Shown: positions 1 through 64,000 of the stretch, one piece after another
How the letters are laid out: each line of letters opens with the position of its first letter
Position numbering within the stretch: position 1 is the first letter of the stretch
Assembly (NCBI GenBank): GCA_964016885.1
Contig: OZ024751.1
Coordinates: 44,454,001-44,518,000 of the forward strand
Direction: 5' to 3'
Length of the DNA: 64,000 nt
DNA from: Eledone cirrhosa
Lineage: Eukaryota
The notes under the pieces: generated by a model
The model's input: only the letters and a program-made list of their open reading frames with translations
The model's database searches: none
What the model was told of the DNA's origin: nothing
Translations under genes and position numbers: made by a program

Positions 1-400
1 CCTGTCATTAGATGCAATCTCGTACGAGGCCTGCTAAACCTATTGGATGTGAGTTATAATAAAAACAGGGCAGAACTGGGGACCCGAATACTAAGATATT
101 GGGGAAACCTGCTAATAGATGCAATCTCGTACGTGGCCTGTTAAATCCATATAGATGTGAACTGTAACAAAAAAACAACAACAACAACAAAAAATAAACA
201 AACAGTAGAGAACTAGGGCCCCTAACATTAAAACACTCGTGAAACCTCATATTAGAGACATGCCAATTAATCCTACATAAATGTGAACTGTACCAATCAT
301 ATAATAGACATAGTCCCCCGATCACTAAAATATTCGAGAAACCTGCCATTAGATGCAACCTCATACGAGGCCAGCTAAACCTACAGAGATGTAAACTGTC
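1..400. repeat. Degenerate ~105-135 bp tandem repeat, ~4 units, truncated by window start
   Basis: Motif cctg..attagatgcaatctcgtacgaggcctgctaaacc recurs at 1, 108 and 342, with a more diverged unit near 245. Confidence 0.7.
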
Positions 401-859
401 AAAATTTAGCGTCTTTTAATTGAACGTCTTGAAATAAAAAATATTATCTCTTTCTGCTATCATAACGTTATCGTGATGCTCGGTTTACTTAGGGAGATAT
501 TTTCTCAGAAATTTCAGCGTGTTTTTAATGTCTCTGGCGATAAAAATAAGAGCTGAAATTATGTGTTCTTGTAGATTATTCGCTTTTATGTACACATTTT
601 AGTATATGGAATTACTCACAGATGCTATAATGTAGCTTAATAAACTCCTCCCATTTACCTTATAAATTTGGGGGTATATAATTCGTTGGAACACGTTGGG
701 TATAATATGTAGGAGTATAACCACTATCAGTTAGTCAATATATCGATTTATCGATTTATGATAATTAAATCATCCTTTATTTTCATTGTCCAAAACACAC
801 ACACGCACAGACACATGCACAAACACATATATATATATATATATACCTATATATATATA

Positions 860-942
<83 letters not shown>

Positions 943-972
943 AGATCAAAAGATGGTTAAAAGAGTTCCATG

Positions 973-1043
973 TATTTTATTATGCGCATTTCAAAAACAA
1001 ATATCATCATGCGATGACATTTGCGTTTTCGTCAGATAAAATA
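973..1043 (-). ncRNA. Type I hammerhead ribozyme, intact core
   Basis: Minus strand: tattttat-CTGACGA-[aaacgcaaatgtcatc gcat gatgatatttgttttt]-GAAA-tgcgca-TA|ataaaata. 8-bp helix I, ~15-bp helix II, palindromic helix III, AUA site (cut between 981 and 980). Confidence 0.9.
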
Positions 1044-1243
1044 GGGAGACATGATATGAAGGTTAAAAAACACTTGTGAATAGTGCAGTTTTAAATCAAA
1101 CTGTAGAGTGCTACTTATCCGATATCTGCATTGCTTTATTGTACTACAATAAAACTCACCTCCTACATATATATATATATCATCTTATTAAGTTCACGAG
1201 GAAACTACATATACACTAAAACGTATCTAGATCCCATTATTGC

Positions 1244-1300
1244 ACCAGTAATACACTGAGGTAATTGCTGGCCTTGTGCCAAAAGTAGAAACAATTATTA
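1244..1300 (+). mobile_element. 3' fragment of tRNA-derived SINE (family A)
   Basis: ccagtaatacactg..aattgctggccttgtgccaaaagtagaaacaattatt matches the tails of full copies at 3700-3892 and 18178-18360. Confidence 0.8.
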
Positions 1301-1347
1301 AATCTATGTCAAGATTTAAACGTATCTGAAAGTATCTTACGTAGGTC

Positions 1348-1436
<89 letters not shown>

Positions 1437-1736
1437 TCCATATATATATAGATACCCATATATGTGTATGTATCGTTATTTTATTTGTGTCAAGTTAGTG
1501 TCTGAGCCAGATTCAATTTATCTTAAAGTGAACCAATGAAGGTCAAGTTTTAATAATAATAATAATATTAATAAAAGTAATGATAATAATGATAATGATG
1601 ATGATGATGATGATGATGATGATAATGTCAAGTTACTATATCTGTGTCAAGTCAGTTTATGTATGTCAAGTTAACATATCTGGACAAGATTTAGTTTATC
1701 TCAAAATTTCCCAATGCATGTCGCGTTTTTATTATC

Positions 1737-1832
<96 letters not shown>

Positions 1833-2360
1833 CATATATAGATGTGTTTGTGGGTGCATGTGTATGTGTGTATGCATATGTGTGTCTGTGTGAGTGTGTG
1901 AAGTTATTATACATGCGTATCAAGTCAGAGCATGTAGATTAGATCATTAGGTCTAAGTAACTCAAAGAAGGTCAAGTCACTATACAGTATATGAAGGTCA
2001 AGTCATTATACAGTATATCTATGTCAAGTTATTGTGCATGATGGTTGTATGGTTAAGAAGTTCGCTTGGCAACACGTTGTTCCAGTGTGCTCTCTTAAAA
2101 GGACTTTATCTAGAATGAGAGATTTCCAGGATATGGCTATTTAACACATGAAATGTGAATCAAAGAAATTCACTCCACACAACAGATCACCCTAGAATAA
2201 ATAGCAAGCAAATCACCACGAAACATATTTTAAATACAGGGGTTGTGGAAGCTTTTCTAATAAATATTGCCTGTACAGGTAATCAATGTGTGTATATATT
2301 TTTTGGGAACACCCTGTATATCTATACACTTCTATGTTTCTCTATACATATGTAAAGACG

Positions 2361-2853
2361 TCTCTACAAATCGCTATATCTCCCTCGATACCTATATCCC
2401 CCTATAGTTCTATATTTCTCTCTACAAATCTATATATCTCCCTCGATACCTAAATAACCCCCTATAGTTCTATATTTCTCTCTACAAATCTATATATCTC
2501 CCTCGATACCTAAATAACCCCCTATAGTTCTATATTTCTCTCTACAGATCTATATATCTCCCTCGATACCTAAATAACCCCCTATAGTTCTATATTTCTC
2601 TCTACAGATCTATATATCTCCCTCGATACCTAAATAACCCCCTATAGTTCTATATTTCTCTCTACAGATCTATATATCTCCCTCGATACCTATATAACCC
2701 CCTATAGTTCTATATTTCTCTCTACAGATCTATATATCTCCCTCGATACCTATATAACCCCCTATAGTTCTATATTACTCTCTACAAATCTATATATCTC
2801 CCTCGATACCTATATAACCCCCTATAGTTCTATATTTCTCTCTACAAATCTAT
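2361..2853. repeat. 60-bp minisatellite, ~8 near-identical units
   Basis: cctatagttctatatttctctctacaaatctatatatctccctcgatacctaaataaccc repeats in register on consecutive 60-nt lines. Confidence 0.97.
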
Positions 2854-3034
2854 AATTCTTTTTATTTTCTCTCCTCCCTCCTTACCCTCCGAAATGAAAC
2901 ATCATTCATATGATATTGTGTGATAATTAAAAACGGATGTAGCTGGTATTAGTTGTGCCTTTCGAAATATTAAACATAATTATATGCACTGGGGAGGATT
3001 TCCTGGTATTATTGAGAAATTATGCCAAAGTGTG

Positions 3035-3130
3035 GACGCAACGTGACCGAATATTGAAGGTGTTGACTTCGCAATCGTTAGGTCCCAGGTTCGATCCTAC
3101 TGTGATATCTTGGTCAAGTACAATTTACCA
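3035..3130 (+). mobile_element. Decayed head of a second tRNA-derived (CORE-like) SINE
   Basis: B-box-like ggttcgatcc followed by tgtgatatcttggtcaagtaca, resembling the CORE-type motif; related to 30450-30740. Confidence 0.5.
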
Positions 3131-3154
3131 TACCATTAACTGGTACTTTAATTA

Positions 3155-3892
3155 TTGAGTTCGAAAATGCTTTTCATCCTTTCGGGGTCGATAAAATAAA
3201 GTACCAATAATGCACTGGATTAATTGCTGGCCTTGTGCAAAAAGTAGAAACAATTATTACAAATGCCTTACGGGGTCGTTGAAATAAAGTACCAGTAATG
3301 TACTGATTAATTGCTAGCCTTGTGCCAAAAGTAGAAACAATTACTGCTAATCTCGCCGAGGCTAGCTTTGCCTTTCATCCTTACATGGTCTATAAAGTAA
3401 AGTACCAGTAACGTACTGGGGTCGATTTAATCGACTTTCTCCTCCACCAATATTGTTGGCCTTGTGCCTAAATCAGAGATCAATATTTAGTTTGGTGGAT
3501 TGGCAGTATCGGTAGAGGGTCGGACGCGCTGCTTTGCAGCATAGAGTTACGTCACTTTGTGGGCTGAGTTCAAATCCCGCCGAGGTTAAGTTTGCCTTTC
3601 ATCCTTATGGGGTCGATATAATAAAGTACCAGTAATACACTGGTTAACTGTTGGCCTTGTACTTACACTATAAATCATTATTTAGTTGTTTATAGAGGTT
3701 TAGTGAATTGGCAGTATCGGTAGAGGGTCGGACGCCATGCTTTGACGCATAGAGTTACGGCCCTTGCCATTCTGAGTTCAAATCCCGCCGAGGTTAACTT
3801 TGCCTTCCATCCTTACGGGGTCGATAAAATAAAGTACCAGTAATACACTGGGAAATTGCTGGCCTTCTTCCAAAAGTAGAAACAATTATTTA
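3155..3892 (+). mobile_element. Tandem cluster of five family-A SINE copies or fragments
   Basis: A box TGGCAGTATCGG, B box GAGTTCAAATCC, body cctttcatccttacggggtcgataaaataaagtaccagt, tail ggccttgtgccaaaagtagaaacaattatt; full copies at ~3492-3682 and ~3700-3892. Confidence 0.9.
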
Positions 3893-4089
3893 GTTGTTTA
3901 TAATTCACCAAAGTTTGTTTGTTTGCTCGTATGTTCCCTGCCAACCTTGAAATACACCACAGTACGTTCACATGAACACAGAATCTGGAATGTTAATATA
4001 ACAAATCAGAAATTGATTAAATTATTATAACTGTAACACGGTTAATTTATTTCAATGGTTTTATACAGATTAGAATTTTTTCACATACA

Positions 4090-4715
4090 AATAATAATTG
4101 TTTCTACTTTAGGTACAAGACCTGCACATTCTTTTTAAGGGGAGGGGGAAAGTAGAGTAAATCGACCCCAGTTCATTTATCGACCCCATCAGGATGAAAG
4201 GCAAAACCAACCTCGGTGGAAATTGAACTCAGAACGTACGTAACGGGACATAACTCTGTGCTGCGAAGCATCACGTCCGACCCTCTACCGATACTACCAT
4301 TCCACGCAAATAATAATTGTTTCTACTTTTGGCTCAAGGCCAGCAATTACCCCAGTGTATTACTGGTACTTTATTTTTATTTTTATCGACCCCGTAAGGA
4401 TGAAAGGCAAAGTTAACCTCGGCGGGACTTGAACTCAGACCGTAAAGGGACGTAACTATGCTGGAAAGATGGCGTCCGACCCTCTACCGATACTGCCAAT
4501 AATAATGAGCTTTCTGATCAAGATAAACAAAATAATTGTTTCTACTTTTAGCACAAGGCCAGCAATTACCCAGTACATTACTGGTACTTCATTTTATCGA
4601 CCCCGTAAGGATGAAAGGCAAAGTTAACCTCGGCGGGATTTGAACTCAGAATGGCAAGGGCCGTAACTCTATGCGTCAAAGCATGGCATCCGAACCTCTA
4701 TCGATAATGCCAATA
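4090..4715 (-). mobile_element. Three family-A SINE copies in reverse orientation
   Basis: Reverse complements of the same SINE at ~4090-4305, 4311-4500 and 4530-4715. Confidence 0.9.
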
Positions 4716-4734
4716 AAATAATGTGAAGTTATAA

Positions 4735-7700
4735 TGATGGCGGTGGTGGTGGTTGAGGTGGTGGTGGTTGTGGTAGTGGTAGTGGTGGTGTTTGTCGTGG
4801 TGGTGCTTGTGGTGGTGTGGGTGATAGTGATTGTGATGATAGTGGTGTGGTGGTGATGATGATGGTGGTGGAGGCCGTGGTGGTAGTGGTGGTTGCGATG
4901 GTGATCGTGTTGTTGTTTGTAGTGATGGTGGTGATGGTAGTGGTGGTGTTTGAGATGGTATTGGTTGTGATAGAGATGGTGGTGGTGGTGGAGTTGGTGG
5001 TTGTGATGCTAGTGGTGGTGTTGGTGGTGGTGGATTGTGATGGTGATGATGGTAATGGTGTGGTGGTGATGTTAGTGGCGATGCTTGTGTTAGAGATAGT
5101 GGTGGTGGTGTTGGTGGTGGTGTTGATGGTGGTGGTGTTGATGGTGGTGGTGGTGATGGCGGTTGTGTTGGTGGTGGTGTTGAAGGTGGTGGTGGTGATG
5201 GCGGTTGTTGGTAGTGGTGGTGGAGGTGGTGGTGGTTGGTAGTGGTGGTGGAGGTGGTGGTTGTTGGTAGTGGTGGTGGAGGTGGTGGTGGTTGGTAGTG
5301 GAGGTGGAGGTGGTGGTGGTTGGTAGTGGTGGTGGAGGTGGTGGTTGTTGGTAGTGGTGGTGGAGGTGGTGGTGGTTGGTAGTGGTGGTGGAGGTGGTGG
5401 TTGTTGGTAGTGGCGGTGGAGGTTGTGGTTGTTGGTAGTGGTGGTGGAGGTGGTGGTGGTTGGTAGTGGTGTTGGAGGTGGTGGTGGTTGGTAGTGGTGG
5501 TGGAGGTGGTGGTGGTTGGTAGTGGTGGTGGAGGTGGTGGTGGTAGGTAGTGGTGGTGGAGGTGGTGGTGGTTGTTGGTAGTGGTGGTGGAGGTGGTGGT
5601 TGTTGGTAGTGGTGGTGGAGGTGGTGGTTGGTAGTGGTGGTGGTGGAGGTGGTGGTTGTTGGTAGTGGTGGTGGAGGTGGTGGTTGTTGGTAGTGGTGGT
5701 GGAGGTGGTGGTTGTTGGTAGTGGTGGTGGAGGTGGTGGTTGTTGGTAGTGGTGGTGGAGGTGGTGGTGGTTGTTGGTAGTGGTGGTGGAGGTGGTGGTT
5801 GTTGGTAGTGGTGGGTGGTGGTGATGGCGGTTGTTGGTAGTGGTGGTGGAGGTGGTGGTTGTTGGTAGTGGCGGTGGAGGTGGTGGTTGTTGGTAGTGGT
5901 GGTGGAGGTGGTGGTGGAGGTGGTGGTGGTTGGTAGTGGTGGTGGAGGTGGTGGTGGTTGGTAGTGGTGGTGGAGGTGGTGGTGGTTGGTAGTGGTGGTG
6001 GAGGTGGTGGTTGTTGGTAGTGGTGGTGGAGGTGGTGGTGGTTGGTAGTGGTGGTGGAGGTGGTGGTTGTTGGTAGTGGTGGTGGAGGTGGTGGTGGTTG
6101 GTAGTGGTGGTGGAGGTGGTGGTGGTTGGTAGTGGTGGTGGAGGTGGTGGTTGTTGGTAGTGGTGGTGGAGGTGGTGGTTGTTGGTAGTGGTGGTGGAGG
6201 TGGTGGTGGTTGTTGGTAGTGGTGGTGGAGGTGGTGGTTGTTGGTGGGTGGTGGTGGAGGTGGTGGTTGTTGGTAGTGGTGGTGGAGGTGGTGGTTGTTG
6301 GTGGTGGTGGTGGAGGTGGTGGTTGTTGGTAGTGGTGGTGGAGGTGGTGGTTGTTGGTGGTGGTGGTGGAGGTGGTGGTTGTTGGTAGGGGTGGTGGAGG
6401 TGGTGGTGGTTGGTGGTGGTGGTGGAGGTGGTGGTTGTTGGTAGTGGTAGTGGTGGTGGAGGTTGAGGTTGTTGGTAGTGGTGGTGGAGGTGGTGTTTGT
6501 TGGTAGTGGTGGTGGAGGTGGTGGTGGTTGGTGGTGGTGGTGGATGGTGGTTGTTGTTGGTAGTGGTAGTGGTGGTGGAGGTGGAGGTTGTTGGTAGTGG
6601 AGGTGGAGGGTGGAGGTTGTTGGTAGTGGTGGTGGAGGTGGTGGTTGTTGGTAGTGGTGGTGGAGGTGGTGGTTGTTGGTAGTGGTGGTGGAGGTGGTGG
6701 TTGTTGGTGGTGGTGGTGGAGGTGGTGGTTGTTGGTAGTGGTGGTGGAGGTGGTGGTGGTTGGTGGTGGTGGTGGAGGTGGAGGTGGTGGTTGTTGGTAG
6801 TGGTAGTGGTGGTGGAGGTGGAGGTTGGTTGGGTAGTGTGGAGGTGGGAGGTGGAGGTTGTTGGTAGGTGGTGGTGGTGTGGAGGTGTTGGTAGTGGTGG
6901 TGGAGGTGGTGGTTGTTGGTAGTGGTGGTGGGTGGTGGTTGTTGTAGTGGTGGTGGAGGTGGTGGTTGTTGGTAGTGGAGGTGGAGGTGGAGGTTGTTGG
7001 TAGTGGTGGTGGAGGTGGAGGTTGTTGGTAGTGGTGGTGGAGGTGGTGGTTGTTGGTAGTGGTGGTGGAGGTGGTGGTTGTTGGTAGTGGTGGTGGAGGT
7101 GGTGGTTGTTGGTAGTGGTAGTGGAGGTGGTGGTTGTTGGTAGTGGTGGTGGAGGTGGTGGTGTTGGTAGTGGTGGTGGAGGTGGTGGTTGTTGGTAGTG
7201 GTGGTGGAGGTGGAGGTTGTTGGTAGTGGTGGTGGTGGTGGTGGTTGTTGGTTGTGGAGGTGGAGGTGGTGGTTGTTGGTAGTGGCGGTGGAGGGTGGTG
7301 GTTGTTGGTAGTGGTGGTGGAGGTGGTGGTTGTTGGTAGTGGTGGTGGAGGTGGTGTTGTTGGTAGTGGTGGTGGAGGTGGTGGTAGTTGGTAGTGGTGG
7401 TGGAGGTGGTGGTGTTGGTGTGGTGGTGGAGGTGGTGGTTGTTGGTAGTGGTGGTGGAGGTGGTGGTTGTTGGTAGTCGTGGTGGAGGTGGTGGTTGTTG
7501 GTAGTGGTGGTGGAGGTGGAGGTGGTGGTTGTTGGTAGTGGTGGTGGAGGTGGTGGTGTTGGTAGTGGTGGTGGAGGTGGTGGTTGTTGGTAGTGGTGGT
7601 GGAGATGGTGGTATTTGGTAGGTGGGGTGGAGGTTGTTGGTAGTGGTGGTGGAGGTGGTGGTAGTTGGTAGTGGTGGTGGAGGTGGTGGTAGTTGGTAGT

Positions 7701-10700
7701 GGTGGTGGAGGTGGTGGTAGTTGGTAGTGGTGGTGGAGGTGGTGGTTGTTGGTAGTGGTGGTGGAGGTGGTGGTTGTTGGTAGTGGTGGTGGAGGTGGTG
7801 GTTGTTGGTAGTGGTGGTGGAGGTGGTGGTTGTTGGTAGTGGTGGTGAAGGTGGTGGTGTTGGTAGTGGTGGTGGAGGTGGTGGTTTTTGGTAGTGGTGG
7901 TGGAGGTGGTGGTTGTTGGTAGTGGTGGTGAAGGTGGTGGTGTTGGTAGTGGTGGTGGAGGTGGTGGTTGTTGGTAGTGGTGGTGGAGGTGGTGGTTGTT
8001 GGTAGTGGTGGTGAAGGTGGTGGTGTTGGTAGTGGTGGTGGAGGTGGTGGTTTTTGGTAGTGGTGGTGGTGATGGCGGTTGTTGGTAGTGGTGGTGGAGG
8101 TGGTGGTGGTTGGTAGTGGCGGTGGAGGTGGAGGTTGTTGGTAGTGGCGGTGGAGATGGAGGTTGTTGGTAGTGGCGGTGGAGGTGGAGGTGGTGGTTGT
8201 TGGTAGTGGTGGTGGAGGTGGTGGTTGTTGGTAGTGGCGGTGGAGGTGGTGGTTGTTGGTAGTGGTGGTGGAGGTGGTGGTTGTTGGTAGTGGTGGTGGT
8301 GGTGGAGGTGGTGGTTGTTGGTAGTGGCGGTGGAGGTGATGGTTGTTGGTAGTGGTGGTGGGGGTGGTGGTTGTTGGTAGTGGTGGTGGAGGTGGTGGTT
8401 GTTGCTAGTGGTGGTGGGGGGGGTGGTTGTTGGTAGTGGTGGTGGGGGTGGTGGTTGTTGGTAGTGGTGGTGGGGGTGGTGGTTGTTGGTAGTGGCGGTG
8501 GAGGTGGTGGTTGTTGGTAGTGGTGGTGGAGGTGGTGGTTGTTGGTAGTGGAGGTGGAGGTGGTGGTTGTTGCTAGTGGTGGTGGAGGTGGTGGTTGTTG
8601 CTAGTGGCGGTGGAGGTGGTGGTTGTTGGTAGTGGTGGTGGAGGTGGTGGTTGTTGGTAGTGGCGGTGGAGGTGGTGGTTGTTGGTAGTGGTGGTGGGGG
8701 TGGTGGTTGTTGGTAGTGGTGGTGGAGGTGGTGGTTGTTAGTAGTGGTGGTGGGGGTGGTGGTTGTTGGTAGTGGTGGTGGAGGTGGTGGTTGTTAGTAG
8801 TGGTGGTGGGGGTGGTGGTTGTTGGTAGTGGTGGTGGAGGTGGTGGTTGTTGGTAGTGGTGGTGGAGGTGATGGTTGTTGGTAGTGGCGCTGGAGGTGGT
8901 GGTTGTTAGTAGTGGTGGTGGGGGTGGTGGTTGTTGGTAGTGGTGGTAGAGGTGGTGGTTGTTGGTAGTGGTGGTGGGGGTGGTGGTTGTTGGTAGTGGT
9001 GGTGGAGGTGGTGGTTGTTGGTGGTGGTGGTGGAGGTGATGGTTGTTGGTAGTGGCGCTGGAGGTGGTGGTTGTTAGTAGTGGTGGTGGGGGTGGTGGTT
9101 GTTGGTAGTGGTGGTGGAGGTGGTGGTTGTTGGTGGTGGTGGTGGAGGTGATGGTTGTTGGTAGTGGCGCTGGAGGTGGTGGTTGTTAGTAGTGGTGGTG
9201 GGGCTGGTGGTTGTTGGTAGTGGTGGTGGAGGTGGTGGTTGTTGGTAGTGGTGGTGGGGGTGGTGGTTGTTGGTAGTGGAGGTGGAGGTGGTGGTTGTTG
9301 CTAGTGGCGGTGGAGGTGGAGGTTGTTGGTAGTGGTGGTGGAGGTGGTGGTTGTTGGTAGTGGTGGTGGGGGTGGTGGTTGTTGGTAGTGGCGGTGGAGG
9401 TGGTGGTTGTTGGTAGTGGTGGTGGGGGTGGTGGTTGTTGGTAGTGGTGGTGGAGGTGGTGGTTGTTGGTAGTGGCGGTGGAGGTGATGGTTGTTGGTAG
9501 TGGTGGTGGGGGTGGTGGTTGTTGGTAGTGGTGGTGGAGGTGGTGGTTGTTGCTAGTGGCGGTGGAGGTGGTGGTTGTTGGTAGTGGTGGTGGGGGTGGG
9601 GGTTGTTGGTAGTGGTGGTGGGGGTGGTGGTTGTTGGTAGTGGTGGTGGGGGTGGTGGTTGTTGGTAGTGGCGGTGGAGGTGGTGGTTGTTAGTAGTGGT
9701 GGTGGGGGTGGTGGTTGTTGGTAGTGGTGGTGGAGGTGGTGGTTGTTGGTAGTGGTGGTGGAGGTGGTGGTTGTTGGTAGTGGTGGTGGAGGTGGTGGTT
9801 GTTGGTGGTGGTGGTGGAGGTGATGGTTGTTGGTAGTGGCGCTGGAGGTGGTGGTTGTTAGTAGTGGTGGTGGGGGTGGTGGTTGTTGGTAGTGGTGGTG
9901 GAGGTGGTGGTTGTTGGTAGTGGTGGTGGAGGTGGTGGTTGTTGGTAGTGGTGGTGGAGGTGGTGGTTGTTGGTAGTGGTGGTGGAGGTGGTGGTTGTTG
10001 GTAGTGGTGGTGGAGGTGGTGGTTGTTGGTAGTGGTGGTGGAGGTGGTGGTTGTTGGTGGTGGTGGTGGAGGTGGTGGTTGTTGGTAGTGGTGGTGGAGG
10101 TGGTGGTGGTTGGTAGTGGTGGTGGAGGTGGTGGTTGTTGGTAGTGGTGGTGGAGGTGGTGGTTCGTAGTGGTGGTGGAGGTGGTGGTTGTTGGTAGTGG
10201 TGGTGGAGGTGGTGGTTGTTGGTAGTGGTGGTGGGGGTGGTGCTTGTTGGTAGTGGTGGTGGAGGTGGTGGTTGTTGGTAGTGGTGGTGGAGGTGGTGGT
10301 TGTTGGTAATGGTGGTGGAGGTGGTGGTTGTTGGTAGTGGTGGTGGAGGTGGTGGTTGTTGGTAGTGGTGGTGGAGGTGGAGGTTGTTGGTAGTGGTGGT
10401 GGAGGTGGTGGTTGTTGGTAGTGGTGGTGGAGGTGGTGGTTGTTGGTAGTGGTGGTGGAGGTGGTGGTTGTTGGTAGTGGAGGTGGAGGTGGAGGTTGTT
10501 GGTAGTGGTGGTGGAGGTGGAGGTTGTTGGTAGTGGTGGTGGAGGTGGTGGTTGTTGGTAGTGGTGGTGGAGGTGGTGGTTGTTGGTAGTGGAGGTGGAG
10601 GTGGAGGTTGTTGGTAGTGGTGGTGGAGGTGGAGGTTGTTGGTAGTGGTGGTGGAACTGGTGGTTGTTGGTAGTGGTGGTGGAGGTGGTGGTTGTTGGTA

Positions 10701-13700
10701 GTGGTGGTGGAGGTGGTGGTTGTTGGTAGTGGTAGTGGAGGTGGTGGTTGTTGGTAGTGGTTGTGGAGGTGGTGGTGTTGGTAGTGGTGGTGGAGGTGGT
10801 GGTTGTTGGTAGTGGTGGTGGAGGTGGAGGTTGTTGGTAGTGGTGGTGGAGGTGGTGGTTGTTGGTGGTGGTGGTGGAGGTGGTGGTTGTTGGTAGGGGT
10901 GGTGGAGGTGGTGGTGGTTGGTGGTGGTGGTGGAGGTGGTGGTTGTTGGTAGTGGTAGTGGTGGTGGAGGTTGAGGTTGTTGGTAGTGGTGGTGGAGGTG
11001 GTGTTTGTTGGTAGTGGTGGTGGAGGTGGTGGTGGTTGGTGGTGGTGGTGGAGGTGGTTGTTGTTGGTAGTGGTAGTGGTGGTGGAGGTGGAGGTTGTTG
11101 GTAGTGGAGGTGGAGGTGGAGGTTGTTGGTAGTGGTGGTGGAGGTGGTGGTTGTTGGTAGTGGTGGTGGAGGTGGTGGTTGTTGGTAGTGGTGGTGGAGG
11201 TGGTGGTTGTTGGTGGTGGTGGTGGAGGTGGTGGTTGTTGGTAGTGGTGGTGGAGGTGGTGGTGGTTGGTGGTGGTGGTGGAGGTGGTGGTTGTTGGTAG
11301 TGGTAGTGGTGGTGGAGGTGGAGGTTGTTGGTAGTGGAGGTGGAGGTGGAGGTTGTTGGTAGTGGTGGTGGAGGTGGAGGTTGTTGGTAGTGGTGGTGGA
11401 GGTGGTGGTTGTTGGTAGTGGTGGTGGAGGTGGTGGTTGTTGGTAGTGGTGGTGGAGGTGGTGGTTGTTGGTAGTGGAGGTGGAGGTGGAGGTTGTTGGT
11501 AGTGGTGGTGGAGGTGGAGGTTGTTGGTAGTGGTGGTGGAGGTGGTGGTTGTTGGTATTGGTGGTGGAGGTGGTGGTTGTTGGTAGTGGTGGTGGAGGTG
11601 GTGGTTGTTGGTAGTGGTAGTGGAGGTGGTGGTTGTTGGTAGTGGTGGTGGAGGTGGTGGTGTTGGTAGTGGTGGTGGAGGTGGTGGTTGTTGGTAGTGG
11701 TGGTGGAGGTGGAGGTTGTTGGTAGTGGTGGTGGTGGTGGTGGTTGTTGGTAGTTCGCGGTGGAGGTGGTGGTTGTTGGTAGTGGCGGTGGAGGTGGTGG
11801 TTGTTGGTAGTGGTGGTGGAGGTGGTGGTTGTTGGTAGTGGTGGTGGAGGTGGTGTTGTTGGTAGTGGTGGTGGAGGTGGTGGTAGTTGGTAGTGGTGGT
11901 GGAGGTGGTGGTTGTTGGTGGTGGTGGTGGAGGTGGTGGTTGTTGGTGGTGGAGGTGGTGGTTGTTGGTAGTGGTGGTGGAGGTGGTGTTGTTGGTAGTG
12001 GTGGTGGAGGTGGTGGTAGTTGGTAGTGGTGGTGGAGGTGGTGGTTGTTGGTGGTGGTGTTGGTAGTGGTGGTGGAGGTGGTGGTTGTTGGTAGTGGTGG
12101 TGGAGATGGTGGTATTTGGTAGTGGTGGTGAAGGTGGAGGTTGTTGGTAGTGGTGGTGGAGGTGGTGGTAGTTGGTAGTGGTGGTGGAGGTGGTGGTCGT
12201 TGGTAGTGGTGGTGGAGGTGGTGGTAGTTGGTAGTGGTGGTGGAGGTGGTGGTTGTTGGTAGTGGTGGTGGAGGTGGTGGTTGTTGGTAGTGGTGGTGGA
12301 GGTGGTGGTTGTTGGTAGTGGTGGTGGAGGTGGTGGTGGTTGGTAGTGGCGGTGGAGGTGGAGGTTGTTGGTAGTGGCGGTGGAGATGGAGGTTGTTGGT
12401 AGTGGCGGTGGAGATGGAGGTGGTGGTTGTTGGTAGTGGTGGTGGAGGTGGTGGTTGTTGGTAGTGGCGGTGGAGGTGGTGGTTGTTGGTAGTGGTGGTG
12501 GAGGTGGTGGTTGTTGGTAGTGGTGGTGGTGGTGGAGGTGGTGGTTGTTGGTAGTGGCGGTGGAGGTGATGGTTGTTGGTAGTGGTGGTGGGGGTGGTGG
12601 TTGTTGGTAGTGGTGGTGGAGGTGGTGGTTGTTGCTAGTGGTGGTGGGGGTGGTGGTTGTTGGTAGTGGTGGTGGGGGTGGTGGTTGTTGGTAGTGGGGG
12701 TGGGGGTGGTGGTTGTTGGTAGTGGCGGTGGAGGTGGTGGTTGTTGGTAGTGGTGGTGGAGGTGGTGGTTGTTGGTAGTGGAGGTGGAGGTGGTGGTTGT
12801 TGCTAGTGGTGGTGGAGGTGGTGGTTGTTGCTAGTGGCGGTGGAGGTGGTGGTTGTTGGTAGTGGTGGTGGAGGTGGTGGTTGTTGGTAGTGGTGGTGGA
12901 GGTGGTGGTTGTTGGTAGTGGTGGTGGGGGTGGTGGTTGTTGGTAGTGGTGGTGGAGGTGGTGGTTGTTGGTGGTGGTGGTGGAGGTGGTGGTTGTTGGT
13001 AGTGGTGGTGGGGGTGGTGGTTGTTGGTAGTGGTGGTGGAGGTGGTGGTTGTTGGTAGTGGCGGTGGAGGTGGTGGTTGTTGGTAGTGGTGGTGGAGGTG
13101 GTGGTTGTTGCTAGTGGCGGTGGAGGTGGTGGTTGTTGGTAGTGGTGGTGGAGGTGGTGGTTGTTGCTAGTGGCGGTGGAGGTGGTGGTTGTTGGTAGTG
13201 GCGGTGGAGGTGGTGGTTGTTGGTAGTGGTGGTGGAGGTGGTGGTTGTTGGTAGTGGAGGTGGAGGTGGTGGTTGTTGCTAGTGGTGGTGGGGCTGGTTG
13301 TTGTTGGTAGTGGTGGTGGAGGTGGTGGTTGTTGGTAGTGGTGGTGGGGGTGGTGGTTGTTGGTAGTGGTGGTGGAGGTGGTGGTTGTTGGTAGTGGTGG
13401 TGGGGGTGGTGGTTGTTGGTAGTGGTGGTGGAGGTGGTGGTTGTTGCTAGTGGCGGTGGAGGTGGTGGTTGTTGGTAGTGGTGGTGGAGGTGGTGGTTGT
13501 TGCTAGTGGCGGTGGAGGTGGTGGTTGTTGGTAGTGGCGGTGGAGGTGGTGGTTGTTGGTAGTGGTGGTGGAGGTGGTGGTTGTTGGTAGTGGTGGTGGG
13601 GGTGGTGGTTGTTGGTAGTGGTGGTGGGGGTGGTGGTTGTTGGTAGTGGTGGTGGAGGTGGTGGTTGTTGCTAGTGGCGGTGGAGGTGGTGGTTGTTGGT

Positions 13701-15372
13701 AGTGGTGGTGGAGGTGGTGGTTGTTGCTAGTGGCGGTGGAGGTGGTGGTTGTTGGTAGTGGCGGTGGAGGTGGTGGTTGTTGGTAGTGGTGGTGGAGGTG
13801 GTGGTTGTTGGTAGTGGAGGTGGAGGTGGTGGTTGTTGCTAGTGGTGGTGGGGGTGGTGGTTGTTGGTAGTGGTGGTGGAGGTGGTGGTTGTTGGTAGTG
13901 GCGGTGGAGGTGGTGGTTGTTGCTAGTGGCGGTGGAGGTGGTGGTTGTTGGTAGTGGTGGTGGAGGTGGTGGTTGTTGGTAGTGGTGGTGGAGGTGGTGG
14001 TTGTTGCTAGTGGCGGTGGAGGTGGTGGTTGTTGGTAGTGGTGGTGGAGGTGGTGGTTGTTGCTAGTGGCGGTGGAGGTGGTGGTTGTTGGTAGTGGTGG
14101 TGGAGGTGGTGGTTGTTGCTAGTGGCGGTGGAGGTGGTGGTTGTTGGTAGTGGTGGTGGAGGTGGTGGTTGTTGGTAGTGGTGGTGGAGTTGGTGGTTGT
14201 TGCTAGTGGTGGTGGGGGTGGTGGTTGTTAGTAGTCGTGGTGGAGGTGGTGGTTGTTGGTAGTGGCGGTGGAGGTGGTGGTTGTTGGTAGTGGTGGTGGG
14301 GGTGGTGGTTGTTGGTAGTGGTGGTGGAGGTGGTGGTTGTTAGTAGTGGTGGTGGGGGTGGTGGTTGTTGGTAGTGGTGGTGGAGGTGGTGGTTGTTAGT
14401 AGTGGTGGTGGGGGTGGTGGTTGTTGGTAGTGGTGGTGGAGGTGGTGGTTGTTGGTAGTGGTGGTGGAGGTGGTGGTTGTTGGTGGTGGTGGTGGAGGCG
14501 ATGGTTGTTGGTAGTGGCGCTGGAGGTGGTGGTTGTTAGTAGTGGTGGTGGGGGTGGTGGTTGTTGGTAGTGGTGGTGGAGGTGGTGGTTGTTGGTAGTG
14601 GTGGTGGAGGTGGTGGTTGTTGGTGGTGGTGGTGGAGGTGATGGTTGTTGGTAGTGGCGCTGGAGGTGGTGGTTGTTAGTAGTGGTGGTGGGGGTGGTGG
14701 TTGTTGGTAGTGGTGGTGGAGGTGGTGGTTGTTGGTAGTGGTGGTGGAGGTGGTGGTTGTTGGTAGTGGTGGTGGAGGTGGTGGTTGGTAGTGGTGGTGG
14801 AGGTGGTGGTTGTTGGTAGTGGTGGTGGAGGTGGTGGTTGTTGGTAGTGGTGGTGGAGGTGGTGGTTCGTAGTGGTGGTGGAGGTGGTGGTTGTTGGTAG
14901 TGGTGGTGGAGGTGGTGGTTGTTGGTAGTGGTGGTGGGGGTGGTGCTTGTTGGTAGTGGTGGTGGAGGTGGTGGTTGTTGGTAGTGGTGGTGGAGGTGGT
15001 GGTTGTTGGTAGTGGTGGTGGAGGTGGTGGTTGTTGGTAGTGGTGGTGGAGGTGGTGGTTGGTTGTGGTGGTGGAGGTGGTGGTTGGTAGTGGTGGTGGA
15101 GGTGGTGGTTCGTAGTGGTGGTTGTTGGTAGTGGTGGTGGAGGTGGTGGTTGTTGGTAGTGGTGGTGGAGGTGGTGGTTGTTGGTAGTGGTGGTGGAGGT
15201 GGTGGTTGGTAGTGGTGGTGGAGGTGGTGGTTGGTAGTGGTGGTGGAGGTGGTGGTTGTTGGTAGTGGTGGTGGAGGTGGTGGTTGTTGGTAGTGGTGGT
15301 GGAGGTGGTGGTTGTTGGTAGTGGTGGTGGAGGTGGTGATTGTTGGTAGTGGTGGTGGAGGTGGAGGTTGTG
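4735..15372. repeat. ~10.6-kb GGT-rich satellite; 28-bp unit from ~5200, preceded by degenerate (GGT)n
   Basis: Unit GGTAGTGGTGGTGGAGGTGGTGGTTGTT; extreme G/T strand skew; variant units recur ~4.2-4.7 kb apart. Confidence 0.97.
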
Positions 15373-16237
15373 TGGGGGCAATAATTACGTGACGGAAGGT
15401 AACGACTTATATATGATTATTCTGTGATCTAATTAACATTAGACCTAGTTTCTTTTTAATGTGTACTCAATTTTCTTCTACTGTCGTCGCATTAAACTTG
15501 CAATATATGGTGACGCCTCTATAACAACACATAATCAAGACAAAATAAATGAAAGGAGAGCGGAGGGTGGGAGGGAGAGAGAGAGGGAGGAGCGAGAGAG
15601 AGAGTGAGTGAGTGAGTGAGAGAGAGAAAGAAAGAAAACTACAAACAAATTAAAAAGTCAAGCAATAATAAGATAGAAAACTTTTGCGTCCGATTACCTT
15701 CCACCCTAAATCTCATGAAAGTGCTCTTAATTGCTCGGGAATTTAGCTAGAAGGCTTTCATATTCAAAGCAAAGAAAAGAAGTTACAAATGTTCTTTTGT
15801 AAAAGAAAACACAAGAAAAAAGAAAAAGAAAACATAAACAAAAACAAAACAAAACAAATGGCACTGAATCTATTTAATTACATATATTGGTTTCATTTGA
15901 TTAGGTGCATTCACGGTCTGCATTATAGAAATGTGTGAGAAAAGGAAGTTGTGACGTTCATCCGCTCCTTATATTTATGAATATCTTCAGTAAAAATTGC
16001 CAAAAAACGATTAAACGAGTTACGTTCATAGAGTTCAAATCTGTTCATAGAGTTCAAATTTGTGATGTGGACACAAATTTACATCAATGGGTCTGATGAA
16101 AATATAAGGTAGGGCCAAGGGGGACTTTGTCAATAGCTAGAATAATAAAAAAAAAATTAGGGTCTGTGTGAATACAAAATAAAGGTCCAAGAATGGATTC
16201 AAATTTTCTTTCTGTTAATATGCTATATAAGGATATA

Positions 16238-16500
16238 GGGCGGTGGATTGGCAGTATCGGTAGAGGGTCTAACGCCATGCTTTGAAACATAGAGTTACGG
16301 CCCTTTATGATCTGAGTTAAAATTCCATTGTATTGAATAGGCGGCGATTTGGCAGAATCGTTCGAGCGTCGGAGCGGATAGAATGCGCTGCATTAGTCAT
16401 CCTTACGGAGTCGATAAAATAAAGTCACGCATTGGGTCGATTTAATCGACTTTCCCATCCCCTAAAATTGCTGGCCTTGTGCATATATAAGAAACCAAGA
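16238..16500 (+). mobile_element. Composite family-A SINE (two heads, one tail)
   Basis: gggcggtggattggcagtatcggtagagggt at 16238, second head ggcggcgatttggcagaatcg at 16340, tail ggccttgtgc near 16475. Confidence 0.8.
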
Positions 16501-16551
16501 TGCAATATAAGGATATAAGTGAATGTGTGAAAATAACCCTCCTTAGGATAC

Positions 16552-16660
<109 letters not shown>

Positions 16661-17011
16661 GCGTGTGTGTGTGTTGAATTTTAATGTTGATTACGGTGGT
16701 TTTTCTTTTCAATATTGATGTCACAACATACATGCAACATAGATTTATGTCATATCTTTATGATTGATTATCTTTAGTGCGCAGAACAAAAATACTTCGT
16801 GAGAACTTTATGCTTTTGATTTACTCTGACACAATGTCTTTAGAAGTCTTAAATAACATATCGATCCAATAGAGGGCGTTACCTGTATAGTTATTGACGT
16901 CAGGTGTTTGTCAAAGTGTCAAGAAGCAGAGTAATGACTATTGTCTGTTGTGTGTGAGGAAGCAAAATAATGTCCAGTAAGTTTCCTCTTCAATATTTCC
17001 ATTGTATTAAA

Positions 17012-17210
17012 CAGGCGGCGATTTGGCGGAATAGTTAGAGCATCGGAGTCGGATAGAAAGCGCTGTACGATTCATTCTGGCTATTTGCACTCGCTCTCTC
17101 TCTCTTTTTTTTTTCTCTCTCTGAGTTCAGATCAGGCTGAGGGATAACTCTCACTGTTATCCTTTATGTAGGTCTATAAGAAATGTTCCAATTCAGTTCT
17201 GGTGTCGAAT
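17012..17210 (+). mobile_element. Degenerate family-A-related SINE
   Basis: ggcggcgatttggcggaatagttagag head and ctgagttcagatc B-box remnant. Confidence 0.55.
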
Positions 17211-18177
17211 TTTCTCATTTTTTTCTTTCTCACTTCCTCTTCCAATCTCACTATTCTAGAAGGAATCGGTTGTATTCAGATCTGGAGTGGGATAGGGGTC
17301 TCAACCAGATTTAAAGTGCCCATGACAAGCCATACTTCATGACAGAGCTCGACGACTCCCTTATGATTTACGGGTCAATCCCTCCCTCCCTCCCTCCACT
17401 CATACATACATACACTGTATTAAATGCAAAGGGAATACAGTAACATTGTGTGGGTCACTGAATATATTATATATTTATATAAATTTCGATCCAATATAGA
17501 GTATCGATTGAGGACAGAGGACGAAGGATTGGCGGAATTGTTAGAAGATCGGATGAGATGTTTTGTGGCATCGATTGCGACTCATTGTGTGTTCCGAGTT
17601 CAAATCTCCGTGCAGGCCACGTCAGTGGTAGACTTAATCATTCAACCGGTTTAACATCACCACCTGATCCTTGGATGTCGATAGTGAAGTCCAGTACTTT
17701 TACAACAACCATTCGAGTGATATCTCCAGTTTGAGGATATCTTCCGTCTTCTCCCCCTCCCATTATCCCTCTAGCCTTAGAAGCCACGATAATGGTCATG
17801 GGTACTGCTCTTTCTTCCCTGTCAAAAAAAGAAAACATGTGAGGCGCCGGGGTGGGTTAAATTAATGGCTAATCTCTTCAAAGTGTAATAGGAGACGATG
17901 ATAAATAAGGATAATCTCTACCAAAGTAAAAATATTGTAATTACATTAATTGGAAGTATGAAGCTGATAGCAAATGTTTCTTTAGTGGAAGATAAGATAT
18001 CTATTTTGGATATAGACTCGATTTAGTCTAATGTCATTATACAGATATTTAGAGTTTAATTCGAAGGAAGTGACGGTATACGATGTTCCACATTCCTTTC
18101 TGGAGATATAAATTAATATTGGGCCTTGAAACATTAGGTTGCGCTTTTGGTCCGTGTATGAACATAAATACATAATA

Positions 18178-18360
18178 TAATTGTTTCTACTTTTGGCACA
18201 AGGCCAGCAATTACCCAGTGCATTACTGGTACTTTTATTTTATCGACCCCGTAAGGATGAAAGGCAAAGTCAACCTCAGCGGGATTTGAACTCAGATCGT
18301 AAAGGGACGTAACTATGCTGGAAAGCATGGCGTCCGACCCTCTACCGATACTGCCAATCA
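18178..18360 (-). mobile_element. Family-A SINE, near full length
   Basis: Reverse complement of the A-box/B-box/body/tail consensus. Confidence 0.9.
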
Positions 18361-18852
18361 TAAATATATATATGTTGTGTGTGTGTTGTTATGGGTGTAT
18401 ACACATCAATATATCAATATATTTGTATGCGTGTGAGTGTGGTATATACCACCTAAGATCAAGTATACCCCTCTAAATTATCTCTAGCATCCAGAGATTG
18501 TTTGTATCTCTTCAAATATTTTCTCATGATTAATAAATAAAAGAAAAAAATATTGTAAAAATTCACTAGAAATTTAAGTTTTAATTACACGGCTGATAAT
18601 ATACATGTATTCTGATCTGCACAGCTTAAAATTGTCACGTACCTGTAATATACTTAGGGTAGAGATATATTCAATTGAAAATATTACAGTATGTGTGCTA
18701 CATTTCTATATTTTTTACTAATGTCTATCGTTATCGTGGGAGGGGATTAGATGTCAAGTTTGTCGACCTCCGCAAATAACAGCTATTTATTTTGTCCTCC
18801 CCGGAAGGCGGAGAAACAAAACCAGCACAAACGGAAGTTGAACTGACAAAAG

Positions 18853-18885
<33 letters not shown>

Positions 18886-18905
18886 TATAAAACAAATGTG
18901 TCACA

Positions 18906-18981
<76 letters not shown>

Positions 18982-18988
18982 ACACATT

Positions 18989-19054
<66 letters not shown>

Positions 19055-19056
19055 AT

Positions 19057-19177
<121 letters not shown>

Positions 19178-19836
19178 AAGAAAAAACAAATATGTAAAAG
19201 AAATATATAAAGCAACCAAACAAACAAACAAAATCATGCTATTGCTTCTTTCACCTTCATCTGACTTCTAAATTGTACAATAATAAACATTAACGAAGTA
19301 TATAAACACTCCGCTAGGCTATCACAGCAACAACAACAGCAACAACAACAAAAAAAAAACGAGGCCAAGTTGAAAAAAAAAAAAATTGTGTAGCTCCTAT
19401 ATTTAGAAGTGGTTATCAGAGAGTTTCCTTAGGAAGTCAGTGGTGTCTGTGACGAGGTCAGAGGTGAACAAATGATGACTCAGTAAAAAATGACGCTCAA
19501 ACAAAGTCCAGTCCATCCCCCCAAATAGATTTAATAAAAAACAATACTAGATAGAAAGAACAAAAATAAAATGAAGTTTAAAAAGTATAATGACAATAAA
19601 AATAGGAAAATAGAATTAAAAAATAACGAATACACACATATACATAATTACATATACATACAGGTACATAGTTATGAGTTTTTCTCCGTAAAAACATGGG
19701 TTATTAATACAAAATAAAGTAGAACGTATATATTTATTAAAATACATTTGATTATTACGTGAAATTATTAATCACATTGTCTAAGAAATATTATATGGAT
19801 ACGTTTTTGTCTGGACAATTTCTTATCCTTGAATTG

Positions 19837-19877
<41 letters not shown>

Positions 19878-19879
<2 letters not shown>

Positions 19880-22800
19880 ATAGCCTCAAAGGGTTAATCG
19901 GTCGATTTGACCTGGCCGATAGATATCGACTAGATTTTCCGACTGCGCCAACCTGGACTTGGGCAAATCGTAGCGGATCATCTAGGTCGTACCTAGATAG
20001 GTTCTTAGTTAGAATTAAGGATAAGGACTTTTTAAGTTGTCCAAAAATGCGCATGGTTGGCTATTCAGACCACAAATTAGTGACCTGCATGGTCAACCTT
20101 GACAGAACTCATAGACAGGGCCCCGGTTACTGGAAGCTCAACTTGTCCTTGCCGGCAAGTAGAGCCTACAGGAATCGGATTAGTACGTTAGTTAAGGAAC
20201 GGTTGACTGGAGCGATCGTCAACAGCAGGTGGTGGGTATCTCTAAAGAGAGAGATTAGAGTAGTCTCGATAGAATTTAGTAAGGTTCTAGCTGCGGATAG
20301 GAATAGGAAGGAAAGGGAGCTAATAGATAGAGTAGAAGAGGCAATTAGAAGCGGCGACGTGGCCAGAGTGCTAGCGTCGAGAACGGCTTTGAGCCAGTTT
20401 TTCGACGCGAAGCACGAAGGCTGCGTTGTCCGAAGTAAAATACGTGCTCTAGGGAACGAGGGGACCAAAGCTGTTAGCTGGGCCCGCATGACAGAGGCCA
20501 ACAGTGGAACTAAATCCACCATCCGGTCTTTGCGAGACCTGGATGGACGGGCGATTCTTGAGCCTAAGCAGATGTGTGAGGCCTTTCAAAGGCACTTTGC
20601 CCGACTGTTCGGGAGGGGCGGGGAGCCGGTTGGGAACGTGGACTTCGGTCCATACCTCGACGGCCTGCCGCGCCTCTCGGACAGGGAGGCGAAGTCCTGC
20701 GAGGAGCCGATTTCGGCCGCTGAGATAGAGGACGTGCTGAGCCAATGCGGCAAACGCAAATCCCCGGGTCTCGATGGTCTTCCTTACGAATTATATCTAG
20801 CTATGCCGGACTTGTTCCCCGATCTCCTCGAGGCGGTCTACTGCAACTGGCAACAGAACGGGAGAATTCCCTGTACTGTGACCAAGGGCGTAGTCACGCT
20901 AGTGAGGAAGGACGAGAACAAGGGGGACGAAATAAGTAACTTCAGGCCCATAACACTGCTAAATACAGAGTTACAGATTTTGGCCAAGGTGCTAGCAAAG
21001 AGGTTGGCGCTTGTCGTGGGCAACCTGGTGGGAGATGCGCAGACATGCGCTATCCCGTCCAGGTCCATCCATGACAACCTCCACCTCATGCGATACATCA
21101 TAGAGAGGGTTGGGAACGAACCCGGCTTTGGTGGGGATCTGATCAACTTGGATCAATCTAAGGCGTTCGATAGGGTCGACCATGGTTACCTGGATGCGGT
21201 GCTAGCGGCGGCAGGCTTCGGACCCGTTTTCAGGGGCTGGATCACTGCTATGCACAGCAGCCGCATCTGCTCTAGGGTCAAGGTGAACGGCTACCTCTCG
21301 GAGCCGTTCAAAATCGCGCGGTCCATCCGACAAGGGTGCCCTCTCTCCTCCCTTCTGTATGTGTTGACTCTCGAGCCACTACTGCGGAAGTTGGAGTTGT
21401 TGCAGGGCATCCCTTTGGAACCGGGATTGCGGAAAGCGGTGTCGGCCTACGCCGATGACGTGACAGTAATGGTGTCGACAGCCTCCGAAATCGAGGCGGT
21501 CGGCACCTTACTGGAGGAGTACGAAAAGTTCACAGGGGCTAAGCTGAACCGGGACAAGTCGATCGGTTTGCAACTCGGCACGTGGAGGGGCAGACCGATG
21601 CCCTCCGATGGCGTCGTCGGACGCTGGACGGAGGGCCCGGTGAAGTTGCTCGGGGTCTGGTTCGGACCGGACCTCCAGGTGGAGAAAAACTGGGCGGAGG
21701 TTACGAACAGGGTGTTTGCACTGACCCAGAAGTGGGCCAGTTGCAAACTATCCCTGAAAGGTCGGGCGGAGGTGGCGAACACCTACATAGCGTCCGTCAT
21801 CTACTACCGCCTGACCGTAGTGCCCTGCCCAAGGGAAACCCTCACCAAGATGGAGCGCGCGCTCTTCCAATTCCTTTGGAAGAGGCGGGCTCCTATGGTG
21901 AGGAGATCCATCTGCTGTCAACACCCTTCGAAAGGAGGGCTGGGGATGCCGTGGCTAATGATGCGTAAACACGCATTAAGGCTACGGCACCTCTACGTAT
22001 TCCTCACCGGACAACCGGTGTGGGCCTCGTTTGTGAGACGAACCTTTCCCAGACTCGTCTCACTCACCGAGCTGCAATCCTGGGTCAAGCAAAGACCGAG
22101 AAAACTGGGCGCCTGGCACACTGAGTGTGCCCAGGCGCTCACCGCCCTCTGGCAGGCGGATCCGGTTATCAGTGGAGACTCCACCGCAACATTCTATAGA
22201 GGGCTGGTACGCAGCAGGTGCGACGACGCCCTCGGAGAAGCCCTAGACATGGAGGAGGACGAACTGGCCAGCCTGTTCGGTAGGACATTCAGCCCGGGAC
22301 CTATGGACAACTTCCAGAAGTCCCTGGCCTGGCAGTGCTACCGAGGGGCTTTACCCGTTCGAGAAAGGCTCTACAGACACGGGCGCCCGGGTAGGGACCC
22401 CGCCAAAAAGATCTGTCCCAGATGCGTGTGCGACGAGGAAACCGTTGCACACGCATTGGTACACTGCTCGGGCGTAGCCGATCTGTGGGGCTATGTCGAA
22501 CAACTGCTGTCAAGGGTGGGACCGATCCGGTTGACCACCGAGTCTATTGTAATGATCAAGCCGCCTCCCCCCTTCAAAGATGAAGCAGAGGCGGTGTTTC
22601 TGTGCGTAATAGCCATGGCGAAAGAGGTTGTATGGTGGACGCGTCTGAAAGGACTGAGGTCAGACACCTTTCTCTCTGGCCAACAACTGGTCCGTTTCTT
22701 CCGATATCATTTCGGAAGAAGGATCAGGATGGAGAGAGAGGTGCTGCACCCCAGCCGTTTCTATGAAAGATGGGTGAAAGTGGCGAGAATGGCCCGTGTG

Positions 22801-23092
22801 AATGGGCCTTCACTCTACATCAGACTATAGGTGAGGAAGATGAAAGACCAAGGGAGCACCCCTTCTCTGTGCTCCTGAGGAGAAGGGTTGCACACTTTTT
22901 TCGGGGGTGTGTGCGAGCCCCCAAGGCGCCTCCTCTCTATTGAGGATTTTGTTAAAAATTTTATTTTTTGTTATATCTTATTTTATTTTTATATTTTGTT
23001 ATTGCCTCCTCCTTATTGAGGACGCCTTTTTGTGTAAACTCCCCCCTTTGTACTTGTCCCACTTTTGATGCCCTAGTGGCAAATAAAAGAAA
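19878..23092 (+). mobile_element. Tx1-clade non-LTR retrotransposon, 5'-truncated, at an (ATCT)n/(CT)n tract
   Basis: Starts abruptly after (ATCT)n within the endonuclease domain; near-identical to 49055-52271; ends gtggcAAATAAAAGAAA then ttatctatct. Confidence 0.95.
19879..22830 (+). CDS. Truncated ORF2: end of APE endonuclease, reverse transcriptase, CCHC-type zinc finger
   Basis: YLDRF..SDH (APE), GYWKLN, KSPGLDG, FRPITLLN, LDQSKAFDRVDH, RQGCPLS, AYADD, GGLG, CPRC..ETVAHALVHC. The first ~40 aa of the ORF-track entry are flank and microsatellite. Confidence 0.93.
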
Positions 23093-23096
23093 CTTA

Positions 23097-23208
<112 letters not shown>

Positions 23209-23464
23209 CTCTCATACCTGATTGAGCATTATTTTCCTTTTTCCCTTTTCACACCTACGGCTATTTTCTACACACACATTACACACACACACACACACAC
23301 ACACATACACACACATACATATATAAATGTATATATGCACACATTTATGTTTATATATATGAAAACATAGTTTAAATTATGCCAGAATCTGCAAGATGTT
23401 TTGTATATTAATGTATTAATGACAAATTTCTTTCTTTTTCTCGATTGGTTTTATTTATATATAT

Positions 23465-23558
23465 ATTAATCGATTAGTAAACGACAGTAGCCAGATCCTG
23501 GATTTTCAACAAGGAAGAGGACTAACCATCTGTGTTTACGCATCAAATTCAATACACA
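23465..23558. repeat. Left arm of perfect 94-bp inverted repeat (partner 27321-27414)
   Basis: Exact reverse complement of 27321-27414; symmetry continues ~60 nt into the adjacent interrupted (TA)n. Confidence 0.97.
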
Positions 23559-23619
23559 TATATATATATATGTATATATATACGTATGTATATATATATA
23601 TGTATATATGTATATATAT

Positions 23620-25440
23620 ATCGGAATCGAAGATAGGACAGGACCACTCTTACCGGCGGTACCCACTTTCAATCTTAAGGACCACAAGGTAAACTTTGAT
23701 AATGACCCTAAAATTAGATTAATCTGCCCCTCTAAATCAGATATAGGTAAAATAAGCAAATATATCTTAGATAGAATCATCCCCCAAATTAAGGCTAAGG
23801 TTAACATTAAACTCTGGGGGAAGACCCAAGAAGCAATAAGATGGTTTAATAGCATTAGCAATAAGAATAAATCTAAGTTTATCCAGTTTGATATCGATGA
23901 ATATTACTCATCGATATCACCTGAAACTTTGAATAGAGCCATTAAGTTTGCTAAGGATAACTCCGACCTTACAAACGATGAAATTAAGATTATATTAGAA
24001 GCTAGGAAAACTATAGTCAAATTTGAGAACAGTTATTGGGTACGTAAAGATAGACCCTCTAACTTTGACATAACAATGGGCTCTAACGATTCGGCGGAAA
24101 TAACTGATATTGTGGGGTTATTTATCGCCTTTAGACTCCAGGAAAAATTCAGCAATCTCCACGGCGGAATATACCGCGACGATGTTCTCCTCCTAGCTAA
24201 AAACCTTAATAACCAAAAACTAGAAAAACTACGCAAAGATATAAGAAAACTACTACTCGAAATAGGACTAACTATAACATATGAATACAACCTTAAAGTA
24301 GTTAACTTCCTGGATGTCACACTCAATTTAAACTCTGGTTTGATTAAACCGTTTCATAAATTGAATGAAAATCTCAAATACGTAAATGTTGGGTCTAACC
24401 ACCCCATCTCTATAATTAAATCTATCCCTAAAAATATTTCCCTTAGAATCTCGGGTCTATCTTCTAACATACAAGTATTTAAGGAACACGCCGAGTACTA
24501 CGATAACGCCCTTAGTAAAGCAGGCTACCTCAACAAAATAGAGTACATAGATGGGAACAATCAAAACACCCAAAATAAATCCCACATAGGTAGATATAAT
24601 AACACAACACCAAACCACACTTACTACCATAGTATGCACACCAGTAAACCAACAAACAAAACTAATAGAAAGCGATGCAAAGAGTACTTATGGTATAACC
24701 CCGAATACAATAGCTCCATTAGTACAAATTTACCAGTACTCTTCTTTAAAATAATTAAAAGACATTTTCCCACATCACACAAATACCACAAAATCCTAAA
24801 CCCTACCACTATAAGACTGTCATACTCTACAGCGTTAAACCTTGAACAACACATAAAAAAGATCAATACTAGAAGGTTAAACGAAAACACTAAGAACTTA
24901 AGTACAAAGAACCCCCAAAAAACAGTAGACAATACACTACAGAACATAAATAAACCACACCTAAGTTCGTCCGCAATACTACTCCAGAGAAAACCCAACG
25001 TACACAACTGTAACTGCACCTATCCTGACAACTGCCCCCTCGGCAATAACTGCCTGGAAAAAAATATTATTTATAAGTGTACCATTAAATCCGGAGGCAA
25101 CGAGTGGTATTACGTGGGATCAACGGCAACATCGTTTAAATCTCGATTGTATAGGCATTCTTACTCAATAAAACACCAGAGCCAAAGAAATGTAACAACT
25201 TTAGCAGAAAAAGCTTGGACGCTCAGGGATAGCAATCAAAAGTTTACCCTAAAATGGGAAAAATTAGCTAAAACCCAGAGCTTTTCCAGGAGCCAAAATT
25301 TCTGCAAATTGTGTAATCTTGAGATTTATTACATAATCACACACAAGAAGAAACTGCTGAATAACAGAATTGAACGAACATTATTCTGCCGTCACAGAAC
25401 TAAAACCCTTTTTTCCCACTACAAGCAGAATATTACATAA
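23620..25440 (+). CDS. Penelope-like element RT + C-terminal GIY-YIG endonuclease, Naiad-like, 5'-truncated but uninterrupted
   Basis: LKDHK..F..RLI.P, FIQFDIDEYY, FDITMGS, GIYRDD, VNFLDV, SNHP; linker CNCx5CPL..C; IIY..YYVG..FKSRL..H; CKLC..E..LLN..CRH. The ATG at 23608 lies in (TA)n flank. Confidence 0.92.
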   Translation: MGIEDRTGPLLPAVPTFNLKDHKVNFDNDPKIRLICPSKSDIGKISKYILDRIIPQIKAKVNIKLWGKTQEAIRWFNSISNKNKSKFIQFDIDEYYSSISPETLNRAIKFAKDNSDLTNDEIKIILEARKTIVKFENSYWVRKDRPSNFDITMGSNDSAEITDIVGLFIAFRLQEKFSNLHGGIYRDDVLLLAKNLNNQKLEKLRKDIRKLLLEIGLTITYEYNLKVVNFLDVTLNLNSGLIKPFHKLNENLKYVNVGSNHPISIIKSIPKNISLRISGLSSNIQVFKEHAEYYDNALSKAGYLNKIEYIDGNNQNTQNKSHIGRYNNTTPNHTYYHSMHTSKPTNKTNRKRCKEYLWYNPEYNSSISTNLPVLFFKIIKRHFPTSHKYHKILNPTTIRLSYSTALNLEQHIKKINTRRLNENTKNLSTKNPQKTVDNTLQNINKPHLSSSAILLQRKPNVHNCNCTYPDNCPLGNNCLEKNIIYKCTIKSGGNEWYYVGSTATSFKSRLYRHSYSIKHQSQRNVTTLAEKAWTLRDSNQKFTLKWEKLAKTQSFSRSQNFCKLCNLEIYYIITHKKKLLNNRIERTLFCRHRTKTLFSHYKQNIT

Positions 25441-25554
25441 AAGAGGGACATCCCCCAACTATATAAACCTTAATCTAGTTAGAAAAAAATATAAAAACAA
25501 TCTCTTCTCAACATATATTAATAACCTTAAATTACCATACTAATAATGAAAAGA

Positions 25555-25612
25555 TATGCTGATGAGAATAGGTACAAATATGCGATAATGAATGTGTCTA
25601 AAAACGTCCATA
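25555..25612 (+). ncRNA. Degenerate hammerhead motif in the PLE 3' UTR
   Basis: tatg-CTGATGA-gaa[taggtaca..tgtgtcta]-AAAAC-GTC|cata; helices I and II pair but GAAA reads AAAA. Confidence 0.55.
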
Positions 25613-25711
25613 AGTATGTATATATATGTGAAAATGTATATAAATAAGTAAATATATATATATGTTTGATGTGTATAGTTAGATGTAAGTGTATTCATGT
25701 ATTAAAGTGCT

Positions 25712-25744
<33 letters not shown>

Positions 25745-25767
25745 ATATGTGTGTATATGTGTATGTG

Positions 25768-25798
<31 letters not shown>

Positions 25799-26390
25799 GT
25801 ATATGTATATATGTATATATATATATGTGTATGTATGTATGTGTATATGGATGTGTATGTATGTGTATGTGTGTACACATGGACTAGAGTATGTATGTAT
25901 ATATGTGTGTGTCTATACGTGTGTATATATAAAGATAAGTTGAGTATGAAAATGTATACACATGAGCGCGTATGTATGTACATGAATACATGTGTGTATA
26001 TATATGTGTATGCATGTGTATATATATGTAAGTATGAATATGTGAATTGTGAGTATATGTATTTTGTAGAGGTGTGCAAATATATTTGTGTGTGAATGCG
26101 TGGGTGAAAGAATACGTACACTTGAAAGAAAAATTTAAGTCTGAATGTTAAGTGCAAACACAAAACCAACCACGCATATCTTTACTATCTCTAATCCTTC
26201 TATAGATTTAGAAAAATAACCAATAATATATTCTATAAAAAATGTCAAAACAACAGATGGGAATCTAATTAATCACTGCCACCAAGAATTCTCACTGCTA
26301 TCGAAAAACCACTCCTTCAACTATTCTTCTAACAACTTCACCCCTTCCTCCTAATATTCTCTATAAAAACTAAATAGGTCCTCAGTAATA

Positions 26391-26507
26391 TTATTCTGAT
26401 GAAATGACAGTAAACAATAACATTGAAATATTGAATGTCTGCATAACTAAAAGTTTGTAGATAGCTGTTTTAGGTTATGTAACTGTTATAGAAACACGTG
26501 TCAATAA
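26391..26507 (+). ncRNA. Type I hammerhead ribozyme with long branched helix II
   Basis: ttatt-CTGATGA-a[atgacagt..actgttat]a-GAAAC-acgt-GTC|aataa; GUC site after 26502; A.A mismatch at the base of helix II. Confidence 0.85.
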
Positions 26508-26654
26508 ATTCCTTTCAACTAAACTGTATCCATTCAAATCTTTCTATTTTTCTCCGGATTACTTTTGGAACTACAACTGGAACCGTCGAGCAAACTCTAC
26601 GTGAGCTGATAATCTACTGTGTGTAATATTTATATTACAACACAACGGAAAAAA

Positions 26655-26708
<54 letters not shown>

Positions 26709-26731
26709 ACATACATATATTATATGTATGT

Positions 26732-26777
<46 letters not shown>

Positions 26778-26970
26778 TCAGGTTTGAGGTTCACCACTGT
26801 ATAGAGCTGGTCTATTCCGTATGGTCAATCGTAATGCAATAATATGGAGAGTACTCAACGTAAAGCAGTTCAACCGTCTTTGTTTTTGTGTTGGTGGTGC
26901 GAGTACGGAGTTAAATATTATAATGAAATGACAGGACGCTGGATTTGTGTAAATCCTTGAAAGGTTTATT

Positions 26971-27028
26971 ATACTATGATCATTTCAATGACCGGGTTCC
27001 GTGTGAATCCGGTGATATCATCAGGTAT
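26971..27028 (-). ncRNA. Type I hammerhead ribozyme, intact core
   Basis: Minus: atac-CTGATGA-[tatcaccggattc acacg gaacccggtcatt]-GAAA-tgatca-TA|gtat, then AATAAA and a tail ending tttcatt. Confidence 0.85.
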
Positions 27029-27160
27029 TCGAAATATAATGCGTGAGTGTAATAGGTAAAATCCATGGGGCTGAAAATCGAGACCCGAGGGCGACCGCTA
27101 TTCTGTTCCTTCAACCTCAGCCGGTCGCCCTGGAGTGACGTGGCTAAATTTTATAGTATG

Positions 27161-27264
<104 letters not shown>

Positions 27265-27320
27265 TATACATATATACATATATATATATACATACATATA
27301 TATATACACATATATATATA

Positions 27321-27414
27321 TGTGTATTGAATTTGATGCGTAAACACAGATGGTTAGTCCTCTTCCTTGTTGAAAATCCAGGATCTGGCTACTGTCGTTT
27401 ACTAATCGATTAAT
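27321..27414. repeat. Right arm of perfect 94-bp inverted repeat
   Basis: Reverse complement of 23465-23558. Confidence 0.97.
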
Positions 27415-27713
27415 TGGTGAAATATATTTCTTTAATGGAATATATACAAGGAAGATTAATCAATTTATAAGGTATCTATTTTTGAAGTTCTAGTTAAATT
27501 TTATTAGTTACCCACATAGCTATGTGTGCTTACACACTTTTACAAATTATCCCCTGTGATTGTTTCATATGTTTATTTTAGATATATTTATATGTCAATC
27601 AATTTCTAGTTGATATAAAATGGTCGGATCTATTCATTGGAATCTTGGAGCATATTTTACGGGTGATATGGCGCATGTCTATCTGATATGACACCCTTAA
27701 TTTAACTTAATTT

Positions 27714-27743
<30 letters not shown>

Positions 27744-27752
<9 letters not shown>

Positions 27753-27948
27753 AATGAATAATAACAGGTAGACATCATTCTGCTCTGAGGAAACAGTGGT
27801 CATAGCATTGGATATTTGAGTTCTGCAAGTACTTGTGAATTTGCACATAGCATAACTAGGCTTTAGTACCACCGTGGAAACACTTGTAAGCACACGGAAT
27901 AAATTACCTTTTTATGATGTCTACCTGTTATTATTCATTCTTTATATA
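27744..27948 (+). mobile_element. Short hammerhead-containing element bounded by a perfect 35-bp inverted repeat
   Basis: 27744-27778 is the reverse complement of 27914-27948; the spacer is a hammerhead plus AATAAA. Confidence 0.8.
27781..27892 (+). ncRNA. Type I hammerhead ribozyme with long helix II insert
   Basis: tgct-CTGAGGA-[aacagtggt..accaccgtg]-GAAAC-actt-GTA|agca; two mismatches in helix II. Confidence 0.8.
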
Positions 27949-28084
27949 CACTCCGGAATACAGAAGGATCAGGAACTAAGTTTCTTCAACAATTCTTCCA
28001 TAACTTGTAGAGTAACCTCTTACCGTACGTCAACCATATCCAGTGTAGTAATTAACCATTACTACATCTTGGATAATCCTATAC

Positions 28085-28130
<46 letters not shown>

Positions 28131-28199
28131 CATATATATATATATGGGGAAGGGGTTTCCATGTTTTTGTTTACATTTGAAGGTCGCGTACATCCTGTA

Positions 28200-28362
28200 A
28201 CTTAACAACTCGACAAATCAAGATATTTTATATATTTATCGGACTTGAAAAATAAAAAAATAAAACATAACATAAAATAAAACGTAATGGGGTCAAACAT
28301 ATCGACTAAATCTTTTAAAGGAGGTGCCACAGCATGGCCGCTGTATAATAACTGAAAGCATT
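28200..28362 (+). mobile_element. Decayed SINE 3' part (family B tail)
   Basis: ggggtcaaacatatcgactaaatc..aaaggaggtgccacagcatggccgc; related to the reverse fragment at 36765-36826. Confidence 0.55.
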
Positions 28363-28399
28363 GCCCCTGTGTATAAAAATATACAAACATACACACATA

Positions 28400-30235
<1,836 letters not shown>

Positions 30236-30449
30236 TTTGATAGTCATTTATTTGACACAGACATGGTATTATAATATTATCACCAGGAATAACAATAACT
30301 AGACAAAGATTTAATCATAGCTTTGTGTCTGAAACAAGTCAAATGAAGAAGAAGAAAAATAATAATGATGATAATGACGATGATGGTAGTGATTATGATA
30401 ATGATGGTGGTGGTGGTGGTGAGTGCGTGTTGGTCCTCTGTTGGATCCA

Positions 30450-30740
30450 GCGATGAGTGTTCCAGTTGATAAGATCAACGGAACTGTACGCTCGTGAAAT
30501 TTACCTGCAAGTGGCTGGGCATTCAGTAGTCAGGTGTACATTTGAGCAGGTTTCCAGGGAGATTCAACGTGACATTGTGAGATAAGACCGGCTCTTTAAA
30601 CTACAAGTACAACTCATTTTTTTTTCTCGCTGATTGAACTGCTGTAACGTGAAATAACGTGTCTTGCTCAAAGATACAATAACTTGCCACTTGGAATAGA
30701 TCTCAGGAGCTTACAATTTTGAGCCGAACCTTAGCCACGA
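30450..30740 (-). mobile_element. Degenerate CORE-like tRNA SINE
   Basis: gtgaaataacgtgtcttgctcaaagatacaa (reverse CORE-like motif), tRNA-head remnant to ~30740, body gttccagttgat..gatcaacggaac. Confidence 0.65.
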
Positions 30741-30837
30741 AGTCTTCACCAATGACAGTAAAATACTATTAATAAAAACAACAAGCAACCACAACTTCCT
30801 TTGTCATAGCCACGAGACAAGGGGTGACTCTTTGATT

Positions 30838-31765
30838 CAGATATATTGTATCTAGCTCTATATTCCCCAGATGTATTGTATCTAGCACTCCCTTCTCCAG
30901 ATATATTGTATCTAGCACAATCTTCTCCAGGTGTATTGTATCTAGCACTCTTTTCTCCAGATGTATTGTATTTAGCACTCCTTTCTCCAGATGTAGCACT
31001 ATCTCTAGCACTATCTTCTCCAGATGTATTGTATCTAGTCCAGTCATCTCAGATGTATTGTATCTAGCACTCTTTTCTCCATATGGATTGTATCTAGCAC
31101 TATTTTCTCCAGATATATTGTGTCTAGTCTAGTCATCTCCAGATGTATTGCATCTAGCTCTATATTCCCCAGACGTATAGTATCTAGGACTCCCTTCTCC
31201 AGATGTTTGTATCTAGTACTATTTTCTCCAGATATATTGTCCCTAGTCCAGTCATCTCCAGATTTATTGTATCTAGCACTATCTTCCGCAGATGTATTGT
31301 TTCTAATCCAGTCATCTCCAGATGTATTGTATCTAACATAATCTTCTCCAGATGGATTGTATCTAACATAATCTTCTCCAGATGTATTGAATCTAACATA
31401 ATCTTCTCCAGATGTATTGTATCTAACATAATCCTCTCCAGATGTATTGTATCTAACATAATCTTCTCCAGATGTATTAAATCTAACATAATCTTCTCCA
31501 GATGTATTGTATCTAACATAATCTTCTCCAGATGTATTGAATCTAACATAATCTTCTCCAGATGTATTGTATCTAACATAATCTTCTTCAGATGCATTGT
31601 ATCTAACATAATCTTCTCCAGATGTATTGAATCTAACATAATCTTCTCCAGATGTATTGAATCTAACATAATCTTCTGCAGATGTATTGAATCTAACATA
31701 ATCTTCTCCAGATGTATTGAATCTAACATAATCTTCTCCAGATGTATTGAATCTAACACTATATT
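30838..31765. repeat. 30-bp minisatellite, ~31 units
   Basis: Unit ATCTTCTCCAGATGTATTGTATCTAACATA; diverged left half, homogeneous right half. Confidence 0.95.
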
Positions 31766-32094
31766 TCCCTCATTATTTATCACATTGTCTCTATTAAATA
31801 TATTTCTCTTTCTTTTTTTTCTTTTATCATTTATTGCAAACATTATATAATTTAATTGAAATTTCTGACATATAAATAGATTCTAGTGTCTCTTTGACAC
31901 CTTTGCAAGCATTCATGACAGGTCTCCTGTCAGAATATTACATTCTCCCTCCTTTCCTCAACCAGTTTCGGGGGCGGGGACCATGGAAAGTGCAATGAGC
32001 CCTCTGCCCCTCTTCCTCCGACTAAACAAAAAAAAAAAGAAAGATGTTGAAATATCCCAATGCAAAGAAAAAATAAAGAAAATAAAAAAGTCTT

Positions 32095-32130
32095 CCTTCT
32101 GATGAAGTGTTCTGCTCGAAACGTTATACT
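32095..32130 (+). ncRNA. Degenerate minimal hammerhead remnant
   Basis: CTGATGAA-gtgttctgctc-GAAAC-GTT; core spacing correct, helix I lost, helix II imperfect. Confidence 0.45.
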
Positions 32131-32469
32131 TTTCCTTTTCTTCGTGGCAAATTAATTTATTTTACTTTTGAACTGTTTTCTGTGTACTTCTTAGTGGCTT
32201 GAATCAAATAAACAGTATAGGATATGTTCTATTGTTAGAGCTTGTTGGTGGTAGTCTTAATATTGTTGTTGTTGTCACTGTTGTATTATATTCTGTTTCA
32301 CCTTGATGACAATACTTTCGACAACTGGGTAGTCTATAAACAAAAGAAACAAAAACGTAAACAAAACATACAAAAGAAAACAGGTAAATGTAAGTTGGAG
32401 AGACACGAATTTTAAAAAGAAATTATAAAGAGAATATAAGAAACAGACAAAATTTTCGTGTGCTGAAAT

Positions 32470-34264
<1,795 letters not shown>

Positions 34265-34604
34265 GCTACAGGGACAGTGATCCTGGTAAAGGAAGGTTTA
34301 AAGGATGTTCTGTGGTGTTAAGTGACCAATAAAGTACAGTAGTAGCTTGTTGTTCTGAAGTAAATATCCGCCCACATAACACATGCACACACATGCACAT
34401 ATACATACATACACGCATACATACACAAACACACACATACATACACATGTACACATAAACATACACACACATAGACTGTAATAATATTATTTATACATTC
34501 AACAATGGACAACTTTCCACGTTATTCTGTTGAAATTAGAATTATATATAACCCAACCTGACCCCAGCAAATTGGGTATTGGACATACATATATATACAT
34601 GTAC

Positions 34605-34700
<96 letters not shown>

Positions 34701-34762
34701 CTGTGTCTGTGTGTGTGTATAAATGAAAGATTATCGAGGATTTTGATTAAAGCATTTAATAG

Positions 34763-34827
34763 TTTTACGACCGTTTCGTCTGACTGACAAAAATATTGCA
34801 TTCTTGTTGGGATATCTCCTCAGGATC
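34763..34827 (-). ncRNA. Degenerate hammerhead-like motif
   Basis: Minus: CTGAGGA..acaagaat/atttttgt..GAAAC-g-GTC, then ATTAAA and a tail ending tttcatt; helix I and the helix II base do not pair. Confidence 0.35.
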
Positions 34828-35064
34828 GATCAAATACACTTAGATTTGTTCATATATATATTTGCCTCGCCTCAGAAAGAATTTCTATAGACTTTTGACT
34901 GAGGAATGTTCTCACAACTGACCAATGACCTTTGACGCTGAAATTCGTTTGTTCGAATTCATATGATTCCAGTTCCTCAGAGAAATAACAACCCAACCAG
35001 GAACTGGGCACATCGGATTATTGACGAAGTTAAACACCTCAACAACATATGTCTCTACCACACC

Positions 35065-35119
35065 ACTGCCTGAAGAGGTCACAGCCAAAGATGGCTGTCA
35101 CCAAAATATATATAGCAGT
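35065..35119 (+). ncRNA. Type I hammerhead with a G12A core substitution
   Basis: actgc-CTGAAGA-[ggtcacagcca aaga tggctgtcacc]-AAAA-tatata-TA|gcagt-AATAAA. Confidence 0.85.
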
Positions 35120-35209
35120 AATAAACGAAGCCAAATTTTAAATATTTGACTTATTTATTTTTTATCACTCCTATGACTTTTACAATTTTCAACGGAAACT
35201 TCAGTACCG

Positions 35210-35294
<85 letters not shown>

Positions 35295-35431
35295 GTAATA
35301 ATAATAATAAATTTGAAGACTAAAATCCAAAGAGGGCTCGATAAGGATAAATATATATCAAATATATAAGAACCGTAGAGCATATATATATATATGAAAA
35401 ATGACGTGCTGCGTTGTTGCAATTGGGATAC

Positions 35432-35822
35432 ATATGAATAAAATTAGACCTAGAAGACAGGACTGTCCGTCATCAGTGATCTTCCAGCCATCATCGGTAT
35501 TTCGTCCCGTCTGACCTGTGTGAAATCCTTTTCTCGCTCACATTTCACAGGGTCCAGATGCGTCTTTCTCTCCTCATCCACGATTTGTTCACAGATATCA
35601 CGGACTTGTTTCTCATCTTCCTCTCTTTCCGTTGAATTACCATCTCTGTTTGTTTACATTTCTCGCTTTCTTCACCCAATTCTACTTGTCCCAATAACGT
35701 TTTTTAGTTATTGCTCGCACCAACCTGAGGTATATGGTCTTTAATGCGAAGAAATACCGATGATGGCTGGAAGATCACTGATGATGGACAGTCCTGTCTT
35801 CTTGCTCTAATTTTATTCATAT
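35432..35822. repeat. 72-bp inverted repeat (3 mismatches) around a 247-bp spacer, abutting (TA)n
   Basis: 35432-35503 versus 35751-35822. Confidence 0.9.
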
Positions 35823-35831
35823 ATATATGTA

Positions 35832-35978
<147 letters not shown>

Positions 35979-36279
35979 AGAGAGAGAAAGAGATGATGAT
36001 GTTACACCTTCATTTAAAACTCCTGACTGCCTTGTTTCGCCTCCTACGCTCACAACGATTTTATCCCCCCAAAACCCAGCTTCAGCTACTATATTCAGAA
36101 TTCTCCTAAACCCCCTGCCCCAGCATGACCACCCTGGGTTGTTTCCTGGTCTATGGTTTCCCTGGATATCATCGACCTGCAAATGTTCAAGTGGTATGTT
36201 AATTACATCATATCTCGCTTCACCTCAACGACATAATTTCAATGTTCCAACTAGAGCTTGCAACCAATACTGCATTTAG

Positions 36280-37030
36280 CTGAAAATATGGAATACTCTC
36301 GAAATATGTAATACAATTCCTTAAAATGAAAAATATTATCGAAATTCGTAATAAAAGATCTTAAGATAAGAGATATTAACGAAATACTTATAAAAAGGCC
36401 TTAGAATGTGAAATAACGAAATATTTAATGCAAGTTCTTAAAATGTGAAATAGGTTATAAAAGCCCTTAAAATGTGATATATTAACGAAATATGTTATAA
36501 AAGGCCTTAAAATGTGATATATTATCGACATATGTTATAAAAGGCCTTAAAATCTTTTAATACAAGTTCTTAAAATGTGAAATACGTTACAAAAGGCTTT
36601 AAAATGTAAATAACGAAATATGTTATATAAGGCCTTTAAATGTAAATAACGAAATATGCTATATAAGGCCTTAAAATGTGATATAATAACGAAATATGTT
36701 ACATAAGGCTTTAAAATGTGATACATCAACGAAATGTATTATATAAGGCCTTAAAATGTGATATACTCTTTTACTCTTTTACCTGTTCCAGCCATCCGGC
36801 TGAGACCATGCTGGGGCACCGCCCTTACATATATTAACGAAATATGCTATATAAGTTCTTAAAATGTGATATATTAACGAAATATGTTATATAAGACCTT
36901 AAAATGTGATATATTAACGAAATATGTTATATAAGGCCTTAAAATGTGATACATCAACGAAATATGTTATATAAGGCCTTAAAATAAGGAATATTAACAA
37001 AATATGTAATACAAGGCTTTAAGATGCGAA
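36280..37030. repeat. Degenerate ~38-40 bp AT-rich minisatellite interrupted by a SINE 3' fragment
   Basis: Unit aaggccttaaaatgtgatatattaacgaaatatgttatat; insert at 36765-36826 flanked by atata on both sides. Confidence 0.9.
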
Positions 37031-37312
37031 ATGAAAAGATGAACAAAAATATAAATAAAACGAAGTAGTATGAAAAGAAGAAAAACTGATAAAATGAAGC
37101 AAAGCAGTTAATATTTAGCTTGGGATTAAATTACAACGAGGTCATTCTGTTGGATTAAGGTCAAAATATTTCCCAAAATTCTCCTGTAAAACCTGTATTT
37201 CAGGACATTCTTTTAATAAGCTGAATTACTTGTCTGCTTTTTACTAGACATATATACACGATTGGGTGTGTATGTGTGTATGTGTGTGTGTCTGTGTGTA
37301 TGTGTGTGTGTG

Positions 37313-37362
<50 letters not shown>

Positions 37363-38266
37363 TGTGTTTGTGTGTGTGTGCGTGTGCGTGTGTGTTTGTG
37401 TTTGTGTGTGGTTATGGGTGTGTTAATGAGTGTAAACATGCATTTTCATGCCTTCACATCCGGAGTATACGAAGGGTGCTTAAAATACACTCACACACAC
37501 ATGATTGCATACAAACATACATACAAACACGTGTGTATACACATACACACATATATACACAAATGTATGCATAGTGAGAGAGAGAAAAAGAGAGAAAAAG
37601 ATTGAGAGAGGAGGGAGGGAGAGGAAAGGGAAAGAGAGAAAATGGGTAGACGACCCTTAAAAGGGAAACAGTTCTTTCAAAACCAGAGAGAAAACAATAT
37701 TTACAGAGAACAGATTCAAAACCTTTAGCTTCTGAAACCTGATTTTATGAATTACTATTTCGTCGTATAATTTATTATGTAATTATCTAAGGTATACTAA
37801 TCGCCAATGGTGGTAATATCGACAAGCTGGGATTTCTGGGCAAAGGAAGTCACCAGCTATAGATAGCATGTTGTAAATGCTATCTATAAAGGGAACTATA
37901 AAAATATACAATACTTTTTCTCACGGAAAACATGTAGTCTTCTCCGATGGATATGACATGATCGCTTCTTAAAAATACTCGCAGTGAGACTTATGTATGT
38001 TTATTATACATAAATATATCCATATACATTCTAAGACAAACACACACACAGATAAATATATACAGTATATATATATGTTTATATATCACACAATTATTCA
38101 TACTCATATTCATTCATTTTGTTACCTATACATGCGTTGTTTGACACAACAAGAGGTTTCCTTGGTTAGGTATCAGTTTGCGAGAATTCCCATACAGGTG
38201 ATTCTTGGAGTAATAGTAGTAAATAAAACCCTTTTTGTACAGCCGACTATGTTATTCTTCACTCTT

Positions 38267-38388
<122 letters not shown>

Positions 38389-38427
38389 AATATATATATA
38401 TAATGAAAATAAACATCAAAAGTCTTT

Positions 38428-38472
38428 ATTAGCCAACAATGTTTCGTCCTATTAAGGACTCATCAGGGCAAT
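38428..38472 (-). ncRNA. Type I hammerhead ribozyme, intact core
   Basis: Minus: attgcc-CTGATGA-[gtcct taat aggac]-GAAAC-att-GTT|ggctaat, AATAAA, tail ending tttcatt then (TA)n. Confidence 0.88.
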
Positions 38473-38568
38473 TAAAGCTATAAGAAGCACTATCGGCCAA
38501 TACAAGCCAAAAACATTTCTATAATACGAAGAGGGTGTTTAACTCCAACACACTCTAGTATTTTAATT

Positions 38569-38624
<56 letters not shown>

Positions 38625-38962
38625 CGTGTATATACAATTATGAACGTATTCACAGAAGCATAACCTCAATCCTAAAACACACATAGAAAGGAAAGTGACA
38701 ATGTGTTTCATGGCAGGGTTAAAAAGTATTAAAAGTATGTTTGAAAGAGGTAAATATATTGGGGGAGGGAAAACAGGGATAAAATACCTGCTAATGTAAG
38801 GTTCATGTGAAAGGTCATCCTTCGATGGTTTACCCGTTTACAATAGGGGCCAGGATGATACAGAGATACGTCTTCCTCCCGTAAACTCACCTGAACCTCA
38901 TACAAATTATATGTGGGTGGCGAATAATGTTCATGGTGGCACCTATCATTCTATCATTATAC

Positions 38963-39720
38963 GGCAGTATCGGTAGAGGGTCGGACGCCGTGCTAGGGTG
39001 GTGGATTGGCAGTATCGGTAGAGGGTCGGACGCCGTGCTAGGGTGGTGGATTGGCAGTATCGGTAGAGGGTCGGACGCCATGCTAGGGTGGTGGATTGGC
39101 AGTATCGGTAGAGGGTCGGACGCCATGTTAGGGGGGTGGATTGGTAGTATCGGTAGAGGGTCGGACGCCGTGCTAGGGTGGTGGATTGGCAGTATCGGTA
39201 GAGGGTCGGACGACATGCTAGGGTGGTGGATTGGCAGTATCGGTAGAGGGTCGGACGCCGTGCTAGGGTGGTGGATTGGCAGTATCGGTAGAGGGTCGGA
39301 CGCCATGCTAGGGTGGTGGATTGGCAGTATCGGTAGAGGGTCGGACGCCGTGCTAGGGTGGTGGATTGGCAGTATCGGTAGAGGGTCGGACGACATGCTA
39401 GGGTGGTGGATTGGCAGTATCGGTAGAGGGTCGGACGCCATGCTAGGGTGGTGGATTGGCAGTATCGGCAGAGGGTCGGACGACATGCTAGGGTGGTGGA
39501 TTGGCAGTATCGGTAGAGGGTCGGACGACATGCTAGGGTGGTGGATTGGCAGTATCGGCAGAGGGTCGGACGCCATGCTCTGCAGCAAAGAGTTACGGCC
39601 CTTTATGGTCTGAGGTCAAATCCCGCCGAGGTTAACTTTGCCTTTCATCCTTACGGGGTCGATAAAATACAGTACCAGTAATGTACTGGAGTAATTACTG
39701 GCCTAAAGTAGTAACAATTA
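38963..39720 (+). mobile_element. Family-A SINE whose first 45 nt are tandemly repeated 14 times
   Basis: Unit gggtggtggattggcagtatcggtagagggtcggacgccatgcta; the last unit continues into the normal SINE body and tail. Confidence 0.93.
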
Positions 39721-39771
39721 TACACCACCTTCTCACCATCTTCTTTGCTACTAAGTATATGTATGTGGGTT

Positions 39772-39801
<30 letters not shown>

Positions 39802-39809
<8 letters not shown>

Positions 39810-40122
39810 TAAGAGGAATTCCAACTATGTCTGATTTACTCGTTTTATTTACAATCCTTTAAAATTTATAATGGTATTATAATGAAATAGTATGGTAGAA
39901 TATTAAATGTTAAGTGTTAATTGAACAAGTACTTTCATGCTTTCGCAATCTTCAGGTTCATAATGTGTGGTGACAGTCAAGTTTGCAATTTTCAACTGTT
40001 CAATTAACACTTAACATTTAATATTCTACCATACTATTTCATTATAATACCATTATAAATTTTAAAGGATTGTAAATAAAACGAGTAAATCAGACAAAGT
40101 TGGAATTCCTCTTATTAATATA
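39802..40122. repeat. 126-bp inverted repeat (1 mismatch) with a 69-bp spacer carrying a hammerhead
   Basis: 39802-39927 versus 39997-40122. Confidence 0.95.
39922..39960 (-). ncRNA. Minimal type I hammerhead ribozyme
   Basis: Minus: tgaac-CTGAAGA-t[tgc gaaa gca]t-GAAA-gtac-TT|gttca; CUU site, cut between 39927 and 39926. Confidence 0.85.
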
Positions 40123-40160
40123 ATCTTCTATACACAATCATACACACCCGTGTATATTTA

Positions 40161-40224
<64 letters not shown>

Positions 40225-40581
40225 GCATATATATAATATATATATATATATAAATGCAAAAGGATTTCAGGATATCTCTCTGTTGCTTTCCTTTGTTTTT
40301 CTTATTTCTTCCTTTTTTCTTTCTTTTTTTATTTCCTCCTATCTTTATTTATCTCTTTCTTTTCTCCATACATTTCTCTCTCTCTCCGATATTTCTCCAG
40401 GTTTTCTTTCTCTCTCTCCGTCTTTTTTCTTTTTTTCTTTCTCTCCGTCTTTTTCTAATTGTGCTTAACACTATGACTTATTAAAATAATATAAACAAAT
40501 CACTATCCAGACAGCCTCCAAAAGTAATGGCTGCATTTTAAAAGGGTACGTCAAAGCTATTTGTAAAACTGTTATATATTG

Positions 40582-40646
40582 TATTTTGTCTGATGAAGGC
40601 ATACCATAATTTAATGTGGTATCCCTGAAATATGTATAATGAAATA
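40582..40646 (+). ncRNA. Type I hammerhead ribozyme, intact core
   Basis: tattttgt-CTGATGA-[aggcataccata atttaa tgtggtatccct]-GAAA-tatgta-TA|atgaaata, overlapping AATAAA; (TA)n ~40 nt downstream. Confidence 0.88.
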
Positions 40647-40685
40647 AATATGGTTTTATAAATATAGTTTCCATTTATTAATATC

Positions 40686-40771
<86 letters not shown>

Positions 40772-41100
40772 GAAAAGTATAGAAATTATTGTAGCAAGGA
40801 GCCGACAGTATTCCATAATATAAGTGACTGTAGCGTCAACATGGAAAAATAGTTAACGTACGATGTGGGAAAATAATTCAAACTCAAATCAAAAAGAATT
40901 AGGATTCATCCACAGAATTTGGTGAAATCCAGGAAAAAATCAATAGAGCCTTAACTCAGAATAAAATAAAGTTTAAAATACTCATCCTTCAATTTGGAAT
41001 ATATATATATATATATATATATAACGAAGGAGATGTGGTAAGGAACCATATGGACCATAACGCACCAAAGTACTCAATACTTAGGGTAGTAGAGTGGTTA

Positions 41101-41279
41101 ATAGGAACAAGTATGACCCCGACGGCAGAGCTCAAGCCGTTTCGACGGCTAATTCTGGATTAAATAAGAATTTTTAGCCTGGTAGATAATTTATTTACCA
41201 GGCTAAAACTTCTTATTTAGTCCAGAATTAGCCTTCGAAACGGCTTGAGCTCTGCCGTCGGGGTCATACTTGTTCCTAT
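41101..41279. repeat. ~180-bp near-perfect palindrome (fold-back)
   Basis: Arms of ~89 bp with 4 mismatches and essentially no spacer; (TA)n on the right. Confidence 0.95.
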
Positions 41280-41699
41280 ATATATATATATGTGTGTGTT
41301 TTCAATGAATATTTAACTCCGTTCTTGCACCACGTCGTACCACATCTACGACAGATGATTCCAAGCGCTTTAATTTGTTCCAAGCGCTTTAATTTGTTGC
41401 ATCATCGTTTATTCACCTTAAATGGTATAAATATATATAAGTGGGGAGTAAATTTTGCTTCAAACATATTATAGAGAAAACATGATTCTGATCTAGTTTG
41501 CTTACTTTCATTAAGGATGTGTTGTATATCCTTATTTACTACATTATGCATAGTTTGGGGAAGTAACCTTCTTAATTCCGTGTATATATTAATATTTCGA
41601 AGCCGCCACGGCGCCTTCTTGAAAGTCTTCTAACTATGAGTTTCTGGTTTCGAGCTTTAAATGTTGTTATTTTGTTGTCATAAGATTTTTAATGACGGG

Positions 41700-42426
41700 T
41701 TTATCCATGAACGCAGCTGGTCTTGCTTTGGGGATCTAGTCGGATTAATTGGAGATGGTTGGGTTTTTTATAGCAATAGAACCCATTGGAAGGAGTGTAT
41801 GAGGCATCTTCGCCCACACGACTCTCCCAGGAAGAAGAAGAAGAAGAAGAAGAAGAAGAAGAAGAAGAAGAAGAAGAAGAAGAAGAAGAAGAAGAAGAAG
41901 AAGAAGAAAAAGAAAAGAAGAAGAAGAAGAAGAAGAAGAAGAAGAAGAAGAAGAAGAAGAAGAAGAAGAAGAAGAAGAAGAAGGAGAAGAAGAAGAAGAA
42001 GAAGAAGAAGAAGAAGAAGAAAAAGAAGAAAAAGAAAAGAAGAAGAAGAAGAAGAAGAAGAAGAAGGAAAAGAAGAAGAAGAAGAAGAAGAAGAAGAAGG
42101 AGAAGAAGAAGAAGAAGAAGAAGAAGAAGAAGAAGAAAAAGAAAAAGAAAAAAGAAGAAGAAGAAGAAGAAGAAGAAAAAGAAAAAAAAGAAGAAGAAGA
42201 AGAAGAAGAAGGAAAAGAAGAAGAAGAAGAAGAAGAAGAAGAAGAAGAAAAGAAAAAGAAGAAGAAGAAGAAGAAAAAGAAAAAGAAGAAGAAAAAGAAG
42301 AAGAAGAAAAAGAGAAAGAAGAAGAAGAAGAAGAAGAAGAAGAAGAAAAAGAAGAAGAAGAAGAAGAAGAAGAAGAAAAAGAAAAAGAAGAAGAAGAAGA
42401 AAAAGAAGAAGAAGAAGAAAAAGAAG

Positions 42427-42455
<29 letters not shown>
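41700..42455 (+). mobile_element. Decayed RTE-like LINE 3' end followed by a long (GAA)n tract
   Basis: Frameshifted SWSC.GI..D.LEMV..NRTHWKECMRHL, homologous to 59105-59224; (GAA)n at 41831-42455. Confidence 0.6.
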
Positions 42456-42457
<2 letters not shown>

Positions 42458-42712
42458 GATCATACATTCTGTAAGTAGATTACATTTGCTTCTTGTTGTA
42501 TACGTTGTCTACGCTTTGTGAATTCGTTTCAGCTGCTATTGTGTCAATGTAACTAAATTTGCTCTTATATTGTTCTATACAATATTATTGACGACACTAT
42601 CAAATATATAAATAGATACCTAGCATTCAGTCACCATGTCTTAGGTATTGTCGATGTGTTGTCAGCTATATAAAAATACCAAAATGTATGTGTTTATAAT
42701 ATGTAATATATA

Positions 42713-42792
<80 letters not shown>

Positions 42793-42954
42793 CTAATTGC
42801 TTCACAACTCATGGATACGTTGACTTTCAGCTAAACGTTTATGACTGTTTGTACTTCATTCACTACCTTCTGAATTTGACATTCTGCCCTCACATTCTAC
42901 TTTCCATTCATATATCTCGGTCTATATAATTTCGTTATTATTATCATTATTTGT

Positions 42955-43275
42955 CATGAGCGGGACTGACCCGACTATCATCTGAGTCCATTGTGAAGTT
43001 CACCACGCCGTCTTCCTTTAAAGGAGAAGAACAGGCAGTTTTTATCTGCCCTGGTGGCCATGGTAAAAGAGGTCATGTATTGGACGCCTTTAAAAGGGTT
43101 GAAGACATGTATTTTCCTCTTCGGTGAAGCCCTGATTAATTTCTTCAGGTTTCACTTGAAGGGAAAAATCATGGTGAAGAGGGAAGTGCTACTTTCCAAC
43201 CAGTTTGTTGAAAGGTAGATGAGAGTGGCGAGTATGGTCCAAGTAAAGGAGCCTACTCTGAGTATGTGCCTGTAA
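42955..43275 (+). pseudogene. Diverged Tx1-clade ORF2 C-terminal fragment
   Basis: RLSSESIVK..EQAVFIC/VAMVKEVMYWTPLKGLK..FFRFHLKGKI..REVL..FVER* aligns with the ORF2 C-terminus at ~22520-22830. Confidence 0.85.
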
Positions 43276-43464
43276 ATTGGAGGACAACTGAGTGGGACTT
43301 TCTATTAAGGTCAGGATAGTATTTATGTAGGGAAATAACTAGAGATATCTAAGATTATATATATAATCGGGAACGGGCGATCGCTTCAAAAACATCGAAT
43401 TCGTCCGTTCTCTTGTCACTTCGAACATGGATTGCCTAATAAAAGTAACCTTATTATGTACGAA

Positions 43465-43542
43465 GCTGTCTGATGAGATCATGACATTGGATTTAACACG
43501 GAATTATGTCGCCTCTGCTGTCATCGAAATATATATAACGGC
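43465..43542 (+). ncRNA. Type I hammerhead ribozyme, intact core
   Basis: gctgt-CTGATGA-[gatcatgaca..tgtcatc]-GAAA-tatata-TA|acggc, then AATAAA and a tail ending tttcatt(AT)n. Confidence 0.88.
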
Positions 43543-43590
43543 CTTTTCAATAAAGGATTTTTTTTTAACATCTAAACTACTTTGTATTTC

Positions 43591-43655
<65 letters not shown>

Positions 43656-44118
43656 TTTCTGAATTTGTTTAGCAAGATTCTTTATCTGAAAACGTGTGTT
43701 GAAACAGATATTGTTATACTTTGGAAGGGTCATGTTGCCAATAAGAAACACACGCACCAGTTGCTTTCACTTCAATTTATTATAACAAATTTATAAATTT
43801 AGGAATTTATAAATTTCCGGTTGGTTGGTTGGTTCCACAACCAGAAGGTTGTTTATATATTGTCAAAGTTCTTTCGTCACACATTCTGTGACCTCTTAAG
43901 TGACTGGGGATTCTTTTCTTTGTTTTTTTTGTTCTTCTCCTTTGTTCTGCCCTACGCCATCTTGTTTTTGTGTGTGTGTTGTCACATATATATATATACA
44001 TATATATACATATATATATGTATGTATGTATGTAAAAGGTAAACAGAAATAACAACACAATCGGTACAGTATATGGAAGGGATATATTAGGTTAACGCTT
44101 GATATAGCAGGAAGAGGG

Positions 44119-44154
44119 TCTTAACGTTTCGGACGCTAGTCCTTCATCAGAAGA
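44119..44154 (-). ncRNA. Minimal type I hammerhead ribozyme
   Basis: Minus: tctt-CTGATGAA-[ggac tagc gtcc]-GAAAC-GTT|aaga; helix III has no loop. Confidence 0.85.
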
Positions 44155-44385
44155 AAGAATGAGAAATAAGATAGATTGAGGGGACGGGTGGGTTGGAATT
44201 GGAAAAAACATGTCTTTAGATAAAAATAACAGGTCCTTTCATGTTGACATCTTTGCAAAACTATATATCTCTATATATATGTGTGTGTACCCTATGTATG
44301 TATGTATGTATGTATGTATGTATGTATGTATGTATGTATGTATGTATGTATGTATGTATGTATGTATGTATGTGTATATATGTCA

Positions 44386-44463
44386 GGTCACCAGTTGGTG
44401 CTACTGGTAACATGTATCCCAGTACAACCTGTCTCATGGTCGGGTCGTTGGCGACTAAACTGG
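44386..44463 (+). ncRNA. Candidate degenerate HDV-like ribozyme
   Basis: P2 ccagt/actgg, J4/2 CTAA, P4 tcg-ttgg-cga, GG linker, L3 with CC; P3 pairs only if two CpG decays are reverted; P1 short and wobble-rich. Confidence 0.45.
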
Positions 44464-44990
44464 CAACCCCACCAAGGTTTCTTGGTGAGGAGGGTGACTT
44501 TGGACATCCTGCAGGACTAAAAACAAAACCTGTCAAAGGGCAAAGGAGCTCTTAAGAGTCAATGGCCATCCAAAATCACCGGGAGAGATGACCCCTTAGC
44601 CTTTGTCAAGGCAGAATTCTAGAAGAAGGAAAACTCTGATATAACACCTGCAACTCTGATGGTGGCCAATGATGTTGACTTGTTCTTCTTTTTGGTAAAT
44701 ATCATCTTGGTTAAGAGAGTGGGACTGGCTTTGTGCAGTGCCTTTGCCTACTATAAAAGCTTCACAGCACAGGCATTGCTTTATATCTGGAGATCTCTCT
44801 GCACTTGTCATCACATGGTACCATGGGCCCAACACTATGTGTCAATAATTGTCACAAGTGTAGTGTTTGTACCAGAGTTTTCAAGTCGCTGGCTGGACTA
44901 AAAAGTCACACTCGTTCAACGCATCGGTAGGGGTTCTCCTACATGGATATAAAGTAGTGGCCGTACTCGAAAACGAGTTGGCAGCCACCA
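44386..44990 (+). mobile_element. Internally deleted (5'UTR + 3' end) RTE-like non-autonomous retroelement after (TATG)n
   Basis: 5' UTR-like segment (ctagaagaaggaaaactctga); C2H2 finger CSVCTRVFKSLAGLKSHTRSTH ending at the stop 44928-44930; terminal hairpin actcg-aaaa-cgagt. Confidence 0.7.
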
Positions 44991-45064
44991 TGTGTGTATA
45001 TATTTTTCTTCTCCCTGATGCATGTGAGCGCAATGAGCCGGAAAAATACGCCAATAACCAATTT

Positions 45065-45215
45065 CACCAATAATAACTGTCAACAGGTTCTTTATTTCAT
45101 CGACACCTATATAATTATAGTCAAGTTTGACTTCGACAGGATTTGAACTCAGAACGCAAAGGGACTCAACAAATACCGCAAGGTATTTTTCACTACGCCC
45201 TAATGACTTTATCAA
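45065..45215 (-). mobile_element. Degenerate family-A-related SINE
   Basis: ggatttgaactcagaacg (reverse B box) and tttatttcatcgac. Confidence 0.6.
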
Positions 45216-46097
45216 TTCACCTAGTTATAGTTGTTGCTGTTGATCTTGTTGCTGCTGTTTTTATTGTTGTTGTTGTTAATAGTGTTACTTGTGTTGTTGT
45301 TATAATTGTTATTGTTGTTGTTGTTAGTGTTACTTGTGTTGTTGTTGTTATAGATGTTGTTGTTGTTGTTGTTGTTGCTAGCGTTATTTTAATGATTGTG
45401 ACAATCTGTTTGTCAAACTATTATCTTTGCTGTTAATGTTGTTGTTGTAGCTGTTGTTGTTGTTATTGTTGTTTTGCTTTCATGTTATTTGTCCGTGTCA
45501 ATGTATCATTGTTATTGTTGTTGTTGGGGGTAGTTCCGTTGTTATTGTTGGTGTTGTTTTTGTTGTTGTTGTTGGGGGTGGTTTTGTTGTTACTGTTGGT
45601 GTTGTTTTTGTTGTTGTTGGTGGTGGTGTTATTGTTATTGATGTTGTTGGTGGTGGTGGTAGTGGTAGTCGTATCATTGTTGTTACTGTCGGTGTTGGTT
45701 TTGTTGTTGTTGCTGGTGGTGGTGTTATTGTTATTGTTGTTCTGGTTGTTGGTGGTGTCGTTGTTACTGTTGGTATGGTGCTGTTATTGTTATTGTTGGT
45801 GTGGTGGTGTTATTGTTATTGTTGTTGCTACTGTCGGTGTTGGTTTTGTTGTCATCACCTCAGTGGTTCATGTTTTTTCAAGTAGTTTGTCTTAGTCGTT
45901 GTTGTAGCTTGTTTTATTTTGATGGGTGAAATGTAGGAGGATAAGGATGAGGAGAAGGATGAGAATGAAGTGGAGTAGGAGGATGAGGATGAGACAGACA
46001 GAGGTTGATGTTGTTCTTCTTGATGTTGCTGTCTTTAACGTTAACATTTTTCTTCAGTTCAATTTTCTTTTTCTGTGTGCATAAATATTATTATTAT

Positions 46098-46222
46098 CTT
46101 TTTTTGTCACATACTCTGTTTTTGTTTTTTACACGCAGAAATGCCCATTTGTACCGTCCTGTATTGTCCTGTGTTGTCCTTAATGTTATACTTTGTGTCA
46201 ACCCTTGTGGTTAATAAAGAAA
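46098..46222 (+). mobile_element. 3' terminus of a Tx1-like relative in (ATT)n
   Basis: Ends cccttgtggttAATAAAGAAA, similar to the (ATCT)n family termini; ATT repeats on both sides. Confidence 0.6.
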
Positions 46223-46223
46223 G

Positions 46224-46278
<55 letters not shown>

Positions 46279-46650
46279 GTTCTTGTATTTTTTGTAGTCG
46301 TTCTAAAAGTCCTTGTCAGATTTAGATTAATGGCTCCTTTACAAAAATTCCATAGAAAAAGAGAGAAAATACGACAAAACAACAACAGCAACATCAAAAA
46401 CAACAATATCCCCCACCGTTACCCTCAAAAATAAGTGACCAGGCGGTCCGGTCTTGTCAGAAAGACTGTTATTTCCCATTATCCTGTCAACAGAGCGTGG
46501 CTTGTGTTAAGGTGGATCAGTCAAGCGTACCAAGCAATCTATCTATCTATCCATCTATCCGTTTTTGCTCCCCAACATATTTACACTTTACTCAGCTTGA
46601 TATCAATTTCAGACATCCATCCATCCATCCATCAAGTAATTCATCCACCC

Positions 46651-46712
<62 letters not shown>

Positions 46713-47112
46713 TCTATTCTATCGACTGTATGTAAAATCCCCGCCATATGTCTTTGAATTGTCCCCTTTTCTTGTGCGCTCTTGTGGCAAATAAAGAAAT
46801 ATATCTATCCATCTATCTATCTCTGCAAATAAAGAAAGATATGTATCTATCTATCTATCTATCTATAAACCTGTAGGTTGAGGAAAAAGAGGAAGAGAGG
46901 AAAGGAGCGCTCGACTTCGTGCTCCTGGAGATGAGGGTTGTACATTTTTCGGGGTGTATACAACCCATGTGTAACGCCTCCCCCCTATTGGGGATTTCAA
47001 TTGTTATTTGTTATTTATTTATTAGTTCTATTTTTATACGCTTATATGTAAACTCCCCACTTTGTATTTGTATTTGTCCCCATCGTTTGTGCCCCTGTGG
47101 CAAATAAAGAAA
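46713..47112 (+). mobile_element. Three stacked 3' fragments of diverged Tx1-like elements separated by (ATCT)n
   Basis: Termini (gtg)gcaaataaagaaa end at 46799, 46837 and 47112; the last fragment has a stop codon and a 3' UTR homologous to 22830-23092. Confidence 0.85.
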
Positions 47113-47141
47113 TCTATCTATCTATCTATCTATCTATCTAA

Positions 47142-48545
47142 GCGAAGGAGCTACTGGCGGATGCGAAAAAATATATAGTGTACGGGGAAAATGGTTCATT
47201 CACAATCCATTCCCCCCCGGAACTAAAAAGCCAGAGACTCCTAAACACGGTCATGTTTAGGACAATCTCGAACAAAAGTAAAAAACCAGCTCAACCATCA
47301 CAGAGCGAGATAGAGCTGGTTTTAAAAGACGTCATGAAGGACATCACCTTCATTCAGAAGGATAGACTCTACGGGAGTCTATCCATTCTCATGAAGGACA
47401 GGGACACAGCAGTGAAACTGTCCATCAAACCAATCACATCCACCGCATACACCTTCTACCCTACGTACATGGGTAGAAGAACACAAAAAATAAAAATCCA
47501 CACCATCCTGCCGATTATGGACATATGGTGGGTTTTGACAGGTTTTCTGGACCTGGAGGATGACATGCTGGTGTCCATGGGAAAGGCATCGGGTGACGCG
47601 TTCAGTGGAACGAGCCTCGAACTTGTAGTTCAAATGAGGCCCGAAAGGATCGCCCAGATCCCTGAACGCGTCATACTGGATGATCTAACCTTCATCAACA
47701 TTACCGTTGAGGGTAGACGGCCCTCGTGTTACCTCTGCGGAACCAGAGGTCACCTGAGGGCTGTCTGTCCCCAACTTAATAAGAAAACCCCAATCCTGCC
47801 TACACCACCAACAACTGCACAACCAACACAATCACCACAACTACCACTACAAAAACAACCACCACAGCTCAAACCAAAACAAAACAATGTCCAACCCATC
47901 CCCTCCACTCAAAAAACAAAAACAATTTCCAAAACACCCGTACCGCAAACACAACCCGAAAATATACCCCTCCCCTCCAACGCGGAAGATGACCCTAGTT
48001 CGTCGTCAGACGAGGAGGAGCACTTCCACACAATCAAAAGAAAAAAAAGAAAACACACCTCAGACACACAAATGAAAAAAAACCCTCCCCAAAACATAAC
48101 ACTGACACCAACACAAAAGAGCTCACAACAGCAAACAAAAAACACCACACAAAAACAAAAACATGCATACACATACATAAATACAAGAAACAAAAAACTG
48201 TTAAACATTGTGTACAACAACAATCTAATAAAAACACAAGGGCCTAACTTCACCCAGGCAGGGGATTTCCCCCACCTCAAAATGATTAAGGCCCCACAGG
48301 ACACCTATAAAACTTTAAAAAACAATTTTAAAGAGGACGTGGGTCCCCCCTGCGTCGGGCCCATTAACCGCGTCCTCCTAAAAAACTATCCCACCCCCTC
48401 CCCAAACACCCTCACAACTCCAAGCTCCCCAACCACACAACACACTGATGCCCCCACACTTCCACAAACCACCACCCCACCCAACAACCCATCCCCCACC
48501 CTAATGGAAATTGTGCAGCCCGATACCCGGGACGCAGAGAGGTAA
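47142..48545 (+). CDS. ORF1, gag-like protein with a CCHC zinc knuckle; probably 5'-truncated
   Basis: CYLCGTRGHLRAVC (CX2CX4HX4C) then a P/T/Q/K-rich tail; the frame is open back to the insertion junction with no nearby initiator ATG. Confidence 0.88.
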   Translation, partial: AKELLADAKKYIVYGENGSFTIHSPPELKSQRLLNTVMFRTISNKSKKPAQPSQSEIELVLKDVMKDITFIQKDRLYGSLSILMKDRDTAVKLSIKPITSTAYTFYPTYMGRRTQKIKIHTILPIMDIWWVLTGFLDLEDDMLVSMGKASGDAFSGTSLELVVQMRPERIAQIPERVILDDLTFINITVEGRRPSCYLCGTRGHLRAVCPQLNKKTPILPTPPTTAQPTQSPQLPLQKQPPQLKPKQNNVQPIPSTQKTKTISKTPVPQTQPENIPLPSNAEDDPSSSSDEEEHFHTIKRKKRKHTSDTQMKKNPPQNITLTPTQKSSQQQTKNTTQKQKHAYTYINTRNKKLLNIVYNNNLIKTQGPNFTQAGDFPHLKMIKAPQDTYKTLKNNFKEDVGPPCVGPINRVLLKNYPTPSPNTLTTPSSPTTQHTDAPTLPQTTTPPNNPSPTLMEIVQPDTRDAER

Positions 48546-48569
48546 GTGCCTTTTCTCTTCACCACCAAC

Positions 48570-51500
48570 ATGGCTATGCTAAGAGTAGGCTGTTTAAATG
48601 CGCGTGGCCTGGGCTCAACTTGGAAGCAAGCAATGCTTCTAAATGACCTCAGGTCACAACGTATAGATGTGATGGTTATTTGCGAGGCCCGGATCAGCAA
48701 CGTGCGACAGCTGTCCCCCACCTTTGATGACTTTGAGATGCACGCATCTCTCTGTCAGCCCGGAGGTGGGGGTGGAGTTGTCGTTCTGCTGCAAAAACAT
48801 CTGGGTCTCGCAACACAGATGGTACATTTGGACCCGGAGGGTCGACTAGTGGTTCTGGACCTTGGCAGTGGTAAAGGCGGAGCGTTTAGGTTGGTAGCCG
48901 CCTACGGCCCTTTCGGGTCAATGCGGCCGGACTTCTTCCATCGTCTGGAGACTTTTCTAGGGACGTCCCGCTCCTTGCTATTAGTGGGGGACTGGAATGG
49001 TATCCTAGATGCACGCTGGGACTACGTAGGGGCCTGCCCCGATAGAGAGGGGTGTAATAGCCTCAAAGGGTTAATCGGTCGATTTGACCTGGCCGATAGA
49101 TATCGACTAGATTTTCCGACTGCGCCAACCTGGACTTGGGCAAATCGTAGCGGATCATCTAGGTCGTACCTAGATAGGTTCTTAGTTAGAATTAAGGATA
49201 AGGACTTTTTAAGTTGTCCAAAAATGCGCATGGTTGGCTATTCAGACCACAAATTAGTGACCTGCATGGTCAACCTTGACAGAACTCATAGACAGGGCCC
49301 CGGTTACTGGAAGCTCAACTTGTCCTTGCCGGCAAGTAGAGCCTACAGGATTCGGATTAGTACGTTAGTTAAGGAACGGTTGACTGGAGCGATCGTCAAC
49401 AGCAGGTGGTGGGTATCTCTAAAGAGAGAGATTAGAGTAGTCTCGATAGAATTTAGTAAGGTTCTAGCTGCGGATAGGAATAGGAAGGAAAGGGAGCTAA
49501 TAGATAGAGTAGAAGAGGCAATTAGAAGCGGCGACGTGGCCAGAGTGCTAGCGTCGAGAACGGCTTTGAGCCAGTTTTTCGACGCGAAGCACGAAGGCTG
49601 CGTTGTCCGAAGTAAAATACGTGCTCTAGGGAACGAGGGGACCAAAGCTGTTAGCTGGGCCCCCGCGTGACAGAGGCCAACAGTGGAACTAAATCCACCA
49701 TCCGGTCTTTGCGAGACCTGGATGGACGGGCGATTCTTGAGCCTAAGCAGATGTGTGAGGCCTTTCAAAGGCACTTTGCCCGACTGTTCGGGAGGGGCGG
49801 GGAGCCGGTTGGGAACGTGGACTTCGGTCCATACCTCGACGGCCTGCCGCGCCTCTCGGACAGGGAGGCGAAGTCCTGCGAGGAGCCGATTTCGGCCGCT
49901 GAGATAGAGGACGTGCTGAGCCAATGCGGCAAACGCAAATCCCCGGGTCTCGATGGTCTTCCTTACGAATTATATCTAGCTATGCCGGACTTGTTCCCCG
50001 ATCTCCTCGAGGCGGTCTACTGCAACTGGCAACAGATCGGGAGAATTCCCTGTACTGTGACCAAGGGCGTAGTCACGCTAGTGAGGAAGGACGAGAACAA
50101 GGGGGACGAAATAAGTAACTTCAGGCCCATAACACTGCTAAATACAGAGTTACAGATTTTGGCCAAGGTGCTAGCAAAGAGGTTGGCGCTTGTCGTGGGC
50201 AACCTGGTGGGAGATGCGCAGACATGCGCTATCCCGTCCAGGTCCATCCATGACAACCTCCACCTCATGCGATACATCATAGAGAGGGTTGGGAACGAAC
50301 CCGGCTTTGGTGGGGCTCTGATCAACTTGGATCAATCTAAGGCGTTCGATAGGGTCGACCATGGTTACCTGGATGCGGTGCTAGCGGCGGCAGGCTTCGG
50401 ACCCGTTTTCAGGGGCTGGATCACTGCTATGCACAGCGGCCGCATCTGCTCTAGGGTCAAGGTGAACGGCTACCTCTCGGAGCCGTTCAAAATCGCGCGG
50501 TCCATCCGACAAGGGTGCCCTCTCTCCTCCCTTCTGTATGTGTTGACTCTCGAGCCACTACTGCGGAAGTTGGAGTTGTTGCAGGGCATCCCTTTGGAAC
50601 CGGGATTGCGGAAAGCGGTGTCGGCCTACGCCGATGACGTGACAGTAATGGTGTCGACGGCCTCCGAAATCGAGGCGGTCGGCACCTTACTGGAGGAGTA
50701 CGAAAAGTTCACAGGGGCTAAGCTGAACCGGGACAAGTCGATCGGTTTGCAACTCGGCACGTGGAGGGGCAGACCGATGCCCTCCGATAGCGTCGTCGGA
50801 CGCTGGACGGAGGGCCCGGTGAAGTTGCTCGGGGTCTGGTTCGGACCGGACCTCCAGGTGGAGAAAAACTGGGCGGAGGTTACGAACAGGGTGTTTGCAC
50901 TGACCCAGAAGTGGGCCAGTTGCAAACTATCCCTGAAAGGTCGGGCGGAGGTGGCGAACACCTACATAGCGTCCGTCATCTACTACCGCCTGACCGTAGT
51001 GCCCTGCCCAAGGGAAACCCTCACCAAGATGGAGCGCGCGCTCTTCCAATTCCTTTGGAAGAGGCGGGCTCCTATGGTGAGGAGATCCATCTGCTGTCAA
51101 CACCCTTCGAAAGGAGGGCTGGGGATGCCGTGGCTAATGATGCGTAAACACGCATTAAGGCTACGGCACCTCTACGTATTCCTCACCGGACAACCGGTGT
51201 GGGCCTCGTTTGTGAGACGAACCTTTCCCAAACTCGTCTCACTCACCGAGCTGCAATCCTGGGTCAAGCAAAGACCGAGAAAACTGGGCGCCTGGCACAC
51301 TGAGTGTGCCCAGGCGCTCACCGCCCTCTGGCAGGCGGATCCGGTTATCAGTGGAGACTCCACCGCAACATTCTATAGAGGGCTGGTACGCAGCAGGTGC
51401 GACGACGCCCTCGGAGAAGCCCTAGACATGGAGGAGGACGAACTAGCCAGCCTGTTCGGTAGGACATTCAGCCCGGGACCTATGGACAACTTCCAGAAGT

Positions 51501-52009
51501 CCCTGGCCTGGCAGTGCTACCGAGGGGCTTTACCCGTTCGAGAAAGGCTCTACAGACACGGGCGCCCGGGTAGGGACCCCGCCAAAAAGATCTGTCCCAG
51601 ATGCGTGTGCGACGAGGAAACCGTTGCACACGCATTAGTACACTGCTCGGGCGTAGCCGATCTGTGGGGCTATGTCGAACAACTGCTGTCAAGGGTGGGA
51701 CCGATCCGGTTGACCACCGAGTCGATTGTAATGATCAAGCCGCCTCCCCCCTTCAAAGATGAAGCAGAGGCGGTGTTTCTGTGCGTAATAGCCATGGCGA
51801 AAGAGGTTGTATGGTGGACGCGTCTGAAAGGACTGAGGTCGGGCACCTTTCTCTCTGGCCAACAACTGGTCCGTTTCTTCCGATATCATTTCGGAAGAAG
51901 GATCAGGATGGAGAGAGAGGTGCTGCACCCCAGCCGTTTCTATGAAAGATGGGTGAAAGTGGCGAGAATGGCCCGTGTGAATGAGCCTTCACTCTACATC
52001 AGACTATAG
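48570..52009 (+). pseudogene. ORF2 (APE endonuclease, RT, zinc finger) with one +2 frameshift at ~49660
   Basis: LNARGL, ICEAR, VGDWN, YLDRF, SDH, AYADD; gggCCCCCgcg here versus gggCCCgca in the intact copy at ~20480. Confidence 0.92.
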
Positions 52010-52273
52010 GTGAGGAAGATAAAAGACCAAGGGAGCACCCCTTCTCTGTGCTCCTGAGGAGAAGGGTTGCACACTTTTTTCGGGGGTGTGTGCGACCCCC
52101 CAAGGCGCCTCCTCTCTATTGAGGATTTTGTTAAAAATTTTATTTTTTGTTATATCTTATTTTATTTTTATATTTTGTTATTGCCTTCTCCTTATTGAGG
52201 ACGCCTTTTTGTGTAAACTCCCCCCTTTGTACTTGTCCCACTTTTGATGCCCTAGTGGCAAATAAAAGAAATA

Positions 52274-52356
<83 letters not shown>

Positions 52357-52731
52357 ATTGCCATCTACCCTTCCAACCACCGTCACATCCATCTAACCAC
52401 TTAAGCAGCCACCCCTCCCTCTATCTAATAATCCAACTAGCTATCTATTCATTCATCTAACCACTCCAGCAACCATTCATCTAACCATCTTACCTTTCGT
52501 TCATCCGTCAAACCATTCAAACAAACATTTATCATCAATCTATCCATTCAAGGAACCATCAATCCATCTAATCATTAAAAAAAAATACCCTCCCTCCCCA
52601 ATCTACTGGTCCACCCACACCACTATCCATCCGACCATCCATTCATTTGTAACTGACAATAAGACAACACCTAGAGATGCCGCCACTAGAAATAACCCCC
52701 ACCCCTCAATCTCCACCCTCACATGACCTAC

Positions 52732-52779
52732 CTTTAAGGAAAAGATATATTGGAGAGTATTGACTTTGAAACATTCTGA
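52732..52779 (-). CDS. Candidate 48-nt internal exon of an unidentified host gene (SECFKVNTLQYIFSLK)
   Basis: Long pyrimidine tract ..cttcttgttgtttttcAG acceptor, AAG|GTAGGT donor, open in phase 0-0. Confidence 0.5.
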
Positions 52780-52874
52780 CTGAAAAACAACAAGAAGAAG
52801 AACAAACGGAGAGAAGGTCATGAATGGATTGTCTTTGATTAGAAGTTTGATTGGTCAGGATTGACTTGGAGCTC

Positions 52875-54933
52875 AATAACAACACCACCACCACCACCAC
52901 CATCAACTGCCACCATCAACAACAATAATAACAACAGCAACACAACAACCACCATCACTGCCACCATCAACAACAACAACAACAACAGAAACACCACCAC
53001 CACCATCACTGCCACCCTCAACAACAATAACCATAACAACAAAAACATCATCATCATCACCAAGAGCAACAGCACCACTACCAACAACAACAACAACAAT
53101 AACAACAGCAATAACAACAATAATAACAAAATCATCATCATCATAAGCAAGAGCAACAGCACCACTACCAACAACAACAACAACAACAACAATAATAACA
53201 ACAGCAATAACAACAATAATAACAAAAACATCATCATCATCAGCAAGAGCAACAGCACCACTACCAACAACAACAACAACAATAATAACCACAGCAATAA
53301 CAACAATAATAACAAAAACATCATCATCATCAACAAGAGCAACAGCACCACTACCAACAACAACAACAACAATAATAACCACAGCAATAACAACAATAAT
53401 AACAAAAACATCATCATCATCAACAAGAGCAACAGCACTACTACCAACAACAACAACAACAACAACAACAATAACAACAGCAATAACAACAATAATAACA
53501 AAAACATCATCATCATAAACAAGAGCAACAGCACCACTACCAACAACAACAACAACAACAACAATAACAACAGCAATAACAACAATAATAACAAAAACAT
53601 CATCATCATCAACAAGAGCAACAGCACCACTACCACCAACAACAACAACAACAACAATAACAACAGCAATAACAACAATAATAACAAAAACATCATCATC
53701 ATCAACAAGAGCAACAGCACCACTACCACCAACAACAACAACAACAACAATAACAACAGCAATAACAACAATAATAACAAAAACATCATCATCATCAACA
53801 AGAGCAACAGCACCACTACCAACAACAACAACAGCAATAACAACAATAATAACAAAAACATCATCATCATCAGCAAGAGCAACAGCACCACTACCAACAA
53901 CAACAACAATAATAACAACAACAACAACAACAATAATAACAAAAACATCATCATCATCAGCAAGAGCAACAGCACCACTACCAACAACAACAACAACAAC
54001 AACAACAGCAATAACAACAATAATAACAAAAACATCATCATCATCAGCAAGAGCAACAGCACCACTACCAACAACAACAACAACAACAACAACAGCAATA
54101 ACAACAATAATAACAAAAACATCATCATCATCAGCAAGAGCAACAGCACCACTACCAACAACAACAACAACAATAATAACTACAGCAATAACAACAATAA
54201 TAACAAAAACATCATCATCATCAGCAAGAGCAACAGCACCACTACCAACAACAACAACAACAATAATAACAACAGCAATAACAACAATAATAACAAAAAC
54301 ATCATCATCATCAACAAGAGCAACAGCACCACTACCAACAACAACAACAACAACAACAATAACAACAGCAATAACAACAATAATAACAGCAATAACAACA
54401 ATAATAACAAAAACATCATCATCATCAACAAGAGCAACAGCACCACTACCAACAACAACAACAACAACAATAACAACAGCAATAACAACAATAATAACAG
54501 CAATAACAACAATAATAACAAAAACATCATCATCATCAACAAGAGCAACAGCACCACTACCAACAACAACAACAACAATAATAACAACAGCAATAACAAC
54601 AATAATAACAAAAACATCATCATCATCAGCAAGAGGAACAGCACCACTACCAACAACAACAACAACAACAACAATAACAACAGCAATAACAACAATTATA
54701 ACAAAACCATCATCATCATCAACAAGAGCAACAGCACCACTACCAACAACAACAACAACAATAATAACCACAGCAATAACAACAACAATAACAAAAACAT
54801 CATCATCATCAACAAGAGCAACAGCACCACTACCAACAACAACAACAACAACAACAACAACAGCAGCAATAAAAACAACAATAACAAAAACATCATCATC
54901 ATCAGCAAGGGCAACAGCACCACTACCAACACC

Positions 54934-54967
<34 letters not shown>

Positions 54968-55025
54968 GCAATAACAACAACAATAACAAAAACATCATCA
55001 TCAGCAAGAGCAACAGCACCACTAC

Positions 55026-55056
<31 letters not shown>

Positions 55057-55285
55057 AACAACAGCAATAACAACAATAATAACAAAAACATCATCATCAT
55101 CAGCAAGAGCAACAGCACAACTACCAACAACAACAACAACAATAACTACAGCAATAACAACAATAATAACAGCAATAACAACAATAATAACAAAAACATC
55201 ATCATCATCAGCAAGAGCAACAGCACAACTACCAACAACAACAACAACAACAACAATAACTACAGCAATAACTACAACAACACAG
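52875..55285. repeat. AAC-rich minisatellite of variable ~75-110 bp units built from triplets
   Basis: Core aaaaacatcatcatcatcagcaagagcaacagcaccactacc alternating with (AAC/AAT)n. Confidence 0.95.
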
Positions 55286-55469
55286 TTCAACAAAACGCGT
55301 GATGATCTGCCAGGTAAATATTTGAATAAACCGATGGCATTTGGCAGATTGTAACTTTGGTAAACAATTTTGGAGCAGAAGTATTACAGCGTTTGACAAA
55401 TATTGCAATATTTCTTCCGGGACCTTGCTTTCTGGGTTCAGCCCGCATCGATAAAGAAAGTACCAGACG

Positions 55470-55570
55470 AGGGTGGTGGACAGACAGAATCATTAGAACG
55501 ATATTTGTTCAGGTCCTTTTCTTTCTGAGTTCAAATCCCGCTGTAGAGTATTTGACTTATCGACTTGATC
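55470..55570 (+). mobile_element. Degenerate SINE head
   Basis: gggtggtggacagacagaatc..ctgagttcaaatcccgc. Confidence 0.6.
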
Positions 55571-55714
55571 CCACGCCTAGTCAAACACCCACAGCCTAGC
55601 TGTGAGTGTCTTTAACGAAGAGAGGTTTCCAGTGCGAGAGTACATACCTTTCACCCCCACCCCCGCTCCCCTGGAACACATTCCTACGAAACTAGGAAGC
55701 CCTGAAAAGAATTA

Positions 55715-55965
55715 TGGGCACTGCACTTCTTCCCGAATACTCAATTTTAGTTGAAGGGACATCATCTACAGTTTCGAGCAGCCGGTTCAAGACTTAGAAT
55801 GTGAAGGAGGGGGCTTGTGAATGGCGATACCTTAAACAAAACAACCCTCCTAGCTCCCATGAAGTTTGAGAGGGTACATACGCTAGAGTACCACCCTTCT
55901 CAGCAGAGACCGAAAGCAGTCTTGTTCCGCCTTATAAGGTCAGAGTCCACTGGCCCTCCCATAGC
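55715..55965 (-). pseudogene. Possible highly decayed Tx1-like RT fragment
   Basis: Minus translation ..WYSSVCT..LFKV..SPLLHILSLEP resembles ..FKI..SSLLYVLTLEP of the local ORF2. Confidence 0.35.
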
Positions 55966-55981
55966 ATTCGGATGAAATTAT

Positions 55982-56015
<34 letters not shown>

Positions 56016-56089
56016 TATCATAGAAAGTGCACAACTATCCTTGCTCTCCCCCCTCCAGTCGTATGGAATTACAAGGACAAAGAATGAAG

Positions 56090-57140
56090 AGGGTGGAGGT
56101 GGTGATAGTAATGTTGGGGGGAGGGGGGCAGTATCATGGTGGTGACGGTGGCTGTTTTGTTGGTGATGATGATGGTTGTGGTGGTGGTGGTGGTGGTGGT
56201 AGTGGAGGTGGTGGTGGTGGTGGTAATGTTGGTGACAATAGTGATGGTGGTGTCAGTTGATGGTGGTGGTAGTGGCGGCAATGGTGGTGGTGGTGGTGGC
56301 CGCGGTGGTGGTGGTAGTGATGGTGTTTGGTGATGGTGGTAATGGTTGTGGCAAGGGTGGTGCTGGTGTTTGGTGATGGTGGTAATGGTTGTGGCAATGG
56401 TGGTGGTGGTGTTTGGTGATGGTGGTAATGGTTGTGGCAAGGGTGGTGCTGGTGTTTGGTGATGGTGGTAATGGTTGTGGCAATGGTGGTGGTGGTGTTT
56501 GGTGATGGTGGTGGTGGTGTTTGGTGATGGTGGTAATGGTTGTGGCAATGGTGGTGGTGGTGTTTGGTGATGGTGGTAATGGTTGTGGCAATGGTGGTGG
56601 TGGTGTTTGGTGATGGTGGTAATGGTTGTGGCAAGGGTGGTGCTGGTGTTTGGTGATGGTGGTAATGGTTGTGTCAATGGTGGTGCTGGTGTTTGGTGAT
56701 GGTGGTAATGGTTGTGGCAATGGTGGTGGTGGTGTTTGGTGATGGTGGTAATGGTTGTGGCAATGGTGGTGGTGGTGTTTGGTGATGGTGGTGGTGGTGT
56801 TTGGTGATGGTGGTAATGGTTGTGGCAATGGTGGTGGTGGTGTTTGGTGATGGTGGTAATGGTTGTGGCAATGGTGGTGGTGGTGTTTGGTGATGGTGGT
56901 AATGGTTGTGGCAAGGGTGGTGCTGGTGTTTGGTGATGGTGGTAATGGTTGTGTCAATGGTGGTGCTGGTGTTTGGTGATGGTGGTAATGGTTGTGGCAA
57001 TGGTGGTGGTGGTGTTTGGTGATGGTGGTAATGGTTGTGGCAATGGTGGTGGTGGTGTTTGGTGATGGTGGTAATGGTTGTGGCTATGGTGGTGGTGGTG
57101 TTTGGTGATGGTAATGGTGGTGGTGGTGGTGTTTGGTGGC
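56090..57140. repeat. GGT-rich repeat with a 43-bp unit from ~56320
   Basis: ggtgtttggtgatggtggtaatggttgtggcaatggtggtggt. Confidence 0.93.
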
Positions 57141-57567
57141 TAGAGAAAGCCTGCTAAATATAAACCGTTATGTTTAATTTTCTCTTTTATATTTATATAC
57201 ACTCTTTCCCACTCTCTCTTTCTCTCTCTCTGGTTTTCTCTCTCTCTCTCTACCTGTCTCTCCCTCTCTCTCTCTCCCTCTCTCCCTCTCTCATTTGCTT
57301 TCCTTTACGGATGGATCGGCAGTATGTGTGTCCGTTTGTATGTATGTACATCTGTATGTATGTATGTACATCTGTATGTATGTACATCTGTATGTATGTA
57401 TATCTGTATGTATTTACATGTTTATGTGTTTAAATGTATGTGTAAGAAAGTGTACATGTTTGTGTGTGCGTAGGGGAATGTAAGCAAACATGTCCTGCGA
57501 ATGTATATACGTCTGCGTGTGTACGTATGTGCGTACGTATGTGTGTACGTATGTATGAAGGTATAAG

Positions 57568-57649
<82 letters not shown>

Positions 57650-57745
57650 CTTATACATTCATACAAACGTACACACGCAAACGTATATACGTATTCATTT
57701 ATACAAGTATGTGCGTATATGTGCATATATATATATATATACACA

Positions 57746-57789
<44 letters not shown>

Positions 57790-57928
57790 TATATATCTGT
57801 ATATATATATATATATATAAATATATATAAATATTTATATATATACATATATATATGTATATATAAATAAATATATATATATATACATACATATATATAT
57901 ACATATATATATGTATGTATATATATAC

Positions 57929-57962
<34 letters not shown>

Positions 57963-57982
57963 GTATATATGTATATATATAC

Positions 57983-58061
<79 letters not shown>

Positions 58062-58304
58062 GGTCGGCAACTGGCGACAATGTTCTCTGGTGGTTTCCAA
58101 TTAATTTAGAGGTTTGAAAGAATGCGGTAAAATAAACAGTAGTAAAAGAGAGGGGTAGGGGTGTAAAAAAAGGTCACATGACATATCCCCGAAAATAGAC
58201 CGTCTGGCTATCGATAAAGTGTATACATAAATAAATAAAGTACATATGTATATATTTGACACAAACACATATGTATGTATATATATATACGTTTACATAT
58301 ATAC

Positions 58305-58335
<31 letters not shown>

Positions 58336-58339
58336 TATA

Positions 58340-58409
<70 letters not shown>

Positions 58410-58429
58410 CGTGTGTCTGTGTATATATA

Positions 58430-58469
<40 letters not shown>

Positions 58470-58475
58470 CACCAA

Positions 58476-58536
<61 letters not shown>

Positions 58537-58613
58537 AGAATAGTAGTTGGAAGACAAACACGAAAAACAGGGTTCCTTTCTTCCCGCTTTTCTAAATCTG
58601 GTTACACACACAT

Positions 58614-58684
<71 letters not shown>

Positions 58685-58794
58685 AATGTCTGACAGAAAA
58701 TTTCGAAAGTGGGCTAAGGTTTACGTTTCTGGATGTTTCTGAGTGATTCTCAAAAGTACGGACGTATGTATGTATATGTATATGTATATGTATA

Positions 58795-58879
<85 letters not shown>

Positions 58880-59094
58880 CAACAGTTGAACACGACTAGC
58901 TCTGTTTCTTTTTTCTTGGCTTTTTTCCCAATGGCGAATTATTCTTCAAGAGAAATGATCAGATTATCTTTTTACCCTGTAAAATCATGGTTGAGAACAT
59001 AGGAACAGAGATATCACATATATATTCGATTTTAGTCATTGAATTATTTTTGGGCTGGGCCAATCTGCAGCAGACTCAGGGTTAGACCTTGAGC

Positions 59095-59470
59095 AGGATG
59101 TTCGGCTGGTCTCACTTGGGGATCCAGCCGGATCAGTTGGAAACGGTTGCTTCTGACAGGACCTGCTGGAAGAAGTGTTTGAGGACTCTGTCACCACGAC
59201 CCCCTCAGGAATAAGTGGACATAGAAGAAGAAGAAGAAGAAGAAGAAGAAGAAGAAGAAGAAGAAGAAGAAGAAGAAGAAAGGCAAAGAAGAAGAAGAAG
59301 AAGAAGTAAGGCAAAGAAGAAGAAGAAGAAGAAGAAGAAGAAGAAGAAGAAGAAGAAGAAGAAAGGCAAAGAAGAAGAAGAAGAAGAAGAAGAAGAAGAA
59401 GAAGAAGAAGAAGAAGAAAGGCAAAGAAGAAGAAGAAGAAGAAGAAGAAGAAGAAGAAGAAGAAGAAGAT
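59095..59470 (+). mobile_element. RTE-like LINE 3' end with (GAA)n tail
   Basis: GWSHLGIQPDQLETVASDRTCWKKCLRTLSPRPLRNKWT* runs directly into (GAA)n, resembling RTE/Expander C-termini. Confidence 0.7.
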
Positions 59471-60227
59471 AACCGATGAACATTTATATTAATTGCAATT
59501 AATCAGAATTGTCTGAATTCTGACAGGTTTAAAGTCACACTTAAATTATGAACGAAACCAACTTTCTTTATAGAAGAGTATTATTTAGGTTCGATAATTA
59601 TATCTAATTATTAATTTTAGTTTCATTCGGAACTACATAATTGCTAAGCACCTCAATTAAAACCCTACAGCCATAGCTATATAAATACGGTTTTAATATA
59701 CATTTTCTTGTTTACTTTATCTTTTTAATCATCAGATCAATCATACCAATCGAACCATGTTTCAATTGGTCTTTCCAGTGTTGATATTATCTGATTGTTA
59801 CAACTCTTGGCAAAAGGAGGCAGGATTTGAACTGAGAACACACGTAGCTGTATTAGAACATCACGGCCGAGCTCTTTAAGAAAGCAGCCAATTCCCCGCC
59901 TCTGGAATAGTTTGTACTTTATTGTCGAGCCTGAAAGAAGGAAACTCACATAGGATGTCAACTGGATTTGAACATAGAGTGTAGAGAGTCGAGACAAATA
60001 CTGAGGCGTTAAATCGGATATTCTAAACACTAGGCCAATATTTCACCCAATTCATTTACTAAGTACGCCCTAAAATACATCTATTTGCTTTAAAGTGCGC
60101 CGCGTGAAAACATAAAATAAATGAAGAAAAAAAAGCATTAAAAAACTCAAGAAGAAATTGCTTAAGAACTTGGATTAACATAAGGACAAAAAAAATAATA
60201 ATTGGTATTGTTGTCTGATGGAAACAA

Positions 60228-60968
60228 TAGAAGAAGAAGAAGAAGAAGAAGAAGAAGAAGAAGAAGAAGAAGAAGAAAGCAAGGAAGAACACCACCAACA
60301 ACAACAAAGCCACAAACACTAACAACAACATCACCAACACCAACAACAACACCACCACCACCACCACCAACAACAACACCACCACCACCAACAACAACAA
60401 TAACAACACCACCACCAACAACAACACCACCACCAACAACACCACGACCACCACCATCAACAACAACAACACCACCAACAATACCTCCACCAACACCGCC
60501 ACCAACAAGACCACCAACAACAACAACACCACCACCACCATCAACAACAACAACACCACCACCAACAACACCTCCACCAACACCAACAAGACCACCAACA
60601 ACAACAACACCACCACCACCACCACCACCATCAACAACAACAACAACAACACCACCAACAACAACAACAATAACACCACCACCACCAACACCACCACCAC
60701 CACCACCAACACCACCACCACAAACACCACCACCACCACCAATACAGACACCAACACCACCACCACCACCAACACCACCACCAACAATAACACCACCACC
60801 AACACCACCACCAACAACACCACCACCAACAACAACACCACCACCACCACCACCATCAACAACAACAACAACACCACCACCAACAACAACAACACCACCA
60901 ACACCACCACCACCAACACCACCACCACCAATACCGAGACCACCACCACCACCACCAACACCACCAAC

Positions 60969-61000
<32 letters not shown>

Positions 61001-61058
61001 CACCACCAACACCACCAACACCACCACCACCATCACCACCACCAACAACAGCAACAAT
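60228..61058. repeat. (GAA)n followed by mixed (CCA/ACA)n triplet repeat
   Basis: Direct inspection. Confidence 0.93.
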
Positions 61059-61187
61059 CTAGACCATTACAAACAATAACTACGTATTAATGATTTTGTG
61101 ACGAAAACCTGATTGTTAATATTTGTTTTGTTTTGTTTTATTTTATTTAACACAATTGATTAATTTATGAGTTATACACACACACAC

Positions 61188-61273
<86 letters not shown>

Positions 61274-61282
61274 GTATATATA

Positions 61283-61347
<65 letters not shown>

Positions 61348-61358
61348 GTATATATATG

Positions 61359-61434
<76 letters not shown>

Positions 61435-61468
61435 CATATATATTCACACACACATATATATATATATA

Positions 61469-61506
<38 letters not shown>

Positions 61507-61515
61507 CATATATAT

Positions 61516-61553
<38 letters not shown>

Positions 61554-61608
61554 GTACGTGTGTATGTGCATGTATGTATTTGTGTATGTACACACACTCA
61601 TATATATG

Positions 61609-61639
<31 letters not shown>

Positions 61640-62126
61640 GTATGTATGTATATATATATATGTATGTATATATATATGTATGTATATGTCTTTGTGCATG
61701 TGTGTTTTTGTATCTCCTATTAATCTAAATTTGGTCTAGACGGTTATTTTAATAGCTACGATCTCACTACTACTACAACTACTACAACAACAACTACAAC
61801 TACTACAACTACTACAACAACAACTACAACTACTACAACAACAACAACAAACACAACTACAACTACTACAACTACTACAACAACAAACACTACTACAACT
61901 ACTACAACAACAACTACAACTACTACAACAAAAACAAACATACTACAACTACTACAACTACTACAACAACAACAAACACTACTACTACTACTACTACTAC
62001 AACAACTACAACTACAACAACAACAACAACAACAACAACAACTACAACAACAAATAAGCGTATGACGAAATATACAGAAAGAAAAGACAGGCGTAAAAGA
62101 CAAAAGATCTGTATTGTGTGGTTCAC

Positions 62127-62389
62127 TTTGTTGTTGTTGTTGTTGTTGTTGTTGCTGCTGCTGGTGTTATTGTTATAGTTGCTGTTGCTGTTGTTGTTGC
62201 TGCTATTGTTGTTGTACATGTTTTTGTTGTTGTTATTGTTGTTGCTGCTGCTGGTGTTATTGCAGCGGTTGTTGTTGCTGTTGTCATTATCGTCATATTG
62301 TTGTCGGTGTTGTTGTTGTTGTTGTCGCTGTCGTTGACTTTGTTGTTGTTGTCGTTGTTGTTGTCGTTGTTGTTGTTGTCGTCGTCGTC

Positions 62390-62420
<31 letters not shown>

Positions 62421-62518
62421 CATTGCATCAGCAGCAGCAACAGAAAGTGCAGAGCATTGTGGGTATTTGGTGACAGTCAACTTTTGACTTGTTTCCAAAC
62501 TCTGCTTCCTTTGGTGGA
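62127..62518 (-). CDS. Possible Q/N-rich host exon (HQRKQSLETSQKLTVTKYPQ..)
   Basis: atatctttacAG acceptor; only one frame stays open through the non-repetitive part; weak donor AAA|GTGAAC ends in phase 0, compatible with 52732-52779. Confidence 0.3.
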
Positions 62519-62590
62519 CTGTAAAGATATTAATTATGATTTTAGAACACCACTGGTTCATTTAGCGACCCTAATTGAAGGAAATGTACT

Positions 62591-62653
<63 letters not shown>

Positions 62654-63134
62654 TAACATACACACACACACTCACACACACACACACACAGACACTAACA
62701 TACACACACACACTCACACACACACACACACACAGACACTAACATACACACACACACTCACACACACTCTATCATACACACACTCACACACACACACATT
62801 CACACACGCACTCTCTCTCTCTCACACTCACACACACACACACACAGTCACACACGCACACTCTCTCTCACACACACTCATAGACACACACACACACACA
62901 CACGGACACTCACATACACAGACACTGACACACACACACTCACACACAAACACTCACATACACACTCACACACTTACACACACATACACTCACACCCACA
63001 CCCACCCACACGCACGCACACACACACAGACACTCTCATACACACACATCCATGCAAGCGATCACAAGCACATTTATAATCATACATACCCACAAGCAGA
63101 GAAATGCACAAGCATAGCCACATACAGACACACA

Positions 63135-63396
63135 CATACATATACACATAGAGATACACACGTACAAATACACATAGAGATACACACGTACATATACACA
63201 TAGAGATACACACGTAGACATACACATAGAGATACACACGTAGACATACACATAGAGATACACACGTACAAATACACATAGAGATACACACGTACAAATA
63301 CACATAGAGATACACACGTACATATACACATAGAGATACACATACATATACACATAGAGATACACATATAGACATACACATAGAGATACACACGTA
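63135..63396. repeat. 26-bp minisatellite, ~10 units
   Basis: Unit tacacacgtacatatacacatagaga with variants. Confidence 0.9.
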
Positions 63397-64000
63397 CTAC
63401 TGAGAGACACCCTGCTGGAGGCGAACTTGATGGCGACCAACCTAAGGTTTAGGAAGAATCTGGGGAAGATGTGGACCTACATCTCAGATGTGCACCTGTC
63501 CAAGTCCCAGATTGATTTCATTCTGGTGAGGAAAAAGTGGCGGAATAGTGTTCTGAACACGGAACCATACAGCTATTTCAGTACACTGGGTAGTGACCAC
63601 CGGCTTGTTATGAGTGAGGTCCGCGTGAGCTTAAGAAAGAGCAAGGCTCAGCCCCGGAGAACGATCTATGACTGGGGAGCTTTCAAGGAAGATGATAAGC
63701 TACAGGAGAGGTTCACAGTGGAAGTGAGAAACCGGTTTAGTGCTCTGTGTGGAGAGTCAGAGGAGAGAGAGATTGGATGGACTGAGGAGAGTGTGACAAG
63801 GAGGTACGGGCACTTCACCAATGCAGTGGCGGAAGCAAGTGAAACCCTGGTGCCGAGGAAAAAAACAAAGGGAAGCACGTCAGCTCTGCAAACACAAAAG
63901 TGTGTGCAGCCAGAGAACACCTGAAAGCTGCCAGGGACCAATTCTATGCTGATCCTACGGAGGAGAGGATGGAGACTGTGGAGGTGATGAGGGAAGAGCT
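63397..64000 (+). mobile_element. 5'-truncated RTE-clade LINE (end of APE endonuclease), runs off the window
   Basis: N..F.K..GK.WTY..SQIDFILVRKKWRNSV..GSDHRLV..EVRNRFSAL; probable frameshift near 63870. Confidence 0.88.

What the first reader, a model, noticed from the sequence alone, without database searches (positions are those of the whole stretch)
39802..40122. Inverted duplication starting at the predicted hammerhead cleavage site
Seen: 126-bp arms with one mismatch. The minus-strand hammerhead (39922-39960) should cut CUU|GUUCAAUUAAC between 39927 and 39926, and the second arm (39997) starts T-GTTCAATTAAC. The duplicated segment therefore equals the 3' cleavage product to within 1 nt. 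Inference: reverse transcription ran to the ribozyme-made 5' end of an RNA, and a second cDNA was joined in the opposite orientation. This would be genomic evidence that the ribozyme was active and set the insertion boundary. Inverted pLTRs are an established PLE feature.
Basis: partly seen in the sequence, partly recalled or inferred. Interest (0 to 1): 0.8.

Follow-up and report, generated by a model that had tools for sequence, protein, structure and literature searches.

The report
Penelope-type inverted end at hammerhead cut
This is likely the head-to-head pair of short copies that Penelope-like jumping genes commonly leave in TA repeats; one copy starts at the predicted cut site of its own self-cleaving RNA, but one case cannot show that the cut set the boundary, and the other copies I could sample did not repeat it.

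Summary
In detail: 126-bp arms, one mismatch, a minus-strand type I hammerhead motif, and a second arm that starts at the predicted cut (0 or -1). The unit is larger than reported. The second copy carries a 40-nt tail (40123-40162) and both ends sit in (TA)n, which is the described anatomy of Penelope-like (PLE) inverted ends. Four more such units lie in this window. Public runs show a many-copy family, colinear across the cut, and no fixed inverted (MITE) unit. The claim that the cut set the boundary is unproven. Chance is 1-2% per unit. A second unit with a decayed hammerhead starts at +25. No listed joint or loose end in four runs falls at the cut, but that test was weak: read-end peaks were AATT library artefacts, and this locus's own junction was not recovered. 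The ribozyme looks weak (U·U at 10.1/11.1, CUU triplet, best dimer fold pairs A14 with U17). A 5-nt inverted microhomology offers a cut-free route. Verdict: ordinary PLE-type remnant (about 0.85); cut-defined boundary about 0.3. If a genome-wide peak exists, it would be evidence that PLE hammerheads cut in vivo, which is an open question.

The parts
39774..39805 (.). (TA)n tract at the left end; likely insertion target, joined directly to the 3' end of copy 1
   Evidence: sequence; 2 contigs of run X1 also run into (TA)n left of 39809
39802..39996 (-). Copy 1: 5'-truncated 3' end of the element, sense on minus, without tail; its 5' end lies 70 nt upstream of the first base after the cut
   Evidence: colinear across the cut in contigs of X1 (39856-39996, 39810-39962) and X7 (39808-39959)
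39802..39927 (-). Arm 1; 39827 is a private change (family base is the one in arm 2)
   Evidence: 570 of 579 X13 reads and over 99% of X1 depth show the arm-2 base
39922..39960 (-). Minimal type I hammerhead motif: stem I 39960-39956/39926-39922, CUGAAGA 39955-39949, stem II 39948-39937 (U·U at 10.1/11.1), GAAA 39936-39933, palindromic helix III, triplet CUU; predicted cut 39927/39926; activity untested
39991..39995 (+). 5-nt inverted microhomology with 39921-39925, one base from the junction
   Evidence: also seen as a helix in the fold of 39880-39996
39997..40122 (+). Arm 2 = start of copy 2 (inverted, sense on plus), beginning at offset -1/0 from the predicted cut
40123..40162 (+). 40-nt AC-rich extension on copy 2 only, likely the PLE 'tail'; 6-bp hairpin at 40140-40155
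   Evidence: hairpin z -3.43; one contig of run X7 holds 22 letters matching 40108-40129 at 21 of 22, 7 of them beyond the arm
40163..40221 (.). (TA)n tract at the right end
   Evidence: sequence

Best explanation
This is likely a single Penelope-like retroelement insertion into a (TA)n tract, made of two 5'-truncated copies of the element's hammerhead-bearing 3' end joined head to head, and the second copy's start at the predicted cut is more likely an ordinary truncation point than a product of the ribozyme. Shown: arms, hammerhead motif, one-sided tail, (TA)n on both sides, many diverged relatives colinear across the cut. Inferred: the element's endonuclease cut the TA tract, reverse transcription was primed from both DNA ends at two start sites 40 nt apart (giving the tail on one copy only), copy 1 read through an uncut hammerhead, and the two cDNA 3' ends were joined with little or no microhomology. 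Inferred and least certain: copy 2 stopped at the hammerhead because of RNA structure, the 5-nt inverted match beside the junction, or chance.
For: Five inverted pairs of this build lie in the 64-kb window, each with (TA)n at one outer end and a unique extension at the other; one (23466-27413) encloses an RT plus GIY-YIG ORF whose Atlas neighbours carry RVT_1, HTH_animal and GIY-YIG. Inverted 5'-truncated copies, a 30-40 bp one-sided tail and (TA)n targets are described PLE features (PMC8557442; PMC3846280). The tail lies between two RT start sites at an AC-rich stem-loop in the anole PLE (PMC11167929); the tail here holds an AC-rich hairpin. Copy 1 itself spans the cut site, so uncut RNA was a template. 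Unit A starts at +25. No listed joint or loose end at the cut in 4 runs. Best dimer fold pairs A14 with U17, -16.4 against -13.8 kcal/mol for the active register.
Against: A start within 0/-1 of the cut has only about 1-2% chance per unit under a uniform null. The run data are weak: X13 is nearly blind because an AATT site lies 5-8 nt from the cut, only 43 of 1730 X1 contigs were partly laid, 106 loose-end rows were hidden, and this locus's own junction was not among the listed joints. The 11 positions with an alternative base at 5% or more of X1 depth all avoid the 39-nt hammerhead (P about 0.07), which hints at selection on the motif. Unit A's hammerhead is decayed and was picked by eye (it failed my stem II filter; fold z +1.31). 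No ORF is linked to this family, so PLE membership is by non-coding features only. The native sequence upstream of 39996 is unknown, so junction microhomology could not be measured.
Confidence: 0.6

Rival explanations
1. Ribozyme-set boundary: a tandem transcript folded as a dimeric hammerhead and cut after CUU; RT ran off the new 5' end, and that cDNA was joined in inverted orientation to a cDNA from uncut RNA.
For: Offset 0/-1, chance 1-2%. Palindromic helix III allows a dimer (-13.8 kcal/mol in the active register). Common variants avoid the motif (P about 0.07). R2 precedent: the HDV-like ribozyme cut defines 5' junctions (PMC3774820, abstract).
Against: One case, chosen because it coincides; the scan's notes hold 225 findings with 'hammerhead' and 'Penelope', so many chances existed. 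No peak at the cut among rows shown. G10.1-C11.1 is missing and the A14-U17 register is favoured (PMC4209133, which also reports low activity of metazoan PLE hammerheads). Cleavage dispensable in vitro, no RNA-seq ends at the cut for the anole PLE (PMC11167929).
Confidence: 0.3
2. Snap-back: the cDNA of copy 1 folded back on itself at the 5-nt inverted match next to the cut and was extended, so arm 2 is a copy of the same molecule and no RNA end is involved; arm 1 lost its tail during resolution. I count this as one form of the cut-free reading.
For: 5-nt match 39991-39995 with 39921-39925. Arms share all family-polymorphic alleles (13-23% expected from two independent sources). Self-priming was proposed for PLE inverted junctions (PMC3846280).
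Against: A clean snap-back at that match would give a junction 8 nt shorter than observed (sequence). The tail is on arm 2 only, so it cannot have been copied from arm 1 as it now stands.
Confidence: 0.2
3. A MITE with 126-bp terminal inverted repeats in a TA target.
For: Near-perfect terminal inverted arms and TA flanks.
Against: No strand-change joint among 1730 X1, 16 X4 and 4 X7 contigs; X1 record 6 runs 30 letters past 39996 without a listed joint, and 2 X1 contigs leave after 39995 into other sequence. One-sided tail.
Confidence: 0.04
4. A truncated non-LTR retrozyme (tandem hammerhead repeat mobilised by a PLE) rather than a PLE end proper.
For: Type I hammerhead, low GC, no ORF nearby; retrozymes are related to pLTRs (bioRxiv 10.64898/2026.07.22.740005, passages; PMC7229834, passages).
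Against: No tandem repeat here; both copies end in (TA)n without returning to the hammerhead; the core is minimal, not canonical.
Confidence: 0.1
5. Assembly or amplification fold-back artefact.
For: This junction was not among the joints listed in 4 runs.
Against: Arm 2 has the family base at the one mismatch and a tail that arm 1 lacks; four other units share the build.
Confidence: 0.02

Closest known systems
Canonical EN+ Penelope-like elements with inverted pLTR and tail (Arkhipova et al. 2013, PMC3846280; Craig et al. 2021, PMC8557442; passages read)
   Same: Head-to-head inverted 5'-truncated copy, 30-40 nt extension at one end only, (TA)n target, hammerhead in the terminal repeat.
   Different: No ORF between the arms; no palindrome at the junction; the inverted copy starts at the predicted hammerhead cut, which the passages I read do not describe.
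Minimal PLE hammerheads (Cervera and de la Pena 2014, PMC4209133; parts 1-2 of 4 read)
   Same: Type I topology, 5-bp helix I, short palindromic helix III suited to dimers.
   Different: Helix II is only 3 bp and closes with U·U instead of the conserved G10.1-C11.1; triplet CUU.
Poseidon of Anolis carolinensis, PAc (Frangieh et al. 2024, PMC11167929; parts 1-2 of 4 read)
   Same: Tail with an AC-rich stem-loop, AT-rich target, hammerhead in the repeat.
   Different: For PAc, cleavage needs the protein, is dispensable for insertion in vitro, and no RNA ends map to the cut; here nothing was assayed.
R2 non-LTR elements with an HDV-like ribozyme (Eickbush et al. 2013, PMC3774820; abstract read)
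   Same: Working model for the novel reading: a ribozyme cut makes the RNA 5' end that fixes the 5' junction.
   Different: Different ribozyme, at the 5' end of a full element, site-specific in 28S rDNA, shown over many junctions; not a member.
Non-LTR retrozymes (Cervera and de la Pena 2020, PMC7229834; passages read)
   Same: Non-coding, type I hammerhead, probably PLE-mobilised.
   Different: Retrozymes are tandem units of about 300 bp cut to monomers; this unit is inverted and not tandem.

Membership tests
EN+ Penelope-like element | RT plus GIY-YIG ORF belonging to the same element | not testable with these tools
   No ORF in the unit; no genome held; upstream sequence not retrievable (searches found nothing). 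The PLE ORF at 23635-25440 shares no sequence with it.
EN+ Penelope-like element | Type I hammerhead in the terminal repeat, sense to the element | tested here: met
   (6 cores in window, 0 in 40 shuffles)
EN+ Penelope-like element | Inverted 5'-truncated copy, head to head | tested here: met
EN+ Penelope-like element | 30-40 nt tail on one end only | tested here: met
   40123-40162; first 7 nt beyond the arm also in one X7 contig
EN+ Penelope-like element | Dispersed, many-copy, microsatellite target | tested here: met
   1730 contigs in X1, 1639 reads in X13; 2 X1 contigs end in (TA)n at 39809
EN+ Penelope-like element | Target-site duplication | tested here: inconclusive
   Hidden by (TA)n on both sides
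Minimal PLE hammerhead | CUGANGA and GAAA boxes, NUH triplet, palindromic helix III | tested here: met
Minimal PLE hammerhead | G10.1-C11.1 pair | tested here: not met
   U·U; no alternative base at these places among the 40 best-supported differences shown, 109 hidden
Minimal PLE hammerhead | Self-cleavage at the predicted site | not testable with these tools
   needs an in vitro assay; folding favours the A14-U17 register
MITE | Fixed unit with both arms in many copies | tested here: not met
   no strand-change joint listed in X1, X4, X7, X13
Non-LTR retrozyme | Tandem monomers running cut to cut | tested here: not met
   no tandem at this locus; other loci not seen
Ribozyme-defined 5' junction (R2-like) | 5' ends of many copies cluster at the cut | tested here: inconclusive
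   0 of 6 upstream-side loose-end rows from contig runs at 39926-39928; low power

The most novel reading that the evidence does not exclude
In this family the dimeric hammerhead cuts in vivo, and reverse transcription running off the ribozyme-made 5' end fixes the inner end of the inverted copy; the genome then records PLE hammerhead activity as a peak of 5' junctions at the cut, as R2 junctions record the HDV-like ribozyme.
Probability: 0.3. Interest if true: 0.72.

Novelty: new member of a known kind. Interest (0 to 1): 0.36.

Why it matters
The role of PLE hammerheads is open. Craig et al. 2021 call it unclear, Cervera and de la Pena found low activity and no in vivo evidence, and Frangieh et al. 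found cleavage dispensable in vitro. My searches found no report that PLE 5' junctions map to the hammerhead cut; two relevant papers were not held, and I read no supplements. This locus suggests a cheap test: in a genome with about five such units per 64 kb, a histogram of inverted-arm starts against the cut, family by family, would show whether these ribozymes cut transposition templates. As it stands, the locus is an ordinary remnant with one suggestive coincidence.

Tried and rejected
Rfam at gathering score: no match in the window. No genome held. Exact-pattern scans of metagenome, prokaryote genome and viral contigs: no match. Earlier findings by sequence, place and a six-word query: nothing. 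No RNA holder listed; this says nothing on expression. Rejected: reading the five X13 read-end peaks (39817, 39866, 39919, 39922, 39990) as element ends; all 5 of 5 fall on AATT sites, so they are taken as restriction-library ends and ligation chimeras. Set aside: one X7 contig with an inverted junction about 106 nt downstream of the cut, because all 3 X7 loose ends shown lie within 2 nt of AATT; I use it only to show the tail is family sequence. Withdrawn: my first guess that the X1 loose end at 39995 gives the native upstream sequence (corrected). Pfam found no family for the ORF at 23635-25437. Units B and C have no full hammerhead by my descriptor and unit D's link to the hammerhead at 26396-26502 is untested, so none of the three counts as a clean control. 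The review read for triplet rates gave no figure for CUU.

Full report
Observation. The inverted repeat is real: arms 39802-39927 and 39997-40122, 126 nt, 69 nt apart, one mismatch at 39827. The minus strand holds a type I hammerhead motif at 39960-39922 with a 5-bp stem I, both core boxes, a 3-bp stem II, a palindromic helix III and the triplet CUU; the predicted cut is between 39927 and 39926. The descriptor found 6 cores in the window and none in 40 block shuffles. Rfam did not report it and the monomer folds no better than shuffles. Arm 2 starts at the partner of 39927, so its offset from the cut is -1, or 0 if that one base belongs to the other copy.

Anatomy. The unit is two copies of one element's 3' end, joined head to head, with 3' ends facing out into (TA)n. 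Copy 1 (minus, 39996 to about 39802) includes the whole hammerhead and starts 70 nt upstream of the first base after the cut. Copy 2 (plus, 39997-40162) starts at the cut and carries a 40-nt extension that copy 1 lacks. The extension holds an AC-rich 6-bp hairpin (z -3.43), and one contig of run X7 shows its first bases joined to the family 3' end (21 of 22 letters). An inverted 5'-truncated copy, a 30-40 bp one-sided tail and (TA)n targets are described features of Penelope-like elements (PMC8557442, 12 passages; PMC3846280, 11 passages). In the anole element the tail is the stretch between two RT start sites at an AC-rich stem-loop (PMC11167929, parts 1-2 of 4).

Surroundings. A masked self-comparison found five short-range inverted pairs: this one, A (27750-27942), B (35436-35818), C (41101-41279) and D (23466-27413). 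All 5 of 5 have (TA)n at one outer end and unique sequence at the other. D encloses a 5'-truncated ORF (23635-25440) whose Atlas neighbours score 0.94-0.98 and carry HTH_animal, RVT_1 and GIY-YIG on part of their members; Pfam alone gave nothing. So this build is common here and PLE machinery is present. The host is not given; the SINE at about 39582-39700 looks to me like an octopus SINE (recalled, not tested).

Other copies. No genome is held and four pattern scans were empty. Public runs hold the stretch (15 listed); I laid 4 of them on 39808-39996. X1 gave 1730 contigs, X13 1639 raw reads, X4 16 and X7 4 contigs. The family is many-copy and a few percent diverged, and contigs run straight across the cut. 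The base at 39827 is private to arm 1. No strand-change joint was listed, which argues against a fixed, amplified inverted unit (MITE).

Test of the boundary claim. The five read-end peaks in X13 all lie on AATT sites and are library ends; because one AATT lies 5-8 nt from the cut, X13 cannot see a junction there. In the contig runs, 0 of the 6 upstream-side loose-end rows shown (X1 39866, 39872, 39995; X4 39856; X7 39990, 39991) and neither of the 2 joints lies at 39926-39928. This is a weak negative: 106 loose-end rows were hidden, only 43 of 1730 X1 contigs were partly laid, the X7 ends sit near AATT, and this locus's own junction was not recovered. Within the window, unit A has a hammerhead-like core in its spacer (picked by eye, decayed, failing my stem II filter) and its arm starts at +25. 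Under a uniform null the target's offset has a 1-2% chance. The scan's notes hold 225 hammerhead-Penelope findings in at least 29 genomes, so such a coincidence had many chances to be picked.

Would the ribozyme cut? It lacks the G10.1-C11.1 pair that Cervera and de la Pena list as highly conserved; they found no cleavage by a single minimal motif and low cleavage by dimers (PMC4209133, parts 1-2 of 4). CUU fits the NUH rule but is not one of the fast natural triplets GUC and GUA (PMC3138052, passages; no rate for CUU seen). In a two-strand fold the best structure pairs A14 with U17 (-16.4 kcal/mol) against -13.8 for the active register. In favour of function, the 11 positions with an alternative base at 5% or more of X1 depth all avoid the 39-nt motif (P about 0.07; taken from the 40 rows shown, and the sites are clustered). 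For the anole PLE, hammerhead mutants inserted normally in vitro and no RNA-seq reads began or ended at the cut.

Mechanism. Most likely (0.6) the endonuclease opened a TA tract, two cDNAs were primed from the two ends at start sites 40 nt apart, and their 3' ends were joined, as in twin priming of L1 (recalled). Copy 1 proves that uncut RNA served as template. The arms share all common polymorphisms, expected 13-23% of the time from independent sources, a weak sign of one source. Why copy 2 stops at the cut is open: chance, a stall at the hammerhead helices, or a fold-back at the 5-nt inverted match 39991-39995/39921-39925, which I score at 0.2 within the cut-free reading and which leaves 8 junction bases unexplained. 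The ribozyme-cut model remains at about 0.3; R2 shows such a thing can happen (PMC3774820, abstract). The family's native sequence upstream of 39996 is unknown, so junction microhomology could not be measured.

Novelty and verdict. The structure is a new member of a known kind, filed as PLE-type on non-coding features only, since no ORF could be linked. Six paper searches showed no report of PLE 5' junctions mapping to the hammerhead cut; two relevant papers were not held and no supplements were read. Interest 0.36: an ordinary remnant that points to a cheap, decisive genome-wide test of an open question.

Noticed in passing
window 23466-27413: 92-bp inverted arms (100% identical) enclosing a 5'-truncated RT plus GIY-YIG ORF (23635-25440, +) of Penelope type, with an extension on the right arm only.
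   Followed up: partly
window 26396-26502: Type I hammerhead motif with a very long stem II and palindromic helix III, triplet GUC; fold z -1.96.
   Followed up: partly
window 27750-27942: Second head-to-head unit with 29-bp arms; decayed hammerhead-like core 27785-27888; arm starts +25 from its cut and the other copy starts at the 5' strand of stem I.
   Followed up: yes
window 41101-41279: Near-perfect 89-bp palindrome with a 1-nt centre between (TA)n tracts; holds a hairpin and a GAAA box like the 3' half of a hammerhead, without the first box.
   Followed up: partly
window 35436-35818: 71-bp inverted arms, (TA)n on the right; both hammerhead boxes occur in the arm in reversed order but no full motif was found.
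   Followed up: partly
window 1035 (-), 38466 (-), 40590 (+), 43470 (+), 44150 (-): Five further hammerhead cores of unrelated sequence; two close stem II with A-U or a bulged A rather than G-C, and most have palindromic helix III.
   Followed up: no
window 38963-39577: 45-bp tandem array (about 14 units) running into a SINE-like repeat at 39582-39700 that has several dispersed copies in the window.
   Followed up: no
window 19880-23092 and 47142-52271: Two 99.4% identical copies of a non-LTR retrotransposon with endonuclease and RT domains; the second has an upstream ORF and a break near 49660.
   Followed up: no
window 39917 (runs X1, X7): One X1 contig ends in (TA)n 10 nt downstream of the cut, a possible second 3' end of the family; one X7 contig leaves at the same place but may be a library end.
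   Followed up: no

Follow-up and report, generated by a model that had tools for sequence, protein, structure and literature searches.

Why several 3′ ends of one LINE family lie head to tail within a single ATCT repeat, and whether the element responsible seeks that repeat, is the question raised by the window analysed here, a 64-kb stretch of DNA from the cephalopod Eledone cirrhosa. The GCAAATAAA(A)GAAA terminus of the family occurs exactly five times in the 64 kb, always on the + strand and never on the minus strand of the window, with 3′ ends at 23092, 46799, 46837, 47112, and 52271; four of these are stacked at one locus and the fifth (23092) lies at a separate locus (Table 1). TATC units stand directly 3′ of each of the five termini, so that the four same-orientation ends beside ATCT reported in the preliminary description are confirmed in sequence, strand and neighbouring repeat. 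The broader claim of ATCT flanks holds in that all five 3′ ends adjoin TATC, and is weaker for copy A, whose 3′ flank has only two units before (TC)n(TA)n.

Table 1. Positions of the element copies, their parts and the surrounding repeats in the window.
Feature	Position	Strand	Remarks
(ATCT)10 plus A, 5′ flank of copy A	19839..19879	+	without family terminus upstream
Copy A	19880..23092	+	starts within endonuclease; ORF2 open over the 983 codons left
3′ flank of copy A	23093..23205	+	CT, two TATC units, then (TC)n, (TA)n
Decayed ORF2 C-terminal fragment, related family	42936..43275	+	68% DNA identity
Outer ATCT/ATCC tract of target locus	46537..46560	+	without family terminus upstream
Decayed four-base (ATCY-like) repeat, stack 5′ flank	46561..46650	+	lag-4 self-match 0.48
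(ATCT)15, 5′ flank of first stacked piece	46651..46711	+	
f1, 88-nt 3′ end of diverged subfamily	46712..46799	+	82% to f3, 78% to B (aligned columns)
25-nt spacer	46800..46824	+	TA then TATC units, including one CATC
f2, 13-nt terminus	46825..46837	+	either an aborted insertion or a 38-nt unit duplicated locally in tandem
29-nt spacer	46838..46866	+	GA then TATC units, including one TATG
f3, 246-nt 3′ UTR, another subfamily	46867..47112	+	begins at about the ORF2 stop codon; 83% to B (aligned columns)
28-nt pure repeat spacer	47113..47140	+	ends TCTA
Copy B, young 5.1-kb LINE copy	47141..52271	+	5′-truncated within ORF1
ORF1	47142..48545	+	467 codons, no start; ~60–85 codons lacking when aligned to relatives
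CCHC zinc knuckle of ORF1	47724–47774	+	zf-CCHC E 0.038, below Pfam cut-off
ORF2	48570..52009	+	endonuclease, reverse transcriptase, C-terminal zinc finger
APE endonuclease of ORF2	48570–49322	+	
Reverse transcriptase	~50105–50836	+	YADD
ORF2 C-terminal zinc finger	~51497–51667	+	
3′ UTR	52010..52271	+	terminal hairpin then AATAAAAGAAA; no poly(A) tail
3′ flank of B	52272..52355	+	TA then ~20 TATC units
Decayed four-base repeat, locus 3′ flank	52356..52660	+	lag-4 self-match 0.50

No full-length copy is present in the window. Copy A and the 3′ 3.2 kb of copy B share 99.4% identity (17 substitutions and one 2-nt indel). Copy A is preceded by (ATCT)10 plus A, as had been described for an independent copy; counting the 2 nt of TA microhomology at the 5′ join would place its start at 19878. 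Both long copies join after the same sequence, ...TCTATCTA, as proposed earlier, and this shared join sets the start of copy B. An assembly misjoin at the repeats was rejected: at its 5′ join, copy A meets the repeat in the middle of the endonuclease, where copy B lacks ATCT.

Within the stack, f1, f3, and B are 78–83% identical in pairwise comparison over aligned columns, a level that none of 200 shuffles reached for any of them, and therefore represent different subfamilies, in agreement with the preliminary description. Its further point, that the tract was hit repeatedly over time, stands for four secure insertions; a fifth is possible, f2 lying within a 38-nt unit that matches the preceding unit at 34 of 38 positions, and f2 may be a local tandem duplication rather than an insertion. 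A decayed four-base repeat flanks the stack on both sides, which makes the tract older than the stack; on the 5′ side the self-match is only 0.24–0.29 at lags 1–3 and the motif density is matched by 1 of 500 shuffles, and on the 3′ side none of 500 shuffles reaches it. All five 3′ joins share one register, GAAA + 2 nt + TATC, for which the chance is 1/256 with five joins and 1/64 without f2. The 2 nt are CT in A and TA in B despite the near identity of the two copies, which argues against mere copying of a tail at the join. A target-site duplication is unreadable inside the repeat, with an upper bound of ~6–8 nt at copy A, and a reading of the inner spacers as such duplications is unsupported, since copy A permits at most that length.

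The coding capacity of the element allows it to be classified. Endonuclease residues N10, E39, Y112, D141, N143, T189, D202, D226, and H227 are present and conserved, and the active site is intact; within a run of C at 49660–49661, the ORF2 of copy B is shifted in frame by 2 nt. The structure model of the endonuclease (pLDDT 91.8) best matches the human L1 endonuclease (E 3e-19, TM 0.81), and the profile of ORF2 matches human L1 ORF2p over its whole length (E 1e-159). A single-sequence PDB search with the endonuclease returned nothing meaningful, whereas profile and fold searches gave L1; the best solved matches, L1 ORF2p and L1 endonuclease, are far above R2. Together with two ORFs, 5′-truncated copies, the absence of terminal repeats, and an ORF2 that runs from an N-terminal APE endonuclease through the RT to a zinc finger at the C terminus, these features identify the element as an L1-group APE-type LINE. 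ORF1 is of type I (CCHC knuckle), a feature not unique to Tx1, although CCHC-type ORF1s in non-mammalian animals have been called consistent with Tx1 (PMC5203782). The ORF1 of one relative (L013) matches zf-CCHC with E 2.8e-4, look-alikes of ORF1 in the Atlas are CCHC/RRM proteins, and a homolog search with ORF1 gave 597 candidates, none at E 1e-3. In single-sequence (phmmer) searches, ORF2 scored 290 bits against L042 and 248 against L041, two 5S-inserted elements, and 156 against human L1 ORF2p. L041 and L042 are counted as Tx1 by their 5S target alone, 5S being among the Tx1 targets according to a figure legend of PMC4494074; the higher scores point to Tx1, as scores rather than as a tree. 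In the RT region the element is only 33% identical to L041/L042 and forms a separate branch (in an unrooted tree with no named references), and unlike them it has no poly(A) tail and lies outside 5S genes. Its closest named relatives are cephalopod, and by these sequence comparisons it likely belongs to the Tx1 clade.

The 3′ UTR ends in a hairpin (52248–52260) with a 4-bp stem, a 5-nt loop, and AATAAAAGAAA directly 3′. Covariation, in few changes that are common by descent, is the one line that suggests conservation of this hairpin; when the last 70 nt of three termini were folded, they were no stabler than shuffles (z +0.4 to +1.3).

Association of the element with ATCT exceeds the background of the window. 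Pure (ATCT)3+ tracts number seven, all on the + strand and all at the two element loci, with none elsewhere on either strand of the 64 kb, and octamers like TATCTATC (≤1 mismatch) follow 292 of 109,750 strand-positions (0.27%) outside the two loci, so that a second ATCT locus by chance has p ~3e-3. The repeat flanks 5/5 pieces with a terminus and 5/6 related pieces, in one window and at two loci; within that sample the element exceeds the share of >20% of copies flanked by one repeat that PMC4494074 gives for microsatellite-targeting Tx1 families. The exception, a sixth relative at 42936–43275 that the preliminary description did not include, has no terminus and no ATCT tract or flank, its ends being lost. 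This decayed relative, and a sample of two loci, count against ATCT targeting, as does the occupation of both ATCT loci, which leaves the window with no empty target for comparison. The presence of copies in (ATCT)n at both intact-end loci, together with the head-to-tail stack, indicates that the element likely seeks the ATCT repeat.

If (ATCT)n were instead the tail of the element itself, new copies would land behind older 3′ ends and the outer tracts would be the tails of elements no longer recognisable. Such self-targeting would fit the similar lengths of the three inner spacers, the occupation of both ATCT loci in the window by the element, and a sister lineage (see below) that stacks directly behind its own termini. 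The preliminary description had noted that the repeat would be only a tail if most copies lacked ATCT at their 5′ junction; every terminus-bearing copy has 5′ ATCT, including the two outermost, which have 10 units (copy A) and 15 units (stack) on their 5′ side, and neither family terminus nor homology was found upstream of 19839, 46537, or 46651. These 5′ tracts, the two units 3′ of copy A against ten 5′ of it, and the decayed repeat flanking the stack argue that ATCT is not merely a tail, and the four stacked 3′ joins are mutually different, thus not serial copies of one join. We consider self-targeting improbable. Lower still is the probability of a loose, Kibi-like preference for TC-rich microsatellites, or of random insertion with better retention in repeats: copy A does have a (TC)24 tract some ten bases beyond its end, in a very repeat-rich window, but the other three of four AG/TC-class tracts, 90 AT tracts, and 21 AC tracts are without a terminus-bearing copy, and orientation and register are fixed on TATC.

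The reading that we favour as probable is that the element, which comes from a likely octopod lineage, inserts into (ATCT)n by target-primed reverse transcription, its endonuclease nicking (AGAT)n at a fixed phase. The two-ORF anatomy, the catalytic residues, ATCT on both sides of terminus-bearing copies, and the constant 3′ register are observed. ORF2p would bind the putative conserved 3′ hairpin of the element RNA, the endonuclease would nick the (AGAT)n strand, and the nicked AGAT strand would prime cDNA synthesis at the AAUAAAGAAA end; synthesis would often halt early, leaving 5′-truncated copies, and the top strand would join after ...TCTA, in copy A via the TA microhomology. Repeat would remain on both sides of the insertion, so that the locus would still be a target and successive subfamilies could pile up head to tail. 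Site choice may be sharpened further if a read-through RNA ending in (AUCU)n anneals to the primer. Target choice in Tx1 is attributed mainly to the endonuclease (PMC4494074), and the endonuclease of Tx1L, when isolated, cuts hardly anywhere but at its own target (PMC1950540). A sequence-specific endonuclease is a putative reader of the ATCT repeat; its hairpin loop of 9 residues, as in promiscuous L1, and stacking in the sister lineage without ATCT count against it.

The sister lineage, with ORF2 41–43% identical to that of the window element, is represented by 38 loci. An alignment-based scan of genome contigs gave 45 loci, none of them on the element's own branch; a single-sequence scan of the contigs had given 41 pattern matches, none real. 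(ATCT)3 is absent from all 38 loci of the sister lineage, and its elements are arrayed head to tail, which makes stacking a lineage trait. No tRNA gene was present in the 45 loci as an array target, and Rfam gave no match at gathering score in the window and seven array loci; L037 contains two U1 genes (Rfam). Array-specific spacers of ~16–24 nt, or none, stand behind near-identical endonucleases, and three different spacers occur behind endonucleases that are 91–95% identical with the same hairpin loop (12 of 20 loci read; identity table for 8 of 13), so the sequence at the junction is not set by the loop in the sister arrays. The earlier idea of a (GATA)n/(ATCT)n-specific retrotransposon is supported by the fixed 3′ register and the 5′ ATCT and is tempered by these sister stacks and by the two loci on which it is based.

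These arrays bear on an RNA-guided choice of site, in which read-through transcripts of a loosely specific endonuclease's element anneal to nicked (AGAT)n and the target is inherited from the donor 3′ flank. A fixed register would follow naturally from annealing, there is no poly(A) tail, the endonuclease loop is of L1 length, and the sister spacer also precedes 5′-truncated copies (3 of 46 junction rows). An inherited tail poorly predicts CT versus TA before the repeat in nearly identical copies, however, and AATAAA beside the end suggests ordinary cleavage and polyadenylation; unequal recombination is another way in which sister arrays can expand (two truncated units in L020 are identical), and their spacers may be loosely related to one another. 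We regard RNA guidance as unlikely. Equally doubtful is its extension to a cephalopod Tx1-type lineage programmed by its own read-through RNA end, with one branch locked onto (GATA)n and the sister, with the same loop, on array-specific spacers; were it true, RNA would carry the choice of target from one generation of copies to the next, and a change of 3′ flank would re-programme it. Insertion directed by the endonuclease remains the preferred reading.

The mechanism of microsatellite targeting was described as poorly understood in a 2013 review (PMC3812793), and a young family whose register can be read, and whose sister lineage has different junctions, is suited to the question of protein versus RNA end; one copy of the family retains an intact endonuclease and another an open RT. 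Targeted gene insertion could also draw interest from a LINE directed at a repeat that is abundant and non-coding, and (GATA)n markers or tracts in cephalopod assemblies may conceal stacked LINE ends. Like human LINE-1, the element has an EN-RT-zinc finger ORF2 over the whole length and a 9-residue loop; it differs in its CCHC ORF1 (Transposase_22 gave no match), its lack of a poly(A) tail, and its putative conserved 3′ hairpin. It shares with Tx1L of Xenopus the L1-group endonuclease fold, catalytic residues, and apparently site-specific insertion, whereas the target of Tx1L is a DNA transposon and its hairpin loop is 11 residues long (PMC1950540). Mutsu, the zebrafish 5S rRNA-specific LINEs, are alike in having two ORFs, similar size, and a multicopy target (PMC5340908); L041 and L042 look like Mutsu, sit in 5S genes, and end in poly(A). 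The 80 L1-Tx1 families of Octopus vulgaris, 13 of them recently active, are likely the same repeat class, and their consensus sequences may include this family; the text and supplement searched for PMC13282606 mention no preferred target of these families. In the literature searched, no paper naming (ATCT)n as a LINE target was found, although target lists in the figures or supplement of PMC4494074 may name it. Repeat-seeking Tx1 relatives are known, and the single register of the 3′ joins goes beyond the preliminary description. Reported Tx1 targets include (TC)n, (TTC)n, (TTCC)n, and (TTTC)n (PMC4494074): in teleost fish, Kibi occupies (TC)n and Koshi (TTC)n, and Tx1 families of crocodilians lie in (TTCC)n/(TTTC)n (PMC4494074; PMC3812793). 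The element flanks are (ATCT)n rather than any of these, and it is therefore not filed as Kibi or Koshi. Like those families, it is an APE-type two-ORF LINE in a microsatellite with a C/T-rich unit; unlike them, its unit holds an A and its host is a cephalopod, so that, if the favoured reading is true, (GATA)n/(ATCT)n and a mollusc host would join the short list of microsatellite targets of APE-type LINEs.

Five copies of the conserved 3' terminus of this LINE family, GCAAATAAA(A)GAAA, lie in the 64-kb window, all on the + strand (ends at 23092, 46799, 46837, 47112 and 52271), exactly where the preliminary description had placed them, four stacked and one independent. Pure (ATCT)3+ tracts number seven in the window, all likewise on the + strand and confined to the two element loci; outside these loci, a TATCTATC-like octamer comes next after 292 of 109,750 strand-positions (0.27%). 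Copy A, the independent copy, is 99.4% identical to the 3' 3.2 kb of copy B, the long copy that ends the stack (17 substitutions and one 2-nt indel), and copy B and the short upstream 3' pieces f1 and f3 are 78–83% identical to one another over aligned columns, which bears out their description as diverged subfamilies. All four stacked 3' ends previously reported are present; however, the 13-nt piece f2 with its spacer matches the preceding 38 nt at 34/38 positions and may, from this likeness, be a tandem duplication of them, so that four insertions can be counted as secure. The window also has a sixth related piece, which is decayed.

Features of the window and of related loci in contigs filed as bacterial
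Feature	Location	Strand	Length	Remarks
Copy A	19880-23092	+		equivalent to 3' 3.2 kb of copy B
(ATCT)15		+		first part of stack, 5' of f1
f1	46712-46799	+	88 nt	then 25-nt spacer
f2	46825-46837	+	13 nt	then 29-nt spacer
f3	46867-47112	+	246 nt	then 28-nt spacer
Copy B	47141-52271	+		then ~20 TATC units
Splice-donor-like GGTAAGT	48541-48547			at ORF1 stop
Sixth related piece	42936-43275			without terminus, without ATCT
Open frame	23491-25440	+	649 codons	400 nt 3' of copy A
Open frame	63358-63924	+	188 codons	
Minisatellite	4977-15371		10.4 kb	28-nt units x 369, 90% matches, extreme G skew
SINE-like repeats	3178-3902; 38963-39579 (together with 45-nt tandem array)			
Repeat	3490-3902		208 nt	
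U1 snRNA genes	L037:2606-2769; L037:9531-9707			
5S-inserted relatives	L041:2726-2844; L042:4422-4534			contigs filed under bacterial MAGs

On their 5' side the outermost copies carry 10 and 15 ATCT units, no terminus or element homology was found in the window beyond these outer tracts, and 3' of copy A there are two repeat units only, followed by (TC)n(TA)n. Both flanks of the stack consist of decayed four-base repeat (lag-4 self-match of 0.48 and 0.50), with a motif density equalled by 1/500 and 0/500 shuffles; thus the ATCT tract predates the insertions. The observation is real and well beyond chance, and at these two loci insertion into (ATCT)n, as originally proposed, is the correct reading, rather than just a tail carried by the LINE itself. 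At all five 3' joins GAAA is followed by exactly two bases (CT, TA, GA, TC and TA) and then TATC, a common register with a chance of 1/256 for five joins, or 1/64 leaving f2 out. The 5' joins of copies A and B fall after TCTA (that of copy A with TA microhomology), and those of f1 and f3, though not f2, can be read likewise. The spacers 3' of f1 and f2 have one interruption each and the repeats 3' of f3 and copy B are pure, a pattern that fits growth of the stack from 5' to 3', on tiny numbers.

ORF1 of copy B lacks its start and has a weak CCHC knuckle match (stronger in relatives); ORF2, comprising endonuclease, RT and zinc finger, has its frame interrupted where 2 nt are inserted into a run of C, possibly through a sequencing error. 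Copy A begins inside the endonuclease, and its remaining frame is open for 983 codons. The endonuclease catalytic residues are kept across an alignment of 29 sequences, the predicted model (pLDDT 91.8) has the human L1 endonuclease as best structural match, and ORF2 matches L1 ORF2p along its entire length in a profile search; the element is an L1 group member, likely of Tx1 type. Copies A and B differ at 14 codons, nine of which alter the residue, as would be expected of neutral decay, and by our estimate they would be less than ~1 Myr old if the rate is 0.0036 per Myr, as given in PMC13282606.

The relatives that bear a species name come from cephalopods (Argonauta hians proteins, 60–62% identity; Octopus bimaculoides, 53% along a short stretch; Acanthosepion pharaonis, 43–47% identity), save one match that carries the label of a Herbaspirillum MAG protein and is likely contamination. 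In an RT tree (48 rows, quick search, unrooted, one short row omitted), the window element, Argonauta and three unnamed proteins form one group (SH-aLRT 99), whose sister is a 27-row group including the cuttlefish protein. These affinities make an octopod the likely host.

Scanning bacterial genome contigs with an alignment yielded 45 loci with relatives, evidently eukaryotic DNA filed in MAGs. The 38 overlapping loci of CAXXMW01 (L001–L036, L040 and L045) hold exclusively same-strand, head-to-tail, two-ORF relatives with a period of ~6.4–6.9 kb, in several subfamilies and with many ORFs open; the window element matches them at 41–43% in ORF2 and ~23–31% in ORF1 (residues 1–211). GGTAAGT recurs just 3' of the ORF1 stop in five sister loci (L013, L003, L023, L030 and L032), and similar words also occur within sister UTRs. 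(ATCT)3 is absent from all 45 loci scanned, and CAXXMW01 3' ends adjoin the next copy directly or via an array-specific spacer of ~16–24 nt. The junction table has 48 rows (31 distinct), and the following copy is 5'-truncated in 3/46; endonucleases behind three different spacers are 91–95% identical, and one hairpin loop is common to 11 of 12 parsed loci (20 tried). Because the sister arrays stack without ATCT, head-to-tail stacking is a trait of the lineage and ATCT, as far as seen, of the window branch alone. Pure LINE arrays of this size merit study in their own right. In L037, a distant two-ORF relative begins directly 3' of a complete U1 snRNA gene, and another U1 lies downstream; it is either a LINE associated with U1 arrays or a chimera headed by U1.

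A terminal hairpin of 4 bp, closed over a 5-nt loop and followed by AATAAA, is common to the window and sister branches. In its alignment 95.5% of cells pair, both sides are changed in two of four pairs, and the covariation score was reached by 0/500 shuffles; being shared by descent, the covarying changes represent few events.

The best explanation of the directly observed anatomy, flanks and register is probably target-primed reverse transcription from a fixed-phase endonuclease nick on the (AGAT)n strand; of this, the nick, the priming and a part for the hairpin are inferred. The endonuclease would cut at one phase, either GATA^GATA with two bases gained at priming or 1–2 bases further with an altered join (the data fit both), and the nicked strand would prime reverse transcription of the LINE RNA. 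Since the repeat survives on both sides of an insertion, the same site would be struck again. The main alternative, selection of the same target by a read-through (AUCU)n RNA end, not by protein, is favoured by the sister arrays with their spacers and by a loop of L1 length (9 residues, where Tx1L has 11), but the two bases at the 3' join differ between copies A and B, and we consider it rather unlikely. ATCT as the element's own tail plus self-targeting fits less well than either the nick or the RNA end and is improbable; a loose TC preference, also a poorer fit than both, is most improbable.

The open frame downstream of copy A has RT-like and GIY-YIG-like motifs and no match in Pfam or PDB; we take it to resemble a Penelope-type element. 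The other frame, like the end of an APE endonuclease from another LINE, has no Pfam match and is presumably RTE-like. The SINE-like repeats, we assume, resemble octopus SINEs, and the unit of a tandem array (45 nt x 13.7) has a segment in common with the 208-nt repeat.

The main text of PMC4494074, which places Kibi in (TC)n, Koshi in (TTC)n and crocodilian Tx1 families in (TTCC)n/(TTTC)n, contains neither ATCT nor GATA; targets in the available text of other sources are ACAY, AC, TC, TTC and TAA (PMC3812793) and, for Togen, (TG)n (PMC4640811). The available text and supplement of PMC13282606 report 80 L1-Tx1 families in O. vulgaris, without target sites. Our search of largely open literature turned up no LINE specific for (GATA)n or (ATCT)n, and (ATCT)n is apparently a target unit without earlier report; the element may be catalogued already in Repbase or Dfam. 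Two distant relatives (L041 and L042; 248–290 bits with the window ORF2, against 156 for human L1) terminate with poly(A) within 5S rRNA genes, ~20 nt from the gene start, and Mutsu likewise inserts into the 5S rRNA gene (PMC5340908). Tx1L differs from the window element in its 11-residue loop (PMC1950540). Like Kibi and Koshi, the window element inserts into a microsatellite, but its target, (ATCT)n, differs, so that by target it is neither.
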